Positions 1 through 64,000 are shown, counted from the stretch's first letter. The stretch is 64,000 bases of DNA from Cyanobacteria bacterium J06626_6 (GCA_038523095.1 JBCBJS010000025.1:153-64152); one strand, 5' to 3'. The notes: generated from the letters alone by a model not told the origin. A program made the numbers and translations.

Positions 1-207
1 CTGAAAGGTTCCCCTAGTTAGCATTGCCAGCTCTTCAAAAAAACGTTGAAGGCCTTCTAATCCGCGATAGTCGCCCTCAAGATCTGGCATTTGCGGATTG
101 AAGAAATGCCAGACAAAATTCTCTGCAAAAATGTCTGCTGACTGTGCAACATTAGCAGGATCTAGGCGATTAAAAAGAGAAACATTGGGGTGCTCAGCTG
201 TCCACAT
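1..207 (-). CDS. SnoaL-like / NTF2-fold protein, 3'-partial (runs off the left edge)
   Basis: Not in ORF track; my translation from ATG 207: MWTAEHPNVSLFNRLDPANVAQSADIFAENFVWHFFNPQMPDLEGDYRGLEGLQRFFEELAMLTRGTFQ. The FAENFVWH...YRGLEGLQRFF pattern is typical of SnoaL-like proteins. Confidence 0.65.
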   Translation of the reverse strand, partial: MWTAEHPNVSLFNRLDPANVAQSADIFAENFVWHFFNPQMPDLEGDYRGLEGLQRFFEELAMLTRGTFQ

Positions 208-283
208 TGTTTGTTCGCTCCGTTGAGATAAATATCACATCAATATCACGTCCTTATTTCAGACCACTATCTCTTCAAATCCC

Positions 284-297
284 ATGACCTTTGTCAT
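284..297. promoter_or_regulatory. Palindromic operator ATGACC-TT-TGTCAT, with half-site ATGACG at 306
   Basis: 1 mismatch to ATGACA-N2-TGTCAT; 77 bp upstream of the SnoaL-like start. Confidence 0.65.
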
Positions 298-363
298 ACT
301 TTTCCATGACGAAACGCCATAAAACAGAAAGAACAACTCGCAACAACACAAGTCCATACTTCC

Positions 364-585
364 TTACTTTGAAACGGCGTAGCTGAGCAGCAGAACATCT
401 TTTGCTTTTACTTGAGAGCCAATAAGACTGAGTGCAATAGCATCTTCACCTTCAGCTGCTAAGTCATTGAAGAAACCCTTCTGCGTGGCACTCCCGAATA
501 GAAACGGATGCACTAAAAGATGAATCTCATCTACCAATCCGGCTCGTAGCAGCACTCTTAAGTCAGCGCCATTCGACTAAAAATG
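364..585 (-). pseudogene. RibD C-terminal / dihydrofolate-reductase-like protein remnant
   Basis: LLRAGLVDEIHLLVHPFLFG matches the RibD_C tail motif. An in-frame TAG lies 7 codons upstream of the GTG at 555, while FLVE (cf. LLVEGG) is read in another frame. The N-terminal two-thirds is missing. Confidence 0.6.
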
Positions 586-670
586 ATTATCCAACCCAAT
601 CCAATGACAAAAGTCGCTAGGTTAATGGCGCGTTCCTAAGACACAGAAAAACCGGGCCATGGGAATTCCC

Positions 671-684
671 ATGACTTTTGTCAT
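671..684. promoter_or_regulatory. Palindromic operator ATGACT-TT-TGTCAT (degenerate copy ATGACAAAAGTCGC at 604-617)
   Basis: 1 mismatch to consensus; 57 bp upstream of ORF 741. Confidence 0.65.
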
Positions 685-740
685 CGACTTTACAGCGCGT
701 TTTTGGTTAAACAGAACTCAAGATAGATTAAAAAAATCAG

Positions 741-1139
741 ATGACTTTCTTACTCATTCGTCGAACCTTTGGCATCTTTTGGTTTGCTGCTTTAGTCGTC
801 CTAACCGCTTTGATCATCATCGTTATGGATGCCAATGCTGAGAGTATCAGTAGCGCCCTCAAACTTCCTTATCTCTCTTCCATCGCGATGCTGTCATTGC
901 CGATAACGTTAGTTGCGATGCCGTCATTTTTGTTTTTTCGGAAAAAGCGCTGGATGCTTGGGACATGGGCAGCGGTTATCACATCTCTCTTCAGCTGGGC
1001 CCTACTGCAGGCACTACAAACCACGCTCATTGCGCTATCTCCCACAGAAATCGCCGTCTTATTTCCGAAGGTGGTTGCAGTCTTAGGTGGCTGGACGATA
1101 CTAATTTCTTTGCCACCTGCACTATTACTAGATAGATAA
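741..1139 (+). CDS. Hypothetical integral membrane protein
   Basis: 132 aa, about 4 hydrophobic segments, ATG start downstream of an operator. Confidence 0.6.
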   Translation: MTFLLIRRTFGIFWFAALVVLTALIIIVMDANAESISSALKLPYLSSIAMLSLPITLVAMPSFLFFRKKRWMLGTWAAVITSLFSWALLQALQTTLIALSPTEIAVLFPKVVAVLGGWTILISLPPALLLDR

Positions 1140-1279
1140 ATACTAATGTAGAGCACTTGATTGAGCGATAACGACAAGAATGCAGATATAACGGCGTATT
1201 TTCAGCGTCTTCAGTCTCGGCCCGTGTTTATGAGAGTCGTGCAGCAGAGTCATGCAGCAAAAGTGAGGTAGATGAAATA

Positions 1280-1930
1280 ATGCAGAATCGTAAACTGTTG
1301 TTATCAAAGAGTCGTAAGGCTAACCATCAAAATCGCCTGCTGACAGGTTCTCAGCAGGCAGCCGCGGCTAAAGCGCTGGGCGCAGCTTTTTCGCGAGATC
1401 CTTTCATGTCCTATGTCTTTCCCAACGCGATCGCCCGTGAGAAAAACATCGCCAGCGTCTTTCTTCCTTTAATCCATTGCAATCTAGAGTACGGCAATGT
1501 AGAAGCCACTCAAAATGGAGAGGGCATTCTCCTCTGGATATCTGGTGAGAGCCTTCCTCTAACGCTGCAGATGCTTGTTCGCAGCGGCATGATTTGGACG
1601 CCCTTTAAAGTGGGTCAAGCAGCTTTTAACCGGCTCAATAGTCATGAAGATTTTTGCGACCAAGCAGTAGAGAAGCATGCACCTAAAGGATTCGCCTATA
1701 TGTGGGTGGTCGGCGTGCATCCTAACGCTGCTGGCAAAGGAATTGGCAAACAGATGATTCAGTCAGCAATCAGTACGATGCAACGTCGCGGTCATTCGGC
1801 CTGCATTCTCAGAACAGACAACCAAAAGAATGTTGCACTCTATGAGCATCTTGGCTTTGAGCAAATCCACAATGACATAGAGCCCCGCAGTCAGCTGCCA
1901 TTTTGGCTACTATCGCAGGCGCTCATTTAA
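1280..1930 (+). CDS. GNAT family N-acetyltransferase
   Basis: Acetyl-CoA motif VGVHPNAAGKGIG, followed by N...VALYEHLGF. Confidence 0.85.
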   Translation: MQNRKLLLSKSRKANHQNRLLTGSQQAAAAKALGAAFSRDPFMSYVFPNAIAREKNIASVFLPLIHCNLEYGNVEATQNGEGILLWISGESLPLTLQMLVRSGMIWTPFKVGQAAFNRLNSHEDFCDQAVEKHAPKGFAYMWVVGVHPNAAGKGIGKQMIQSAISTMQRRGHSACILRTDNQKNVALYEHLGFEQIHNDIEPRSQLPFWLLSQALI

Positions 1931-2003
1931 AGCAGCTTGCCAGGCCCTGAGCGCGATTCACACCGCTGTTGATCGATTTAGGTGAAACTCGTACGACACT
2001 CAT

Positions 2004-2017
2004 ATGACAAATGTCAT
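2004..2017. promoter_or_regulatory. Palindromic operator ATGACA-AA-TGTCAT
   Basis: Perfect consensus, upstream of the S9 peptidase remnant. Confidence 0.7.
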
Positions 2018-2066
2018 CAAAAGGAATGGCTTTTAGGTCTGTAGATGGATTTTCTGGTTCGCTAAA

Positions 2067-2885
2067 TTGCAGGCTGTGTGTTGTTTTTTGAGTGAATTAT
2101 CCACTATGAGACGATTTCGTTTAGGGATAGGTTTGTTCGCAGTCTCTGTTGGGTTTGCCTTCGAACCGATCAGCCATTTATCGCCTGTTCAATCACAAAC
2201 GGTAGCGATCGCACAAGATTCAGCTGAGCCCATCAGTCTTCAGTCCACGCCGCCGCCACTCATTGAGCGAGAGCTATTCTTTTCAGACCCAGAGATCACG
2301 GGCGCGAGGCTATCACCAAACGGTCAGTTCATCGCATTTCAAAAGCCGCTAGATGGGGTGCTTAACGTTTGGGTGAAGGGTATTGATGAACCGATGGAAG
2401 CAGCCCGCCCTGTGACAGCAGATGCGCAAAGTCCCATTATGATTTATCGATGGAGCGCCGATGGCCGCTACATTCTCTATGGACAAGACACCGGCGGTGA
2501 TGAGAATTTTAGACTTTACACTGTAGAGCCCGAAGTGATCGGCGAGGCGGGCCCACAGCTGGAGCTGCTGGATATCGGCACGGGAGAGACCGAACTAGTC
2601 GAAACCGCTCCTGAGCAGCAGGTTGATTTTGGCGGTGCAATGTTCTCCCCAGCCACAGATGAGCTGGTTGCAACTTACTATGTGGGCGATCGCAGTCGCA
2701 TTTATCCAAAGTCAGATGAATTGAAACGATGCAGTAGGGCACAAGGCGATCGCCAAGGAAAAGGCCAGATGACCCTTGGCGATCGCTGCAGTTGCTCAGT
2801 CGAGAATAGTCGAGAATCAGCCAAAAATCAGTCGAGAATGTATTGCCACAGTAAAAAATACATCGAGATCAACCAAGTGCCATAG
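2067..2885 (+). pseudogene. S9 (prolyl oligopeptidase/acylaminoacyl peptidase) family, truncated: signal peptide plus partial beta-propeller only
   Basis: PPLIERELFFSDPEITGARLSPNG...QDTGGDENFRLY and VDFGG...YYVGDRSRIYPK are S9 N-terminal motifs. Similarity ends near 2720 and there is no GxSYGG catalytic domain. ATG 2106 is an alternative start. Confidence 0.7.
2746..2786. repeat. 13-bp inverted repeat built on two HIP1 sites
   Basis: GCGATCGCCAAGG (2746-2758) / CCTTGGCGATCGC (2774-2786). Confidence 0.8.
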
Positions 2886-3226
2886 AAAACGACTAGCCAG
2901 AGACCGCATAGGCTGACGAACCGAGTTAGCTTGAGCAGCGGTCCTTGACGCCTGTATTCGTCTGTTCTAGAGGCTCTCACGCTTAGCCAGCGCAATACTG
3001 TCACATTGGTCGCCAAAGCAATTGCTAAAGCATTGAGCCCCGCCATCCAATATCTTTCAGGGCGTAACCAGCTCACGGTAGCACCCGCGTTTGTAGCCGC
3101 CGGGACAAAGTTAGGATCTCTCAAGGGCGAAACCCAAAATGCGACGATAGCAACAGTCATCGCAATGATCAACAGTGCATAAGTGCTCATCTTAAAACAG
3201 CGTTCAAGGTGACGAGCTCCAGTCAT
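2828..3226 (-). CDS. Hypothetical membrane protein
   Basis: 132 aa with 3 hydrophobic segments; divergent from devB. Confidence 0.55.
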   Translation of the reverse strand: MTGARHLERCFKMSTYALLIIAMTVAIVAFWVSPLRDPNFVPAATNAGATVSWLRPERYWMAGLNALAIALATNVTVLRWLSVRASRTDEYRRQGPLLKLTRFVSLCGLWLVVFYGTWLISMYFLLWQYILD

Positions 3227-3453
3227 CTTAAATCCTCTACCTATCGTCTTTCTTAAGGCTAACTAATGCCAGTCGATCCGTGAATAATGTATTCCCATCG
3301 TGATGATAGACCTTCGCAACAACAAAGTAGAGCCAAGACGATTCAAAGGGTTCAGCCTATAGATGAGCCATACAGCGACAGAACATACACACAGTAAACA
3401 AGACAAAATAAGGCAAAACATAGTGAAATAGAGGCGGAATGTCATCAGACTAC

Positions 3454-3467
3454 ATGACATCTGTCAT
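3454..3467. promoter_or_regulatory. Palindromic operator ATGACA-TC-TGTCAT, with half-site TGTCAT at 3440-3445
   Basis: Perfect consensus, 53 bp upstream of the devB start. Confidence 0.7.
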
Positions 3468-3519
3468 CGCGATCGCCAAACTATTTGAGCTAAAACTAAA
3501 GACATAACTCGATTAGCTT

Positions 3520-4689
3520 ATGCTAAAAACAATTTCTCCTTTGCGATGGAATCTCCTGCTAGCAGCTGCCACCATCGTTTCTATTGGTTGCACCTCATTT
3601 GACTCAAACACTAACAACAGTGAGGCTACGACTCCTCAGGCGAATATCAGGTCAGTAGTTGCTCTTGGGCGAATTGAGCCAGAAGGTGAAGTGATTCGAC
3701 TATCGGTGTCAAATGCGGCAGACAGCCGCGTTAACGAGATTCGGGTGAGTGAGGGCGATAGGGTAGAAGCGCAGCAAGTCATTGCCGTACTCCAAGGAGC
3801 TGAGCGGCGACAGGCCGACTTGAGTTCTGCCTACGCGCTAGTCAGGCAGCGCCAGGCAGAACTCGCACAGCAACAAAGTGGCAATGTAAAACCAGCCTCC
3901 CTAGAGGCGCAGCGAGAAACCATTGCCCGCCTCAAAGCGCAGCTCAATGCCCAGAGACAACAAAGACTAGCCGCCATCGAAAAAGCACAGGCCGTACTGC
4001 AAGAATCACAGGCAAAATATCAGCGCTATCAAATGTTGGCTAGTGCTGGAGCACTTGAACGTGTGGAGCTAGATGTCGCGCGCCGGGATTATGAAACGGC
4101 CCAAGCGGATTTATCGCTAGAGCGATCTAACCAGGAAGAAACCGAAAGAACCCTCACTGCTCAAATTGCAGAAGAAAGCGCACGACTAAACGAACTCTCT
4201 CAGCCCTTACCCGAAGCCGTTGAGATTGCGTCTGCTCAGCTAGAGCAGGCCCAGATACAAGTTGACCAAAGCCAGGCTGATTTGGACGATGTGCTGGTTC
4301 GAGCACCTGTCGCAGGCCAAATTTTGAAGATAAACACGCGCGTAGGAGAACAAGTGAATACGCAGCAAGGCATCGTAGAGCTAGCGCAAACAGACCAAAT
4401 GATGGTAGTGGCAGAAGTGTACGAAACCGATATCCGCAGAGTGAGCTTAGGACAGACAGTCAGCGTAACCAGCGAATATGGCGGAGTAGAAAGCGCCCTC
4501 ACCGGAAAGGTCGATCAAATTGGCTTGCAAATTGGGAAGGCGAACTTTGGTGAAGAAGATGCTGACCCCACTCAAGATGTTAATGCACGCATCGTGACCG
4601 TTAAAGTGCGCCTAGATGAGGCAGATAGTGAGCGAGTCGCAGCGCTCACAGGTATGCAGGTGAGAGTCTCTATTGACGTAGATGCATAG
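3520..4689 (+). CDS. devB: DevB-type ABC exporter membrane fusion protein (HlyD family)
   Basis: VVALGRIEPEGEVI, V.EGDRV...Q, long coiled coil, VRAPVAGQILKI, VAEVYETDI. Confidence 0.9.
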   Translation: MLKTISPLRWNLLLAAATIVSIGCTSFDSNTNNSEATTPQANIRSVVALGRIEPEGEVIRLSVSNAADSRVNEIRVSEGDRVEAQQVIAVLQGAERRQADLSSAYALVRQRQAELAQQQSGNVKPASLEAQRETIARLKAQLNAQRQQRLAAIEKAQAVLQESQAKYQRYQMLASAGALERVELDVARRDYETAQADLSLERSNQEETERTLTAQIAEESARLNELSQPLPEAVEIASAQLEQAQIQVDQSQADLDDVLVRAPVAGQILKINTRVGEQVNTQQGIVELAQTDQMMVVAEVYETDIRRVSLGQTVSVTSEYGGVESALTGKVDQIGLQIGKANFGEEDADPTQDVNARIVTVKVRLDEADSERVAALTGMQVRVSIDVDA

Positions 4690-4750
4690 TCACCAAAACT
4701 GCATAGTCACCAAAACTGCATAGTCACCAAAACTGCATAGTCACTAAAAC
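4683..4750 (+). repeat. Tandem repeat, 17 bp x4 (TGCATAGTCACCAAAAC)
   Basis: Units at 4683, 4700, 4717, 4734; the first contains the devB TAG. Confidence 0.95.
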
Positions 4751-4767
4751 GACCTACTGAACGCTCC

Positions 4768-6048
4768 ATGTGGAAATCTCTTCTATCTCAGCTCCCTTTC
4801 GTTCGACCGATTGAAAAACCATTGGCCTGGGCGCAGCTCTCCCATCAAAAAGTCCGATTAGCCGTCGCGATTACTGGCGTGAGCTTTGCAAATATTCTGA
4901 TGTTTACAATGATGGGTCTGCAGGCCCTGCTGACTGATGGAGCAACCACCCTGTACGAAAACCTAAAAGGAGACCTTTTTCTAATGTCTTCTTTTAGCCC
5001 TACCCTACGCATCCCGATTGCCATTCCTCGTGCCTATCTACTACAGGCTGATGCAGTGGAGGGCGTGAACATGGCGATGCCGATGTATGTGAGCAACGCC
5101 AACTGGACGGACCCCAGCCAGCTCAAATCGCCTTCAGAACCCCTCTCGACTAATGATGATGAGCCAGAAGGTCCGTCTGCCCAAACATCTGCACAGGAGG
5201 AACCCTCAGGTGATATTTTTGGCAACCAGGTGCGGATAGTGGCTTTTAATCCAAGACAGCCCATTTTCAATATCCCAGAAGTGGAGGAACAGCGCGATCG
5301 CCTGAGCGCAGCTAATTCTGTTCTATTTGACCGCCTCTCTCAGCCCTCCTTAGGAGAGATCCCCGCGCTGCTATCAACTTCCGATAGTGTGCAAACGCTA
5401 ATGGGAGGCCGCCGGGTTAGGGTGGTCGGCCTATTTAGCCTGGGGAGTACCGTAATCGAAAAAGGAACGGTGGTCATGAGCGACTGGAACTACACCCAGT
5501 GGTTCGGGCCGCAGGTGTTGGAGCAGGTGAGCCTAGGAATATTAACCCTAGAGCCGGGTAGCAACGTCGAAGCGGTGCAGGCAACGCTGCGGGACTACCT
5601 GCCGGACACGGTAGATGTGCTGACGATGGAAGAGCTGCTGGCCAAAGAGAGAAAATTCACAGATGAAGATCCTGGGGGCATTATCTTCGGCTTTGGTAGC
5701 ATGGTGGGATTTGTGGTGGGTACTGTGATTGTGTATCAGGTACTGTACACCGATATTAGCGACCACCTGCCAGAATATGCCACGCTGAAGGCGATGGGCT
5801 ACAGCGACGGGGCACTGCTACGAGTGGTGCTGCTGGAGGCCGTTTTACTGGCCATTTTGGGGTTTATTCCTGGATTTGTCACGTCATTGGGGCTGTATCA
5901 GGTGCTGACGGTGATGACTCGGATTCCGCTGACGATGAAGGCTGCGGTTGCCATTCAGGTATTCATGCTAACGCTGGTAATGTGTAATCTGTCGGGTGCG
6001 ATCGCAATGCGCCGTCTCCAATCAGCAGATCCTGCCGACGTCTTTTAG
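4768..6048 (+). CDS. devC: DevC-type ABC exporter permease
   Basis: LAWAQLSHQKVRLAVAITGVSFA, IVYQVLYTDISDHLPEYATLKAMGY, RRLQSADPADVF. Confidence 0.92.
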   Translation: MWKSLLSQLPFVRPIEKPLAWAQLSHQKVRLAVAITGVSFANILMFTMMGLQALLTDGATTLYENLKGDLFLMSSFSPTLRIPIAIPRAYLLQADAVEGVNMAMPMYVSNANWTDPSQLKSPSEPLSTNDDEPEGPSAQTSAQEEPSGDIFGNQVRIVAFNPRQPIFNIPEVEEQRDRLSAANSVLFDRLSQPSLGEIPALLSTSDSVQTLMGGRRVRVVGLFSLGSTVIEKGTVVMSDWNYTQWFGPQVLEQVSLGILTLEPGSNVEAVQATLRDYLPDTVDVLTMEELLAKERKFTDEDPGGIIFGFGSMVGFVVGTVIVYQVLYTDISDHLPEYATLKAMGYSDGALLRVVLLEAVLLAILGFIPGFVTSLGLYQVLTVMTRIPLTMKAAVAIQVFMLTLVMCNLSGAIAMRRLQSADPADVF

Positions 6049-6152
6049 CATTTTTTCTGACTTCTTCTGACACCTTTCTAGCATTTCTTTGACAGTTACT
6101 GCCTCACTAACGCTGTTACCCAATCTATTAATAAACCCAAAAGGATATTCAA

Positions 6153-6857
6153 ATGTCTCCCACGGTAGCCATCGACAATCTCAGCCATACTTTTGGCAAG
6201 GGTCAGCTCTGCCGAAAGGTACTATCAAATATCAGCTTAAGTCTTCATCCGGGTGAGATTGTGCTGCTGACGGGGCCATCGGGAAGTGGAAAAACAACTC
6301 TGCTCACCCTCATGGGCGCTCTGCGATCGGTGCAAACCGGTAGCCTAAAGGTTCTTGACCAGGAGCTCAAGGGCGCCCGAAAACGCAAGCTCGTTAGGCT
6401 GAGAAGCCAGATTGGGTTTATCTTTCAATCTCACAATTTGCTGGACTGTTTGACAGCCGCAGAAAATGTGGAAATGTCTTTGAAGCTACACGATGAATCA
6501 AAGCGAAGTTCTCCCTGGGAGCAGCTACGTCACCGCCGTCGCCGCTCCCATGAAATGCTAAAAACGGTAGGCCTAGGTGAACATATTCACAAGCACCCAA
6601 GTCAGCTTTCTGGCGGCCAAAAGCAGCGGGTTGCGATCGCCCGCGCCCTGGTCTCCCAGCCCAAAATTGTGCTTGCTGATGAACCCACCGCCTCCCTAGA
6701 TAGCCACTCCGGACGAGACGTTGTAAACCTAATTCAACAGCTTGCCCACCATCAGCATTGCACAGTTTTACTAGTCACCCACGACAACCGCATCCTAGAT
6801 ATTGCAGATCGGACTTTGCACATCGAAGATGGACGGCTGTGTCGAATCATCTCATAG
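6153..6857 (+). CDS. devA: DevA-type ABC exporter ATP-binding protein
   Basis: Walker A GPSGSGKTT, LSGGQKQRVAIARAL, LADEPTASLD. Confidence 0.93.
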   Translation: MSPTVAIDNLSHTFGKGQLCRKVLSNISLSLHPGEIVLLTGPSGSGKTTLLTLMGALRSVQTGSLKVLDQELKGARKRKLVRLRSQIGFIFQSHNLLDCLTAAENVEMSLKLHDESKRSSPWEQLRHRRRRSHEMLKTVGLGEHIHKHPSQLSGGQKQRVAIARALVSQPKIVLADEPTASLDSHSGRDVVNLIQQLAHHQHCTVLLVTHDNRILDIADRTLHIEDGRLCRIIS

Positions 6858-6915
6858 AAGCCCTAAAGAAATAGAAGCCCTAAAGAAATAGAAGCCCTAG
6901 AGAAATAGAAACCCT
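6854..6915 (+). repeat. Tandem repeat, 17 bp x about 3.6 (ATAGAAGCCCTAAAGAA)
   Basis: Units at 6854, 6871, 6888, 6905 (partial); the first contains the devA TAG. Confidence 0.95.
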
Positions 6916-6948
6916 GCAACAAAACCAGCTTAAAAAGGAGACTGTCAC

Positions 6949-7242
6949 ATGGGCCGTAGATCTTCAAAACGGAATCCCAAGGTTCGCACTACCGCTACTA
7001 TTTGGGGTGTAGCGACCGGCATGCTAGCTATCTGTATCCCCCTAGTACCTGTTGCTGGAGGGGGCATCATTTTGCCGCTTTTAGTGATTTTGGGTGCAGG
7101 TGGCGGAACAGCAGCAGTGTGGCTATCCCCGGAGCAGACCGGAAAGGAAGAACGGCGTTTAGCCGAAAGGGTAGAGGCTTTAGAAGAACGGATAATCACG
7201 TTAGAAACCATCTGTACGGGCCTTCTGCCAGGTGAAAAGTAG
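6949..7242 (+). CDS. Small membrane protein with C-terminal coiled coil
   Basis: AAGGAG RBS, two hydrophobic segments, then RLAERVEALEERIITLETI. Confidence 0.7.
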   Translation: MGRRSSKRNPKVRTTATIWGVATGMLAICIPLVPVAGGGIILPLLVILGAGGGTAAVWLSPEQTGKEERRLAERVEALEERIITLETICTGLLPGEK

Positions 7243-7325
7243 CCATGACCTCAATTGTTTTTACAGCAGTTCTGAAAGCGGCGTTGCTGAATTGAGGTTG
7301 AGACGAAAGCATCTGTAGCTTTCTC

Positions 7326-8804
7326 CTATGGCAGCTCCACCATCTCCCGCACATTTCCGCGAACTCTCCCTACACCTTTCTGAAATTGCCGGTCCTGCTC
7401 TGCAATTCTCAGCTGCAATCCACGCTTAGGCGACATCACAATCACCCCCGTACGATCTACTGGGGGCTGCGTGACAAATTCCAGTCGGTACCGCTGCAGC
7501 AGCGTAGCCAGAATGATTTTCATCTCCATCATCGCAAAACCTGCGCCAATGCACAGCCGAGGGCCAGCGCTGAAAGGGTTGTACTCGTAGCTATTGGGCT
7601 CAATCGTTTCCCACCGGCCAGGTGAAAATCGCTCCGGATCTGGATACAGGTCGTCCATATGATGCGTCTGAGAGATACTCACTAAAACTTCTGTATCGGC
7701 AGGCAATGTGTATCCACCAAGTACCGTTTCTCTCGCGGTTACTCGCCCATTCCAAGGCACTGGCGACAGCACCCGCATGCTCTCCTTAATAACACGATCC
7801 AACAGAGGAAGCGCCTGCAGCTGTTCTATCGAAGGTGCCCCTCCCTGCAAAACACTCTCCAATTCATCGAGCACATCTGCCATAATCTTCGGATGTTGCG
7901 ATAGCAATAGCAGCGTCCAGGTCAGCGCATTTGCACTTGTCTCGTGTCCAGCAACAAACAGTACCCCAACGTGACCTAGCAATTCTTCTTCACTCAATCC
8001 TGTCTGAGTCTCTTCATCCTGGACCTGCATCAGCATAGAAAGCACATCTGGGTCATCACTGCCCCTTTTTCTTTTGGCTTCTATGAGCGATCGCATTCCC
8101 TGCTCATACTGCGCCGCCAAGTTCAAATACCGATGCCAAGGCAAACCTGGCACATCCCACCGCAAAAGCTTCATCAATACATTCAGCTGCAGCCTCAGCG
8201 CCTCGTGGATAATTCCCCCGGTTTTTCCGCCCTCCGTACCAATGTCTTCACCAAATAGAGACCTAGTCGCAACCCGCAGCGTCAGCTGACGCATGACAGC
8301 CGCCATGTCGTACACCCCACCAACCTTGAGTCCACCCAGCTCATCGTCAGCAATGGACACCATATCTTGGGCATAGGTCGCAAGACGCTGGCGGTGAAAC
8401 GCTGGCATCATCAGCTTACGCTGTTGCAAATGTGCACCTTCATTTACCCCAAAAAGCCCTACCAAAAAATGATTCAACGGCTTCGTTCGCGTCGACTGAT
8501 TGCGCAGGCTATAGATTGGACCAGTGAGCGGATACTTATAGTAAACGTCGTGCTGGGTAACCACCTGACGCACCAAGTCCGGCCCACAGGCAAAAACTGT
8601 CCCGCAGCACGTAGGTCTTGGAGAATACAGGCGTGTACCACCCCCCGCATTCAAAGCGACGAGGTTACCGTACTCACGAAAGAGCTTGCGACTGTAGCCA
8701 ACCGAATCTTTTACAAACCGCAGAAGGCTAAATGCAGGGCCCAAAAAGGGTGAAGGCCGAGGACCTGGAACATTCAACGGTTGCCTGCCGAGTATGGTCG
8801 TCAT
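7326..8804 (-). CDS. Cytochrome P450
   Basis: AGHETSANAL (I-helix), ESMR (ExxR), PERFSP, heme loop PFSAGPRLCIG. ATG 8804 preferred over TTG 8828. Confidence 0.95.
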   Translation of the reverse strand: MTTILGRQPLNVPGPRPSPFLGPAFSLLRFVKDSVGYSRKLFREYGNLVALNAGGGTRLYSPRPTCCGTVFACGPDLVRQVVTQHDVYYKYPLTGPIYSLRNQSTRTKPLNHFLVGLFGVNEGAHLQQRKLMMPAFHRQRLATYAQDMVSIADDELGGLKVGGVYDMAAVMRQLTLRVATRSLFGEDIGTEGGKTGGIIHEALRLQLNVLMKLLRWDVPGLPWHRYLNLAAQYEQGMRSLIEAKRKRGSDDPDVLSMLMQVQDEETQTGLSEEELLGHVGVLFVAGHETSANALTWTLLLLSQHPKIMADVLDELESVLQGGAPSIEQLQALPLLDRVIKESMRVLSPVPWNGRVTARETVLGGYTLPADTEVLVSISQTHHMDDLYPDPERFSPGRWETIEPNSYEYNPFSAGPRLCIGAGFAMMEMKIILATLLQRYRLEFVTQPPVDRTGVIVMSPKRGLQLRIAEQDRQFQKGVGRVRGNVREMVELP

Positions 8805-8926
8805 CAGCACTCTCCTTCCCAAAGTCAAACAACAAACTCGGGCTATTTTGAGCGGGCGGTAAAGCCCTGTTTTTGGTTTGAGCGAAATCCACAGGCTCTG
8901 TAGAACTCATGAGCAAAGTGCCTGTC

Positions 8927-8942
8927 GCTATTGCACAATAGC
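8927..8942. promoter_or_regulatory. Palindrome GCTATTG-CA-CAATAGC upstream of the P450
   Basis: Perfect 7-2-7 dyad about 120 bp upstream of the P450 start. Confidence 0.35.
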
Positions 8943-8952
8943 ATCACTTAGT

Positions 8953-8993
8953 AGCAGCAAGCACGGGCAAATTCTATGCCCGTGCTTGCTGCT
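8953..8993. terminator. Perfect 17-bp stem-loop between the holin-family gene and the P450
   Basis: AGCAGCAAGCACGGGCA / TGCCCGTGCTTGCTGCT with a 7-nt loop; T-rich run on the + side only. Confidence 0.5.
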
Positions 8994-9084
8994 GTTTCTT
9001 TAGCGCTGCGCCAGCTGAAAACAGTGTAGGTAGAGGACCGGCTTCAGCCGGATTTGCCGTCTGAAGTGAGCCTCTAAAGTGAGC

Positions 9085-9546
9085 CTATGAAATAGTGACA
9101 GCTTCTACAGTGATAACTCGCTCAGCAGCAGGTCGAACGTCGTATAGTTCTGTCTGCTCTAGCGTTTGCTGACGACCTATCGCAGCTAACTTCTTATCAA
9201 TGCCTTTACGAACCAAGTAGTTAGTCAGCGCAGTGCTCACGAAGGAGAGCGCCATGGGGCCAAAGAGAAAGGCAAAGAACCCATGGATAGTAAACCCAGG
9301 CACGACTAGCGAAGCCAGCCAAAAACAAAAGCCATTTACCACCAGTGAGAACCCACCCAATGTCAAAATACTCATGGGTAGGGACAGTAACTTAATAACC
9401 GGCTTTATTGAGCTATTGACTAGCCCAATCGACAGTGCCGCGCCCAACGCAACCGGAAACGTTGCAATACCCACCCCAGGCACCAAAAAGTCAACAACCA
9501 GTAAGCTAAAGGCTGTAACCAGGGTTGTCAGCAAAAATCCCAACAT
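9085..9546 (-). CDS. Phage-holin-family (YvlD-like, 4 TM) membrane protein
   Basis: ALGAALSIGLVNSSIKPVIKLLSLPMSILTLGGFSLVVNG motif; GAGGAG RBS. Confidence 0.85.
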   Translation of the reverse strand: MLGFLLTTLVTAFSLLVVDFLVPGVGIATFPVALGAALSIGLVNSSIKPVIKLLSLPMSILTLGGFSLVVNGFCFWLASLVVPGFTIHGFFAFLFGPMALSFVSTALTNYLVRKGIDKKLAAIGRQQTLEQTELYDVRPAAERVITVEAVTIS

Positions 9547-9738
9547 TGTTTTCTCCTCTTTTTTTCTCTATTTTTTCGTTTTTCTTTGCCCTTCAAGCAT
9601 GACAAAAGAGAAACTCAATTCAGAGTGTAGAGAACCCTATCAAACCCTGTGAAAACCATACTCTCGGTAGGGTTTTCCTCCCACAAAGTTCGGTTGAAAG
9701 AACGTCTTGCACGTGGCGTGTGAACCAATGAACCAGCG

Positions 9739-11136
9739 CTACGATGCGGCAGTCACACCACCAGCACTGTCATCAGCAGGCGCACTCTCACCATCTGCAG
9801 CACCGCTCTCTAGCTGCGGATGCGTCACCACTAGCTGATAGGTTAGGTAGCTCAGCAGTACAGCCATGTAGCCTGTGAGTGCACACCAGAGCCAGACCTC
9901 GCTCCGTTGATAAACGGCTAACCCAATCAAAGGCAAAAATCCAGCAAAAAACCCAAGCAGCGCGCCATTTCTTAGGGCTGCTCCTGCCTTGATACCGATA
10001 AAGTAGCTCTCCATCATAAAGGCCGCTGCCGTTAGGCTCAGCAAAGGTATCAGCCACGCTGTGTACTGCTTCATGGCATCTGATACTTCAGTGTGGTTGG
10101 TGAGTAGGCTAAATACCCTATCTGGGAAAAGTACTGTGCAGAGTGCAAAGGCCAGTGCGATTGCAAGTCCATTCACCACCGCCACCCGCAGCACTGGCAA
10201 AATCTGGCTTACAACGCCTTTCCCCTTGAAGTTACCAATCAAAGTCTGGGAGGTCATGCCGACTCCCTGCACCGTAAACTGGCTCAGCAGTGCAATCTGC
10301 AACAGCAAACCGTTTTCGGCCAGCGCTTCTGTACCAAAAGAAGCACTCAAATTAGTAAAAATAGAATAGGCCGAAATCAGCGCCAGGAATCGGACCAAAA
10401 TATTGCCCTTCAGCACCACAGCTGACATCAGCGCCTCCCGCTCCATCACCTGCCCCCAGGCTCTACCAACCAGCTGCCACTGCGTCGTTAGCAGTAGTGC
10501 CAGCAGCCCCACACCCAGTGCCAGGTAATGACTGAGCGCGGTTGCCAGCCCGGCGCCCGTACTTTCCCATCCCCACCGCATAATCATCAGATAGTCAAAC
10601 AACACATTTGTACCGTTGCCAACAATGGACATCAGAAAGACGATTCCATTCATTTCTCGGCCAAGGAACCAGCCAATTAAAACAAAATTTAGCAGAACAG
10701 CAGGCGCGCCCCACACCCTCGCATTGAAGTATTGCAGCCCGGCTATCTCTGTGTCTGAAGAACCCGAAAGAATCGCAAATCCCAGCTGATGGATCGGGGT
10801 TTGCAATAGCAAAATGACAGCAGCGATCGCAACAGCTATCAGACCACAGCGCAGCACTGCAACCACCACAGCCGTCGGATCGTCCTCCCCCATCGCATTC
10901 GCCGTTAGCGAATTGGTGCTGTTGCGCAAAAACTTCAGAATCCGATAGATGTAGTCAAATAAGATTCCACCTAAAATGACGCCCGCCAAAGAATTGATAT
11001 TCGACAGATGGCCCAAGAAAGCAGCGTCAAACAGTCCGGCCAGCGGCACCATCATGTTTGACAACATGGCAACCACAGCCAACCGATAGAAGCGGGGTAA
11101 AAAGCGCTTGTAGGATGCAGGCACAGAAAACGTCAT
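9739..11136 (-). CDS. MATE family efflux transporter (DinF-like)
   Basis: RLAVVAMLSNMMVPLAGLFDAAFLGHL, ARVWGAPAVLLNFVLIGWFLG; about 12 TM segments. Confidence 0.88.
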   Translation of the reverse strand: MTFSVPASYKRFLPRFYRLAVVAMLSNMMVPLAGLFDAAFLGHLSNINSLAGVILGGILFDYIYRILKFLRNSTNSLTANAMGEDDPTAVVVAVLRCGLIAVAIAAVILLLQTPIHQLGFAILSGSSDTEIAGLQYFNARVWGAPAVLLNFVLIGWFLGREMNGIVFLMSIVGNGTNVLFDYLMIMRWGWESTGAGLATALSHYLALGVGLLALLLTTQWQLVGRAWGQVMEREALMSAVVLKGNILVRFLALISAYSIFTNLSASFGTEALAENGLLLQIALLSQFTVQGVGMTSQTLIGNFKGKGVVSQILPVLRVAVVNGLAIALAFALCTVLFPDRVFSLLTNHTEVSDAMKQYTAWLIPLLSLTAAAFMMESYFIGIKAGAALRNGALLGFFAGFLPLIGLAVYQRSEVWLWCALTGYMAVLLSYLTYQLVVTHPQLESGAADGESAPADDSAGGVTAAS

Positions 11137-11302
11137 GGTGAGGCAGTAGGTAAGCACCCCTATCATTACAGCTACAACCCTCGTTGCGCAAAACAACTCA
11201 ACGATGAAGATTTTGAATAGCTAAGTCGCTGAAGACTAAGCCGCCGTGTAAAGCAGGTTAAATTCAAAACATAAAATGTTTCCTGCTTGTGTGTCCGCTT
11301 AG

Positions 11303-11653
11303 ATGTATAAAGTTAGCCTGCGAGATGCTAAAAACCGGCTTGCTCAGCTTATGGAAGTAGCGGCCAAGGGAGAATCGGTCATCATCGTTCGCGAAGATGG
11401 CACAGCATTTAGCCTGACGTTAGCTGAGGTAGCGGCTGACAGCCCCGACACCTCAACCACCACAGAAGCGCCTCAGCCAACAACCCAGCCCAGCCCGCAG
11501 AAACGCGGCGTCAGCCAGTCATCTGACTTCGATGCTCAGAGCTTCATGCAAGAGCTGGAAGATGCATATGAAGAACAGACAAACCAGCAAGCGTCTCACA
11601 AGCAAAGCGCAGACTGGGACACCAGCATAGAAAAGTATTTCAGTGAAGACTAG
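11303..11653 (+). CDS. Phd/YefM-family antitoxin-like protein with extended C-terminus
   Basis: N-terminus VSLRDAKNRLAQLMEVAAKGESVIIVR is the Phd/YefM DNA-binding signature. Confidence 0.75.
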   Translation: MYKVSLRDAKNRLAQLMEVAAKGESVIIVREDGTAFSLTLAEVAADSPDTSTTTEAPQPTTQPSPQKRGVSQSSDFDAQSFMQELEDAYEEQTNQQASHKQSADWDTSIEKYFSED

Positions 11654-12046
11654 CCAGGCAGAAAATTCCTTGAGCAGAAGCAATTTCTACCCAAGGAAGT
11701 ATCTGGGTTGGTTCAGTATGTTCCTTTGGAGTCAGTAGGGAGCCCTGAGCCAAACTGTAGGCTATTCAACAGTTAAGGAAAGTTGAAGTATCTGAGAGTA
11801 TTTACCTCTCAGGGCATCATGCCTTCTAGGAAACACCATATGTCTTTCCTAGTTTGAAATTAATGCCTTTCTACGCAGCAAAATTTGTACGCATTGCTTT
11901 TACGCATACGAGTTTTACTGTCGCTGATCGCCTATTCGCTCACTGATTGACTCGCTCCCAGCTTAGCTGCAGCCAGCCTCACGTACGAGCACTGTTATAG
12001 AGGGTCAGCTAGGGCATTGCTCTCAAGTAATTAGGACTTTTATAGA

Positions 12047-12478
12047 ATGGAATCTGATCCTCAAAAACAAACTGCCGGACAACTGGAGCGAGCCATTTCT
12101 CAGAGCCTACAGGCACTCTACAAGAAGCAGCTAGGGCAAACCCCCTCTAAAGTAACCTGTCAATTCTTCGAAACTAAAATTGGCATCGTTATCGAAGATT
12201 CCATCACCAAGCCAGAACTGCTTATGCTCGAAGCGAACGATACCGCACTGGTTGAGCAGGTGCGCCGAGACATTAACGGTATTATCCAGAAAAAGGTAAG
12301 AGAGCTGGCCTTAGAAATTCTTCAGCTCGAAGCTACCGATGTCTTGATAGATACGTCCATAGATACAGGCACTACCGGCATCGTTGTCTCTTTGTCGGGC
12401 ATTCCCAATGTGCGAAATGTAGAAGCTATTCCAAAAGCAACCAAGAGAAAGTCAATCTCCAGCCAAGAAGAGCAATAG
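12047..12478 (+). CDS. DUF2294 (MpsC-like) domain protein
   Basis: QLERAISQSLQALYKKQLGQTPSKVTCQFF...IEDSITKPE. Confidence 0.85.
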   Translation: MESDPQKQTAGQLERAISQSLQALYKKQLGQTPSKVTCQFFETKIGIVIEDSITKPELLMLEANDTALVEQVRRDINGIIQKKVRELALEILQLEATDVLIDTSIDTGTTGIVVSLSGIPNVRNVEAIPKATKRKSISSQEEQ

Positions 12479-12531
12479 AACGGACGCAAAATACACCGGC
12501 TACGGCCAAAAACTGTCACCAAAAACTGTCA

Positions 12532-12960
12532 TTGGCTTATCCGTCTCACGCCATCCCACCCGCCATATTTTCAAAGCGAATTTCATCAGGTCAGGCTGTA
12601 AAAATGCCCCAGAAAAAAGAAATACATGGGTTAGAAGCAGCGCTTGAGCATGCCTTGAAAAATGTACATATCAGCTGTCTGGGCTACGGACCAAACAAAT
12701 TGAGGTGCGAATTTTTGCGAACTTGCGATCTGTTGGTGAGTGTCGAAAGGCCACGGTCTCAGCCAGAGAAACTCCTACTGAACGAGGGACATGAGGAAGA
12801 GGCTCAGCGAGCAGGATATTCTGTAAACAAAGGGCTGAAGCAGAAGTTTTTAGATGAACTACTGCAGCGGTTTGGGCTGACAATTACTAACGTCGCCACT
12901 CTCAAGCCCAGCTTACCCGAAAAATTCAATTTGCTGATCTCCATCGAGCTAGACCATTGA
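12532..12960 (+). CDS. Divergent DUF2294-like paralogue
   Basis: LEAALEHAL...LGYGPNKLRCEF...PRSQPEKLLLNEGHEEEAQ is colinear with the upstream gene. TTG start uncertain. Confidence 0.6.
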   Translation: MAYPSHAIPPAIFSKRISSGQAVKMPQKKEIHGLEAALEHALKNVHISCLGYGPNKLRCEFLRTCDLLVSVERPRSQPEKLLLNEGHEEEAQRAGYSVNKGLKQKFLDELLQRFGLTITNVATLKPSLPEKFNLLISIELDH

Positions 12961-12969
12961 ACCAACTGA

Positions 12970-14103
12970 TTAGGCTGCGATCGCCATCTCCCCAGAATTC
13001 AACACGCTAATGTAAAACCGCTCTAGCTGACGCGTTGCACCTTCCCAGCCCCAGCGCTCTGCCTCCACCCGGGCGTTCTGACGCAGCAGTTCGCGCTCTG
13101 CTCGCATACCCAGCAGCTTTTGCGTAGCTACCACCGCGCCTGCCTCGTCAGCAGGGTCGAACATAAAGCCATTCACCCCATCGGTCACAATGTCGGGAAT
13201 GCCGCCCGCGTTTGCCGCCACCACTGGGCAGCCCGCCGCCATCGCCTCCAGCAAAACCAGACCCAGCGTCTCGGTTCGCGACGGGAAAATAAATGCATCG
13301 GCAGATGCATAGGCCGCACCCAGTTCTTCACCGGCCAAATAGCCGACAAAGTTTGTAGGCGTCCCTTCAAAGTGTTTTTCCAGATCTTCGCGGTGGGGGC
13401 CATCACCCACTAGCGCTAGCCGCGCGCCCGGAATGGCTTCTAGTACCGGCTTGATGCGATCAATCTCTTTTTCGGCAGATAGCCGACCGATATAGATCAA
13501 AATTGGCGCATCGGGATGGCCCGAGCTCAGGCGCGATCGCATCTCTTCACTCCGCAGCTCAGGCCGAAACAAATCCGTATCGACCCCGCGCTGCCACACT
13601 TCCACCCGCTCAATATCGTGGGCAGTCAGCTCCGCCTGCATTGCCGTAGAGGTACAGAGATTTAGGGCCGCATTGTTGTGCATCGCCTTGAGTAGCTCCC
13701 AGAGCACGCCCTCTAGCAGACCCAGATTGTAGTGCTCCAAATATTTCGGCAGGTGTGTGTGATAAGAAGCCACCAGCGGAATATTGAGAGACTTGCTGTA
13801 ATAAATTCCCCCGAGGCCCAGCACAGCTGGATTTACCACGTGAATCAGATCGGGGTTAAAGTCCTCAATGGCCTCTCGCATAGACGGGCGCGGAAACGCC
13901 AGCTTTAGCTCCGGATAAAGCGGTAGCGGAAATCCCGATACGCCCTTCACTTCTGCCCCCTTATACTCCGTCAGCCCGCCCTCAGGGCAAAAAACACACA
14001 CCTCATTGCCAAAGGCCTGCAAATGCTCAACGGTGTGCTTTAGTCGGGTGACAATGCCGTCAACCTTGGGCAGAAACGTCTCAGTAAAGATAGCAATGCG
14101 CAT
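12970..14103 (-). CDS. sqdX: Sulfoquinovosyl-diacylglycerol synthase (GT4 glycosyltransferase)
   Basis: MRIAIFTETFLPKVDGIVTRL, PSRTETLGLVLLEAMAAG; directly downstream of sqdB; 377 aa from ATG 14103. Confidence 0.92.
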   Translation of the reverse strand: MRIAIFTETFLPKVDGIVTRLKHTVEHLQAFGNEVCVFCPEGGLTEYKGAEVKGVSGFPLPLYPELKLAFPRPSMREAIEDFNPDLIHVVNPAVLGLGGIYYSKSLNIPLVASYHTHLPKYLEHYNLGLLEGVLWELLKAMHNNAALNLCTSTAMQAELTAHDIERVEVWQRGVDTDLFRPELRSEEMRSRLSSGHPDAPILIYIGRLSAEKEIDRIKPVLEAIPGARLALVGDGPHREDLEKHFEGTPTNFVGYLAGEELGAAYASADAFIFPSRTETLGLVLLEAMAAGCPVVAANAGGIPDIVTDGVNGFMFDPADEAGAVVATQKLLGMRAERELLRQNARVEAERWGWEGATRQLERFYISVLNSGEMAIAA

Positions 14104-14240
14104 AGTTCCTTGCAGGGCGTAAATGGGTGAAACGACAAAAGGCCATCGAGCATTAAGAACATAGCGTTCATAGTGTTCAATGACCTTTCTAGACAATTTT
14201 AGTAGCCCAGAGGCCACTCAATATCGTCTTTCAAAGCAGC

Positions 14241-15401
<1,161 letters not shown>

Positions 15402-15739
15402 TTATGAAACCTTTAATTAATGATCTTTGCTGATGCTCAATTTATCAGGTTTAGGGGTACTGGTGGGTAGTTTCTTGCAAAGGGGGTCGTCTGAAAAGGA
15501 ACCAGTGAACATTTTTACAGACGACTTTCAGCCTCAATCACAAACCTTGAAGTCCCCATGTAAAGGGTTTTTCAGAATGCTCAGAGCAGATATCGATGTG
15601 CTGAAATTTCTCTCTACCACTTTTTTTCATGGGGGATAAAATGCTAGGAAAGCCAATAAATCTCGTTTAAGAGAAGTTTAAATTGCAAAAGGTTTGTCCT
15701 TTTGTCGGGACTGCCGTTAAGCCTGCCGCTAGCCTGTCA

Positions 15740-16927
15740 TTAGTCTGCGACCAGTCGAAACACAAGCAGCTGGGTCTCTTGCTCTGCCAAAAAATTGTCG
15801 TCACTCATCAGCAGAAGGCTGCGGCTGCGATCGCCCAACGTAGGGCCAAATGTCATCGCTTCATAATTTTGCATCGGCATCGATAGCGTGTTGAGGTCTA
15901 GCACTTCTTGCTTTTGGATGGGGTTGATGCCGCCAATATCACCGCCATTGTCAGTTCGCAATGAGGCGATCGCGCTAATGTCTGTGGCTCCTCCAGAGGC
16001 CAGCTGATATAGCTTTATCGCTAAGCCCTGAAACCCATAGGACCGCTCCAAGCTCAAAAAATGACCGCCCTGGTCCAGCACAACAATTTCTGGCACGCCG
16101 TGCAAAATTGCCCCCGTCGGTGCCAGATCCATCTCATACAGATGCTCTGAAATCAGGGTCGTTTGGTAAGGATCAATGGTGTAGTGCAGCAGCCGGTTCT
16201 TGTAGGGAATTTCTGGCGCAAAGTCTAGGTCTTGCAGCAGAGGCCCTTCTGTCGCCACAAACAGCCGGTAAGGTTCATACACCCCGCCTGTTCCAGAGGA
16301 AACATTCACCGCCAGCGCTTCGAAGCTAAGATTTTCTTGTACGCCCTTGCTCTGGGGCACCGCTTCGTCGCCATTTTGCACACCATCTGGAAGGTAGCGG
16401 CCTGGCACCGGAATCTCTTTTGTGAGCTGGCCGGTCGCGATATCGTATTCGCCAATCGCAGGGGGAATGCTCGCCTTGGGTGACCCTTCTGAAGAGATCA
16501 GCAGCGTGTTGCTGGGCGTAATCGCCATCCCTTCCGGGTCCAAGCTACCTGGCTCGCAAGGGTTGCCTTCTGCGTCCTTAAGGTAGGTGACAGATTCTAC
16601 GGCGAGGGTAGGCGTTGAGGAGAGATTTTGCAGCGCTAGCGTGTAGAAACGCGGGCGATCGCGGTTGTCAGAGAGTGCGTAGAGTCGGTCGGTTGGTATA
16701 TCGTAGGCAATCGCCGAAATACCTCCCACAGGCTCACCCTCAAAACTTTGCTTCGGCAAAATTACCGTGCCGACTAGCTCGACAGAGAGATCTAAAAAAA
16801 GCCGATCTTCGGCACTGACCTGCGGCAAGCTACATCCGCTGAGGGACACCACCATGACAGCACCAATTATCCAGGTGAAAACAGCTCGTAAGCGCTGCTT
16901 GCTTGAGAACGTTTTTTTAAGAGCCAT
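15740..16927 (-). CDS. Esterase-like activity of phytase family lipoprotein
   Basis: Lipobox SLSGC, GGISAIAYD, ALSD, LDPEG, QENLSFEAL, LSLERS, SDDNF. Confidence 0.85.
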   Translation of the reverse strand: MALKKTFSSKQRLRAVFTWIIGAVMVVSLSGCSLPQVSAEDRLFLDLSVELVGTVILPKQSFEGEPVGGISAIAYDIPTDRLYALSDNRDRPRFYTLALQNLSSTPTLAVESVTYLKDAEGNPCEPGSLDPEGMAITPSNTLLISSEGSPKASIPPAIGEYDIATGQLTKEIPVPGRYLPDGVQNGDEAVPQSKGVQENLSFEALAVNVSSGTGGVYEPYRLFVATEGPLLQDLDFAPEIPYKNRLLHYTIDPYQTTLISEHLYEMDLAPTGAILHGVPEIVVLDQGGHFLSLERSYGFQGLAIKLYQLASGGATDISAIASLRTDNGGDIGGINPIQKQEVLDLNTLSMPMQNYEAMTFGPTLGDRSRSLLLMSDDNFLAEQETQLLVFRLVAD

Positions 16928-17062
16928 TTTGAATGAAAATTCAGTACACGGGTTTGCATACACAGGCTTGCATACAAAGACAAGATAAATGATTTAGGCC
17001 ATAGCGAGGGGGCAATAGCCAGCCTCCTCAGCTCGAACATTTACAGCAAAAATCGACGCCGG

Positions 17063-17148
17063 CATGTTTAACCCAGTATGTTTTTAGCTCGCCATGTTTA
17101 GCTCGCCATGTTTAGCCCACCATGTTTAGCCCACTATGTTTAACGAAG
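17063..17148 (+). repeat. Tandem repeat, about 14 bp x6 (CATGTTTAGCCCAC-like), ending in the RluA start codon
   Basis: ATGTTT at 17064, 17078, 17094, 17108, 17122, 17136. Confidence 0.9.
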
Positions 17149-18137
17149 GCTGGACTTACACAGATGCCATCAGCGCAGCCGCCGCAGGCCAATCCGTGCT
17201 GGCCTTCTACACTCAGCGGTACCGCCACTCCGACCAAGCCACGTGGCAGGCGCGCATATCAGCTGGCCAAATTTTACTCGATGGTCAGCCCACGACGCCG
17301 CACACTCGCCTAGCCCGCGGTCAGCAACTCACATATGAGCGATCGCCCTGGCAAGAACCCACTGTCCCGCTCAATTTTCCGATACTCTACGAAGACGCTC
17401 ACCTATGGGCGATCGCAAAACCATCTGGCCTGCCCGTCCTACCCGGTGGGCGCTTCTTGCAGCACACTGTGCTCTACCAAATGCAGCAGCGCCACCCCGG
17501 CGAGCAGCCAGCTCCCGTTCACCGTCTGGGCAGAGGCACCTCCGGCATACTGCTAATTGCCAAATCTCAGCAGGCCAGAGCCGTCCTCGCCCGCCAGTTC
17601 CGAGAACACACCACCCAAGCGAGCCATCCAAAGAGCTCTCCAACGACCTCTCCAACCCCCACCCAGCAGACCTTCCAGAAAACCTACCGCGCCCTCATTG
17701 GTCCCACCACACCAGCCCAGTTCCCAGCACAGCTCACCTGCACCTATCCCATCGGGAAGCACCCCTATCCCCAGCTCGGCTATCTCTACGCCCACACCCC
17801 CAACGGACTCCCTGCCAAAAGCACCTGCACCGTCCTCCAGCGCAGGCCAACGTCCACCCTGCTAGATGTCTCTATCCAAACCGGTCGCCCCCACCAGATT
17901 CGCATTCACCTCGCCGCCGCTGGCTACCCGCTCCTCGGCGACCCGCTCTATACCACCCGCGGCATTCCCTACCCACAGTCCGCTGCCATCCCCAGCGACT
18001 GCGGCTACCACCTCCATGCCCACCGCATCCAGTTCTCCCACCCCCAAACGGGCAAATTCCTATCGATTGAAGCCCCGCCGCCAAGCCTGCTTCAGCCTAC
18101 GCAGTCAGTAGCGAACCCAAATCAGACACCTCAATGA
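17136..18137 (+). CDS. RluA-family pseudouridine synthase with N-terminal S4-like domain
   Basis: KPSGLPV, catalytic HRLGRGTSG variant, TGRPHQIRIHLA, HLHAHRIQF. Confidence 0.88.
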   Translation: MFNEGWTYTDAISAAAAGQSVLAFYTQRYRHSDQATWQARISAGQILLDGQPTTPHTRLARGQQLTYERSPWQEPTVPLNFPILYEDAHLWAIAKPSGLPVLPGGRFLQHTVLYQMQQRHPGEQPAPVHRLGRGTSGILLIAKSQQARAVLARQFREHTTQASHPKSSPTTSPTPTQQTFQKTYRALIGPTTPAQFPAQLTCTYPIGKHPYPQLGYLYAHTPNGLPAKSTCTVLQRRPTSTLLDVSIQTGRPHQIRIHLAAAGYPLLGDPLYTTRGIPYPQSAAIPSDCGYHLHAHRIQFSHPQTGKFLSIEAPPPSLLQPTQSVANPNQTPQ

Positions 18138-18217
18138 TCGGCCATCCCCATTGTGAAAGCCAACCCCAATTGACTACTCTCGGTAGAGCATCTTCCTGTT
18201 CTTCTATATTCTTTTAT

Positions 18218-18259
18218 CTGACTGATTCCACCTGACTGATTCCACCTGACTGATTCCGC
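18218..18259 (+). repeat. Tandem repeat, 14 bp x3 (CTGACTGATTCCAC)
   Basis: Units at 18218, 18232, 18246. Confidence 0.9.
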
Positions 18260-18285
18260 TATCTGACATCCTCTCACCGCCTTCA

Positions 18286-19218
18286 ATGCCCAATCCCGAC
18301 TACATCCTCTACGCGCAGCATGGCTGGGCCGACATCAACCAAGGCATTGGTACCCTCGCCCAAAAAATTGCCAGCCCCCGGGCAAAGGTCATCGTCCCCA
18401 ACTTAGGATTTGTCAATACCTGGATCAGGATTGCACCGCTGATTGACCGGGTAGAAGCGCTCGCCCTCCAAACCCAGTCCGAACATCCAGAAACGCCCCT
18501 GAGAATCGTTGGGCATTCCATGGGCGGACTCATCTGGCTAGAAGTCCTCTCCCGCCATCCCGAGTGGTGGCCCCAGGTAGAATCACTGGTCCTCGTCGCC
18601 TCTCCAGTGGGCGGCGCAGATATCAGCCGCATGATTGACCCTTTTGAGTGGGGTATCGGCATTGCCAGAGACCTAGGCACCAATCGCCGCGCCCTCGCTG
18701 AGAAAATTGCGGCCAATGTGCCAACGCTGATCATCGCAGGCGACTGTGACGGTGGCAGCGATGGCGTTGTCCCCGTCGAATGCACCAAGATTCAACAGGC
18801 CAGCTACGTCACCGTGCGCAACATCAACCACGACAGGATGAAAAAGCACCCCGCCGTGGCAGAGATTATTCAGCAGTTCTGGCAGAATACCGACCACCTC
18901 TGTGTGCCCCAGCCGGTAGAGACCTACTGCGATCGCGTCATTCGTCAGCTCCAGGCTATCCCCGGCATAACCGATGCCCACTATCGAGGCTTCAAGGCAT
19001 CGGTACAGTGGTCTCCCTTACCCGAAGGCCTTACCCTGCGCACCTGGCAAAATCGTCTGGGTATTCACCATGTATTCCTGGCCAATCGCGCCGGAGACTG
19101 CCTGTTTGCAGGCTTTGTAGGCTGGCCACACACAGAAGCGCTCTATGGCACCCTGTGGTATCTGCGTGCCCAGGGAATTCATATCCAGGAGGGGAGCCAC
19201 CACCGTAGCTGTAGCTGA
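18286..19218 (+). CDS. Alpha/beta hydrolase (lipase-like)
   Basis: QHGW oxyanion motif, GHSMGG nucleophile elbow, SDGVVP, H near NHD. Confidence 0.85.
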   Translation: MPNPDYILYAQHGWADINQGIGTLAQKIASPRAKVIVPNLGFVNTWIRIAPLIDRVEALALQTQSEHPETPLRIVGHSMGGLIWLEVLSRHPEWWPQVESLVLVASPVGGADISRMIDPFEWGIGIARDLGTNRRALAEKIAANVPTLIIAGDCDGGSDGVVPVECTKIQQASYVTVRNINHDRMKKHPAVAEIIQQFWQNTDHLCVPQPVETYCDRVIRQLQAIPGITDAHYRGFKASVQWSPLPEGLTLRTWQNRLGIHHVFLANRAGDCLFAGFVGWPHTEALYGTLWYLRAQGIHIQEGSHHRSCS

Positions 19219-20486
19219 TCTGGCGTTAGCGGTGAACCTAGGCTAAGCGGTAGCCAAAAGAAAAAGGCAAGTGCGATCGCGCCCAGCAATACTCCTGCAA
19301 GCACTCTTGTGGCCACTGTCATCCCCGGTCCAAACCATCCGCTCATTAGCCAGGCCAACGCCATAAATCCAAACACAGCGGCAGGCATATGCAGATAGAG
19401 ATACGTGCACCGGTGCACTAGCACCCACGGCACCCAGTTCGACAGATACCCAATTAGCAAATAGCTACTGATATCTCGATGTCCTTTAATATCTCCATGA
19501 CCACTATTGTTTCTATTTGCAAGTACCCAGCCCCGCCTCTGAATCTGCCACAGTCCGCTCAAGCACAGAATTAACACCGCAGCTGCCGACAGCCACCACA
19601 GCGCCGGATTGCCTATATTGTTCACTGTATAAACAGTTTTACCAAAGTCCTCGTACCAGTAGGCAATTGGCTTGATGAGCAGCGGCCATGTGTACCATCT
19701 AGAGCAAGCCGTCTGGATGGCATTTAGCTGTTGATGAAACGAAAACAGCCTCCAATGAATAGAGACAAAAGTTTCACCTGTCAGCTGTAAATGAGGCCAC
19801 CAAATGAGCCAATACACAACAAAAGGAACGACGCCCATGTAAGCAGCCCGCAGAAAAGCAACAGTCTTACCCCAGCGCATGCCTCGCGACTTACCATCAC
19901 AGCAGCTGTCCCACAGCAACAGACTCAAAACATAGCCAAGACCGTTCCACTTCACACCGATTGCAGCGCCGAGAGCCACACCTGCGAGCACCCGCAGCCG
20001 CGTTCTAGTCGGCCTAGGCGCTACCTGCGCGCTAAGCCATAGCCAGTGCCCCAGCAAACCAAAGAACACCCCGTAAACATTTAGCAGCGCATAGCGAGAC
20101 TCTGTTACAAACAGACCGTCGATAGCGACGAAAGTCCCTGCAAGAAGGCTGAAGATCCATGATTGAATCTGCGATCGCCCGCTTGTTAGGGTTCGTGCGA
20201 TCGCAACCACCAAAATCGGGATACAGGCACCGACAAAGGCATTCATCCAGCGATAGCTCAAAGGCAACAGCTCGATATCTGCTGTCACATCACCTGCAGA
20301 AAGCTGAGCTGTATAGTCAATGGAACCATGTGCATGTAGCCAGATGCCAGCCGCAATCAGGTACTTACCCAGCGGCGGATGGGCATCGAATACGGGATAC
20401 CCCTCCAGATACGCCTGGGCAAACTGCGCATAGTAAACCTCATCAAAGACCAAGCTGTTGAAGCGGCCAATCTGCCAAAAGCGCAA
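19179..20486 (-). CDS. Phospholipid-carrier-dependent glycosyltransferase (PMT/ArnT-like, protein O-mannosyltransferase family)
   Basis: VFDEVYY, DAHPPLGKYL, GNPALWW. The frame stays open upstream to 20570 with a TM helix but no ATG/GTG/TTG. Confidence 0.85.
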   Translation of the reverse strand: MRFWQIGRFNSLVFDEVYYAQFAQAYLEGYPVFDAHPPLGKYLIAAGIWLHAHGSIDYTAQLSAGDVTADIELLPLSYRWMNAFVGACIPILVVAIARTLTSGRSQIQSWIFSLLAGTFVAIDGLFVTESRYALLNVYGVFFGLLGHWLWLSAQVAPRPTRTRLRVLAGVALGAAIGVKWNGLGYVLSLLLWDSCCDGKSRGMRWGKTVAFLRAAYMGVVPFVVYWLIWWPHLQLTGETFVSIHWRLFSFHQQLNAIQTACSRWYTWPLLIKPIAYWYEDFGKTVYTVNNIGNPALWWLSAAAVLILCLSGLWQIQRRGWVLANRNNSGHGDIKGHRDISSYLLIGYLSNWVPWVLVHRCTYLYLHMPAAVFGFMALAWLMSGWFGPGMTVATRVLAGVLLGAIALAFFFWLPLSLGSPLTPDQLQLRWWLPSWI

Positions 20487-20681
20487 ACCAAAGCCAAGCC
20501 CAACAACGGCGACGAGCCCAAAACCAACAGCTAATTTGCCAAACCTTCGAATCGTCTTAGCAGGTCTCTTTCAACACGTGCGGTAGGGTCTTAGCCCTCC
20601 AAAGACTAGCAAATATTGGATCTGCAGACCACAAGAGCCAGCGCGTTAAAGCCAGCGCATTAAAACAGATGATCACTCACC

Positions 20682-21440
20682 TCATAGCTGTGACCACTCC
20701 TCCGGCAACAGATTCGCCTGGAGCGTGAAACCGCCACTGCCATCTGGCGTAAGGACATAGGCCATGCCCTGAGGGTCGGGGTAAATCCCCGTCGCCGCCT
20801 CAAAGATATCATCGTGACCCACAATCACCGTGTTTGTACCTTCAGCCGGTGCTGCCGTGAGCAAAGGCGTCACATTGGCTTTCATCTCTTCGACCTGCGC
20901 ATCGGTGTAGTCTTCGAAAGGGAGGAAGTTGAGCTGGGCATTTTTTTCATAGCTGCCAAACGCAAGCTCCGCCGTCTGCCAAGCGCGACAGTACTCACTG
21001 GTAATAATTTCTCCAATCGGAATAGCTTTCTCTTCGAAGGCAGCCCCAATATCTTCAGCTTGCTGTATGCCCACATCATTGAGCTTCCGCTGGGTCTCAC
21101 AGTCATCCAATTTCATGTTGGGGTCGGCTTGATCTGCGTAGTCTCTCTCAGTCTGAGCGTGACGGAAATAAATAACATGGCCGCCCTCCTGCAGAGCGCT
21201 CAGAAGCTGCGGACCGCTAAGCTTATCCTGAAAATCCGCATTGGCTTGCTCGCCTGCGCTGTAGCCCGCGCCTTCGCCGCCTTCACCGCCTTCACCGCCT
21301 TCGCCGCCTTCAGCGACCTCAGCTGTATCCGGCGCAGTGCTCACTTCAGGCTCTGTCGTCGTGCTTCCACTGCAGGCAGTCACACCTGCCACGAGCCCCA
21401 AAGCCAAAAATAGCTCTACCGTCTTTAGTCGCTTAGTCAT
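20682..21440 (-). CDS. Histidine phosphatase family lipoprotein with EGG repeat linker
   Basis: Lipobox VTAC, YFRHA motif, SEYCRAWQTA, IVGH; AEGGEGGEGGEGGEG linker. Confidence 0.85.
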   Translation of the reverse strand: MTKRLKTVELFLALGLVAGVTACSGSTTTEPEVSTAPDTAEVAEGGEGGEGGEGGEGAGYSAGEQANADFQDKLSGPQLLSALQEGGHVIYFRHAQTERDYADQADPNMKLDDCETQRKLNDVGIQQAEDIGAAFEEKAIPIGEIITSEYCRAWQTAELAFGSYEKNAQLNFLPFEDYTDAQVEEMKANVTPLLTAAPAEGTNTVIVGHDDIFEAATGIYPDPQGMAYVLTPDGSGGFTLQANLLPEEWSQL

Positions 21441-21818
21441 TGCAAATCCTCGAATCGAGTTGAGCGTGGTAAATTTATTGAAAACAGATCTCAATAATAA
21501 AAACAAAAATACATCGTTCCCGATTAAGAATCAAGCACGGCAAACAGCACGGTTCAGGGGAGAACGTTGGTAGTACTACGAAAATAAAGCATTTTCAGCT
21601 ATTTTCATCCACGACGCTCACTGCCAATATTAAGAAAGGTGTTCGGATAAAATGAAAACTGTTCTAGTCAAGAAGCTGAGATATGCTATTTCCCAAAAAT
21701 GAATCTCATTAAAAGACATTCAGCAAAAAGCCCACACCATACTTTGTGTGGGCCAGAATCAAAGTGAAAGCCAAAGTGAAAGATGTAGAGGGTTGAAAAA
21801 CCGCGTGATATTATCGCG

Positions 21819-24140
21819 CTATGCCTCAGTATTTCCGGACTTCATTGCGGCTTCCGTCTTCTGAGCATCCAGCTTCAGCAAAATCGCACTCAGAGGCGGC
21901 AGCGTTAAATCTAGCGAGTAGGGCCTGTTATGAAATGACCAGTCATCAGACCATTTACCGCCCAAATTGCCAATGTTTGCGCCGCCAAATTCTTTGGCAT
22001 CGCTGTTGAAGATTTCACGGTAATAGCCCTTCTGAGGCACCCCTACCCGGTAGTGGCTGTGGGGCTGCGGGGTAAAATTGCACACCGCCAAAATAAATTC
22101 GTCGCTGTTTTTGTCGTAGCGGATAAATGAGACAACGCTGTGGCGGTTATCGCTGCAGTCCACCCACTGAAAGCCTTCCTGGGAGAAGTCTTGAGTGTGG
22201 AGGGCAGGTTCTCGGCGATAAAGCGTATTGAGCCGCTCGATGCAGTGCTTCAGATTTTTGTGTGGGTCAAACTGTAGCAGGTGCCACTCTAGGTCACCCC
22301 ACACATTCCACTCGCTCCACTGACCAAACTCCATCCCCATAAACAGCGTCTTCTTGCCAGGATGGGCAAACATATAGGTATACAGCGCCCGCAAGTTTGC
22401 CATCTTTTGCCAGTCGTCACCTGGCATTTTGCCAATCATGTGGCTCTTACCGTGCACGACCTCATCGTGGGAGAGCGCCAGCATAAAGTTTTCACTGAAG
22501 GCGTACCAAATGCTGAATGTCACATTGTTTTGGTGAAACTGACGGAACCAAGGATCCATCTCGAAGTAGTCGAGCATGTCGTTCATCCAGCCCATGTTCC
22601 ACTTCAGGTTGAACCCGAGTCCACCCACGTAGGTTGGCCAAGAAACCATGGGCCAGGAGGTCGATTCCTCTGCGATTGACAGCGCTCCGGGGTAGTAGCT
22701 AAAGAGCACATGGTTTACCTGCTTAAGGCACTCGGCAGCCTCGATATTTTCCCGGCCGCCATACTCATTGGCCACCCACTCGCCTGGCTTCCGGTTGTAG
22801 TCCAGGTACAGCATAGAAGCCACCGCATCTACCCGAATACCGTCAATGTGAAACTTATCAAACCAGAAAAGCACATTTGCAATTAAAAAGTTGCGAACCT
22901 CATTTCGCCCATAGTTGAACACCAGAGTTCCCCACTCCTTGTGCTCACCCTTGCGCGGGTCGGCGTGCTCGTACAAATGTGTTCCATCAAAAAAGGCCAA
23001 ACCATGGCCGTCTTTTGGAAAATGGCCCGGCACCCAGTCGACGATTACCCCAATGCCATGCTGATGGCACTGATCAACGAAGTACATAAAATCTTCCGGG
23101 CTGCCGTAGCGCGAAGTAGGTGCAAAGTAGCCCGTCACCTGATAGCCCCAAGACCCATCAAAGGGGTGCTCCGCCACTGGCAGCACCTCAATATGGGTAA
23201 AGCCCATATCTTTTACGTAGGGAATCAGCTTTGCTGCTAGCTCCCGGTATGTGAGAAAGCGAGCCCCCGGCTTCAGGTCTGCAACGGTTACCGCTGGCGC
23301 TTTGCTGCCATCTGCCTGCTTAGCGGGCTCCGCAGAAGACGCATGCAGCCAAGAGCCCAAGTGAACTTCGTACACTGAGATTGGCTGTGTCATCTGATCG
23401 GTCTGACGACGATGCTCTAGCCAGTCGGTATCGTGCCACTGGTAGCTATCTAGCTCAGCAACAATGGAGGCCGTCTTGGGCCGCACTTCCTGATGAAAAC
23501 CGTAGGGATCAGACTTTTCATAAATATGACCGTCGTGGTTTTTGATCTCGTATTTGTAGGAGTCACCTGTCTTCAGCTGAGGAATAAATAAGTCCCAAAT
23601 ACCGCTACTGCCTTTGCGCATCTGATGTCGGCGGCCATCCCAGCTGTTAAAGTCGCCCATCACAGAGACATTTCGTGCATTGGGTGCCCAGACCGCAAAG
23701 TAGACGCCCGAAACGCCGTCTTTTTCCATGGGGTGCGCGCCCATCTTCTCGTAGATACGGTGATGGTTGCCTTCTGCAAACAGGTGCTCATCGAACCCGG
23801 TAATCACCGGAGACTTAAAGGCATAAGGATCGTAGGTGACTTGCTCTGTCGGACCCTCTTTGTAGCGAATTTGGTAGTTGACGAGCTTTTCTTCATCAAC
23901 GGCAGCATCCTCAATAACCGCCTCAAAAAAGTGAGGGTGCTGATCATTTTGCATGGGGTACTCTTTTCGAGCCTCAGGAAGAACGATCCATGCCGTATCT
24001 GCCTTTGGCAAATAGGTCCGGACTACCCAAACTTTTTTGCCGTCTTGATCAATCGTGTGCGGACCTAACACCTCGAAGGGATTTTGATGTTGGTTCCATA
24101 CAATCCGCTCAATCTGCTCAAGAGCAACCGTTGACGACAT
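21819..24140 (-). CDS. glgB: 1,4-alpha-glucan branching enzyme (GH13)
   Basis: [50 protein letters not shown]. Confidence 0.97.
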
Positions 24141-24493
24141 ATAAATTACCTGACCCGCTTTTCGTTATTAAAAATTCTGAACGCTGCTATTGATTAGTCT
24201 TAGTAAACAGTCTAAAACTATCGGTAACCACGCACAGCTACCATGTTGATTTGATATAGCTGTAAGCTTAACAAAGCTTAGTGGTTTAAGCGAGCCCCCC
24301 AGTTTCAATCCAGACTCCCTCAGTTTCAGGCTATATTGGCTATTCTCAGCCGATCTGAGGGTTACACCCTCGGACGAGTTCTTACTCTGATTATCATTCT
24401 GAATACTCGTGAATAGTAGGCCTTTCTGAAGCTACGGCAATCCACATTACTAAAGAAATGCGTTCGCTAGTAGATAGGACTTAGAAAAATAAC

Positions 24494-24973
24494 CTAGAAA
24501 AAGGGCACGAGGGGCCTTAGAGCACGTCTTAGCTGAAGCAAAAAGACCAGGTATCGGAGATCCTCACGAATAAGAGGCGTACCGCCGGGATCTGCAAGCT
24601 CTGCCTGCAGCTGTGCGTATTCGGCAGCGGTAAGGGGTTCTCCTGTTAAGGGCGATCGCGCCTCAGTAATAATCTCCGTCCGCAAAATTTCTTCTGGAAT
24701 GTCATCCTCAGCCGTTCCAGAGGGCATTTCAGAAGGCGCTGGTAGAGTTTCTAGCAGGTCCGGCACTGGGCTGGCTGGTTCACCCGAATCCAGAGCATCC
24801 AAATTCAGCTCATTCGGCTCTGCTACCACAGAAATATCGGTCACAACTGCAGGCAGTTCTGCTCGACCAGGAAATGCATCTCCTAAAATGACACCCGAGA
24901 AAACACTCAGGGCGATCGCAACAGCAGGGACAGGCAAAGCTTGTGGTTTCAAATATGATTTCCAGCGCAGCAT
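24494..24973 (-). CDS. Conserved cyanobacterial hypothetical protein
   Basis: Signal-like N-terminus; C-terminal DIPEEILRTEIITEARSPLTGEPLTAAEYAQL motif. Start at ATG 24973 inferred. Confidence 0.7.
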   Translation of the reverse strand: MLRWKSYLKPQALPVPAVAIALSVFSGVILGDAFPGRAELPAVVTDISVVAEPNELNLDALDSGEPASPVPDLLETLPAPSEMPSGTAEDDIPEEILRTEIITEARSPLTGEPLTAAEYAQLQAELADPGGTPLIREDLRYLVFLLQLRRALRPLVPFF

Positions 24974-25242
24974 CAATGAAAAGTCTCTCGTCATCAACTC
25001 ATAGTGGGCTTGATGAGTCCCCATCAAACCCACTATATAACCACCATATAAATAGACCATGTAAACAGGCCATATCAATACAGGTACCCCAAATAGGTGC
25101 CCCGAGACAGATACCGTAGTGTCCCACGTGATGTTATCTCAGCTTTATCTATCATCTAAATTTGTGAAATATCAACAAAATGCACTAAGGTGATGCCGCA
25201 CGGCTCATTGATAGACCGTACTTACTAGGAAAAAGCTGAGCT

Positions 25243-26145
25243 ATGAAATTCATCCAAGGAAAATTCCAAAACAAAGTAACCCAGGGGCTGGTCGCGGCCG
25301 CTGTGTTGACAAGTGTCGCCGGAATTGCCCACAAGGCAGCCTTGGCACAGGCCCTCTTGCAGCAGCAGGGCACCCTGGCACCCATGGAAGACGCTTACAC
25401 CTTCGATGGAGAAGCAGGCCAAACCATGACCATTGAGCTGCAGAGCGAAGATTTTGACACCATTTTGCTGCTCAAAGGGCCAGACGGCGAAATTATCACC
25501 TCCAACGACGATTACGGCGGTACCCTCAACTCAACCATCGTGGTTGAGCTACCTACAGCTGGGACCTATAGTGCAGTCGCTAGTTCCTTTTCGGGCCAAG
25601 GTGGCAACTACCAGATAGAAGTTCGACCAGCCAGTGAGTACGAACAAGTCTTCAGCCGGGCCTACGATCTCTCCGTTTCTGAAGACTTCGAAGATTCTAT
25701 CGAGGCCTACACCGCGGCCATTCAGCTTGATGACACGGACCCCGGAGCATACTTGGGCCGAGCCGAAGCTCGCATAAATCAGGCATATATCAGCTCCACG
25801 ATTGACATTGGCGGCCCCGAAGACCTGCCTGAAAGCGTTGTCGATGCCGTCGTCGAAGACTATCTCAAAGCAGCTGACCTACTCGATCAGCAGGGGCAGT
25901 CAGGACCGGCGGCCTCTCTTCGGGAGCAAGCTCAGTACTTCACAGGTGAACCCTCCGGGCCAGTAGATGTCCCCGGAGTGGACTCGCCCGAAATAGCACC
26001 TGAAGTAGAGACGCCTGGAACAGAAACGCCTGAAGTAGAGACACCTGGAGTAGGCAGCCCAGATGCCCCCATTCCCGTCGAGCCAGACGGTGGCATCGGC
26101 GATGGTGCCGAGCCGCTTCCAGATGCTGAGCAACCGGCTGAATAA
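25243..26145 (+). CDS. Secreted PPC (pre-peptidase C-terminal) domain plus TPR protein
   Basis: Signal peptide; YTFDGEAGQTMTIELQSEDFDTILLL...NDD..G.LNSTI; TPR-like AIQLDDTDPGAYLGRA; Pro/acidic tail. Confidence 0.8.
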   Translation: MKFIQGKFQNKVTQGLVAAAVLTSVAGIAHKAALAQALLQQQGTLAPMEDAYTFDGEAGQTMTIELQSEDFDTILLLKGPDGEIITSNDDYGGTLNSTIVVELPTAGTYSAVASSFSGQGGNYQIEVRPASEYEQVFSRAYDLSVSEDFEDSIEAYTAAIQLDDTDPGAYLGRAEARINQAYISSTIDIGGPEDLPESVVDAVVEDYLKAADLLDQQGQSGPAASLREQAQYFTGEPSGPVDVPGVDSPEIAPEVETPGTETPEVETPGVGSPDAPIPVEPDGGIGDGAEPLPDAEQPAE

Positions 26146-26173
26146 CGTGACTGAATAAATAGCCAATCTTAAG

Positions 26174-26365
26174 TTACACCTGTTGAAAGACGCCCTCACG
26201 CTCCTTCAGCTCATCCAAAATCGAGCGATGACCACACTGCGAGCATACGGTGCTTGGCTGCTGTGCGTTCCCAGATTGTTCGCCGACAGCTGGGGTGTGC
26301 CAGTCAATGTATATCTGCTCGCACTGTGGACATTTCACAGTTACGGTTTTGGGCGGAAGTGTCAT
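26174..26365 (-). CDS. Small CxxC...CxxC (zinc-ribbon-like) protein
   Basis: CPQC and CSQC pairs in 63 aa. Confidence 0.65.
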   Translation of the reverse strand: MTLPPKTVTVKCPQCEQIYIDWHTPAVGEQSGNAQQPSTVCSQCGHRSILDELKEREGVFQQV

Positions 26366-26389
26366 AGGTAGCAATGGCCTTTATGAAAG

Positions 26390-26441
26390 TTGACTCGTGA
26401 ATATTGACTTGTGAATATTGACTCGTGAATATTGACTGGTG
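26390..26441 (+). repeat. Tandem repeat, 14 bp x about 3.7 (TTGACTCGTGAATA)
   Basis: Units at 26390, 26404, 26418, 26432. Confidence 0.9.
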
Positions 26442-26449
26442 CGAGGCGG

Positions 26450-27343
26450 CTAACTGCGAATGCGCTTTAGCAATCGCCCATCGAGTACGGCTAGGCCACC
26501 CAAGATTAAGCTCATACCGACTATTGCCGGTAAGCTGAGGCGCTCCTGTAAAAAAATTGTACTCATCAACACTGCACTTAGCGGCACCAAAAAAGAAACA
26601 AGAGAGGTATTGACAACGCCCATTTCAGCCAGCAGTCGAAAATATACGATGTAGGCGATCGCAGTCGAAAATACGCCTAATCCCACCACCGCCAATCCCG
26701 CCCCTAGGGCGCCATCACCCGCAGCTAATAGCGGCAGAGGCCACTCCAACACCAGGGACAGCGGCACTACCAGCAGTGTCCCCATCGTAATTGTCATGGT
26801 GGATACTAGCTCTGCCTTCACCCGCTTAAACCGCCGTCCCCAGAAACCTGCCACCGAGTAAGACAGCGCCGCTGCCAGCATCGCCAGCTCCCCAGCGCCC
26901 TGCAGGCTAAAGCCCTGCAGGACCTGCGGACCAATCAGGACAACCACGCCCGCAAAGCCCAACAGCACGCCCAGCGCGCGAGTCAGCGTCAGCCGCTCCA
27001 GACCAAATAAACTTGCGATCGCAACTGTAAACACAGGCGAAGAAGCAATCAAAATAGCCGCCAAGCTCGCATCGATATACTGCTGCCCCCACACCACCAG
27101 ACCAAACGGCAGTAAATTGCTCACCAAACTCAGACCTGCGCACTCCAGCCAAACCCATCTATCCTGCGGCCACCGCTGCCCCTGCGACAAAATCACCGCA
27201 TTCAGCAGAACCGTAGCAACCACCATTCGCCCCGCGACAATCACCAGCGGTGGAAACGTAGGCAGAGCAATTTCCATCAGCACGAAGGCGCTTCCCCAGA
27301 AAAAAGCAGGAATACAGAGCAGTAGCCACTGTTTGATAGTCAT
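26450..27343 (-). CDS. DMT/EamA family transporter
   Basis: AFFWGSAF, WGQQYIDASLAAIL, YFRLL, VSFLVPL; about 10 TM segments. Confidence 0.9.
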   Translation of the reverse strand: MTIKQWLLLCIPAFFWGSAFVLMEIALPTFPPLVIVAGRMVVATVLLNAVILSQGQRWPQDRWVWLECAGLSLVSNLLPFGLVVWGQQYIDASLAAILIASSPVFTVAIASLFGLERLTLTRALGVLLGFAGVVVLIGPQVLQGFSLQGAGELAMLAAALSYSVAGFWGRRFKRVKAELVSTMTITMGTLLVVPLSLVLEWPLPLLAAGDGALGAGLAVVGLGVFSTAIAYIVYFRLLAEMGVVNTSLVSFLVPLSAVLMSTIFLQERLSLPAIVGMSLILGGLAVLDGRLLKRIRS

Positions 27344-27506
27344 AGAGTGCAGTGCGATGTAGCCACCAAAAATTGTAAAGGCCAAAAGTTGTAAAGGCCA
27401 AAAGTTGTAGAGAGAGGGTAGGCGAGCTACACGTAAGGCCTAAAGGTGCTGTTGATAAGTTTCACAAATGTCGCGCACTCCAGTTTCCCGAGCGGGTCTT
27501 CCGCCC

Positions 27507-28154
27507 CTAAGAAAACACCGAAAGCTGCTTTCCCTTAGCTACTTTCATGCCTTCAGACAAGTCCATTCCCTCATGGGACAGCAGCCATCGCTTTCGCCCT
27601 AGCCCGCCTGCATAGCCCGTCAACTTCCCACCAGCACCCACCACACGGTGACAGGGCAGCGCAATCGAGATCGGATTCAGCGAATTCGCCATCCCTACGG
27701 CCCTTACCGCCTTCGGATTGTTCAATCTCTGCGCTAGCTCCCCATAGGTCACCACAGAACCTGGTGCAATGTCCCGCAGCTCCTGCCAGACCTGTCGCTG
27801 AAAATCAGTTCCGCCCGTTGCCATCGGGACCTCTAGCAGCGCCGTTAGCTCCCCTGCAAAGTAGCGTCTCACGCGATCGCTCATTCCACCTGGATTCTGC
27901 ACAGAAACCAGCGCTACAGAATCAAACCGCCTTGCCAACAGCTTCATCATTCGCGCCCGATAATCTTCAAAATCCAGCGCTAGCAGTACACCCTCAGAAA
28001 CAACAACAACGACATCCCCAATCGGAGTCGGCACAATGTCTGTTTCTAGCGTTTCAAAATTGTTCTGAGCTTTCAATACCTGATCTTTCAACATCTGATC
28101 TTTTAGCATCTGACTATCTTTCAACAACATTGTTCTTTCCAGCACAACTATCAA
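27507..28154 (-). CDS. ogt: Methylated-DNA--protein-cysteine methyltransferase
   Basis: GGTDFQRQVW, TYGELA, AVRAVGMA, PCHRV active site, GYAGG. TTGA overlap with the upstream gene. Confidence 0.92.
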   Translation of the reverse strand: MIVVLERTMLLKDSQMLKDQMLKDQVLKAQNNFETLETDIVPTPIGDVVVVVSEGVLLALDFEDYRARMMKLLARRFDSVALVSVQNPGGMSDRVRRYFAGELTALLEVPMATGGTDFQRQVWQELRDIAPGSVVTYGELAQRLNNPKAVRAVGMANSLNPISIALPCHRVVGAGGKLTGYAGGLGRKRWLLSHEGMDLSEGMKVAKGKQLSVFS

Positions 28155-29707
28155 CTACAGCCAGCCTGCGCATCGAACTGCCACAGATACATTGCACCGT
28201 ATCCGCGCCAGGGCCGCCAGTCTTCCGCCATTTTTTCAAACTCTCTTTTGCTCACCTCGTAGCCCAGACGCTTTGCTGCTCGCATTAGAGCTAAGTCTCC
28301 CGGTGGTAAAGCATCTGGCTCGTTCAGCGCCCGCATCGCAATGTACTGCGCTGTCCATGGCCCGATACCAGGCAGGGCACAGAGCGTTTTTATGGCAGCG
28401 GGTAGGGTTGTCATATCTTCAAAGAAACGGGGATTTTCTGCAACGATCTGGGCCAGCGTGGAGATGGCCTTTGCCTTCGCCCGAATCAGGCCTACCTGAG
28501 TCAGGTCAGCCGCGGCCAATGCCGCAGGTTTTGGAAATATGCGGTCCAACACGTCAGGACTGCCGGGTGCAGCTAGCTTTTCACCAAATGCGCTCACCAG
28601 TCGGTTAAACACGGTCGTTGCCCCGGCCACGCTCACCTGCTGACCGACAATCGCTCGCACCGATAGCTCAAAGGCATTCCACGCCCCTGGAATTCGCAGG
28701 CCTTGGGCTGTTTGCAGGGGCATTTTTAGCAGGGGCGATCGCGCCAGATGCGACTCCACCACCGCCACGCTCACCCCCACGTCAAACATCCGTCGTAGCT
28801 GCACCATGATCTTCCCGATTTGCCCTACCTGCGGAAAGCCTATCTCCACCTGCAAGTAGGGCTTGTTGGCTACAGGCATTACGCTCACCCACCCCTGCTG
28901 AGCGTCTATTTCTATGCTTCTACAGTACGAGTTGGGCGTTGCGACCTCTACATCGATAACGCTCCGAGGCTGCCAAAATCCCATTAGCGCATCCCAGTTG
29001 TAAGGCTCACTCACCGGTAATTTCAGAGTGATCGGCTGAAGTGATTGAGAGCCTACAATTTCTCGTTTGGAGACTGTTACAGCAGGCCGATTGCCACTGC
29101 GGAAAGAAGAAGGCGATCGCCCGTAGGTCTGCAAAAATGCGCTGTTAAAGCTGCGAATGCTCTTGAACCCAGCCGACATTGCCACATCGGTCATTTTCAG
29201 TGGCGTTTCATCTATCAGGCGCTTGGCAAATAGCAGTCGCCGTGTCTTGGCGACCTGCCCAGGGGACGCGCCCACATACTGGGCAAACTGCTGACGAAGG
29301 GTGCGATCGCTCACCTTCAGCCGCGCTGCCAGCGCCGCCACCGATTCCTCATCCAAAGCCCCCGCCTCAATCAATCGCAGGGCTTTCGCCACCACCGTCT
29401 TGGTTCCATTCGCCGTACAAGCTACCTCATCCGATGCAGGCGCTAGCTCAGGCCGACAGCGCAAGCAGGGCCGGTAGCCTGCATGCTGCGCAGCGCCCGC
29501 ACTCAGGTAAAAGGTGCAGTTCTCAAACTTGGGGAGCCGCGCCGGGCATATAGGTCGGCAGAACACCCCCGTCGTCTTCACGCCGACAAAAAAGCGACCA
29601 TCAAATCGGCGGTCATTCGCCTGCATTGCCTGATAGCAAACCTGTGCATCTAACCCGTTCATTGCATCTGTTTGTAATCTGTACTTTAAACCCGTCTTTA
29701 AAGCCAT
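28151..29707 (-). CDS. alkA: Ada-AlkA fusion (Ada Zn/AraC domain plus DNA-3-methyladenine glycosylase II)
   Basis: DRRFDGRFFVGVKTTGVFCRPIC, GYRPCLRCRPE, AraC HTH, GQQVSV, HhH LPGIGPWTA. Confidence 0.93.
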   Translation of the reverse strand: MALKTGLKYRLQTDAMNGLDAQVCYQAMQANDRRFDGRFFVGVKTTGVFCRPICPARLPKFENCTFYLSAGAAQHAGYRPCLRCRPELAPASDEVACTANGTKTVVAKALRLIEAGALDEESVAALAARLKVSDRTLRQQFAQYVGASPGQVAKTRRLLFAKRLIDETPLKMTDVAMSAGFKSIRSFNSAFLQTYGRSPSSFRSGNRPAVTVSKREIVGSQSLQPITLKLPVSEPYNWDALMGFWQPRSVIDVEVATPNSYCRSIEIDAQQGWVSVMPVANKPYLQVEIGFPQVGQIGKIMVQLRRMFDVGVSVAVVESHLARSPLLKMPLQTAQGLRIPGAWNAFELSVRAIVGQQVSVAGATTVFNRLVSAFGEKLAAPGSPDVLDRIFPKPAALAAADLTQVGLIRAKAKAISTLAQIVAENPRFFEDMTTLPAAIKTLCALPGIGPWTAQYIAMRALNEPDALPPGDLALMRAAKRLGYEVSKREFEKMAEDWRPWRGYGAMYLWQFDAQAGCS

Positions 29708-29892
29708 ATCTAAGCTGAGAGCCAGCGGTAGAATTCACTACTTGCTGGCCCTCAGCTTAGGCAACTTGGTCAGTACATGCTAGTACTTTTCGGCATTAGA
29801 TATTCTGCAGGATTTGCTCCGCAAAGGTTCGTTCTGCAGAGTCTATCTTGAAAGACTTGCTCTGCAAGATCCGTCCAATTTTCGGTGCAGCA

Positions 29893-30087
29893 CTACGCCA
29901 CTTCATGACCTACAGCAGCAATCGCCTGCTTCACAGAAGCTTCAGACATGCCAGAATCGACTTCTACCGTTTTCTGGTCAACATCGACATTCACCTTTGC
30001 CTCAGCGTCGTGAACCCTGATCTCTTTTGTGATGGTGTCAGCACAGCCTTCACACTTAATAGAAGGCACATTTAGCGTCATACTCAT
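29893..30087 (-). CDS. Heavy-metal-associated (Atx1/CopZ-like) chaperone
   Basis: LNVPSIKCEGCADTI, 64 aa, GGAGA RBS. The longer ORF-track start is unlikely. Confidence 0.85.
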   Translation of the reverse strand: MSMTLNVPSIKCEGCADTITKEIRVHDAEAKVNVDVDQKTVEVDSGMSEASVKQAIAAVGHEVA

Positions 30088-30269
30088 AGACAGTATCTCC
30101 AGTTGTTTTCCGATTTCAACAGTGTTGATCTTACTGCGCAACGTCGGCTCCCAGGGCGATGTTTGAGCAGTTTGGCCAGGTTTGTAGCCAAAGACTGATG
30201 TGCGTGTCAATCTAAAGAGATAGACCTGAGGAAATATTTCGAAAGAGATAGCTTGCAAGAGAATTCTGG

Positions 30270-31625
30270 CTACAAGCCGCCAACAAATCGTCCTGGGCTC
30301 AGCAGCCTTTGCGGATCGAACTTTGCCTTAATATCGCCCATCACCTTCAGCGCAGTCCCACGATATCCCCACACATCCATAGACTGCTTGAGCGCAACGG
30401 GCGCTTGGAGCACCGTCAAAAATCCGCCGTTATTTTGACAGTGCGATCGCACCTCTTCGATCTCTGCTTTCAAAGTTTCTATCCCCTCCCCACGCTTCCA
30501 CTGCACCCAGCCCAGTCCGCTGCTGCTATGCGCTAGCCCCTTACAGCCCGACGCTGCAAATTTCTCCAATAGTGTCAACAATGCAGGCAGCGCGCTGGGC
30601 CGCATGCCCACTTTGCACAGCACCGTATGCGGTTCTATCAGCCCGCTCACCCGCCGCCAAAAAGCAGTATCTGCTTCACCCTCCAGCTGCTGATAGTCCA
30701 AACTGTGGAATTTTCCCACCTTCTGCAACCGCTCGGTCTGCTCTTCTACCCCAGCTGAAATCCCTTGAAATCGGGCGATTAGGGCCATATGACTTGTCGG
30801 TGCTGATGGCGTTAGTCCCGCCATCAGCGCTGCTGCCGTATCTGCCAGGGTTAAATCCAGAGCAATCGGCGTCAGGCCAGACATTCGCACCTCAGTGATC
30901 GCTTGCGCCACCGCCTGCACACTCCCCGATAGCACTATCGTCCGCGACGCTGCCTGCACGGGATACAGCCGAAACGTCAGCTCACTCAGAATGCCTAAGC
31001 TGCCATAGGCACCTGTCATGAGCTTCATCAGGTCATAGCCCGCCACATTTTTGACCACCCGGCCACCGGCCCTAGCCACCTCGCCGTCGTAGCGTACAAA
31101 CTGCACGCCAATCAACATATCTCGCAGCCCGCCATAGCGCTGCCTTAGCGAGCCTGCATCGGCAGTCGCCACGATGCCACCCACCGTCGCCGTCGCCGCA
31201 AAAGCCGGGTCCACCGCCAAAAATTGCCGCTGCTCAGCCAGCAGCGCCTGCAGATCTGCAAACCGCATTCCAGACTCCACCGTTACCGTAAAGTCACCCA
31301 CGGCGTGCTCCATCACCCGGTTTAGCCTCGCGGTACTCAAGGCGATGTCGGCGCCTTCGGCCAAACCGCCCCAGCCCAGCTTGCTACCTGCCCCCATGGG
31401 CAGCACCCGCCAGCCATTCTCAGCGGCCAGTGCCATCACCTGCCCGAGCGCCACCGTCGTACCCGGAGAAACCAAGCACGCTGGTAGCGATTCTTTTGCA
31501 TCGGAGCTGGTGCCAGAAAGTGCTAGGGCGCTCTCAATCTGGCGCTGCAGCTCGTGGTCAATAGAGTCCCAGGTAGCAACAGCAGCCTGACCCAAGGCAT
31601 CTATCAACCGCGCTTGAATTTCCAT
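30270..31625 (-). CDS. glcE: FAD-binding oxidoreductase, glycolate oxidase GlcE-like subunit
   Basis: GAGSKLGWG, DFTVTVESG, TVGGIVA, GGRVVKNVAGYDL, KAKFDPQRLLSPGRF. Confidence 0.85.
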   Translation of the reverse strand: MEIQARLIDALGQAAVATWDSIDHELQRQIESALALSGTSSDAKESLPACLVSPGTTVALGQVMALAAENGWRVLPMGAGSKLGWGGLAEGADIALSTARLNRVMEHAVGDFTVTVESGMRFADLQALLAEQRQFLAVDPAFAATATVGGIVATADAGSLRQRYGGLRDMLIGVQFVRYDGEVARAGGRVVKNVAGYDLMKLMTGAYGSLGILSELTFRLYPVQAASRTIVLSGSVQAVAQAITEVRMSGLTPIALDLTLADTAAALMAGLTPSAPTSHMALIARFQGISAGVEEQTERLQKVGKFHSLDYQQLEGEADTAFWRRVSGLIEPHTVLCKVGMRPSALPALLTLLEKFAASGCKGLAHSSSGLGWVQWKRGEGIETLKAEIEEVRSHCQNNGGFLTVLQAPVALKQSMDVWGYRGTALKVMGDIKAKFDPQRLLSPGRFVGGL

Positions 31626-31723
31626 GCCGTTATATCGTCCGTTTTTTGCTCTCCAAAAGCTTACCGGATCGCGTTTGGCCGAATGAGGTGCGTAGGTTAA
31701 ATTCAAGCGCGGTTCGGTACTGC

Positions 31724-32521
31724 TTATTCAATTCCAATAGCGACGGGGCCACTTGCTGGGGCAGAGGCGGTGGGTCCAGTACGCGGCTTACGAAAATCGG
31801 CATAGAGGCGATCGCGCCATGTCCAGAAGACTTCGTATTCGGGCACATCCGCCAGACCCGGTACACCCTTACCACCGATTCCTGCAGGTAGATCCAGATA
31901 GAGTGCGGTCGGAAACTTCAAATACATAGAAAGCCCTGCCACTGCAAAATCTGCCAGCGTAGGCTGATCGCCGCACAGATAGGGCTGCGTGCTCAAAATC
32001 AAACACAGCGACTCCAAGTCCTGACGGAGAATATCGGTGGCGGACTTCACCGCATCTCCCCCGAAGCCAACGCCAGTGCCAAGCAAGCTCAGCAAATCGC
32101 TGGGCACCGAACCCACTACATTTTTCACGACCTCCGGCGTGGAGAGCGGCAGCAGCGCTGTACGGAAGTTAGGATGCTGGTTGAACGCGCCGATCATCGC
32201 TTTTCGCGCATTCAGGCCGATCGATTCATCGGCCCAAGCTTCCATCATTAAGCAGAGCCCCTTTTGCTTGGCATCGGCTGGAATGATAGGCCTTTCAGGA
32301 TATTTTTCGTCTAGGTAGCGAGCGATCGCAGTCGAATCAGGTACGACTTCATCGCCATCTTTTAGCACCGGCACCTGCCGCTGACCCGACAGTCTATAGA
32401 GGTCTATCTGGCCAATGCCAGGGGAAACTTCAATGGTTTTGTAGGACAGTTGCTTGTAATCCAGTACCAGCCGTACCTTTTCGCAATAGTGAGACGCTTC
32501 AAACTGGTGCAGCTCTAACAT
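31724..32521 (-). CDS. Glutathione S-transferase family protein
   Basis: QFEASHYCEKVR, QVPVL, DSTAIARYL, PTLADFAVAG. Confidence 0.9.
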   Translation of the reverse strand: MLELHQFEASHYCEKVRLVLDYKQLSYKTIEVSPGIGQIDLYRLSGQRQVPVLKDGDEVVPDSTAIARYLDEKYPERPIIPADAKQKGLCLMMEAWADESIGLNARKAMIGAFNQHPNFRTALLPLSTPEVVKNVVGSVPSDLLSLLGTGVGFGGDAVKSATDILRQDLESLCLILSTQPYLCGDQPTLADFAVAGLSMYLKFPTALYLDLPAGIGGKGVPGLADVPEYEVFWTWRDRLYADFRKPRTGPTASAPASGPVAIGIE

Positions 32522-33036
32522 GGATAATCTTCCTTATTTTGGCAAAATATCAGTAAATACCGAAGGCGCTACATCGCGCTGAATACAAAGTTTTAACCTT
32601 TCTACACGGAGCAGCAATTCACCGATTTCAGTCGGCTGACCGTATCTTGGCGCGTTTACAACCAACAAACATCTACCTAGGTATAAACATTGTGTTTTTC
32701 AAGTTATTCGATACACTTTGTAAAAGCTTAATGAACTTTAGTTAACACTTTTGCCATTGAGTAATCACCTGTGAGGGGTGAGACCCTCTCGGAGCAAGAC
32801 GTTTCGCCCGCGGGCTGACGGCATTAGCGGTCAGTATATTCGCTCGAAATGTCGCCAAAGATACAAAGTATTTGGTGAGCGCAGCCGACCAGCAGGCGCT
32901 TTCTGTTCGGTTGATCGGTACTAGACGCTAGGGAACTTGCCCGCGCAGCACAGCGCTGGCATCGAACTTGGCAGAAAGCAACCATGAAATACACCTATAC
33001 CAAGACAGCTCACAAGGACTTTAATAATGAGGATCT

Positions 33037-34224
33037 ATGCAAGCTAACACTACTTCTCGCTTTATCAAGAACGTCATGCTTGGCCTCGTGGCCAGCAGTG
33101 CCGGTGCCTTCGTTGCCCTACCAGGAGCGGCAATGCCCGGACCTTCGGAAACAGGTGCCGCAGTTGAGGCTCCGGTCGAAGCTATTGACTCTGTCCCCGC
33201 GCCCGTCGCTGAAGAGGCGCTACCAGTGCCTGCAGAAGCGGAAGCAGTAGAGGCGGATGCGGTGGACACCGACGTTGTTACTGAAGCCGACGCGTTAGAA
33301 GAAGAGCCCGTTGCTGAAGAAGCGATGGCCGAGGAAGAGCCCATTGCTGAAGAAGCGATGGCTGAGGAAGAGCCCGTTGCTGAAGAAGCGATGGCCGAGG
33401 AAGAGCCCATTGCTGAAGAAGCGATGGTCGAAGAAGAGCCCGTTGCTGAGACAGAGGCGGCCCCTGTAGATGCTGAGACCGTTGAGGCTGCAGACATTGA
33501 GGCATTAGACGAAGAGGCTATTGAGGCTTCCGACACCATGGACGGTGAGCCCATGGTTGAAGAGCCTATGGTTGAAGAGCCCATGGTTGAAGAGCCTATG
33601 GTTGAAGAGCCTACGGTCGACGAAACCCCGGTCGCTGAAGAGGACATGCCCGAAGAGGCACCTGTGGTTGAAGAGCCTGCAGCCGAGGAAGAGCCCGTTG
33701 CTGAAGAAGAAGCCACTGAGCCGGTTGCTGAAGGTGAAGAAATCAATACAGAAGATTTCACTATCGCCGAACTCACCGACAGCAGTGACTCCTTCAATAC
33801 GCTAGCAGCTGCGCTTGCCGCCGCTGACCTCACCGAAATCCTTGGTGGTGAAGGCCCTTACACTGTCTTTGCACCTACCGATGAAGCGTTTGAGGCACTT
33901 CCCGAGGGCGCTGTCGATCAGCTACTCCTGCCTGAAAACAAGGACGTTTTGGTTCAGGTTTTGACCTATCACGTGGTGCCTGGTGCCATTATGTCTGCCG
34001 ACTTAGAACCCGGCGAAGTGGCCACTGTTGAAGGTAGCGAGCTCACGGTAGATATCACCGACACCGTTACTGTCAACAATGCAAACGTTGTACTAGCTGA
34101 TGTAGAAGCTAGCAATGGCGTTATCCACATTATTGACCGCGTTATCATTCCGCCTTCTCCTGAAGCAGACGCCTCTTCTGAAGAGATTGCCATCCAAGAT
34201 GCTGATTCTGTAGAGACAGAATAG
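33037..34224 (+). CDS. Secreted fasciclin (FAS1) domain protein with long acidic repeat region
   Basis: Signal peptide; YTVFAPTDEAF, LTYHVVPG, NGVIHIIDRV; GAGGA RBS. Confidence 0.92.
   Translation: MQANTTSRFIKNVMLGLVASSAGAFVALPGAAMPGPSETGAAVEAPVEAIDSVPAPVAEEALPVPAEAEAVEADAVDTDVVTEADALEEEPVAEEAMAEEEPIAEEAMAEEEPVAEEAMAEEEPIAEEAMVEEEPVAETEAAPVDAETVEAADIEALDEEAIEASDTMDGEPMVEEPMVEEPMVEEPMVEEPTVDETPVAEEDMPEEAPVVEEPAAEEEPVAEEEATEPVAEGEEINTEDFTIAELTDSSDSFNTLAAALAAADLTEILGGEGPYTVFAPTDEAFEALPEGAVDQLLLPENKDVLVQVLTYHVVPGAIMSADLEPGEVATVEGSELTVDITDTVTVNNANVVLADVEASNGVIHIIDRVIIPPSPEADASSEEIAIQDADSVETE
33301..33621 (+). repeat. Intragenic repeats: 33 bp x about 4.7 (EEPVAEEAMAE) and 15 bp x5 (EPMVE)
   Basis: 33-mers from 33301 to 33456; 15-mers from 33547 to 33621. 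Confidence 0.9.
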
Positions 34225-34500
34225 TCTGAATGGGCGGAGGTGAAGCAACTCCAGTCTGCGAACTTCCCATCAGGCCTGCCCTGATGATGAGAAGAGGGCA
34301 ACCGTCATGGTCGGCTTTACTAATGAGTTAGAAAGCGGACCATGCTGAGCCGCCTAATTGCCAAAGGGTGCATCTGATTAGGTAATCGGGCGGCTAGACT
34401 GCTAAATCAGCATCCTAGGTGCTACACCCTCAGTATCTAAGGGTGATGTTATGTAAAAACGCTTGTGTAGTTACATTCTCACGATTGTCTTGTGTTTATT

Positions 34501-34530
34501 ACCCCCTCGAGCCAGCCGGTTCGAGGGGGT
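34501..34530. terminator. Stem-loop between convergent genes
   Basis: ACCCCCTCGA / TCGAGGGGGT 10-bp stem followed by TTCTT. Confidence 0.6.
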
Positions 34531-34577
34531 TTCTTATGGCTTGTTTCCTTGTGGCTTGTTGCCGGTAGCTTGTATAG

Positions 34578-35354
34578 CTAACCTAGGGCCTTGCAAGCTG
34601 TGTTCGGCGCAGGAGCGGTCTCGACCCTTACGTTCTCAAATCCTGCGCTCTGCAACAGCTGAGTCACCACTAGCTCTGCCCGGTCGCTGGCCTGACCCAA
34701 AATGTCCTGCTCGCAGGCTGCCTGCTCTATTTTTACCAGGGCTTCTTTTTGCGCTAGGGCCTGCAGCTCGGGTGCCCGATCTGGCCCCAGATTAAAGAAG
34801 CCCCGGCTGTAGTCGTACACATTGGAGCGCTCGACATCGATTTTGGTGTCGATGAGCTTAGGGGCAGGTAGCTGCAATTGAATCTCTTTGTCGGTTTCGG
34901 AGGTGGTGACGTCGCTGACGCTCAGGCCTTCTAGGTCCACACCTGCTCGGACTTCGCCATAGGCCACATACAGTAGGTTCGTTTGACCAATGGTAACTTC
35001 ACCGAGCTTGCGATCGCTCTGAGCAGGCACCACCGCTTCCATCGTAAAGACCGCCGTCGTCAGTTCGCTCACTTCACGCACCTGCTCCACCACCACCGTA
35101 CGAATATCTACTTTTTCCTCAGGGGGTTTGGGCGTCAGCGCCAGCTTCACAGCCTCGAAAAACTGCCCGCCCGTCCGCAAAAAAGCAAACAGCGCCAGGC
35201 TACCCAGCATGACTGCGCCGCCCGTGGTAGAAATAGCTATTAGCTGAAGAACTCGCACAAGGGGCGATCGCGTACTTTTTTCTGAGGTGCGATCGCGCCG
35301 ACTTCTAGACGACACAGACTTTCGACGGTAGGGCTCACGGGTTCGGGTCTTCAT
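34578..35354 (-). CDS. DUF4230 domain protein
   Basis: SELTTA, YGEVRAGVDL, LPAPKLIDTKID, A.EQDIL..A..RA. Confidence 0.85.
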   Translation of the reverse strand: MKTRTREPYRRKSVSSRSRRDRTSEKSTRSPLVRVLQLIAISTTGGAVMLGSLALFAFLRTGGQFFEAVKLALTPKPPEEKVDIRTVVVEQVREVSELTTAVFTMEAVVPAQSDRKLGEVTIGQTNLLYVAYGEVRAGVDLEGLSVSDVTTSETDKEIQLQLPAPKLIDTKIDVERSNVYDYSRGFFNLGPDRAPELQALAQKEALVKIEQAACEQDILGQASDRAELVVTQLLQSAGFENVRVETAPAPNTACKALG

Positions 35355-35660
35355 AGGTGACAGGCAGGCAGCAGCTAAGTCTCAGATGGTTCTATCTTAG
35401 TGAACTTTCCCATCAGCCCGCTTACCCGCTATGCCGGTTGACCGCAGCTCAGATGGCAGCTAGATGGCAGTTGGATGACAGTTTGACATCAGTTACGTTA
35501 TTTCTACATTAAACTTCGACATTCACCAACCGTGCTACCTGGCGAATACACAGCAGCCCTTACCCAAAAGCCTACGAAGCTTTACGGCAACCAGCAACCT
35601 GTAGCAAGGCGCTTTGCTACAGGTCCCGGTAAATAACCGCGAAGACTTATCCCTTACCGG

Positions 35661-36014
35661 CTACTCACAATCTTCAAAAAATTCATCCTCATAAATAGCA
35701 ACGCCATCGTCCTCAAATTGATCTAGCCCTTCATCAGTTAGCTCACCTTCCCCAATCACAATAATATCGTTCTCAAACAGTTCTTGTATTTCTTCATCGG
35801 AGTAATCTTGTTCATTTTCAACCAAGAGATAGAGAACGTCTCTCGCAATCAATGTAGAGTCTACATCTGAGCTAACGACAGTCGCTGCAGCCGGATGACT
35901 AGCAAAGTCTATAACACCCGGGCCAACCACTGTCCTGGCAGCTGGCGTATTGGCAAAATCCCTAGGCAAAAAGCCATAAGCACCAGCTGTCAGGGAAAGA
36001 AATCGAGTGTCCAT
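35661..36014 (-). CDS. Hypothetical highly acidic protein
   Basis: 117 aa from ATG 36014 with GGGAGA RBS; 23 of the last 52 residues are D/E. Confidence 0.65.
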   Translation of the reverse strand: MDTRFLSLTAGAYGFLPRDFANTPAARTVVGPGVIDFASHPAAATVVSSDVDSTLIARDVLYLLVENEQDYSDEEIQELFENDIIVIGEGELTDEGLDQFEDDGVAIYEDEFFEDCE

Positions 36015-36486
36015 ACTGTCTCCCAAAAAGTTGTTTGTTGTTTGAGATGTTCCAAGAAATTAGAACACCTCAAATTTAAGCAACACCAACAAAACAAACC
36101 TGAAGCAAATGTCATGTTTGTAACTAGCCCAAACGACTCAGGCACTAGCATTACTTTTTACCCTGGCACCAGCAAAATAGGCACAACGTCATAGCCGCCT
36201 AGCCCCTGTGGTTCGAGAAACATGTGTCATTCGCTACCCCCCGTGCTGATATGCCCTTTTTTACAAGCTTGTCTCAGCACCTTCCTGCGAGCCTTTCCGC
36301 CCAGCTCGCCCGCGCCCTACTCCCGTCATAGCCACAAAGACTGAGCATTTGTCATCATCTTATGACCAGTTGGCCGATGCCAACGCCATTACTGCCTCAC
36401 CACAATGGCAGATGGCACAACCCCAAATCAGAACGTTCTACCGCAGCCATAATCGCGCTCATCACCCCTAAAAAAACAATAAGCGA

Positions 36487-38166
36487 ATGAATAAACCCCA
36501 CACGTTTGTTCGCAGAACAAGCAAGGCAATCATCTGGGTTGCCCTAGGACTTCTCTGCGCCTGCAACAGTACCCCTATTCCCCAAAACGCTTCCACAGAA
36601 GACAACACCACTTCCCAAACACCGCCCCTATCCCTCTGCCCACCACGCCCCGAGGCCCTTCCCGTCGAAACAACCCAAAAAGAAATCGACAAACGAACCT
36701 ATGTCTTTGGCCGATTCGACTACGCCCCCAGAAAAATCCTCCTCCAAGAGAACACAATCCATTTCCAAGCCAGAGAATACGACTTCGTACACTGCCTAAC
36801 GGACGGTACTTGGACCGTGCAGCCTGGGACCCTCGGCGACGAATGGATAGTAGCTCGCAGCGCGAAATTTACCGACAGGCCAGACTTCTCCAACCTAGAA
36901 GTCGATGGAGAAACCTACCAGTACCGGGTTGTCCGCACCCCCCATCCGCCTACCAACGCCGCCTACAAATCCGTCGTTTTAGAACTCTTAATCCCCGGAG
37001 AAGAGACCCCTCAAGAGCACACCCTATACACCTTAGAAGATCTTCAACAGGCCAGCGGCAGCTCCGATATGGGCCCAGCCAACAAACTCGGCATTCCCCA
37101 TATCACCACCGCCATCTTCCATCGCGATCGCCTGTGGTGGACAGTTGCCTTCGAACAAGGCGAAGGCAATGGCGGTATCGCCACCATCATCAGCTACGAC
37201 CCAGCGACCAGAGAGATTATACTCATCCAGCCAGACGAACTGTGGTCCCAGCAAATTCTGAATTTGGCCTTTACTGGAAGTCCAGAACAGCCCACCCTAT
37301 GGATGGGAACAAAGCGGAGCAGCAAAGGCACCAGTGACGTACCAGCAGCCGGGCTAGTATCTTACCAACCAGCTTCTTTAGCAGAGCTAGACACTGGCAG
37401 AGTGCAATCCTACACCCCCTACAACAGTCCTTTGATTGGCGCGATTCCCACTCAGCTTGCGGTGAGCGGTGAACAGCTCTGGGTCGGGACGCGTAACGGC
37501 GTCTGTGCGCTAGGTTGGCAAGCGCCAACAGTCTCTGCTAGCTGGGACTGCTGGCAGTTTGTAACCAAAGCGATCGCATCCCCTAACGCCCAGTCCATGC
37601 AGTCTATCCCCGTATACCCATCCCGGCTTAGCCAGACTCCTGCAGCGGCGATTCCGGTTGCCCCTAACCAGGAAATAGCAGACGTCCTGTGGTGGATGCT
37701 AGCAGATAGTAGCTCCCAACAGGGACGCTACGAGGTGACCTTAGAACAGGGTTTGGAAGCAGCCATAGAACAAGGCGCATCACCAATGAGCGGACCGCAG
37801 TGGGTTGAGACACCAGGCCAGGTGCCGATGTTTTGGCCAGGGTACTGGTGGCACTGGCAGGGCGATCGCTTCGTCCGTCCGCTGGACCACCATTTGAATA
37901 ATTGGATCGCAGGCGATCGCGGCATCGGTCCCCACCAGCAGACGACTTCGATTAATGACTGGTACGCCATGAGAGGAGAGTTAGAGCTGCTAGAGCTCTC
38001 AGCAGAATCGACCCGGGTAAAGCACTATTCCGGCTGGGTAGACGACACCTTGTTACTTCCATTTCCAGCTGTTGTAGATCCCCCAGGGGGGCCTTCACAA
38101 TCGCCAGAACCCACGCCGAATCCACTCATTGAATTCAACCGTCAGATCAAAGCTGAAACGGAATAG
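36487..38166 (+). CDS. Hypothetical lipoprotein, probable beta-propeller
   Basis: Lipobox LLCAC; repeated LWMGT / LWVGTRNG / LWWT blade-like motifs. Confidence 0.75.
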   Translation: MNKPHTFVRRTSKAIIWVALGLLCACNSTPIPQNASTEDNTTSQTPPLSLCPPRPEALPVETTQKEIDKRTYVFGRFDYAPRKILLQENTIHFQAREYDFVHCLTDGTWTVQPGTLGDEWIVARSAKFTDRPDFSNLEVDGETYQYRVVRTPHPPTNAAYKSVVLELLIPGEETPQEHTLYTLEDLQQASGSSDMGPANKLGIPHITTAIFHRDRLWWTVAFEQGEGNGGIATIISYDPATREIILIQPDELWSQQILNLAFTGSPEQPTLWMGTKRSSKGTSDVPAAGLVSYQPASLAELDTGRVQSYTPYNSPLIGAIPTQLAVSGEQLWVGTRNGVCALGWQAPTVSASWDCWQFVTKAIASPNAQSMQSIPVYPSRLSQTPAAAIPVAPNQEIADVLWWMLADSSSQQGRYEVTLEQGLEAAIEQGASPMSGPQWVETPGQVPMFWPGYWWHWQGDRFVRPLDHHLNNWIAGDRGIGPHQQTTSINDWYAMRGELELLELSAESTRVKHYSGWVDDTLLLPFPAVVDPPGGPSQSPEPTPNPLIEFNRQIKAETE

Positions 38167-38428
38167 TCCCTAAACGCAAAACGGCATCGCGATAAAACGG
38201 CAGACGATGAACAGAAGCTCGATGGGTGCGATCGCAAATTTGTTAAGAGTTATCACAACAGCTATTCAACCTGTTTCTGAATCCGAAGTGCTCTTTATTA
38301 TTTAGCAGGCACAGATGCTTCAGAACGCGCAGAAACAAGCAGAAATATCCTGACTTCGGCCAATTCGTCAGCTCTGAAATAGCTTTTTCAAGACCCCTTT
38401 AAAGATACTTTTTCAGTGAAGAGAGACA

Positions 38429-39121
38429 ATGCTAAGCGAAGCGACATCTTTGAGTCCTAGCGTCAAGTTTCAGGCTCCCCTACAAATCGCAATTATAGAG
38501 AATGACCCAGTCATGCGGCTGGGATTAGAACAGTTTTTAGAAGGGTACGACAGCTTTCAGGTAGTCGGCACCGCCAGAGATGGCAACTCAGCCGTTGCCC
38601 TAGCCCTCAGGCTGAAGCCTGATATCGTCGTTATGGATATCGGGCTGCCCCAGCTAGACGGCATCACCGCGACCCAACAAATTAAACAAAATCAGCCAAG
38701 TGTGCGCGTTGTAATGCTCACCTCCCATACCGCAGATTACGAGATGGTAGCGGCGTTGGCTAGCGGTGCCGATGCCTACTGCGTTAAAGGCAGTAGCTTA
38801 GAACAGCTAGAGATCGCTATCAACTGCGCCTACAGAGGGGCGACTTATTTAGATCCGCAAATTGCCCGCCGCGTCATTGGGCATCTGCAGTGCCATCAAA
38901 AGCAGGGATATCAGAAGCAAGCATCCGATATAAATCTATCGAAACGAGAGCGGGAGGTACTAGAGCTGATTGTAGAAGGTAAGAGCAATCCAGAGATTGC
39001 CTCTGAGCTTTTTTTGAGCATCAGCACAGTTAAGACCCATCTTCGCAGCATCATGAGCAAGCTCTCAGTCGATGATCGCGTGCAGGCCGCCGTGGCTGCT
39101 CTAAGAAGTGGCTTGATCTAA
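38429..39121 (+). CDS. NarL/LuxR-family DNA-binding response regulator
   Basis: Receiver PDIVVMDIGLP, LTS, YCVK; HTH LSKREREVLELIVEGKSNPEIA...STVKTHL. Confidence 0.93.
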   Translation: MLSEATSLSPSVKFQAPLQIAIIENDPVMRLGLEQFLEGYDSFQVVGTARDGNSAVALALRLKPDIVVMDIGLPQLDGITATQQIKQNQPSVRVVMLTSHTADYEMVAALASGADAYCVKGSSLEQLEIAINCAYRGATYLDPQIARRVIGHLQCHQKQGYQKQASDINLSKREREVLELIVEGKSNPEIASELFLSISTVKTHLRSIMSKLSVDDRVQAAVAALRSGLI

Positions 39122-39182
39122 AGAATGCGTTCCTAGCAAAAGCTGCTCTCTAACAAAAGCTAATCTCTAGCCCATAGATTAC

Positions 39183-40490
39183 ATGACGACTAGAAGATAT
39201 TTAGTCTGGTTTGGTGTTTTTGGATTGAGTGTTCTCCTAAGTCTTTGGCTGACAACCGGGCTCGGGTCCGTACAATCAGCCTCATCCGCGCAAACCGACC
39301 TATTTGATGCCGTGTGGGAAACGGTCAACGAAAACTTCTACGACGCCAACTTTAATGGTGTCGACTGGAGCGCTGCCAGGACGCAGTACCGGCAGCAAGT
39401 AGCCCAGGCCTCCACACAGCCGCAAAAGATCGACCTCATTAACCAGATGCTCTCTGAGTTAAACACTTCTCATACTCATCTTTTTACCGCCAATGAGCCC
39501 GCTTACTACCAGCTGCTGGGTATTTTCTATCCGCGATCGCAAGATCTACACTCTCAGCTCGAAGAGACTTTTCCAGAAGGCAAAATCGAATACACCGGCA
39601 TCGGCATTGTCATCCAACAAAAATCCAACAAAACCTTTGTAAAAGCCATCTTTGACGGTAGCCCAGCAGCTGCCACAGACCTTAAGGTCGGCGACGAGAT
39701 TCTCAGCATAGAAGGTCAACCGTTCAAGCACATCGAATCTTTTGCCGGAAAAGCCGACCAGTCAGTCAGCCTGCAGGTGCAGCCATCACTCAATCCTGCA
39801 AGTCAAACAGAGATTACGGTCACACCCAGAATATATGACGGTCTCACCATGTTTCTAGAAGCCATGGAAGAGAGCGTAGATATTGTAGAAAAGGCAGGAA
39901 AGCAGATTGGTTACGTTCATATTTGGTCCTATGCGGGCGACCAGTATCAGGACAGCTTAGAAGCAGCGCTAATGTTTGGCCGACTCAAGGATACCGACGC
40001 GCTGGTGCTAGATCTTAGAGAGGGCTGGGGCGGCGCGCCACCTACCGCGCTGCATATCTTTACCGCTGAAGGTCCCAGCGTGACAAATGTAGGACGCGAT
40101 CGCCCGCCTTTTACCTATCACAGCCAATGGAATAAGCCAGTTGTTCTACTTATCAATGAGGGCAGTCGCAGTGCCAAAGAGATTTTGGCTTATGGCTTTA
40201 AGCGATACAACATTGGACCAGTAGTAGGCACTACAACAGCTGGGGCTGTAACCGCCGGGCGCGCTTTTATCATGCCAGACAAGAGCCTGCTGTATGTTGC
40301 AGTAGGCGATGTGTATGTTGATGAGACCGTTCGCTTAGAGGGCATTGGAGTCACCCCCGATGTAGAAGTGCCCTTTCAGGTTGAATATGCCCAGGGCACC
40401 GACCCACAAAAAGAGCGCGCAATCGCGATCGCACTTCAAGCCCTCAATTCTGATGAAGCGCCAGATACCGAACCCAATATAGAGCGGTAG
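39183..40490 (+). CDS. Secreted S41 family peptidase with PDZ domain
   Basis: Signal peptide, SHTH, GIG, GSPAA...GDEILSI, VLDLREGWGG, SRSAKE, GTTTAGAV, GVTPDVEV. Confidence 0.9.
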   Translation: MTTRRYLVWFGVFGLSVLLSLWLTTGLGSVQSASSAQTDLFDAVWETVNENFYDANFNGVDWSAARTQYRQQVAQASTQPQKIDLINQMLSELNTSHTHLFTANEPAYYQLLGIFYPRSQDLHSQLEETFPEGKIEYTGIGIVIQQKSNKTFVKAIFDGSPAAATDLKVGDEILSIEGQPFKHIESFAGKADQSVSLQVQPSLNPASQTEITVTPRIYDGLTMFLEAMEESVDIVEKAGKQIGYVHIWSYAGDQYQDSLEAALMFGRLKDTDALVLDLREGWGGAPPTALHIFTAEGPSVTNVGRDRPPFTYHSQWNKPVVLLINEGSRSAKEILAYGFKRYNIGPVVGTTTAGAVTAGRAFIMPDKSLLYVAVGDVYVDETVRLEGIGVTPDVEVPFQVEYAQGTDPQKERAIAIALQALNSDEAPDTEPNIER

Positions 40491-40671
40491 GTTGAGCATC
40501 ACACCATTTCAAGCTCGAGTATTTCCCCATTCTTCACCGGTAGAGTCTGTGCCAACAGTAATGGGGGGTTCAGTTACCATAGAGTTTGCCATAGCGATCG
40601 CTTTTTCAAAGGGAAATAAATCTTGTCTAAAAGACAGCGCGTACAATAATCACTCAAAAAATGACCCCTCA

Positions 40672-40731
40672 AAGAATCTCTTGAAGAATCTCTTGAAGAA
40701 CCCCCTAAAAAACCGCCTAAAGAATCGAGCT
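40672..40731 (+). repeat. Tandem repeat, 12 bp x5, degenerate (AAGAATCTCTTG)
   Basis: Two exact and three decayed units. Confidence 0.75.
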
Positions 40732-40818
40732 ACTCAAAGGCTCAATTCAAAAAAAGCTTACTATAATTAAGCTGGAGCAACTGACCAACAAACTATTTTC
40801 TCAGACAAGGACTTTAGG

Positions 40819-41148
40819 ATGACTACACAAGAGGAAAACGAGACCGCAGAAAATGTCTCCGGCAGTACTGTTTTCGGTGATACTGTTGACACTAAAAATT
40901 TTACTGAGGCAGCTGTTTCAAATCACCGCACACTGGCTGATGTGGCCTATCAGTTTTGTCTAGGTGCCGCACTCGGATTAGTCGTAGCCGGAATTTCCCT
41001 AGCGATATCAATGCCAGACTTTCAGCGGTGGAATCTTCTCGCTTCTGTAGCAGTTGTTTTGGTGAGTGGCCTTCTATCTGCGAGCTTCGGTAAGCACTTT
41101 CTCAGCAGACTCATAAGCTTTATAGAATCGTTTCCGCCAATAGCCTAA
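40819..41148 (+). CDS. Hypothetical 2-TM membrane protein
   Basis: TATAAT at 40762 and an AGGA RBS upstream; two hydrophobic helices. Confidence 0.7.
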   Translation: MTTQEENETAENVSGSTVFGDTVDTKNFTEAAVSNHRTLADVAYQFCLGAALGLVVAGISLAISMPDFQRWNLLASVAVVLVSGLLSASFGKHFLSRLISFIESFPPIA

Positions 41149-41512
41149 AGCGGAATATCTTCTTCTTAATTGTCCGGAGTGCTTTTGCACAGTCACAAAG
41201 AGCATAGCCATCAGGAGCACGACCGTCGAGCGCAATGGCTGCCAAGCATTTTATTGACTTTAGAAAAATGGCCAGCGACTTTACATCATTTAGCCTAGAG
41301 GCGCTAAAGGGGTTAGACAATATACCCAAAGCTACACTCACCCATTACCAAGACAGCAAAAAAGGAGGTAAGGCACCTCTGCTTTTTCACCGCATACCTC
41401 ATATTCACTACCAAGGTAGCCTGTCGTCAAACGAGATGACCCTAGTCACGACACGGCCACTTTCTCAAACGCGCTCTTTCAAACACGACTTGCTACCAAG
41501 CAACAGCCAACT

Positions 41513-42853
41513 ATGAACGGACAAACACGCTTTCGAAGCGTAGCCATGCCTGCTGGAGGTGGCAATACAGACATTGCAGAGATAACTTCTTTACTCAGTG
41601 CCTCCCTGCTCGAAAGCAAGGCATCCACTATCCAAAAGGTGCAGACGCTGTTCGGCGGCAACCTGCCAGAAGATGTGTCGTTCCAGCCTGCTGAAGTTGA
41701 GGCACCAGCACTCGCAGACATGGCTTTTTTTACCAGCTACGACGAAGGCTACTGCGGTCACTTTTCAATTCCCCAGGGCAAAGGGGCAGCAGCCGCTTTT
41801 GATCAGGTAATGACGCAACCTGACCCGCTGCAGTTTATCAAAAACAACTTGAATTTTGGAGCCCGAGACAACGGCGAATGGATTCTCTTCATGCCAGGGC
41901 TCAATACGCTACACAAGGTTAAGCCAGGGTGGGAGCAGGAGACAACGACACCTCAGCGGCTCAGAGAACAATACCAGCCGGTTTTGGGCATGCAGATGGC
42001 CCAGATGCATTTAGGTACGGACATGGATCAAGGCGAGGCCGTGGTGCCAATAACCAGCGAGGCTCAGGCATTTTTAGAAAGTCAGCGATCGCAGCTAGAC
42101 GCCGCAGACATTATGCCCAGGTTCGAGGAATCACAAGCCATCTTTAATGCTCGGCAGCGCGATCGCATCGAAGCTATTCTCTCCCAATACGGCTTTGCCC
42201 GTCCGCTCTTTCGAGAGCACATGGTGCGCCTGCTCACCGCCAACGAGACCGCCCAGCGACCCATGGTGTGTCTCGCCTACAGCCGCGCATCAACAGAGAT
42301 CTGTCAGGCACTGCACGATTACATCGCAGCGGCGATGCAGCAACGCGGCGAAATTAACAAAGCTGAAATAGAGCGCTTTCTGCACGACCACCTCACCGTC
42401 CTAACCATTGGCAACGCCATTCGAACCTGGCCCGATGGGCCTGCCTATATTCACTACTCAGCCCAGAGCGATCGCCCAGAAGGCGGCACCGACCCGCTGA
42501 CAAGTCAACTAGGCGTCCATGCTAGCGCCCCAGCTGGCGCAGGGCAAGACGCCGTTTTTCTCCACGCAGACGGTATCTTCTCAGGTTTCGACGCACACAA
42601 CTTTGGCGCTGTCGGCGCTGCAACGCTAAAGCTCATCATGGATATGAATGGAGCGACACAATATCGCACCCTCTGGGAAAGAGGGCGCTTAGAAAGCTTA
42701 AACATTCCAAGCTACGAACAGATTGCCGCCAAAATTGTTTTAACCAACGGGCAAAAGTGGATTTGGAAGAATGAAACGGCTTGGAAAGGTGTTCAGCTCC
42801 CCTACGAAGAAGATGCCCAGCAGTTACTCTCAAACCTGCCCAAATTCAGCTGA
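41513..42853 (+). CDS. Hypothetical protein, possible alpha/beta-hydrolase fold
   Basis: 446 aa; LFMPGLNT, CLAYSRAS, LTIGNA, DPL and H segments in hydrolase order. Confidence 0.7.
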   Translation: MNGQTRFRSVAMPAGGGNTDIAEITSLLSASLLESKASTIQKVQTLFGGNLPEDVSFQPAEVEAPALADMAFFTSYDEGYCGHFSIPQGKGAAAAFDQVMTQPDPLQFIKNNLNFGARDNGEWILFMPGLNTLHKVKPGWEQETTTPQRLREQYQPVLGMQMAQMHLGTDMDQGEAVVPITSEAQAFLESQRSQLDAADIMPRFEESQAIFNARQRDRIEAILSQYGFARPLFREHMVRLLTANETAQRPMVCLAYSRASTEICQALHDYIAAAMQQRGEINKAEIERFLHDHLTVLTIGNAIRTWPDGPAYIHYSAQSDRPEGGTDPLTSQLGVHASAPAGAGQDAVFLHADGIFSGFDAHNFGAVGAATLKLIMDMNGATQYRTLWERGRLESLNIPSYEQIAAKIVLTNGQKWIWKNETAWKGVQLPYEEDAQQLLSNLPKFS

Positions 42854-43217
42854 TAGAATTTTCTCTTTGAACGTCCTCCCTCTCACTTTCAATATCTTTT
42901 TCCTAGCATCTTTCTGCGTTATTTCAGTACCCAGCTCAACCATCATCACAGTCCTTTCAAGACAGCCTAGACAAGAGCCCACCAGTGATACAAACAGCTT
43001 ATTTTCACAATTTACAATTCATATAGCTTAGCCCTGTTGCCATCTAGAAACTTCAGACATGATGAAAGAACAGAGAGCAATCATCAGAGGTCAGAATGCT
43101 TCAATCACTCGCTGGGCCTGGGCCTCCTGATCAACGTTTCAGCTCAATTTTTCAGACCAACGTTTCAAAGGCATCCGTCGCAAGAGAGTCCATCCGCGCA
43201 AGAGGCAACAAATTCTA

Positions 43218-43499
43218 ATGTACGACCTAAAAGAGAGAGCGGTACAGACCAAAGAAGGCTGGTCTATTCATGTTTACAACAGCAATCGTCACTTGCTCTG
43301 CGCCATAGGCCCATCCCACGGATGGGCTTTTGGTCTTGGCACATTGGTAGGAGGGCTTGTCCTGATTATATTTTCAAATCTACCCTGGTCAAATAGCACA
43401 GGCATGCCCGCAACCGTAACACCGACTGGCCAGACCCTTCCTTCACCCAAAAGCCTAGATAGCACTTCGCCCCAGCCCTCTATATTCTGGTTCGAGTAG
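43218..43499 (+). CDS. Small single-TM hypothetical protein
   Basis: 93 aa, one hydrophobic helix, Pro/Ser-rich tail. Confidence 0.6.
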   Translation: MYDLKERAVQTKEGWSIHVYNSNRHLLCAIGPSHGWAFGLGTLVGGLVLIIFSNLPWSNSTGMPATVTPTGQTLPSPKSLDSTSPQPSIFWFE

Positions 43500-43604
43500 G
43501 CCTAAATACACCCTTGCCGGTTGTTCAGATGTGCTGGTAGAGCTTTTTTGCCGCTCCAAGAGCATGACTCAATTGAGTTGGAAGCAGTCCTGATACGCTC
43601 TTAT

Positions 43605-45080
43605 CTAGTGCGTTCTTATATGGTTGTAAACTCCCTCATACTGGTCACCTGGCTTCTTCCAGGAATAATCACAGCGCATTCCTTGCTTTGCCAGAGTCTC
43701 AAATAGTCTGGGTTCTTTGTGGTACAAATTCAAAGCCCGACCCAGAGCAGACTCTAACGCATAGCTATCATTCTCATAGAATACAAAGCCGTTACGCGCT
43801 TCCCGTCCGTGCGACTCATCGTAGTCCCAGTCGAAAATTGTATTTACCAGACCGCCCACGCCGCGCACTACCGGCACCGTGCCATACTTCAAGCTAATAA
43901 TCTGCGTCAGTCCGCAAGGCTCATAATTACTCGGCACAATCATGATATCCGCCGCCGCGTAAATCAGATGAGCGAGCTCTTCATTAAATCCAATCTCTAA
44001 ATGGCAGTCCGGATTCTCATTTAAGTGCTGCTTCTCATGCCAGAACCAGTCATTAATTCCCGACTCAGAGGCAGACCCTAGCAGCACAAATTGCGCGTCG
44101 TTAGCCAGCGCATAGTACAGTCCGTGGTGGACCTGATGCACCCCTTTCTGCTGGTCTAGCCGGCCAATAAACGCCACAATTGGCTTATCGTTTGCCGCCA
44201 GCAGCAGCCGCTCCCGTAGCGCCTTCTTGTTCAGATGCTTATTTTCAAAATCCCCAGTCGCATAGTTTGCCGGAATATGCGTATCTACTTCCGGATTCCA
44301 AATGTCGTAGGTAATACCGTTTAGAATGCCGCCAAACTTGTTTTGGTGAATCTCCAGCGTCGGCTGCAATCCGCAGCCAATGTCACTAAACCGCGCCTCC
44401 CAAGCATGGTGTGGCGACACCGTATTCACATAGTTTGAATACACAATACCGCCTTTCATAATGTTGATCGCGCCGGGGCTGTGGTTGTCGCCCATGCGCT
44501 CGATACTTTCGTAATAAGCGTCCCGGTTCAGACCCGTCGCCCACATAAGCTCGGCGCCCCAAACCCCTTGGTGCTTAAAGTTGTGAATGGTATAGCACAC
44601 GCGCTGACTTGACATACCGTGATGCGCATACATCTCGTATAGCATCACCGGTACCAGCCCTGTCTGCCAGTCGTGGCAGTGAATCACATCCGGTCGCTTA
44701 CCACTTTTCAGCAAAAACTCCAGCGCCGCCTTGCTAAAAAACGCAAACCGAAAATGGTCATCCAGCTCACCGTAGTATCGGCCCCGATTGAAAAAGTTGT
44801 CACCAGAATGCGGCTCGATAAAAAAGCACAGCTGACCGTGCACCCACCCACAATCAACCGAACAGTGAACCACTCCGTCGTACCAGGGTACGTACAGATC
44901 GTTGTACGCCCGGTGCATACCCCAGACGTGGTCATAGCGCATGCAATCGTACTTCGGGAGAACCAGTTCCACACAGTGGCCCCGGCTGTCTATCTCACGG
45001 CTCAAACCGTAGACCACATCACCCAAGCCCCCCGCCTTAATCACAGGCGCACACTCAGAGGCAATTTGCACGATATACAT
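43605..45080 (-). CDS. glgA: Glycogen synthase (GT5)
   Basis: MYIVQIASECAPVIKAGGLGDV, IHCHDWQTG, IGRLDQQKG, PSNYEPCGLTQ. Confidence 0.96.
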   Translation of the reverse strand: MYIVQIASECAPVIKAGGLGDVVYGLSREIDSRGHCVELVLPKYDCMRYDHVWGMHRAYNDLYVPWYDGVVHCSVDCGWVHGQLCFFIEPHSGDNFFNRGRYYGELDDHFRFAFFSKAALEFLLKSGKRPDVIHCHDWQTGLVPVMLYEMYAHHGMSSQRVCYTIHNFKHQGVWGAELMWATGLNRDAYYESIERMGDNHSPGAINIMKGGIVYSNYVNTVSPHHAWEARFSDIGCGLQPTLEIHQNKFGGILNGITYDIWNPEVDTHIPANYATGDFENKHLNKKALRERLLLAANDKPIVAFIGRLDQQKGVHQVHHGLYYALANDAQFVLLGSASESGINDWFWHEKQHLNENPDCHLEIGFNEELAHLIYAAADIMIVPSNYEPCGLTQIISLKYGTVPVVRGVGGLVNTIFDWDYDESHGREARNGFVFYENDSYALESALGRALNLYHKEPRLFETLAKQGMRCDYSWKKPGDQYEGVYNHIRTH

Positions 45081-45326
45081 AGGCGTCCCCAAGGTATTTG
45101 TAAAGAAAATTTATGTTTATAAGTTTATTCAAGCAGAAATGCGGCAGAATTTCGACCCAGTCAGGTGCAGTGATTTGTCAATGCTTTCAGGCGACGCTTT
45201 CACTTGATAAAAAGCGCAATTCCCCGTCACGTTACTTATCACAGACTTATTACAGCTTTAGCTCCCGCCGGAGGAAATTGCATTATTATCTGACAGATCT
45301 CGGTCTATCAAAGGAACTGTCCAAAT

Positions 45327-46838
45327 ATGATCGCAAGCGCGCCAACCAAGTCCCAAAATCCACAGGAACCGAATCTAAATGATATGCGTTCGGGCCTCCC
45401 TAATATCTGCGGCTGGGAAGACGCCATTACAGCCGTCACAAGCCACAGTGACCCCGTTTTCTTGCCCGATACCAATTTAGACATCAATAAGATTACAGCT
45501 GGGTTTGCTTGCGCCCTCCACATGCACCAGCCCACCATCCCCGCTGGTGAAAACGGCGAGCCCATCAGCAACCTCCAGCACATGTTCGAGCATCAGGGCG
45601 ACGGAGACAACCACAACGCCTCCGTTTTTGCCTGGTGCTACAAGCGTATGGGCGAATGGATTCCCGAACTCGTCGCCAAAGGCGAAAATCCCCGCATCAT
45701 GCTCGACTACTCTGGAAACCTCTTTTGGGCTTTTCGCCAAATGGGTCGTGAAGACATCATCACTGACCTGAAAAGACTGTGCGAGCCCCAGTACCAGCCC
45801 TATATTGAGTGGATGGGGACCATGTGGAGCCATGCCGTAGTGCCTTCTACCCCCATTCCCGATATCAAGCTGCATATCCAGGCATGGCAACATCACTTTG
45901 CTGCCATGTTTGGCTTCGACGCACTCAAGCGGGTCAAGGGCTTCTCCCCCCCCGAAATGCACCTACCCAACAACCCCGACACCCTGTTTGAATACATCAA
46001 AGCCCTTAAGGACTGTGGCTACCGTTGGCTGCTCGTCCAGGAAGACTCCGTAGAGCGCCTCGATGGCTCCCGCCTCTACCATGACGACAAATACATTCCC
46101 AACCAGCTCGTCGCTCGCAACTCCCGCGGCGAAACCGTCAGTATCACCGCCTTGATTAAGACCCAGGGCTCCGACACCAAGCTCGTTGCCCAAATGCAGC
46201 CCTATCACGAAGCGGTTAGCCGCGATCGCCAAGAAATTGGTGGTGTATCTGTCCCCTGCTGCGTCTCCCAAATCGCCGATGGTGAAAACGGCGGCGTCAT
46301 GATGAATGAGTACGGACGGGACTTTGTTCCCTTCTGGGGTGGGATTAAAGATAACGGTCGTAGCATAGAGGGCGTCGTTGGTCTAAACGGCACTGAATAT
46401 ATCGAAATGATCGAAGCCGCTGGCGTCCATCCGGACGACTATCCTAAGTGCCAGGCCGTTAGCCAGCACAAAATTTGGCAAAAGATCGATCCCGCTAGCG
46501 CGACTCCCGAAGCGTTAGCCAAGGCGATTGACGAGCTAAAGGCCACCGATCATCAGTTCCATATGGACGGTGCCTCTTGGACCAACGATCTCAGCTGGGT
46601 CAACGGCTACGAGAACGTCCTCGGACCCATGAACCAGCTCAGCGCTGGCTTCCACCAAAAGTACGACCGCTTAGTCCAGGCCGACCCTCAGACCACTCAG
46701 CGTGAAGACTATCAAGAGGCGCTGCTGTACCTTCTCCTAGTCGAAACCAGCTGCTTCCGCTACTGGGGACAGGGCACCTGGACAGACTACGCGCAGGAAC
46801 TCTATCGCCGAGGCGAAGCCGCTTTGCAAAAGGGATAG
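45327..46838 (+). CDS. Glycoside hydrolase family 57 protein
   Basis: LHMHQP, GFSPPEMH (nucleophile), IADGENGG (acid/base), ETSCFRYWG. Confidence 0.9.
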   Translation: MIASAPTKSQNPQEPNLNDMRSGLPNICGWEDAITAVTSHSDPVFLPDTNLDINKITAGFACALHMHQPTIPAGENGEPISNLQHMFEHQGDGDNHNASVFAWCYKRMGEWIPELVAKGENPRIMLDYSGNLFWAFRQMGREDIITDLKRLCEPQYQPYIEWMGTMWSHAVVPSTPIPDIKLHIQAWQHHFAAMFGFDALKRVKGFSPPEMHLPNNPDTLFEYIKALKDCGYRWLLVQEDSVERLDGSRLYHDDKYIPNQLVARNSRGETVSITALIKTQGSDTKLVAQMQPYHEAVSRDRQEIGGVSVPCCVSQIADGENGGVMMNEYGRDFVPFWGGIKDNGRSIEGVVGLNGTEYIEMIEAAGVHPDDYPKCQAVSQHKIWQKIDPASATPEALAKAIDELKATDHQFHMDGASWTNDLSWVNGYENVLGPMNQLSAGFHQKYDRLVQADPQTTQREDYQEALLYLLLVETSCFRYWGQGTWTDYAQELYRRGEAALQKG

Positions 46839-46852
46839 ATTTTTGCCCCTGG

Positions 46853-46878
46853 GTCTTACTGGAAGCCTCCAGTAAGAC
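46853..46878. terminator. Stem-loop between convergent GH57 and Rpn genes
   Basis: GTCTTACTGGA / TCCAGTAAGAC 11-bp stem with a 4-nt loop. Confidence 0.6.
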
Positions 46879-46974
46879 TCTCCATAAGTGAATGACCCTA
46901 AGTGAGTGCATGAAACTCACACAATTGCGCCAACTATTTTTACTCACGATCTACCTGCAGCAAAACGAGGAAAG

Positions 46975-47847
46975 CTACACAATCCGGGGGGCAATCCACT
47001 GGTCTAAATCATTCAACGTCTCAAATTCGTTGAGCGCAAGTCCCAAAGCAGGGATCTCAGCAATCGGAAGCTGCTTGACCTTTGCAGATAGGTCCTCAGA
47101 TAAGTTTCCCAGCCTAAGTGACAGCATCTGGAGCACTATTAGGTGTGCACCTTCCTGGCGACCTTCCTGACGACCTTCCTGACGACCTTCTTGGCGACCT
47201 TCCTGGCGACCTTTCTGGCGACCTTCTTCGATAATGGCCTGATAGGTTACTGAATCTTGCATAAGCTCTATCCTCAGGATTTGCCTAACTATCCCTTTGT
47301 CTAATATTAGCCCAGCTAGAATATCCGCAGAAGCAGTGAGGTTCTGCTGAGTATCTACATCTTCTACCTGCTCAATCCTAGTAGCCACTTCGCTGAGAAC
47401 AGCAGCGCTGTCCTGTGCATCGGCTAGGACTGCTAGCGGCAACAATCCAGGACTGGCAAAGAAAGCGGACGGCGGCTGCTCCCACAGCCGGATAACATCG
47501 AATTCGTGGCGAGTGCGCGGTAGCTCGAAAATATCGCGAAAGACCTCGGAGGATTGACTAGGCTTGAGATATATGACTATTTGACGGAGCCGCCTGTTTG
47601 GGTAACGACGATGAATCCGCAGACAGTAGTCCAACATGCGAAAGGGAATGTTGGAGTCGGGCCGGGTTTGGAATTCTAGATGGAGGATAGTGTTCTCTGA
47701 CTGTAGCAACAGAGAATCTGCTCTGATGGGTTCGAGGGAAAGTTCAGTAGGGCTAAGTTCAATCAACGGAGTTGGCTCACCCAATAGCTAAGCAGCAAAG
47801 TCGGCAGGATATTGTTCTACTAGCAGCTTACAGATATTGTCGTACAT
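46975..47847 (-). pseudogene. Rpn-family recombination-promoting nuclease/putative transposase (DUF4351 tail) with nonsense codon 20
   Basis: ATG 47847: MYDNICKLLVEQYPADFAA*LLGEP, TAG at 47790-47788 where W is expected; IRADSL, HLEFQT, RMLDY; GRQE repeats at 47152-47223. Confidence 0.85.
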
Positions 47848-47927
47848 ATTGTGAAAGTCAGCATTCTGCTTAGGCTAGCATCGCAATGAGAATTTTAATA
47901 CTAGAAGCAGAATAAGAATAAAGACTA

Positions 47928-49676
47928 TCAAATGCTCACTAGATAACCTTCGTCGATAATCGCACAGTTTCCCAATTCCTTCGCCTTGTACATTGCATCA
48001 TCGGCTGAAGCCATAATCTCATCCGGCGTTTCGTCGCAGTCAACGCCGCTGATCTTTATCCCTATGCTGCCACCAATAAAAATCTCATTGCCCCGGACAT
48101 TGAAAGGCTGTTGCAGTTTATCAAGCAGCTTCTTTGAGAGATAGCCTGCAGCTTTTACGGCCTCAGCGGCCATATCAGAAGCGCTATCTGTTGCGGCGTA
48201 GGATTCTGTTGTTAGCGGACCAGTCGGGCCAATTTGCTCCGCCAAAATAACAAACTCATCGCCACCTAACCGAAAGATACTATCGCCCTGTCGCAGACTG
48301 GCCTGCAGGCGGGCCGCTACCGCGACGAGAAGCTCATCGCCCACATGGTGGCCATAGGTATCGTTGACACGCTTAAACCCATCTAGGTCCAGAAAGAAAA
48401 CAGCGATCGCACAACCAGACCGCTTAGACATCGCCAACGCAGACTGCAGCCGCTCCGCCAGCAGTCGTCGGTTGGGCAGGCCCGTGAGCATATCGTGAGT
48501 GGCCTGCTCGACCAGCTGCCTCTCCAGCTGTTTGCGTCTCTCTACCTCCTTCACCAGTGCCTGTGTTCTCTCTGCTACCCGTTGTTCTAAGGTGGCCCTT
48601 ACCGAGAGCACTTCCTCCGCCATCAGGTCAAACGTGCGCAGCAGATGATATACCTCCTTCGGCACCATATGACGCTTAATTTCTAGCTCATCGATTCTGT
48701 GTCCAGAGGCCAGCGCCCTCGCCGCCACCGTCACCGCCCGTATCGGACCCAAGATGTAGGCCGTTAGCCGCCAGCTTACAACCACTGCTAGCAACAGTCC
48801 CAAAAGCGACATTCCCAAGGCAACGGCCCTTGTCTGTCGCACACGGGCCTGAATTTCACTATAGGGCTGCGGAATCATCACACCCCAGCCGGTCTCAGGC
48901 ACAATGGCAAACCCGGCAATCATCTCGGTCTGCATTGCAGGGGAATAAAATTCGGCAAAGCCTTTTGCCTGTTCTTTCATCATGGCAACGGGCTTCAGAC
49001 TGCTCATGTCAAAAGCGGTTTCTTCCCATTCGCGCGAAGGGTGGGCGATCGCCTGCCCAGATTGATCCAAAATCGCCGCATGCCCCTTTGTGCCAAATTC
49101 AATGCCCTGCTGCACCTGACGGAAGTAGGCCGTATTCACCGCTGCCACCGCCAAGCTACCGCTACGCGTTGTCCGCATCATATACAGCATCGGCATCTGA
49201 CGCGCGTTCATGATTACCGGACTGATAACAACCTTAGTAGGCTGGGCAAAGGCACGTCTTCTCTCCGTCAGCAGCGCCTCGATGCCCGCTTCAGGAAGAA
49301 ATACCTCGTTCCCCATACAGTAGGCTATTCTTTCTGGGGAACCGCCCTTTACATCAATTATCGCCAGCATCTGAATATTTACAGAGCGCAGCAGCGCTTC
49401 GAGTTCCTCAGTCTGCGGCTCGGGAGCAGATTCCGACTTGGCAATAAACACTGCCTTTAAATCATTGACATACATCGACATTGATCGGCTGACATTTTCA
49501 GCCAGCAGCACGTGCTTTTCTTGTACTGCCAAAACCTGCGCATCTTTGGCAGTGTAATATATCCAACCATCCAAAAACAGGATAGGGATAAGCGCCACAA
49601 ACGTGAAAAAAATCAGCAGTAAATTGCGCAGCCCAACGGCAACAAACCACTTTCTAGAAACTAGGGGAACAGCCAT
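47928..49676 (-). CDS. Membrane diguanylate cyclase (dCache-HAMP-GGDEF)
   Basis: 2 TM segments; HDMLTGLPNR, FLDLDGFKRVNDTYGH, I-site RQGD, RLGGDEF; no EAL domain. Confidence 0.93.
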   Translation of the reverse strand: MAVPLVSRKWFVAVGLRNLLLIFFTFVALIPILFLDGWIYYTAKDAQVLAVQEKHVLLAENVSRSMSMYVNDLKAVFIAKSESAPEPQTEELEALLRSVNIQMLAIIDVKGGSPERIAYCMGNEVFLPEAGIEALLTERRRAFAQPTKVVISPVIMNARQMPMLYMMRTTRSGSLAVAAVNTAYFRQVQQGIEFGTKGHAAILDQSGQAIAHPSREWEETAFDMSSLKPVAMMKEQAKGFAEFYSPAMQTEMIAGFAIVPETGWGVMIPQPYSEIQARVRQTRAVALGMSLLGLLLAVVVSWRLTAYILGPIRAVTVAARALASGHRIDELEIKRHMVPKEVYHLLRTFDLMAEEVLSVRATLEQRVAERTQALVKEVERRKQLERQLVEQATHDMLTGLPNRRLLAERLQSALAMSKRSGCAIAVFFLDLDGFKRVNDTYGHHVGDELLVAVAARLQASLRQGDSIFRLGGDEFVILAEQIGPTGPLTTESYAATDSASDMAAEAVKAAGYLSKKLLDKLQQPFNVRGNEIFIGGSIGIKISGVDCDETPDEIMASADDAMYKAKELGNCAIIDEGYLVSI

Positions 49677-50047
49677 AATCTAGCTAGTAATCTACTGAAC
49701 AGACAGTCAAATTCCAGCTGCCGTCAGACCACAATCAGACCGTAAAATAGGTTCAATCCTGTGCTCGCCATACAAAAACGCAGGAACACAATAAAAGAAC
49801 ATACATACTCAATGTCTCTAATGTTTTTGAGACACTGGTACGTTGAGCGGCTGGGTAAGAGCGATGTCCTCAGCGATCCGACACAACATACAGTTCAAAT
49901 GCAAAGTGCTATTTCGGTAGATACCAATTTCTGTAGATGCCCTAACTTTCATGACAGCACACTATACACCCTCGGCTGTCGTTTATCAGTGATTTCACTT
50001 TGACTTGTGCAACCAGAGAACAACAGCCTAAAACCAGCAACGAGACC

Positions 50048-52885
50048 CTATGTCGACCGCCGACTGCGCAAAAAACATTTCTCCAGCTCAACCCACACAA
50101 ATAGCAAACTACTAAAACCGACACACACCATCAGCTCAGTAAAAGACAGCGCCTGTGTGCCAAAAAAGCTACGCAGCGGCGCGAGGTAAATTAGCATCAG
50201 TTGGAGCACGGTCGTTACCGCCACCGCTAGCAGCACATACGGATTGGAAAACTGAGACATTTCAGCCGCCAGTCGCCAGTCCGAGCGGACAGAAATGGCA
50301 TGGCCCATCTGTGACAGACACAGCATCGTAAAGACCATTGTTTTCCAGCGCTCAGGATTGCCACCAACATCAGGACTGTGGGTGTAGCTATAGGCCCACA
50401 GCATCAGCGCGATCGCAAAAATCGAAAAGACAATCCCCACCCGCAGCATGTACCAGCCCAGCCCCCTGGCAAAAATGCTCTCCTTAGGATTGTGGGGCGG
50501 GCGATCCATTAAGTTTGGTTCAGACGGCTCCACGGCCAGCGCCAGTGCCGGAAAACCATCGGTCACCAGATTCATCCACAAAATCTGCAGCGGCGTTAGC
50601 GGCACCGCCACAATTGGCAGCAGCAGTGGCGACAGCGCAATCGTAATCACTTCGCCAATGTTCGAGCCCAAAATATACTTCACAAACTTGCGAATATTGC
50701 CGTACACCACCCGGCCCTCTTCAGCCGCCGACACAATCGAGGCAAAGTTGTCATCCAGCAGCACCATGTCGCTCGCCTCTTTGCTCACGTCGGTACCCGT
50801 AATCCCCATGGCAATGCCAATGTCTGCCTGCTTCAGCGCAGGCGCATCATTGACCCCATCGCCAGTCATCGCCACCACCTGATGCTGGGCCTGCAGCGCC
50901 TGCACAATTCGCAGCTTGTGCTCTGGAGATACCCGCGCATATACGCTCACTGAGCGCACTGCTACCGCCAGCTCATCCTGGCCCATCGCCGCTATTTGCT
51001 GCCCCGAAAAGACCTCCGCTTGGTCCCCGGCAATCATCCCCAGATCCTGGGCTAGCGCCTTCGCCGTCAGCGGATGGTCACCAGTAATCATTACAGCCCG
51101 AATGCCCGCCCGACGACATTGACTCACAGCCTCCCGAACTTCTGGGCGGGGCGCATCTATCATCGCGACCAGCCCTAGCCAGATTAAGTTCTGCTCGACG
51201 CCTTCCTCAGTCAAGCGATCGGTTAGCGCATGAGTAGAACTATCAGATGGCGCGCTGTCGAAGCCTCGATACGCAAACCCCAACACCCGCTTCCCTTCTG
51301 CGGATAGTGCCTCCGCCCTGTTCAAGACGGTTTGCCGATCTTCCGCGGTCAATTTTCGCGCGCCGCGGCCAATGCGATCGCACTTCTCCAACAGCAGCTC
51401 CGCCGACCCTTTCGCCAGCACCACAGCAGATGCCTCAATGCCCAAGCGATTCGTCTCAGGCACTTCTACAATCACGCTCATCCGCTTGCGCTCAGAGGAA
51501 AACGGAAATTCATGCAGCCGCGGAAACTCATAGTCCAGCGTCTTCTTCTCCAGTCCGGCCTTCGCCGCCAGCGTCACCAGCGCCCCCTCTGTCGGATCGC
51601 CCACAATCGCCCACTGCTGGTCATCGCCCGCATCTTCAGTCGCTGGCTCAAGCTGCAGCGCCGCGTCGTTGCACAGCGCCCCATTCAGCAGCAGCAGCGC
51701 CAGTGTAGGCTTCTCCAAAGGAGAAACAGCCTTCTCCCCCAGCCAAAACTCGCCGTCTGGCGCGTAGCCTTCCCCCGTAACTTTAAAATCACTTTCAAAG
51801 GGCAGTCCCGGCACATGGACAGACTGCACCACCATCTTGTTCTGCGTGAGTGTCCCCGTCTTATCCGAGCAGATCGTCGTTACCGAACCCAGCGTCTCCA
51901 CCGCCGGTAGCCGCCGAATCAGGGCCTGACGCTTCACCATTCGCTGCGTTCCCAGCGCTAGCGTCACCGTAATCACTGCCGGTAACCCCTCTGGCACCAC
52001 CGCCACTGCCATGCTCAGCGACACCGTCAGCAACTCTTCAAAAGCAGGCCAGCCCAGCGCAATCGTCCCGCCCACCACCACCAGCGCCACCAGCATTAGC
52101 GAGCCAGCTACCAGCACGTTGCCCAGCTGCTTCAGCCGCTGCTGCAGAGGCGTCGCCAGCGCCGACACAGACTGAATCATCGTGGCAATTCGCCCCAGCT
52201 CAGTCTCCATGCCCGTCCGCGTGACCAGCAGCTTACCGCGGCCATGCACCACCTCCGTTCCCTGGAAGGCTAAGTTCTTCTGGTCGGCTAAACCCACATC
52301 TAGAGAGAGCATTATCTGAGCCTGCTTGCCTACGGCGGTGGCTTCTCCGGTCAGCGCCGATTCTCTCACCTGTAGCGTTGCCGTTTCCAATAGTCGCCCG
52401 TCAGCCGCAATCTGATCGCCCGTCTCCAGGAGTAAAATATCGCCCGGCACCAGTTCTTTAGCAGAAATTTGCTGGCGCTCGCCCTCGCGCAGCACCCGCA
52501 CATCTGGAGCAGAAAGGCTTTTGAGCGCTGCCAGCGCTTGCTCAGCCTTGCTCTCCTGCAAGTAGCCCAGCACCGCGTTGATCACAACGATCGTCATTAT
52601 GGCGATCGCATCTTTGGGAAACGCCCCTGCCCGCAGGTCTAGAACCGCCGACACAACGGCCACTGCAATCAGCATCAGCAGCATCACATCTGCAAACTGA
52701 TCGAGCAGAATCTGCCAGCGCGATCGCCCTCCAGTTTCCACCAGCTCATTCGCCCCGTAGTCCGCCAGCCGCCGCTGCACCACCGAGTCAGAAAGCCCCC
52801 TATCAGCATCACTATCCAGCGCTTTTAGGGCGTCCTCGATACCGAGCGTATGCCACTGCTGAGCCGACTGTCGAACCGTAGTCAT
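50048..52885 (-). CDS. Cation-transporting P-type ATPase (type IIA, Ca2+-ATPase-like)
   Basis: [46 protein letters not shown]. Confidence 0.93.
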
Positions 52886-52928
52886 GGAAAAAATGAAAAT
52901 CCCTTGTAGACAGGCCACTCAAGTGTAT

Positions 52929-52942
52929 ATGGCAAATGTCAT
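52929..52942. promoter_or_regulatory. Palindrome ATGGCA-AA-TGTCAT
   Basis: 1 mismatch to ATGACA-N2-TGTCAT; 44 bp upstream of the ATPase ATG. Confidence 0.45.
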
Positions 52943-53005
52943 CCATAGAATCTTCTCTTGGAGTTATCATCCCCGGTCTTGCAGCAACCCGCTTTCCACG
53001 TCCCG

Positions 53006-54265
53006 TTATAGCGGTAGCTCAATGACAAACTCACTGCCCCCGCCCGCAGTCGATACGCAAGACAGTCGCCCGCCGTGCTTTTCAGTAACGATTTGATGGC
53101 TAATCGCCAAACCCAGCCCGGTTCCTTTTCCCAGCGGCTTCGTCGTAAAAAAAGGATCAAATAGCTTATCAATCGTTTCCTGCGTCATACCAGGACCGTT
53201 ATCTGCGATCGCAATTCTCACCCACTCACCTACGGCCTCAGTCGATATTGTGATGACCTTCAGGTGTTTTTCATCCGCTAGCTGCTCGGCGACCTGTTTC
53301 GCGCAGCGGCCTTCAGCACACTCCTCAAAAGCATCAATCGCATTGCCAACAATATTCATAATCACCTGATTAAGCTGGCTGGCATGGCAAGGAACCTTAG
53401 GCAGCACGTTGTACTTACGGATAACCTTTATCTGCGAAGTGTCAGCCGTCCCCTTCAGCCGACTGTTTAAGATAACCAGCGTACTCTCAATGCCCACGTG
53501 GACATCAACAGCTTCCTTCTCAAATTCGTCCAGCCGAGAGAAATTTCTCAAAGAAAGCACGAGCTCCCGAATCCGAGTCGCTCCCATTTCCAGAGAATCC
53601 ATCAGCTTGGCCAGATCCTCCTGCAAGAAATCAAGGTCGATCTCTTCGATGTAGTTCTGAATATCTGGATTTGGATTTGGGTAGTGCTGCTGATATAGCT
53701 CAATCAGCTCAATCAGCTCCTCAACATAGCTTCTAGCCGGATTCAGGTTGCCATATACGTAATTGACCGGATTGTTGATTTCGTGGGCGACCCCGGCTAA
53801 CATTTGCCCCAGAGAAGACATTTTTTCACTTTGCACAAGCTGCAGTTGGGCCTGCTTCAGCCGAATTCGATTGGCCTTCTCTTCATCGATAGCCCTCAGA
53901 GTTCTCTCCAGAGTAATGAGCAAATCCTTCGAGTTAATCGGCTTAGTAACAAAGTCAAAAGCCCCCTTATTCATAGCCGCCCGAATATTATTCATATCGC
54001 TGTAGGCAGAAACCACAACCGTTTTGGGCGGATATTCCAAGTCATTAAGCTTACCCAGCAGCGCCAACCCATCCATCTCAGGCATATTGATGTCAGTGAG
54101 CACCACATCAATATCAGGTGAGGCCGTCACTTTCTCATAGGCTTCTGTACCATTGCTCGCGAAAGTAAATACATAGTCTCCCTGGGCAATCCCACGGCGA
54201 AACTTCAACGCGATCAACATTTCGACGTCAGGCTCATCGTCGACAACGAGAATAGAGTGAGTCAT
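53006..54265 (-). CDS. Hybrid receiver-histidine kinase (Rec-HisKA-HATPase)
   Basis: VVDDE, DINMP, KP; H-box AGVAHEINNP; NAIDA, DNGPG, FFTTK, GTGLGL. Confidence 0.93.
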   Translation of the reverse strand: MTHSILVVDDEPDVEMLIALKFRRGIAQGDYVFTFASNGTEAYEKVTASPDIDVVLTDINMPEMDGLALLGKLNDLEYPPKTVVVSAYSDMNNIRAAMNKGAFDFVTKPINSKDLLITLERTLRAIDEEKANRIRLKQAQLQLVQSEKMSSLGQMLAGVAHEINNPVNYVYGNLNPARSYVEELIELIELYQQHYPNPNPDIQNYIEEIDLDFLQEDLAKLMDSLEMGATRIRELVLSLRNFSRLDEFEKEAVDVHVGIESTLVILNSRLKGTADTSQIKVIRKYNVLPKVPCHASQLNQVIMNIVGNAIDAFEECAEGRCAKQVAEQLADEKHLKVITISTEAVGEWVRIAIADNGPGMTQETIDKLFDPFFTTKPLGKGTGLGLAISHQIVTEKHGGRLSCVSTAGGGSEFVIELPL

Positions 54266-54377
54266 GGATCTTCTTTTGCCTTCCCAGCTATGCCTTCTTA
54301 GCTATAATCCCCGCAAAGCGGCTGCGATACGCACTTTCAGCGCTGACAGTCTAGCGCGCCGATTCGGTGCGACTCAC

Positions 54378-54788
54378 TCAGGAAACGAATGCGACAGCAC
54401 CCTCAATTAAATCGAAAATATCTGCCTTGAGCCGGGCAAAGTCAACAGGCTTATTGATAAATCCACTCGCTCCATATTGCTTGGCTGTCTCCTGACTAGA
54501 CTCATCTCCATAGGCAGTCACCATCATCACCGGTAAGTTGGCATATCGCGCCTTAATCACTCTCAACAGTTCCAGACCGTTCATTCCCGGCATATTGATA
54601 TCTGAGAGGATCAAAGTCGCCTCGGCCCGATGCGCTGGCGCTTCCAGATAAGCCAGCGCATCAGTCGCAGACAGTGAGAAGTGAAAATCTATTCTATTTG
54701 CCCTAATCTCTTTTCGAAACTTATGCCGAAACATCAGCTCGACATCAGGCTCATCGTCAACAACAAGAATATGAATAGGCTGAGTCAT
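54378..54788 (-). CDS. Single-domain response regulator
   Basis: VVDDE, ILSDINMPG, TAYG, KPVDF. Confidence 0.93.
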   Translation of the reverse strand: MTQPIHILVVDDEPDVELMFRHKFRKEIRANRIDFHFSLSATDALAYLEAPAHRAEATLILSDINMPGMNGLELLRVIKARYANLPVMMVTAYGDESSQETAKQYGASGFINKPVDFARLKADIFDLIEGAVAFVS

Positions 54789-54861
54789 CGTATGTACCCC
54801 AAATATACCTTCAATGTATCTTCAAAGAATCAATACGCCATAAACGCGCTACAAACGCGCT

Positions 54862-56643
54862 CTAGGCAGGCAAAGTAACAATAAAATCGGTGTAAATGCC
54901 TTCTTCAGACTCGACCACCATCGCACCTTGGTGCTGCTCCACCACAATGTTGTAGCTCAGCGATAGGCCCAGCCCCGTCCCTTCCCCCGTGGGTTTCGTC
55001 GTAAAAAATTGCTCAAACACCTTATTCTTTACTTCAGCCGACATACCTGGGCCATTGTCTCGAATATGTACTACGACCTCGCCATCCTGTCGCCGGGTGC
55101 GGACTTTAAGCAAAGGAGCAAAGCTTGCACCCTCTGCCAGCTGTCTTTGATAGACCGCGTAACAGGCATTACTGACAATGTTGAGAAATACTCGGCTGAG
55201 GTCCTTGGGTGATACTCGAATCTCGCCAAGGTTATCTGCATAGTCGTTGTCAAACGATAGATTAAAATTTGAGTGCTTTGCCCGCATTCCGTGATAGGCC
55301 AGGTTCACTGCTTTCTTCACCAGTTCATTAATATCAGCCTCTACCCATTCGCTCTCGCCGTCCCGAGAATGCTGCAGCATATCAGCAACAATGTCATCGG
55401 CCCGTTTACCATGGCGATAGATTTTCTCCGTCAGCGTTTTTAAGCTATCAATCGTTTCAGTTATCTCTGAGCAAAACGCAGGATCAAGCTGCTCTCTATG
55501 CTCAGAGATCGCATCGACAAGATCCTCAGCCAACTCTGCTGCAATCTCAGAAAAATTGTTCACGAAGTTGAGCGGATTTTTGATCTCGTGGGCAATGCCT
55601 GCCGTCAGCGATCCTAGCGAGGCTAGCTTTTCTTGAGCAATCATTTGCGATTGAGTTGAGATCAGCCGACAGTTTACCTGCTCTAGCTCTTGGCTGCGCA
55701 GCGTCTGCTCCTCAATGAGACGCTCGACCCGGTGCAGCAGTTCATTAAAAGCAGCAGCAACGGTCCCAACTTCGTCATCACTCGCCACTTCGGCACGCAG
55801 ATCAAAGCGATCGCTCTGAGAAATTTGTAGCGCAGTTCCTTCTAACTGACGCAGCGGCCTGTTAATAGAGCGAACAATCGACAAGGCAAGTAGTATCGTC
55901 ACCCCCGAAGACAACAGCATGCTGATCAAAATCAGCTGATTACGCAGCTTTCGGGCATCGGTAACGGCCTGACGAGCCAGCAGCAATTCCGCATTTGCAG
56001 CTTTAATAATCCCAGAGAGATCGTCTGAAATAGCGTCAAATCTGATTGCCAAGGGACTATTGGTAAAAGCCATCAGCCGACGTTGGGCGTTGGCAACAGC
56101 CTCAGGTCTAACATTTTCATTGGGTTCTACCGACTCTACTAGCCCCGCCAACTCCTCAAAATAAATAGCGTAAGTTCTATTGTAAGTATTCAAAAAGTTG
56201 CGAATTTCGGGCGATTCTTCGACAGTTCCATACCCATGGTCAGACGGATCTTTTAGATAGTCTGTAAGTTCTCTCCAAACGCTGTCAACCGTTTTGGCAT
56301 GTTCTAAGATGTGACTGTACTCATCTTTGAAGTCTTCCGGAAATTCACTCAGGGGAATGAGTTGCTGTTGGTGCGTTCTGGCCTGCAAAACCCCTGCTTG
56401 TATCTGAGAGAGAAGCCTGACTTCTTCGAGCAGGTAATGTTCTGTTTCTAACGCCTTCTTTTGGTGTGCATTACCCACCAGAATACCTGCCGCAGTGCCA
56501 GCAAATGCCAAACCGAGGGTAAATGCAAATCCAAACGTAATTCGCTGGCTCACCTTGAACCGAGCCAAAAGGCCTTTCCCTTGTCTGTCTATGGGCGACG
56601 AGGTGTTAGCGACAAAAGCTTCCTTGATCTGTTCGGTAGTCAT
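54862..56643 (-). CDS. Membrane sensor histidine kinase (2 TM, HAMP)
   Basis: HAMP ..DDEVGTVAAAFNEL; AGIAHEIKNPLNFV; N, G1, F, G2 boxes. Confidence 0.93.
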   Translation of the reverse strand: MTTEQIKEAFVANTSSPIDRQGKGLLARFKVSQRITFGFAFTLGLAFAGTAAGILVGNAHQKKALETEHYLLEEVRLLSQIQAGVLQARTHQQQLIPLSEFPEDFKDEYSHILEHAKTVDSVWRELTDYLKDPSDHGYGTVEESPEIRNFLNTYNRTYAIYFEELAGLVESVEPNENVRPEAVANAQRRLMAFTNSPLAIRFDAISDDLSGIIKAANAELLLARQAVTDARKLRNQLILISMLLSSGVTILLALSIVRSINRPLRQLEGTALQISQSDRFDLRAEVASDDEVGTVAAAFNELLHRVERLIEEQTLRSQELEQVNCRLISTQSQMIAQEKLASLGSLTAGIAHEIKNPLNFVNNFSEIAAELAEDLVDAISEHREQLDPAFCSEITETIDSLKTLTEKIYRHGKRADDIVADMLQHSRDGESEWVEADINELVKKAVNLAYHGMRAKHSNFNLSFDNDYADNLGEIRVSPKDLSRVFLNIVSNACYAVYQRQLAEGASFAPLLKVRTRRQDGEVVVHIRDNGPGMSAEVKNKVFEQFFTTKPTGEGTGLGLSLSYNIVVEQHQGAMVVESEEGIYTDFIVTLPA

Positions 56644-56814
56644 AGGCAAACAAGCAAGTCTTCGTTGAGACGAGGTAAGCAGGAGACGAGGCAAGCAGGA
56701 GACGAGGCAAGCAAAATCACAAAAAAATGACAAAGTTTATCAATTTTTTCTTATGTGTTCAGTGTGCCCATTGCCATTCTCCGCAACCACAGCAATCGCC
56801 CCATAGCCCGATCT

Positions 56815-58686
56815 CTATTCGCGAACATAGATATGAATATGACCATAGGCGTTGCGCTCAATAGAACCTGCAAAGCCCTTACTCTCAAAGGCGAAGCGAT
56901 CGCGCTCTCCGCTCCTAACGGCTTCCAATCCCGCTTCTATGCTCCGAGTAGAGCGGCCATCCAGCATACCAAGCAGCGCAGTTCGCATCACCAGCCGATC
57001 GGTTGAAGGCGAAAAAGTTGCCTCCGACTGGCGCACCTCGACAGAATCTTGGTCATACACATAGGCCAAGCTCACTCGATTGGGCACCACATCATACACA
57101 GCCGTGTAAAAATTCTCCATTGCAGATTCTCGGGTGGGCACACCCAACCGACCGCGAATGTTATCCTCCGACTCGCCAGGGCCAAATCCAGGAATGGCCA
57201 CCATGCCGCCCGTGTTACCGGGCCGGGCATTTGCCGGATTACCGCTACTGCCCAGCAGTAAAGGCGGCTCAGTTCCAGCAGAATCGCCGGTTTGTTCTCC
57301 TAGAGCAGGTGCCCGAGAGTCGCCTGGTTCCGCCACCTCTGGAAGGGTCGATTCTACATCTTCATCAGGTGAGGTTTCTGGCTCTTCACTTTGTTCTGCA
57401 GCTTCTGTTGTCTCCTCCGGCACATCTTCCTGCGCCTCTGCTGGGTCTGGGCTTTCTGTCTCAGGGCGTTCTGCAGTTGGCAAAGAGATTTCCGGCAATC
57501 CCGTAAACCGGTTGTAGAGCCAGTATCCAGAACCTACCGCAATGCCCGCGATCGCGACTGTCAAAATCGCCAGCGTCGAAACACAGCCGCAACCCCGGGC
57601 CTTCTCCCGCGGAACCGGGCTGTGGGCGACTGCGTGCACGGGCGGCATCATCGCCCCGTCAGCGGACTCGGCAGGTAGCGGAACCGCTACCGTCTTGCCA
57701 CCTGTCAGTCCATCGCGATTTCTGTTCAGTCTCAGGAGAGGATTGGGCTGGGCTCTATGCTGGGGGCTAGGCTGATAGCCAGGTGCAACGACTCGGGTGG
57801 GAACCTCCGAAGGCGTAGGTAATTTTCCGGCAGAGCCATCGCCCATCTGGACAAACGTGCCCGGTGTCGCTGTCAGCATCGATAGCCAGCGACCGACCGA
57901 CTGAGGCCGATCCTTCAGTTCAACATTCAAACCATAGGCGATCGCACTTGCCACCGCTTCACTCACATCCGGCCTACGCTCACGAACCGGCGCTAAAGGG
58001 GTGCGATCACGCAGCACTGCCGCCACCGGCACCTCCCCAGTCAGCAGGGTATACAGAGTTGCCGCCAGGCCATAAATATCCGTTGCTGCCGAACGCTGCG
58101 CCTTCGGTAAGTACTGCTCAATTGGCGCATACCCTTCCGAAACAATACTCGTATGCGTTTTTGTTGGGTTCTGGGTCAGCTCCCGGGCAATCCCAAAGTC
58201 AATCAGAACCGCCTCCCCCGTCAGCTGATGAATCATAATGTTTTGAGGCTTCACATCGCGATGTAGCAAGCCCTTACCATGCACTGCCTGCAAGGCCTTG
58301 CCAATCTGCTGAATATAGCCCACTGCCTCAGCTTCACTAAGCGGTTTTGCAGGTCCTACCTCCGGTATCACCATGTCGTAAAGCGATCGCCCCGGAATGT
58401 AGTCCATCACCATGTACGGCAGCTGATCTTCAACAAAAAAATCACTCACACGCACTACATTCGGGTGGCTACAGAGCGCTAGCCGTCTGGCCTCATCTTG
58501 AAACTGTCGCTGCAAATCGCTAAGGTTAATCGCAGACCAAAACGATTCGTTCAGCGTCTTGATCACCACCACCTTGTCTAGATAGTTCTGATGAGCCCGA
58601 AACGTTAGGCCAAACCCACCGCGGCCCAGCACCGCCTCCAGCTTATATTTTCCCCTCTGCAGGCTTTTCCCAATCAAACTACTCAT
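56815..58686 (-). CDS. Membrane Ser/Thr protein kinase
   Basis: LGRGGFG, VVIK, HRDVKPQN, IDFGIARE, GYAPIEQ, DIYGLA; TM at ILTVAIAGIAVG; acidic extracellular region. Confidence 0.93.
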   Translation of the reverse strand: MSSLIGKSLQRGKYKLEAVLGRGGFGLTFRAHQNYLDKVVVIKTLNESFWSAINLSDLQRQFQDEARRLALCSHPNVVRVSDFFVEDQLPYMVMDYIPGRSLYDMVIPEVGPAKPLSEAEAVGYIQQIGKALQAVHGKGLLHRDVKPQNIMIHQLTGEAVLIDFGIARELTQNPTKTHTSIVSEGYAPIEQYLPKAQRSAATDIYGLAATLYTLLTGEVPVAAVLRDRTPLAPVRERRPDVSEAVASAIAYGLNVELKDRPQSVGRWLSMLTATPGTFVQMGDGSAGKLPTPSEVPTRVVAPGYQPSPQHRAQPNPLLRLNRNRDGLTGGKTVAVPLPAESADGAMMPPVHAVAHSPVPREKARGCGCVSTLAILTVAIAGIAVGSGYWLYNRFTGLPEISLPTAERPETESPDPAEAQEDVPEETTEAAEQSEEPETSPDEDVESTLPEVAEPGDSRAPALGEQTGDSAGTEPPLLLGSSGNPANARPGNTGGMVAIPGFGPGESEDNIRGRLGVPTRESAMENFYTAVYDVVPNRVSLAYVYDQDSVEVRQSEATFSPSTDRLVMRTALLGMLDGRSTRSIEAGLEAVRSGERDRFAFESKGFAGSIERNAYGHIHIYVRE

Positions 58687-58824
58687 AACCGCGACTAAAA
58701 GCACTTCAACATACACCGTAACTATTGTGTCTGCTCATATCTTCACAGACAATTCGCGCTGTTACGGTTTCTAAGCTATCCCGCCGACATCCATATCATC
58801 TTACCGCTACCCAGGTTTTCACCT

Positions 58825-60744
58825 ATGACAGCAACGATTTCCAACCTCCAACACCCCACAGCACAGCAAGCCAGCAACAAGAAAACCCTCCAGCAGACCT
58901 GGGACAACAGCGCCTTCTTTTCCGGCACTAGCGACCCGAATATTCCCAGCGCTGTAGATGTGCTCAAAGCAGACATTGCCACTATTCGTGAAGCCTGCCA
59001 GTCCTTCACCACCATTATCGAAACAGCCGAGACGCTCGCCAAAAGCGAATACACCCCCCTGATTGAAAAAATCCGTGACATTCACCAGCAGCGCAAAGAT
59101 GTGCTCGACCGCCTCGGCAACCTCAGTACCTACATCTACTCCGAGCTCAGCACCAACACCCAAGACCCTAGCGCCAACACCTACAAACCCATTCTCCAAA
59201 AGCTCAGCGCCGACCTCGAAGAGGTGATGACGCCATTTAATGTCTTTCTAATTCGCGCCAGTAAAGACTTCATAGAGACCCTGTTAAAAGACCCTGCACT
59301 CACCGAAATATCCTTTCTCATTCACCACTACCGCAAACAAAAAGACCAGCTGCTCAGCGTCGCCGAAGAACAGCTCATAACAGCCCTGTCAACTAACGGA
59401 CTCCATGCCTGGGGCAATCTCTACACCGAACTAGCTGGCACCTTAAAGTGTGACGTAAACAGTGACACTATCGGCCTAGCCAAGGCAGCCAATTTACTCA
59501 GTCACCCAGACTCAGAGCGCCGCCAGGCTGCCTGGTATGGCATTCGCGAGGCCTGGGCAACACAACAGTCAGCCGTTGCAGCAGGGCTCAATGCCATCAA
59601 TGGCTGGCGACTAGAAGAAGCGAAAAAAAGAAGTCATCATAGGCAGCTTCACTACCTAGATAAGAGCTGCCATCAGAGCCGCATCGAAAGAGAAACACTC
59701 GACGCGCTGATGGAAACCACCTATCGAAACCGAAGCATCGGTCATAGGGCTCTAAACGCCATGGCACAGGCGCTCGGCCAACCTAAAATGAACCCATGGG
59801 ACCTGATGGCACCTGCGCCCGCACTCGAGCCCAAAAAGAACGATCAGAACAACCCTGAGAACAGCGACAGCATTAGCTTTGATGATGCGATCGCACTGAT
59901 CGCAAATGCCTTCAACACACTCACCCCAGAGATGGGAGACTTTGCCATCATGATGGCAGAAAAGGGCTGGATAGATGGCAAACCTACTCCCAACCGTGCC
60001 ACAGGCGCTTACTGCACCCGATTTGCGAGCCCCCGCGAGCCACGCATTTTTCTCACTTACGAAGGCTCCATGGGAAATGTCATCACCCTCGCCCACGAGC
60101 TAGGCCATGCGTGGCATAACTGGGTCATGCGTGATTTGTCATCCATGGAAAGCCGCTACTCTATGACCCTCGCCGAAACCGCCAGCATCTTTGCAGAAAC
60201 CCTCGTACGCGACGCCCTCATGCAGCAGGCAACGACACCTGCTCAACAGCTCCAAATTGCCTGGGAAGATGCCAGCAGTGCCGCCGTCTTTTTAATCAAC
60301 ATTCCGGCTCGCTTCGAATTTGAAAAGCGCCTTGTCGAAGCTCGCAAGCTAGGTGCCCTCCGCCCCGACCAATTGAGAAAAATAATGGAAGAAAGCTGGG
60401 AGATGTGGTACGAAGATGCTCTCACAGAATACGACGATCTTTTTTGGGCAAGCAAACTTCATTTCTCAATTTCAGGATTAGGCTTTTACAATTACCCCTA
60501 TCTCTTTGGCTACCTTTTCAGTCTTGGCATCTACGCCCAGCAAAACACGTACGCCGACCAGTTCAATCAGCGCTACACCAACCTACTTCGAGACACCGGA
60601 ACAATGACAGCCGAAAACCTGGTCCAACGCCATTTGCAGAAAGATCTTCGCCAGCCCCTGTTCTGGGAAGACAGTCTAAAAATCGTAGAGAGCTCAGTCT
60701 CCCGGTTCGAGCAACTGGTAAAGTCAATTTCTTCTAACCAGTAA
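58825..60744 (+). CDS. M3 family oligoendopeptidase (PepF-like)
   Basis: GAYCT, TLAHELGHAWH (HExxH), AETAS, YNYPYLFG. Confidence 0.92.
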   Translation: MTATISNLQHPTAQQASNKKTLQQTWDNSAFFSGTSDPNIPSAVDVLKADIATIREACQSFTTIIETAETLAKSEYTPLIEKIRDIHQQRKDVLDRLGNLSTYIYSELSTNTQDPSANTYKPILQKLSADLEEVMTPFNVFLIRASKDFIETLLKDPALTEISFLIHHYRKQKDQLLSVAEEQLITALSTNGLHAWGNLYTELAGTLKCDVNSDTIGLAKAANLLSHPDSERRQAAWYGIREAWATQQSAVAAGLNAINGWRLEEAKKRSHHRQLHYLDKSCHQSRIERETLDALMETTYRNRSIGHRALNAMAQALGQPKMNPWDLMAPAPALEPKKNDQNNPENSDSISFDDAIALIANAFNTLTPEMGDFAIMMAEKGWIDGKPTPNRATGAYCTRFASPREPRIFLTYEGSMGNVITLAHELGHAWHNWVMRDLSSMESRYSMTLAETASIFAETLVRDALMQQATTPAQQLQIAWEDASSAAVFLINIPARFEFEKRLVEARKLGALRPDQLRKIMEESWEMWYEDALTEYDDLFWASKLHFSISGLGFYNYPYLFGYLFSLGIYAQQNTYADQFNQRYTNLLRDTGTMTAENLVQRHLQKDLRQPLFWEDSLKIVESSVSRFEQLVKSISSNQ

Positions 60745-60951
60745 CCTTCTAACCAGCACCTTTCTGATAGGTATGGCAAAGTGTCCTCATGCATCAAAAC
60801 ACTCGCCTATGCGTCTACCTCAGCGCCTACCTGCAGCGAGATATGTCCATACCCTTACCTATACACAACAAAGTAGCTCATACGGCTTTATGCTTGCCGT
60901 ATGAGCTACTTTCTGCGTTTTATATCCACGCTCTGTAAGCGCGCCAGAAAC

Positions 60952-61509
60952 TTATTCTGCCATCAGCCGGTAGGTACCGCGATCGCCCTTATACCACTCT
61001 CCGTCGCGCACCCCGCCAGACAACACATTCGAAATTCGATTCCGCGCTTTCAAGTACTGAGACTTAGGCATATCCTTAAACAGCGCATCCATCACTTCAG
61101 CAATCTTGAAAGACTTATCAGGCTGAGTCGACAAAACGAATCGAACCGCTTCTGGAATCGTCTTTTCTTTGACGCCCGGTCGCGTATACTTCTGCCAGCT
61201 AGCCGTTCTGCCGTCCTTCTTCTTTCCACCTTTCTTTTGCTTCGTGGATGTTGCTCTTGGGGTTCTCTTAGTCTCCTTCTTCACTTCAGCTGGTGCTTCT
61301 GCTTCATTCTCAGCATCGCTAGCTGCCAACTTTTGAGAAACAGCCGCGACCGCCGAAGCATCGTAAGAACCCTCTTCAAATAGCGGTAACACAGCACGGA
61401 CGCCATTGAGCTTCTCTCGAATTTCTTCTAATTGGGCAGCGACTGCTTCCTCTTGGCTCTCTAAATCTGAAGCAATTTCCTGCAGTTGAGGCAGTACAGT
61501 TTGAGTCAT
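60952..61509 (-). CDS. Hypothetical protein: coiled coil, Lys-rich linker, predicted winged-helix C-terminus
   Basis: Heptad N-terminus LQEIASDLESQEEAVAAQLEEIREKL; KKETKRTPR...KKGGKKK; helix-helix-helix-beta hairpin tail. Confidence 0.75.
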   Translation of the reverse strand: MTQTVLPQLQEIASDLESQEEAVAAQLEEIREKLNGVRAVLPLFEEGSYDASAVAAVSQKLAASDAENEAEAPAEVKKETKRTPRATSTKQKKGGKKKDGRTASWQKYTRPGVKEKTIPEAVRFVLSTQPDKSFKIAEVMDALFKDMPKSQYLKARNRISNVLSGGVRDGEWYKGDRGTYRLMAE

Positions 61510-61772
61510 GGATGAAATCTACAAAATGTGTTTTCTAGGAAACAATTTTAGCGCAACAGATGAAGTTTTTTTCAACTTATTAGAGATATCCCTAATTAAG
61601 TTATTTGACACTCCTCTTTTGCGCCCAGCAGAACAGTCAAAAAATCTAGAAAGCTTTGTTCTAAAAGCTGATTCGTATTTCTACAAAATAGTGCTCCGTA
61701 GCGTGCATTCCTTTGAAACGGCAAACATATGAAACGGCAACCACAAATATTTCCACTCAAGCGTTAGATATG

Positions 61773-61819
61773 TCTGAGTACATTCTGAGAATTTACTTTT
61801 TTCTCAGAATGTACTCAGA
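61773..61819. repeat. Perfect 19-bp inverted repeat
   Basis: TCTGAGTACATTCTGAGAA / TTCTCAGAATGTACTCAGA with a 9-nt loop; 13 nt past the tex stop. Confidence 0.9.
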
Positions 61820-61832
61820 AAATATGCAATAG

Positions 61833-64000
61833 CTAAGGCTTACGGCGATTGAAGCGATTCTTCAAATCTTCCGAGCTGAGAGGGAACTCATCGGTAACAG
61901 GCGCTTTCCCGCTGGAAGAGGTCGCATCAGTTCCCTTCTGATTAGAAACTTTTGGCAATGCCCTGCGAGATGTCAGCGTAGGTACAGACTTTGTCTTTTT
62001 GTTAGGCATCGGCTGTTTAGAAACTGACTTATTGTTAGATTTATCGCCGTTTTTTTCACGTTCTACGCGGTTGGTACTTTTAGCTAGCCGCATACTCAGC
62101 CCAACTCGTTTCAGTTTTTCCTGAACCTCTAACACCTGCACTTTCACAACCTGCCCTACCTGTACAATGGCGCCCGGATCCTTTACAAAAGTATCTGCCA
62201 TTTGAGAGATATGGACTAACCCGTCTTGATGCACGCCAATATCCACAAACGCCCCAAAGTTGGCCACATTGGTGACAACGCCTTCAAGTACCATGCCAAC
62301 TTCGAGATCTTTGATGTCGTTAATGCCCGCTGCAAACTGAGCATATGTAAATTCAGCCCTAGGGTCGCGGCCAGGTTTCTCAAGTTCGTTCAAAATATCT
62401 TTTAGCGTCGGCTCACCTATATCCTTAGTCACGTATTTGTTGAGCGGCAGCTGCCTTAACCTATCGCTCACCTGAGAAATCTCTCGCAGTGAAACCTTCA
62501 AATCCTTCGCCATTGCTGCCACCAAAGCATATCTCTCAGGATGCACAGCGGTATTGTCTAGCGGATTGTCGCCACTACGAATGCGTAAAAAGCCGGCAGC
62601 TTGCTCATAGGCCTTAGGGCCTAGCTTACTCACTTTGAGCAGGGTTTTGCGATCGCGAAACTGTCCTACTTCGTGCCGAAAGGTCACGATGTTTTGAGCG
62701 ATCGCTCCACTAATCCCAGAAACATACTGCAATAGCTCCCGAGATGCGGTATTCAAATCCACGCCCACATAGTTCACACAGCTCTCTACCGTGTCGTCTA
62801 ACTTTTGCCTCAAGCGCTTTTGATCCACATCATGCTGATACTGACCAACACCAATAGACTTTGGATCGAGTTTCACCAGCTCAGCTAACGGATCTTGCAA
62901 CCGTCTAGCAATGCTAATCGCTCCCCGCACCGTAATATCCAGCGTCGGAAATTCAGCAATAGCAATATCACTCGCAGAATATATAGAGGCACCCGACTCA
63001 TTCACCGTCACTTTTATCGGTGGATCTTCCAGCATCGTGAGGACTTCCGCAACAAACTCATCCGTTTCGCGGCTCGCCGTTCCGTTCCCAATGGCTATTA
63101 GCTTCACCCCATGCGTTTCAATAAGTCGAGTCAGCACTTTCACCGCATCTAACCGATGCCCCTGACCAGAGTGGGGATAGATAGCCTCATACGCCAAAAA
63201 CTGACCAAGCTCACTAATCGCCGCCACTTTACAGCCTGTACGAAAGCCAGGGTCAATCCCTAAAGTTGGCTTCATTCCTGCAGGAGAGCACAGCAATAGG
63301 TTGCGCAGGTTTTCAGCAAACGTTTGAATCGACTCATCGTCAGCCCAAGCTTTCCTATCTGCAATCACCTCATTGGTCAAAGAAGGCTTCATCAGCCGAT
63401 TAAAGCCATCTTTAACCAATGCTGAATAAAAAGAGGCTATGGCCCGGTCCTCAGTCTTCAGCTGGGTGCTGAGTAAATATGACAAAACCTCAGACTCATC
63501 GAAACTCAGAGAAAGCTTGAGCACGCCTTCTTTATCCCCACGAAGCAGTGCCAACAGGTTATGCGACGCTATCTTACTCACCGCATTCTGATAGCTGCGA
63601 TACATTTCATATTTCGTGCTGCCCTTGGGATAGCTCGACTTAATTTTTGAAGTAAAGACACCTTTTTTCAGCAGAAACTCACGAACAGAGGTTCGCAGCA
63701 CTGCTTGCTCAGCCATTTCTTCAGCCAAAATGTCGGCCGCACCCTGCAACGCATCATCTGTAGTAGGAATATCATCGCTGCGATAGGGTTGAGCGATCAC
63801 ATCCAGATCGACCGGACGCTGCCTAGCCCCATTTAGCCGAGAAATTTCATTTGCAAGCGGTTCGAGCCCTTTCTCCTTAGCAATCGTAGCCCTTGTACGT
63901 CGTTTTGGCCGATAAGGAAGGTAGAGATCTTCTAGCTCAGTCTTGCTTTGGCAGCGCTCAATTTTTGCTCTCAGATCAGGCGTCAATGCCTCCTGTTGTT
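61833..64000 (-). CDS. tex: Tex-family RNA-binding transcriptional accessory protein, 5'-partial
   Basis: LEDLYLPYRPKRRT, GIDPGFRTGCK, VNESGASIYSAS, SIGVGQYQHD, S1 domain GVVTNVANFGAFVDIG; frame open to the window edge. Confidence 0.93.
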   Translation of the reverse strand, partial: QQEALTPDLRAKIERCQSKTELEDLYLPYRPKRRTRATIAKEKGLEPLANEISRLNGARQRPVDLDVIAQPYRSDDIPTTDDALQGAADILAEEMAEQAVLRTSVREFLLKKGVFTSKIKSSYPKGSTKYEMYRSYQNAVSKIASHNLLALLRGDKEGVLKLSLSFDESEVLSYLLSTQLKTEDRAIASFYSALVKDGFNRLMKPSLTNEVIADRKAWADDESIQTFAENLRNLLLCSPAGMKPTLGIDPGFRTGCKVAAISELGQFLAYEAIYPHSGQGHRLDAVKVLTRLIETHGVKLIAIGNGTASRETDEFVAEVLTMLEDPPIKVTVNESGASIYSASDIAIAEFPTLDITVRGAISIARRLQDPLAELVKLDPKSIGVGQYQHDVDQKRLRQKLDDTVESCVNYVGVDLNTASRELLQYVSGISGAIAQNIVTFRHEVGQFRDRKTLLKVSKLGPKAYEQAAGFLRIRSGDNPLDNTAVHPERYALVAAMAKDLKVSLREISQVSDRLRQLPLNKYVTKDIGEPTLKDILNELEKPGRDPRAEFTYAQFAAGINDIKDLEVGMVLEGVVTNVANFGAFVDIGVHQDGLVHISQMADTFVKDPGAIVQVGQVVKVQVLEVQEKLKRVGLSMRLAKSTNRVEREKNGDKSNNKSVSKQPMPNKKTKSVPTLTSRRALPKVSNQKGTDATSSSGKAPVTDEFPLSSEDLKNRFNRRKP

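Follow-up and report, generated by a model that had tools for sequence, protein, structure and literature searches.

The window, by which we mean the whole 64,000-nt stretch of DNA that was analysed, carries at its left end a series of small genes and gene remnants followed by a devBCA operon, and several of these are preceded by copies of a short palindrome. The features are listed below by window coordinates; the putative promoter layouts A and B and their spacing peaks are defined further on.

1..207, minus strand: 5' part of a SnoaL-like gene (Pfam SnoaL_2; the whole gene, 131 aa, is at L001 8533-8928)
256..261, minus strand: weak -10-like element TGAAAT, 22 nt past O1 on the SnoaL side
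284..297, no strand: operator O1, palindrome ATGACCTTTGTCAT, 76 nt before the SnoaL ATG at 207 (minus)
306..311, plus strand: third half-site of O1, ATGACG, 8 nt past O1
364..555, minus strand: remnant of a RibD_C-family reductase gene, 63 aa
671..684, no strand: operator O2, ATGACTTTTGTCAT, 56 nt before the ATG of ORF 741
707..713, plus strand: -10-like element TTAAACA, 22-23 nt past O2
741..1139, plus strand: small membrane protein (ORF 741), 132 aa, 3-4 hydrophobic segments; same family in L007
1280..1930, plus strand: GNAT acetyltransferase (Pfam Acetyltransf_1)
2004..2017, no strand: operator O3, perfect ATGACAAATGTCAT, 88 nt before ATG 2106 and 49 nt before TTG 2067
2026..2031, plus strand: third half-site of O3, ATGGCT, 8 nt past O3 on the gene side
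2063..2068, plus strand: -10-like element TAAATT (putative layout A), 45 nt past O3, on the 45-46 nt peak
2106..2885, plus strand: remnant of an S9 peptidase gene
2828..3226, minus strand: membrane ORF, 132 aa (called as 120 aa)
3440..3445, minus strand: third half-site of O4, ATGACA, 8 nt from O4 and distal to devB
3454..3467, no strand: operator O4, perfect ATGACATCTGTCAT, 52 nt before the devB ATG at 3520
3491..3496, plus strand: -10-like element TAAAAC (putative layout B), 23 nt past O4, on the 22-23 nt peak
3520..4689, plus strand: devB-family membrane fusion protein (NCBIfam TIGR02971, 239.9 bits, cutoff 129)
4768..6048, plus strand: devC-family permease with FtsX domain (TIGR01185, 339.9 bits, cutoff 290.35)
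6153..6857, plus strand: devA-family ABC ATPase (TIGR02982, 334.2 bits, cutoff 295.8)
52929..52942, no strand: candidate fifth operator, ATGGCAAATGTCAT, 44 nt before the probable ATG (52884, minus) of a P-type ATPase gene

With at most one mismatch, ATGACANNTGTCAT occurred in the window at 284, 671, 2004, 3454 and 52929, each time in intergenic DNA. The initial annotation had reported perfect copies at 2004-2017 and 3454-3467 and one-mismatch copies at 284-297 and 671-684, lying 50-90 nt ahead of start codons. All four were found again, with distances of 76 nt (SnoaL), 56 nt (ORF 741), 88 nt (S9 peptidase) and 52 nt (devB), and its chance estimates of 0.14 sites with at most one mismatch and 0.004 perfect sites per 64 kb were of the right size. 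The one-mismatch copy at 52929-52942 was absent from it. A degenerate copy that had been claimed at 604 did not hold up: it has three mismatches, a level at which ~22 matches are expected per window, and the stretch around it has no counterpart in the relative L007. We also rejected a larger repeat or mobile element, as the copies resemble one another for at most ~7 nt past the ends of the palindrome. Moderately long palindromes do arise by chance, the match at 604 being such a case. However, five copies were observed where 0.17 were expected (none of 100 dinucleotide-preserving shuffles contained five or more), their flanks are dissimilar, and their position is kept in dozens of genomes, so that the probability of chance matches or dispersed-repeat pieces is negligible. 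The recurring 14-bp palindrome is a genuine regulatory site in the DNA, and it is conserved.

The kinase-regulator pair left of the window

A NarL-type regulator and a kinase had been predicted to lie immediately left of the window, and this is what we found: L001 4293-6278, equivalent to window -4428 to -2443, encodes a HisKA_3 kinase and a REC+GerE regulator (Pfam), 2.4-4.4 kb from the window edge. Two further sites lie left of the window, one of them 76 nt upstream of the kinase gene. By hydropathy, a crude method, the N-terminal 195 residues of the kinase are almost wholly membrane-embedded, with ~5-6 hydrophobic segments between residues 20 and 195 and a longest loop of ~30 aa. Like DesK and LiaS, the kinase is of the HisKA_3 type; its best solved relative in the PDB is DesK, and LiaS and VraS match weakly. 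The regulator belongs to the NarL family, with a REC domain, acceptor Asp54 and a GerE helix-turn-helix. Its closest solved relatives, both full-length and in the DNA-binding domain, are VraR and LiaR (VraR versus DesR: E=1e-48 versus 1e-31 for the full length, and 5e-16 versus 3.5e-6 for the DNA-binding domain), and overall similarity would therefore not predict a DesR-like specificity. The recognition helix reads K/R-N-H/Y in 81/81 regulator orthologues, while the triplet is RNY in DesR and KTH in VraR; the Asn is thus common to this regulator and DesR. A neighboring 229-aa lipoprotein had no Pfam or NCBIfam match, and no LiaF/VraT-like gene was recognised beside the operon.

The initial annotation had suggested ORF 38429 as a candidate regulator. 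This ORF (38429-39121) does encode a REC+GerE protein of NarL type within the window, but it proved a poor candidate and was rejected: it shares 35% identity with the adjacent regulator, its helix reads VKTH as in VraR rather than KNH (KTH against the K/R-N-H/Y of the orthologue family), and it is unlinked to the cluster, with no site nearby. It is highly improbable that it is the cognate factor.

Conservation of the site and its proposed promoter layouts

Cyanobacterial loci with orthologues of the kinase-regulator pair numbered 66, with kinase identity down to 37%. With at most one mismatch, the core ATGAC-N4-GTCAT was found in the 260 nt ahead of the kinase gene at 62 of the 66 loci, and in exact form at 49, against chances per locus of ~0.008 and ~0.0003, respectively; these loci are phylogenetically related, and the counts overstate independence. 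Exact cores numbered 76 in the 1.21 Mb of these loci. Coding DNA is not as rich in the motif: although it makes up 82% of the sequence, 69 of the 76 lay between genes. The gene families beside the sites were led by the kinase (49), followed by an S12 beta-lactamase-fold hydrolase (17), S9 peptidase (14), DevB (5) and SnoaL (4 loci). Among the 31 site-adjacent gene families, as far as annotated, there was no desaturase, and no other regulator gene was consistently linked to the sites.

The protein that most likely binds the palindrome is the response regulator whose gene lies just left of the window. A different, unlinked transcription factor might bind it, with the kinase-regulator operon merely another of its targets, since adjacency and conservation prove co-regulation and not the identity of the binder, and since the regulator is nearer to VraR/LiaR, whose pneumococcal motif TMMRYCTRARGWYKGA differs. 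We consider this improbable: the site accompanies the pair in 62 of 66 loci, none of the other regulator genes shows a consistent linkage, both the motif and the tripartite spacing are the ones known for DesR-type NarL regulators with a HisKA_3 partner kinase, and the recognition-helix Asn is shared with DesR.

The conserved site is tripartite, consisting of the palindrome, 8 nt, and a third ATGAC, which occurred at exactly this distance at 46 of 152 site-sides versus ~0.15 expected. Most flanking columns were unconserved. A TANNNT hexamer, however, was found at offsets 45-46 on the side of the third half-site (38/46) and at offsets 22-23 on the opposite side (32/46). The third half-site lay on the gene side in 0/49 cases for the kinase, 12/17 for S12 and 11/15 for S9. 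From these positions we propose two layouts. In layout A, which appears to serve effector genes, the palindrome would be followed by 8 nt, the third half-site and a -10 element at 45-46 nt, placing the palindrome centre at about -64.5. In layout B, which appears to serve the kinase-regulator operon and devBCA, the -10 element would lie at 22-23 nt, with the centre at about -41.5 and the third half-site upstream. At the kinase-regulator operon, layout B would imply positive autoregulation. The -35 regions match poorly (TGGAnn).

It is conceivable, though unlikely, that the adjacent regulator mainly represses, at least in layout B (the kinase operon, devBCA and ORF 741). There the palindrome would span about -48 to -35, where many regulators occlude RNA polymerase, and the half-site ATGACA is close to TTGACA, the -35 consensus. 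A generic sigma-70 promoter scan, uninformative as a whole (5 matches versus 5.1 expected), picked only the half-site 3445-3440 as a -35 hexamer. However, poor -35 matches are expected of activator-dependent promoters, the layout A sites at about -71 to -44 occupy an activator position, and both DesR and the pneumococcal regulator RR11, which is positively autoregulated, are activators. We favor activation.

The individual operators can be read against these layouts. O1 is conserved at L007 12507, where the flanks and the third half-site are alike. This half-site faces away from SnoaL and no -10-like hexamer lies beyond it; on the SnoaL side TGAAAT (256..261) is kept in L007 although the spacer has diverged, and it may be a weak -10 element of the SnoaL gene. 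The L007 counterpart of the RibD_C-family reductase remnant is intact (231 aa) and lies beside the operator. O2 has its counterpart at L007 13369 (ATGACTTTGGTCAT), and TTAAACAGA at its -10-like element is conserved between the window and L007; the element is at the 22-23 nt peak offset, and neither hexamer there fits TANNNT. ORF 741 is the probable first gene of a two-gene unit, with the GNAT gene probably co-transcribed. The counterpart of O3 (L007 15225) stands ahead of an intact 698-aa S9 peptidase gene; L007 reads GTGGCT at the third half-site and has an identical TAAATT. Homology of the window remnant to this intact gene stops near 2721, with an internal deletion of ~390 nt.

The genes downstream of O4 are ordered devB-devC-devA, and all three products exceed the curated NCBIfam cutoffs. 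The arrangement of O4 recurs at L032 2719 and L087 2935, with the third half-site at the same place and GCTAAAACTAAAG conserved in all three promoters, so that the devB orthologue promoters keep the third half-site, the palindrome and TAAAAC. If transcription starts ~7 nt past TAAAAC, the palindrome would be centred at about -41.5. The third half-site of O4 is distal to devB, so that only the positions of -10-like hexamers speak for the two-layout model. The membrane ORF at 2828..3226 is possibly driven leftwards from O4, an uncertain assignment: in that direction only TATTTT was found, 43 nt away and ~2 nt off the peak. Conservation of the site in orthologous devBCA promoters, another expectation of the earlier work, was observed in seven loci (L009, L032, L050, L061, L087, L089 and L097). 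More distant DevB paralogues (66-68% identity) were without it, and the operator thus marks one DevB orthologue group and not all devBCA operons.

The devBCA operon of Anabaena, which encodes the heterocyst glycolipid exporter, is NtcA-dependent. The genes described here share the DevB, DevC and DevA family signatures with it, but no NtcA box (GTA-N8-TAC) was present in window 1-29000 and the promoter holds a DesR-type operator instead; NtcA control of this devBCA was rejected on these grounds. Non-heterocyst DevBCA-type exporters thereby gain a candidate regulatory input other than NtcA.

The site at 52929 is perhaps a fifth operator, which would bring the P-type ATPase gene into the regulon. 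Its ATGGC variant also occurs in the kinase promoter (L001 4204 and L007 5275), and its surroundings contain no third half-site and no clear -10 element, leaving this assignment uncertain.

The layout is shared by culturable relatives, namely Leptolyngbya sp. PCC 7375, Moorena, Hydrococcus rivularis NIES-593 and Fischerella sp. PCC 9431. Sequencing runs containing the window sequence were DNA metagenomes only. A search for RNA runs covering the Leptolyngbya PCC 7375 locus gave none, and for the Moorena locus there were two runs of unknown kind with low-depth DNA-like contigs and no transcript ends.

A proposed circuit and its relation to known systems

We consider it likely that the palindromes are the operators of one two-component system, that encoded 2.4-4.4 kb left of the window, and we propose that it works as follows. 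By analogy with DesR, the kinase would sense when the membrane or cell envelope is disturbed and then phosphorylate the regulator. One regulator dimer would bind the high-affinity palindrome ATGAC-N4-GTCAT, and a second the adjacent weaker site formed by the third ATGAC 8 nt away and a degenerate partner; with both dimers bound, transcription would be activated. The regulon would comprise an exporter, several hydrolase genes and the regulator's own operon. Its predicted members at this island reach beyond the window: an S12 beta-lactamase-fold hydrolase gene, a gene for a lipoprotein, the kinase-regulator operon, the SnoaL-like gene (and possibly an alpha/beta-hydrolase gene that follows it), the small membrane protein with the GNAT acetyltransferase, the decayed S9 peptidase gene, devBCA and, perhaps, the P-type ATPase gene 49 kb away. 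Such a set of genes points to the breakdown, modification and export of a harmful compound, peptide-like or lipophilic, or else to repair of the envelope. The earlier proposal that a NarL/LuxR-type regulator co-induces DevBCA and modifying enzymes was thus borne out as to a linked regulator and conserved sites. As to how the genes are regulated and in response to what, we infer that they are activated, that the regulator's own operon is among them, and that the role is one in envelope stress or detoxification.

A broader reading, to which we give somewhat less than an even chance, is that of an undescribed envelope-stress or antimicrobial-defence circuit extending from Leptolyngbya-like forms to Nostocales, in which an intramembrane-sensing kinase and a NarL-type regulator act through a DesR-type tripartite site as a two-way hub. 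One side of the hub would amplify the sensor; the other would turn on serine hydrolases of the periplasm or cytoplasm (S12, S9, S41 and PBP-like), modifying enzymes and DevBCA, through a tripartite operator preserved across phyla. If so, cyanobacteria would have in it an equivalent of LiaRS/VraSR, one that may protect them from natural products of a peptide or beta-lactam-like kind. No cyanobacterial description was found in the literature on the motif, on DevBCA with NarL, or on HisKA_3 in cyanobacteria. Through this analysis, a two-component system conserved in at least 66 cyanobacterial genome loci acquires a DNA operator, a set of rules for promoter layout and a list of candidate regulon members.

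The closest parallel is B. subtilis DesK/DesR. The DesR motif, described in the initial annotation as inverted ATGACA hexamers with a 2-nt spacer, is indeed given as [ATGACA]-N2-[TGTCAT] (PMC11034029), the same palindrome as here. At Pdes, activation requires two sites, one distal and of high affinity, the other proximal (PMC4251995), and this pairing of a high-affinity site with an adjacent second one resembles layout A. The HisKA_3 multi-pass kinase, the NarL-family regulator, Asp54 and the recognition-helix Asn are also held in common. Unlike in DesK/DesR, no desaturase gene lies near any site as far as the neighboring genes were annotated, there are many operators per genome instead of one, and DesR is not the closest relative of the regulator (E=1e-31 versus 1e-48 for VraR). 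A second layout with the palindrome beside the -35 region further differs from the des promoter, and the phylum is Cyanobacteria instead of Firmicutes.

In YvfT/YvfU-type systems and pneumococcal TCS11, a DesKR-like pair is linked to an ABC transporter, as it is here. RR11 activates its own expression and has an ABC transporter operon under its control (PMC11034029, PMC7726353), and its candidate motif, ATGACATTTGTCAT-N7-AGTGACA (PMC11034029), has the same spacing of palindrome, 8 nt and (A/G)TGACA as the cyanobacterial site. However, the transporter differs from the YvfRS type in being DevBCA, a MacAB-like, FtsX-domain tripartite exporter with its own promoter, and the candidate regulon adds S12, S9 and S41 hydrolases, SnoaL, GNAT and others.

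LiaRS/VraSR systems share the intramembrane-sensing type of kinase and a regulon rich in envelope and penicillin-binding-fold enzymes, and VraR and LiaR are the nearest solved relatives of the regulator. Yet the operator ATGAC-N4-GTCAT is unlike the pneumococcal VraR motif (PMC11034029), the recognition helix is KNH/KNY and not KTH, and no LiaF/VraT-like neighbor of the operon was recognised with Pfam or NCBIfam. A DesR-type operator, including the 8-nt spacing of the third half-site, appears to be common to Firmicutes and Cyanobacteria, and that it is shared by a regulator no closer to DesR than to VraR should be useful for predicting specificity in the NarL family.

Palindrome copies and the genes beside them

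A pattern search of the window recovered the perfect copies of ATGACANNTGTCAT claimed at 2004 and 3454 and the one-mismatch copies claimed at 284 and 671, as well as an additional one-mismatch copy at 52929 that the initial annotation had overlooked. These five sites with at most one mismatch stand against 0.17 expected per window in dinucleotide-preserving shuffles, and a count of five was reached in 0 of 100 shuffles. All five copies are intergenic, and the four clustered ones lie 52–88 nt ahead of start codons. The possibility that they are fragments of a larger repeat was ruled out because their likeness stops at most ~7 nt beyond the palindrome. A 'degenerate copy' proposed at 604 was dropped: it has three mismatches, ~22 such chance matches are expected, and the surrounding stretch is absent from a close relative.

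Operators and genes at the left end of the window
284: operator before the SnoaL-like gene (minus strand, ATG at 207)
671: operator before ORF 741
2004: operator before the S9 peptidase remnant (ATG at 2106)
3454: operator before devB (ATG at 3520)
First 7 kb, minus strand: SnoaL-like gene (Pfam/NCBIfam)
364–555, minus strand: RibD_C reductase gene remnant, 63 aa (Pfam/NCBIfam)
First 7 kb: small membrane protein, then GNAT acetyltransferase (Pfam/NCBIfam)
2106–2885: truncated S9 peptidase gene (Pfam/NCBIfam)
First 7 kb, minus strand: small membrane ORF
First 7 kb: devB, devC and devA, each above the curated family cutoff
7326–12960: neighbours of devBCA, namely cytochrome P450, holin-family membrane protein, MATE efflux gene, Phd/YefM-like antitoxin fragment and two MpsC-domain genes

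No operator was found at any of these genes in 7326–12960, and the first 29 kb of the window lack an NtcA box. A perfect 16-nt palindrome, CATGGGAATTCCCATG, at 658–673 runs into the operator at 671, covering the first 3 nt of the latter, and has a terminator-like score on the minus strand. Further along, the intergenic stretch 36026–36487 contains three isolated TGTCAT half-sites (36110, 36225, 36350) and two CGTCATAGCC motifs (~36189 and ~36325); these repeats are spaced by ~115–135 nt and the inverted partner is absent.

The contig that holds the window (L001) runs 8.7 kb further left (window position = L001 position minus 8721). A NarL-type regulator and a kinase had been predicted immediately left of the window, and this was borne out, since L001 encodes both there; it also carries two further operators.

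Features on L001 left of the window
S12 serine hydrolase, beta-lactamase fold, SVTK motif
Lipoprotein, 229 aa
HisKA_3 histidine kinase, 411 aa
REC+GerE response regulator, 212 aa, L001 5640–6278
DUF1400/alpha-beta-hydrolase
Operator ATGACTTTTGTCAT, 106 nt upstream of the hydrolase gene
Operator ATGGCTTTTGTCAT, 76 nt upstream of the kinase gene

The interval separating the alpha/beta-hydrolase gene from the SnoaL gene (L001 8240–8370) also contains a short duplicated stretch, 'CTCCCAATGGGAGA(A/G)GG', of a type typical for small cyanobacterial repeats. The relative L007 has intact genes for the S9 peptidase (698 aa) and for RibD_C (231 aa), and it keeps their operators. The operators of the window remnants are still intact as well, and the 2004 copy is perfect. 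Judged by this comparison, the window RibD_C and S9 peptidase genes belong to the same regulon as their L007 counterparts but have decayed.

Conservation across cyanobacteria

Regulator orthologues (65–98% identity) were detected in 80 cyanobacterial genome loci, including those of Leptolyngbya sp. PCC 7375, Adonisia, Moorena, Symploca, Hyella, Hydrococcus, Phormidesmis, Fischerella, Scytonema, Calothrix and many marine MAGs. Sixty-six loci had a kinase orthologue (identity down to 37%) with sufficient upstream DNA. The core ATGAC-N4-GTCAT occurred in the 260 nt before the kinase gene in 49 of them as an exact match and in 62 with at most one mismatch, the chance per locus being ~0.0003 and ~0.008, respectively. 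The motif is not equally common in coding DNA: 69 of the 76 exact core sites in 1.21 Mb of loci are intergenic, although 82% of this DNA is coding by a crude ORF call. These comparisons demonstrate a tight linkage of the cis-element to the kinase–regulator pair.

The element is also recurrently associated with the same effector families. Genes starting beside sites encode the kinase (49), S12 hydrolases (17), S9 peptidases (14) and DevB (5), followed by SnoaL and the regulator itself (4 each), Omp85 (3), and S41 peptidase and RibD_C (2 each); a PBP-transpeptidase-fold protein and a PAF-AH-like hydrolase occurred once each. In DevB relatives sampled separately from metagenomes, the site was present at three of the four closest (L087, L089, L097) and absent from DevB paralogues at 66–68% identity. 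Four loci of this kind (L090, L091, L093, L095) share a different conserved stretch, ..CCTGCATTG..GCACCTGCATCAGTG.., ~150 nt before the DevB paralogues begin, which may be another control element or the end of an upstream gene. In another locus (L015, 465–512), a tandem array of three 17-nt units ATGACTTTTGTCACTTT, with a full ATGACTTTTGTCAT after it, lies ~165 nt upstream of the regulator orthologue; by its sequence this array looks like an amplified operator.

Operator anatomy and promoter layouts

The operator has three parts. Of 152 site-sides, 46 carry a third half-site, ATGAC, at a distance of exactly 8 nt from the palindrome end (~0.15 expected by chance), and 8 more carry it at 9 nt. 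It faces the S12 hydrolase gene in 12/17 cases and the S9 peptidase gene in 11/15, and was found on the kinase side in 0/49. Across 45 oriented sites the consensus reads CC-ATGACAAAnGTCAT-N8-ATGACnTnTnGCTATGG, the remaining flanking columns being mostly unconserved. On these comparisons, we consider the cis-element established as real, conserved and tripartite.

Third half-sites in the window
306–311: after the 284 site
2026–2031: ATGGCT, after the 2004 site
3445–3440, minus strand: beside the 3454 site

Hexamers resembling a -10 element (TANNNT) cluster at two fixed distances from the palindrome, and both conserved spacings are evident from the compared promoters. In layout A the hexamer is 45–46 nt past the palindrome on the side of the third half-site (38/46), which places the palindrome centre at ~-64.5 and the third half-site at ~-46.5. 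In layout B it is 22–23 nt past the palindrome on the opposite side (32/46), with the palindrome centre at ~-41.5. Stand-alone promoters show both layouts. Transcription is predicted to begin ~7 nt past TAAAAC (3491–3496), TAAATT (2063–2068) and TTAAAC (707–712), and from a divergent pair of starts at the kinase promoter. The -35 regions match poorly (TGGAnn), as would be expected of activator-dependent promoters.

Examples of the two layouts
Layout A: hydrolase gene, L001 3333
Layout A: window 2004, TAAATT at 2063–2068, identical in L007
Layout B: devB, GCTAAAACTAAAG kept in the window and in two other loci (L032, L087), third half-site upstream
Layout B: ORF 741, TTAAACAGA kept in L007

The overlooked copy at 52929–52942, operator-like ATGGCAAATGTCAT, lies 44 nt ahead of the probable ATG of a P-type cation ATPase gene, and a hybrid REC-histidine kinase gene (53006–54265) is on the same strand, directly upstream of it. 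This candidate has the ATGGC variant, as at the kinase promoter, and the other operator features are missing from it.

Proposed function and relation to known systems

The adjacent regulator is very probably the protein that binds these palindromes. It is likely, with somewhat less assurance, that it would turn on transcription, including that of its own operon (positive autoregulation). More evenly balanced is the proposal that the stimulus would be a membrane or envelope perturbation and that the response would break down, modify and export a harmful compound. The effector set comprises serine hydrolases with penicillin-binding or peptidase folds, an alpha/beta-hydrolase and SnoaL, together with a reductase, an acetyltransferase and a MacAB-like exporter, and no desaturase was linked to sites in the loci compared; such a set is more in keeping with detoxification or an envelope response than with a response to membrane fluidity. 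The initial reading, a NarL/LuxR-type regulator co-inducing the DevBCA exporter and modifying enzymes, is supported and widens to a family-wide operator.

The initial annotation had also named inverted ATGACA hexamers with a 2-nt spacer as the target of B. subtilis DesR, which agrees with the published target, [ATGACA]-N2-[TGTCAT] (PMC11034029). The candidate motif of RR11, the pneumococcal DesR homologue, is [ATGACATTTGTCAT]-N7-[AGTGACA] (PMC11034029), and its arrangement of palindrome, 8 nt and (A/G)TGACA is the same as in the operator described here. RR11 is positively autoregulated, its only specific target being the operon that encodes it along with ABC transporter genes (PMC11034029), and ABC-transporter promoters linked to YvfTU-type systems have the same design (PMC7726353). 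At Pdes, DesR assembles on DNA as a dimer and then a tetramer, and activation needs both a distal high-affinity site and an adjoining proximal site (PMC4251995). Layout A reproduces this two-site arrangement, whereas none of these three studies (PMC11034029, PMC7726353, PMC4251995) describes layout B, in which the palindrome adjoins the -35 region and the third half-site lies upstream.

DesK is the best solved relative of the kinase (E=2e-18), whose N-terminal 195 residues contain ~5–6 hydrophobic segments with all loops short by hydropathy. The regulator is nearer VraR/LiaR (E=1e-48) than DesR (E=1e-31), also when the DNA-binding domain alone is compared. The VraR motif published for pneumococcus bears no relation to the operator described here (PMC11034029). 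The recognition helix carries K/R-N-H/Y in 81/81 regulator orthologues, as it does in DesR (RNY), whereas VraR has KTH. In the NarL–DNA structure, the corresponding stretch makes base contacts. On these grounds, the system would operate like DesKR/TCS11, and we do not class the regulator as a DesR orthologue. The circuit resembles the DesR/YvfU/RR11 type, here in a new phylum and with a different regulon.
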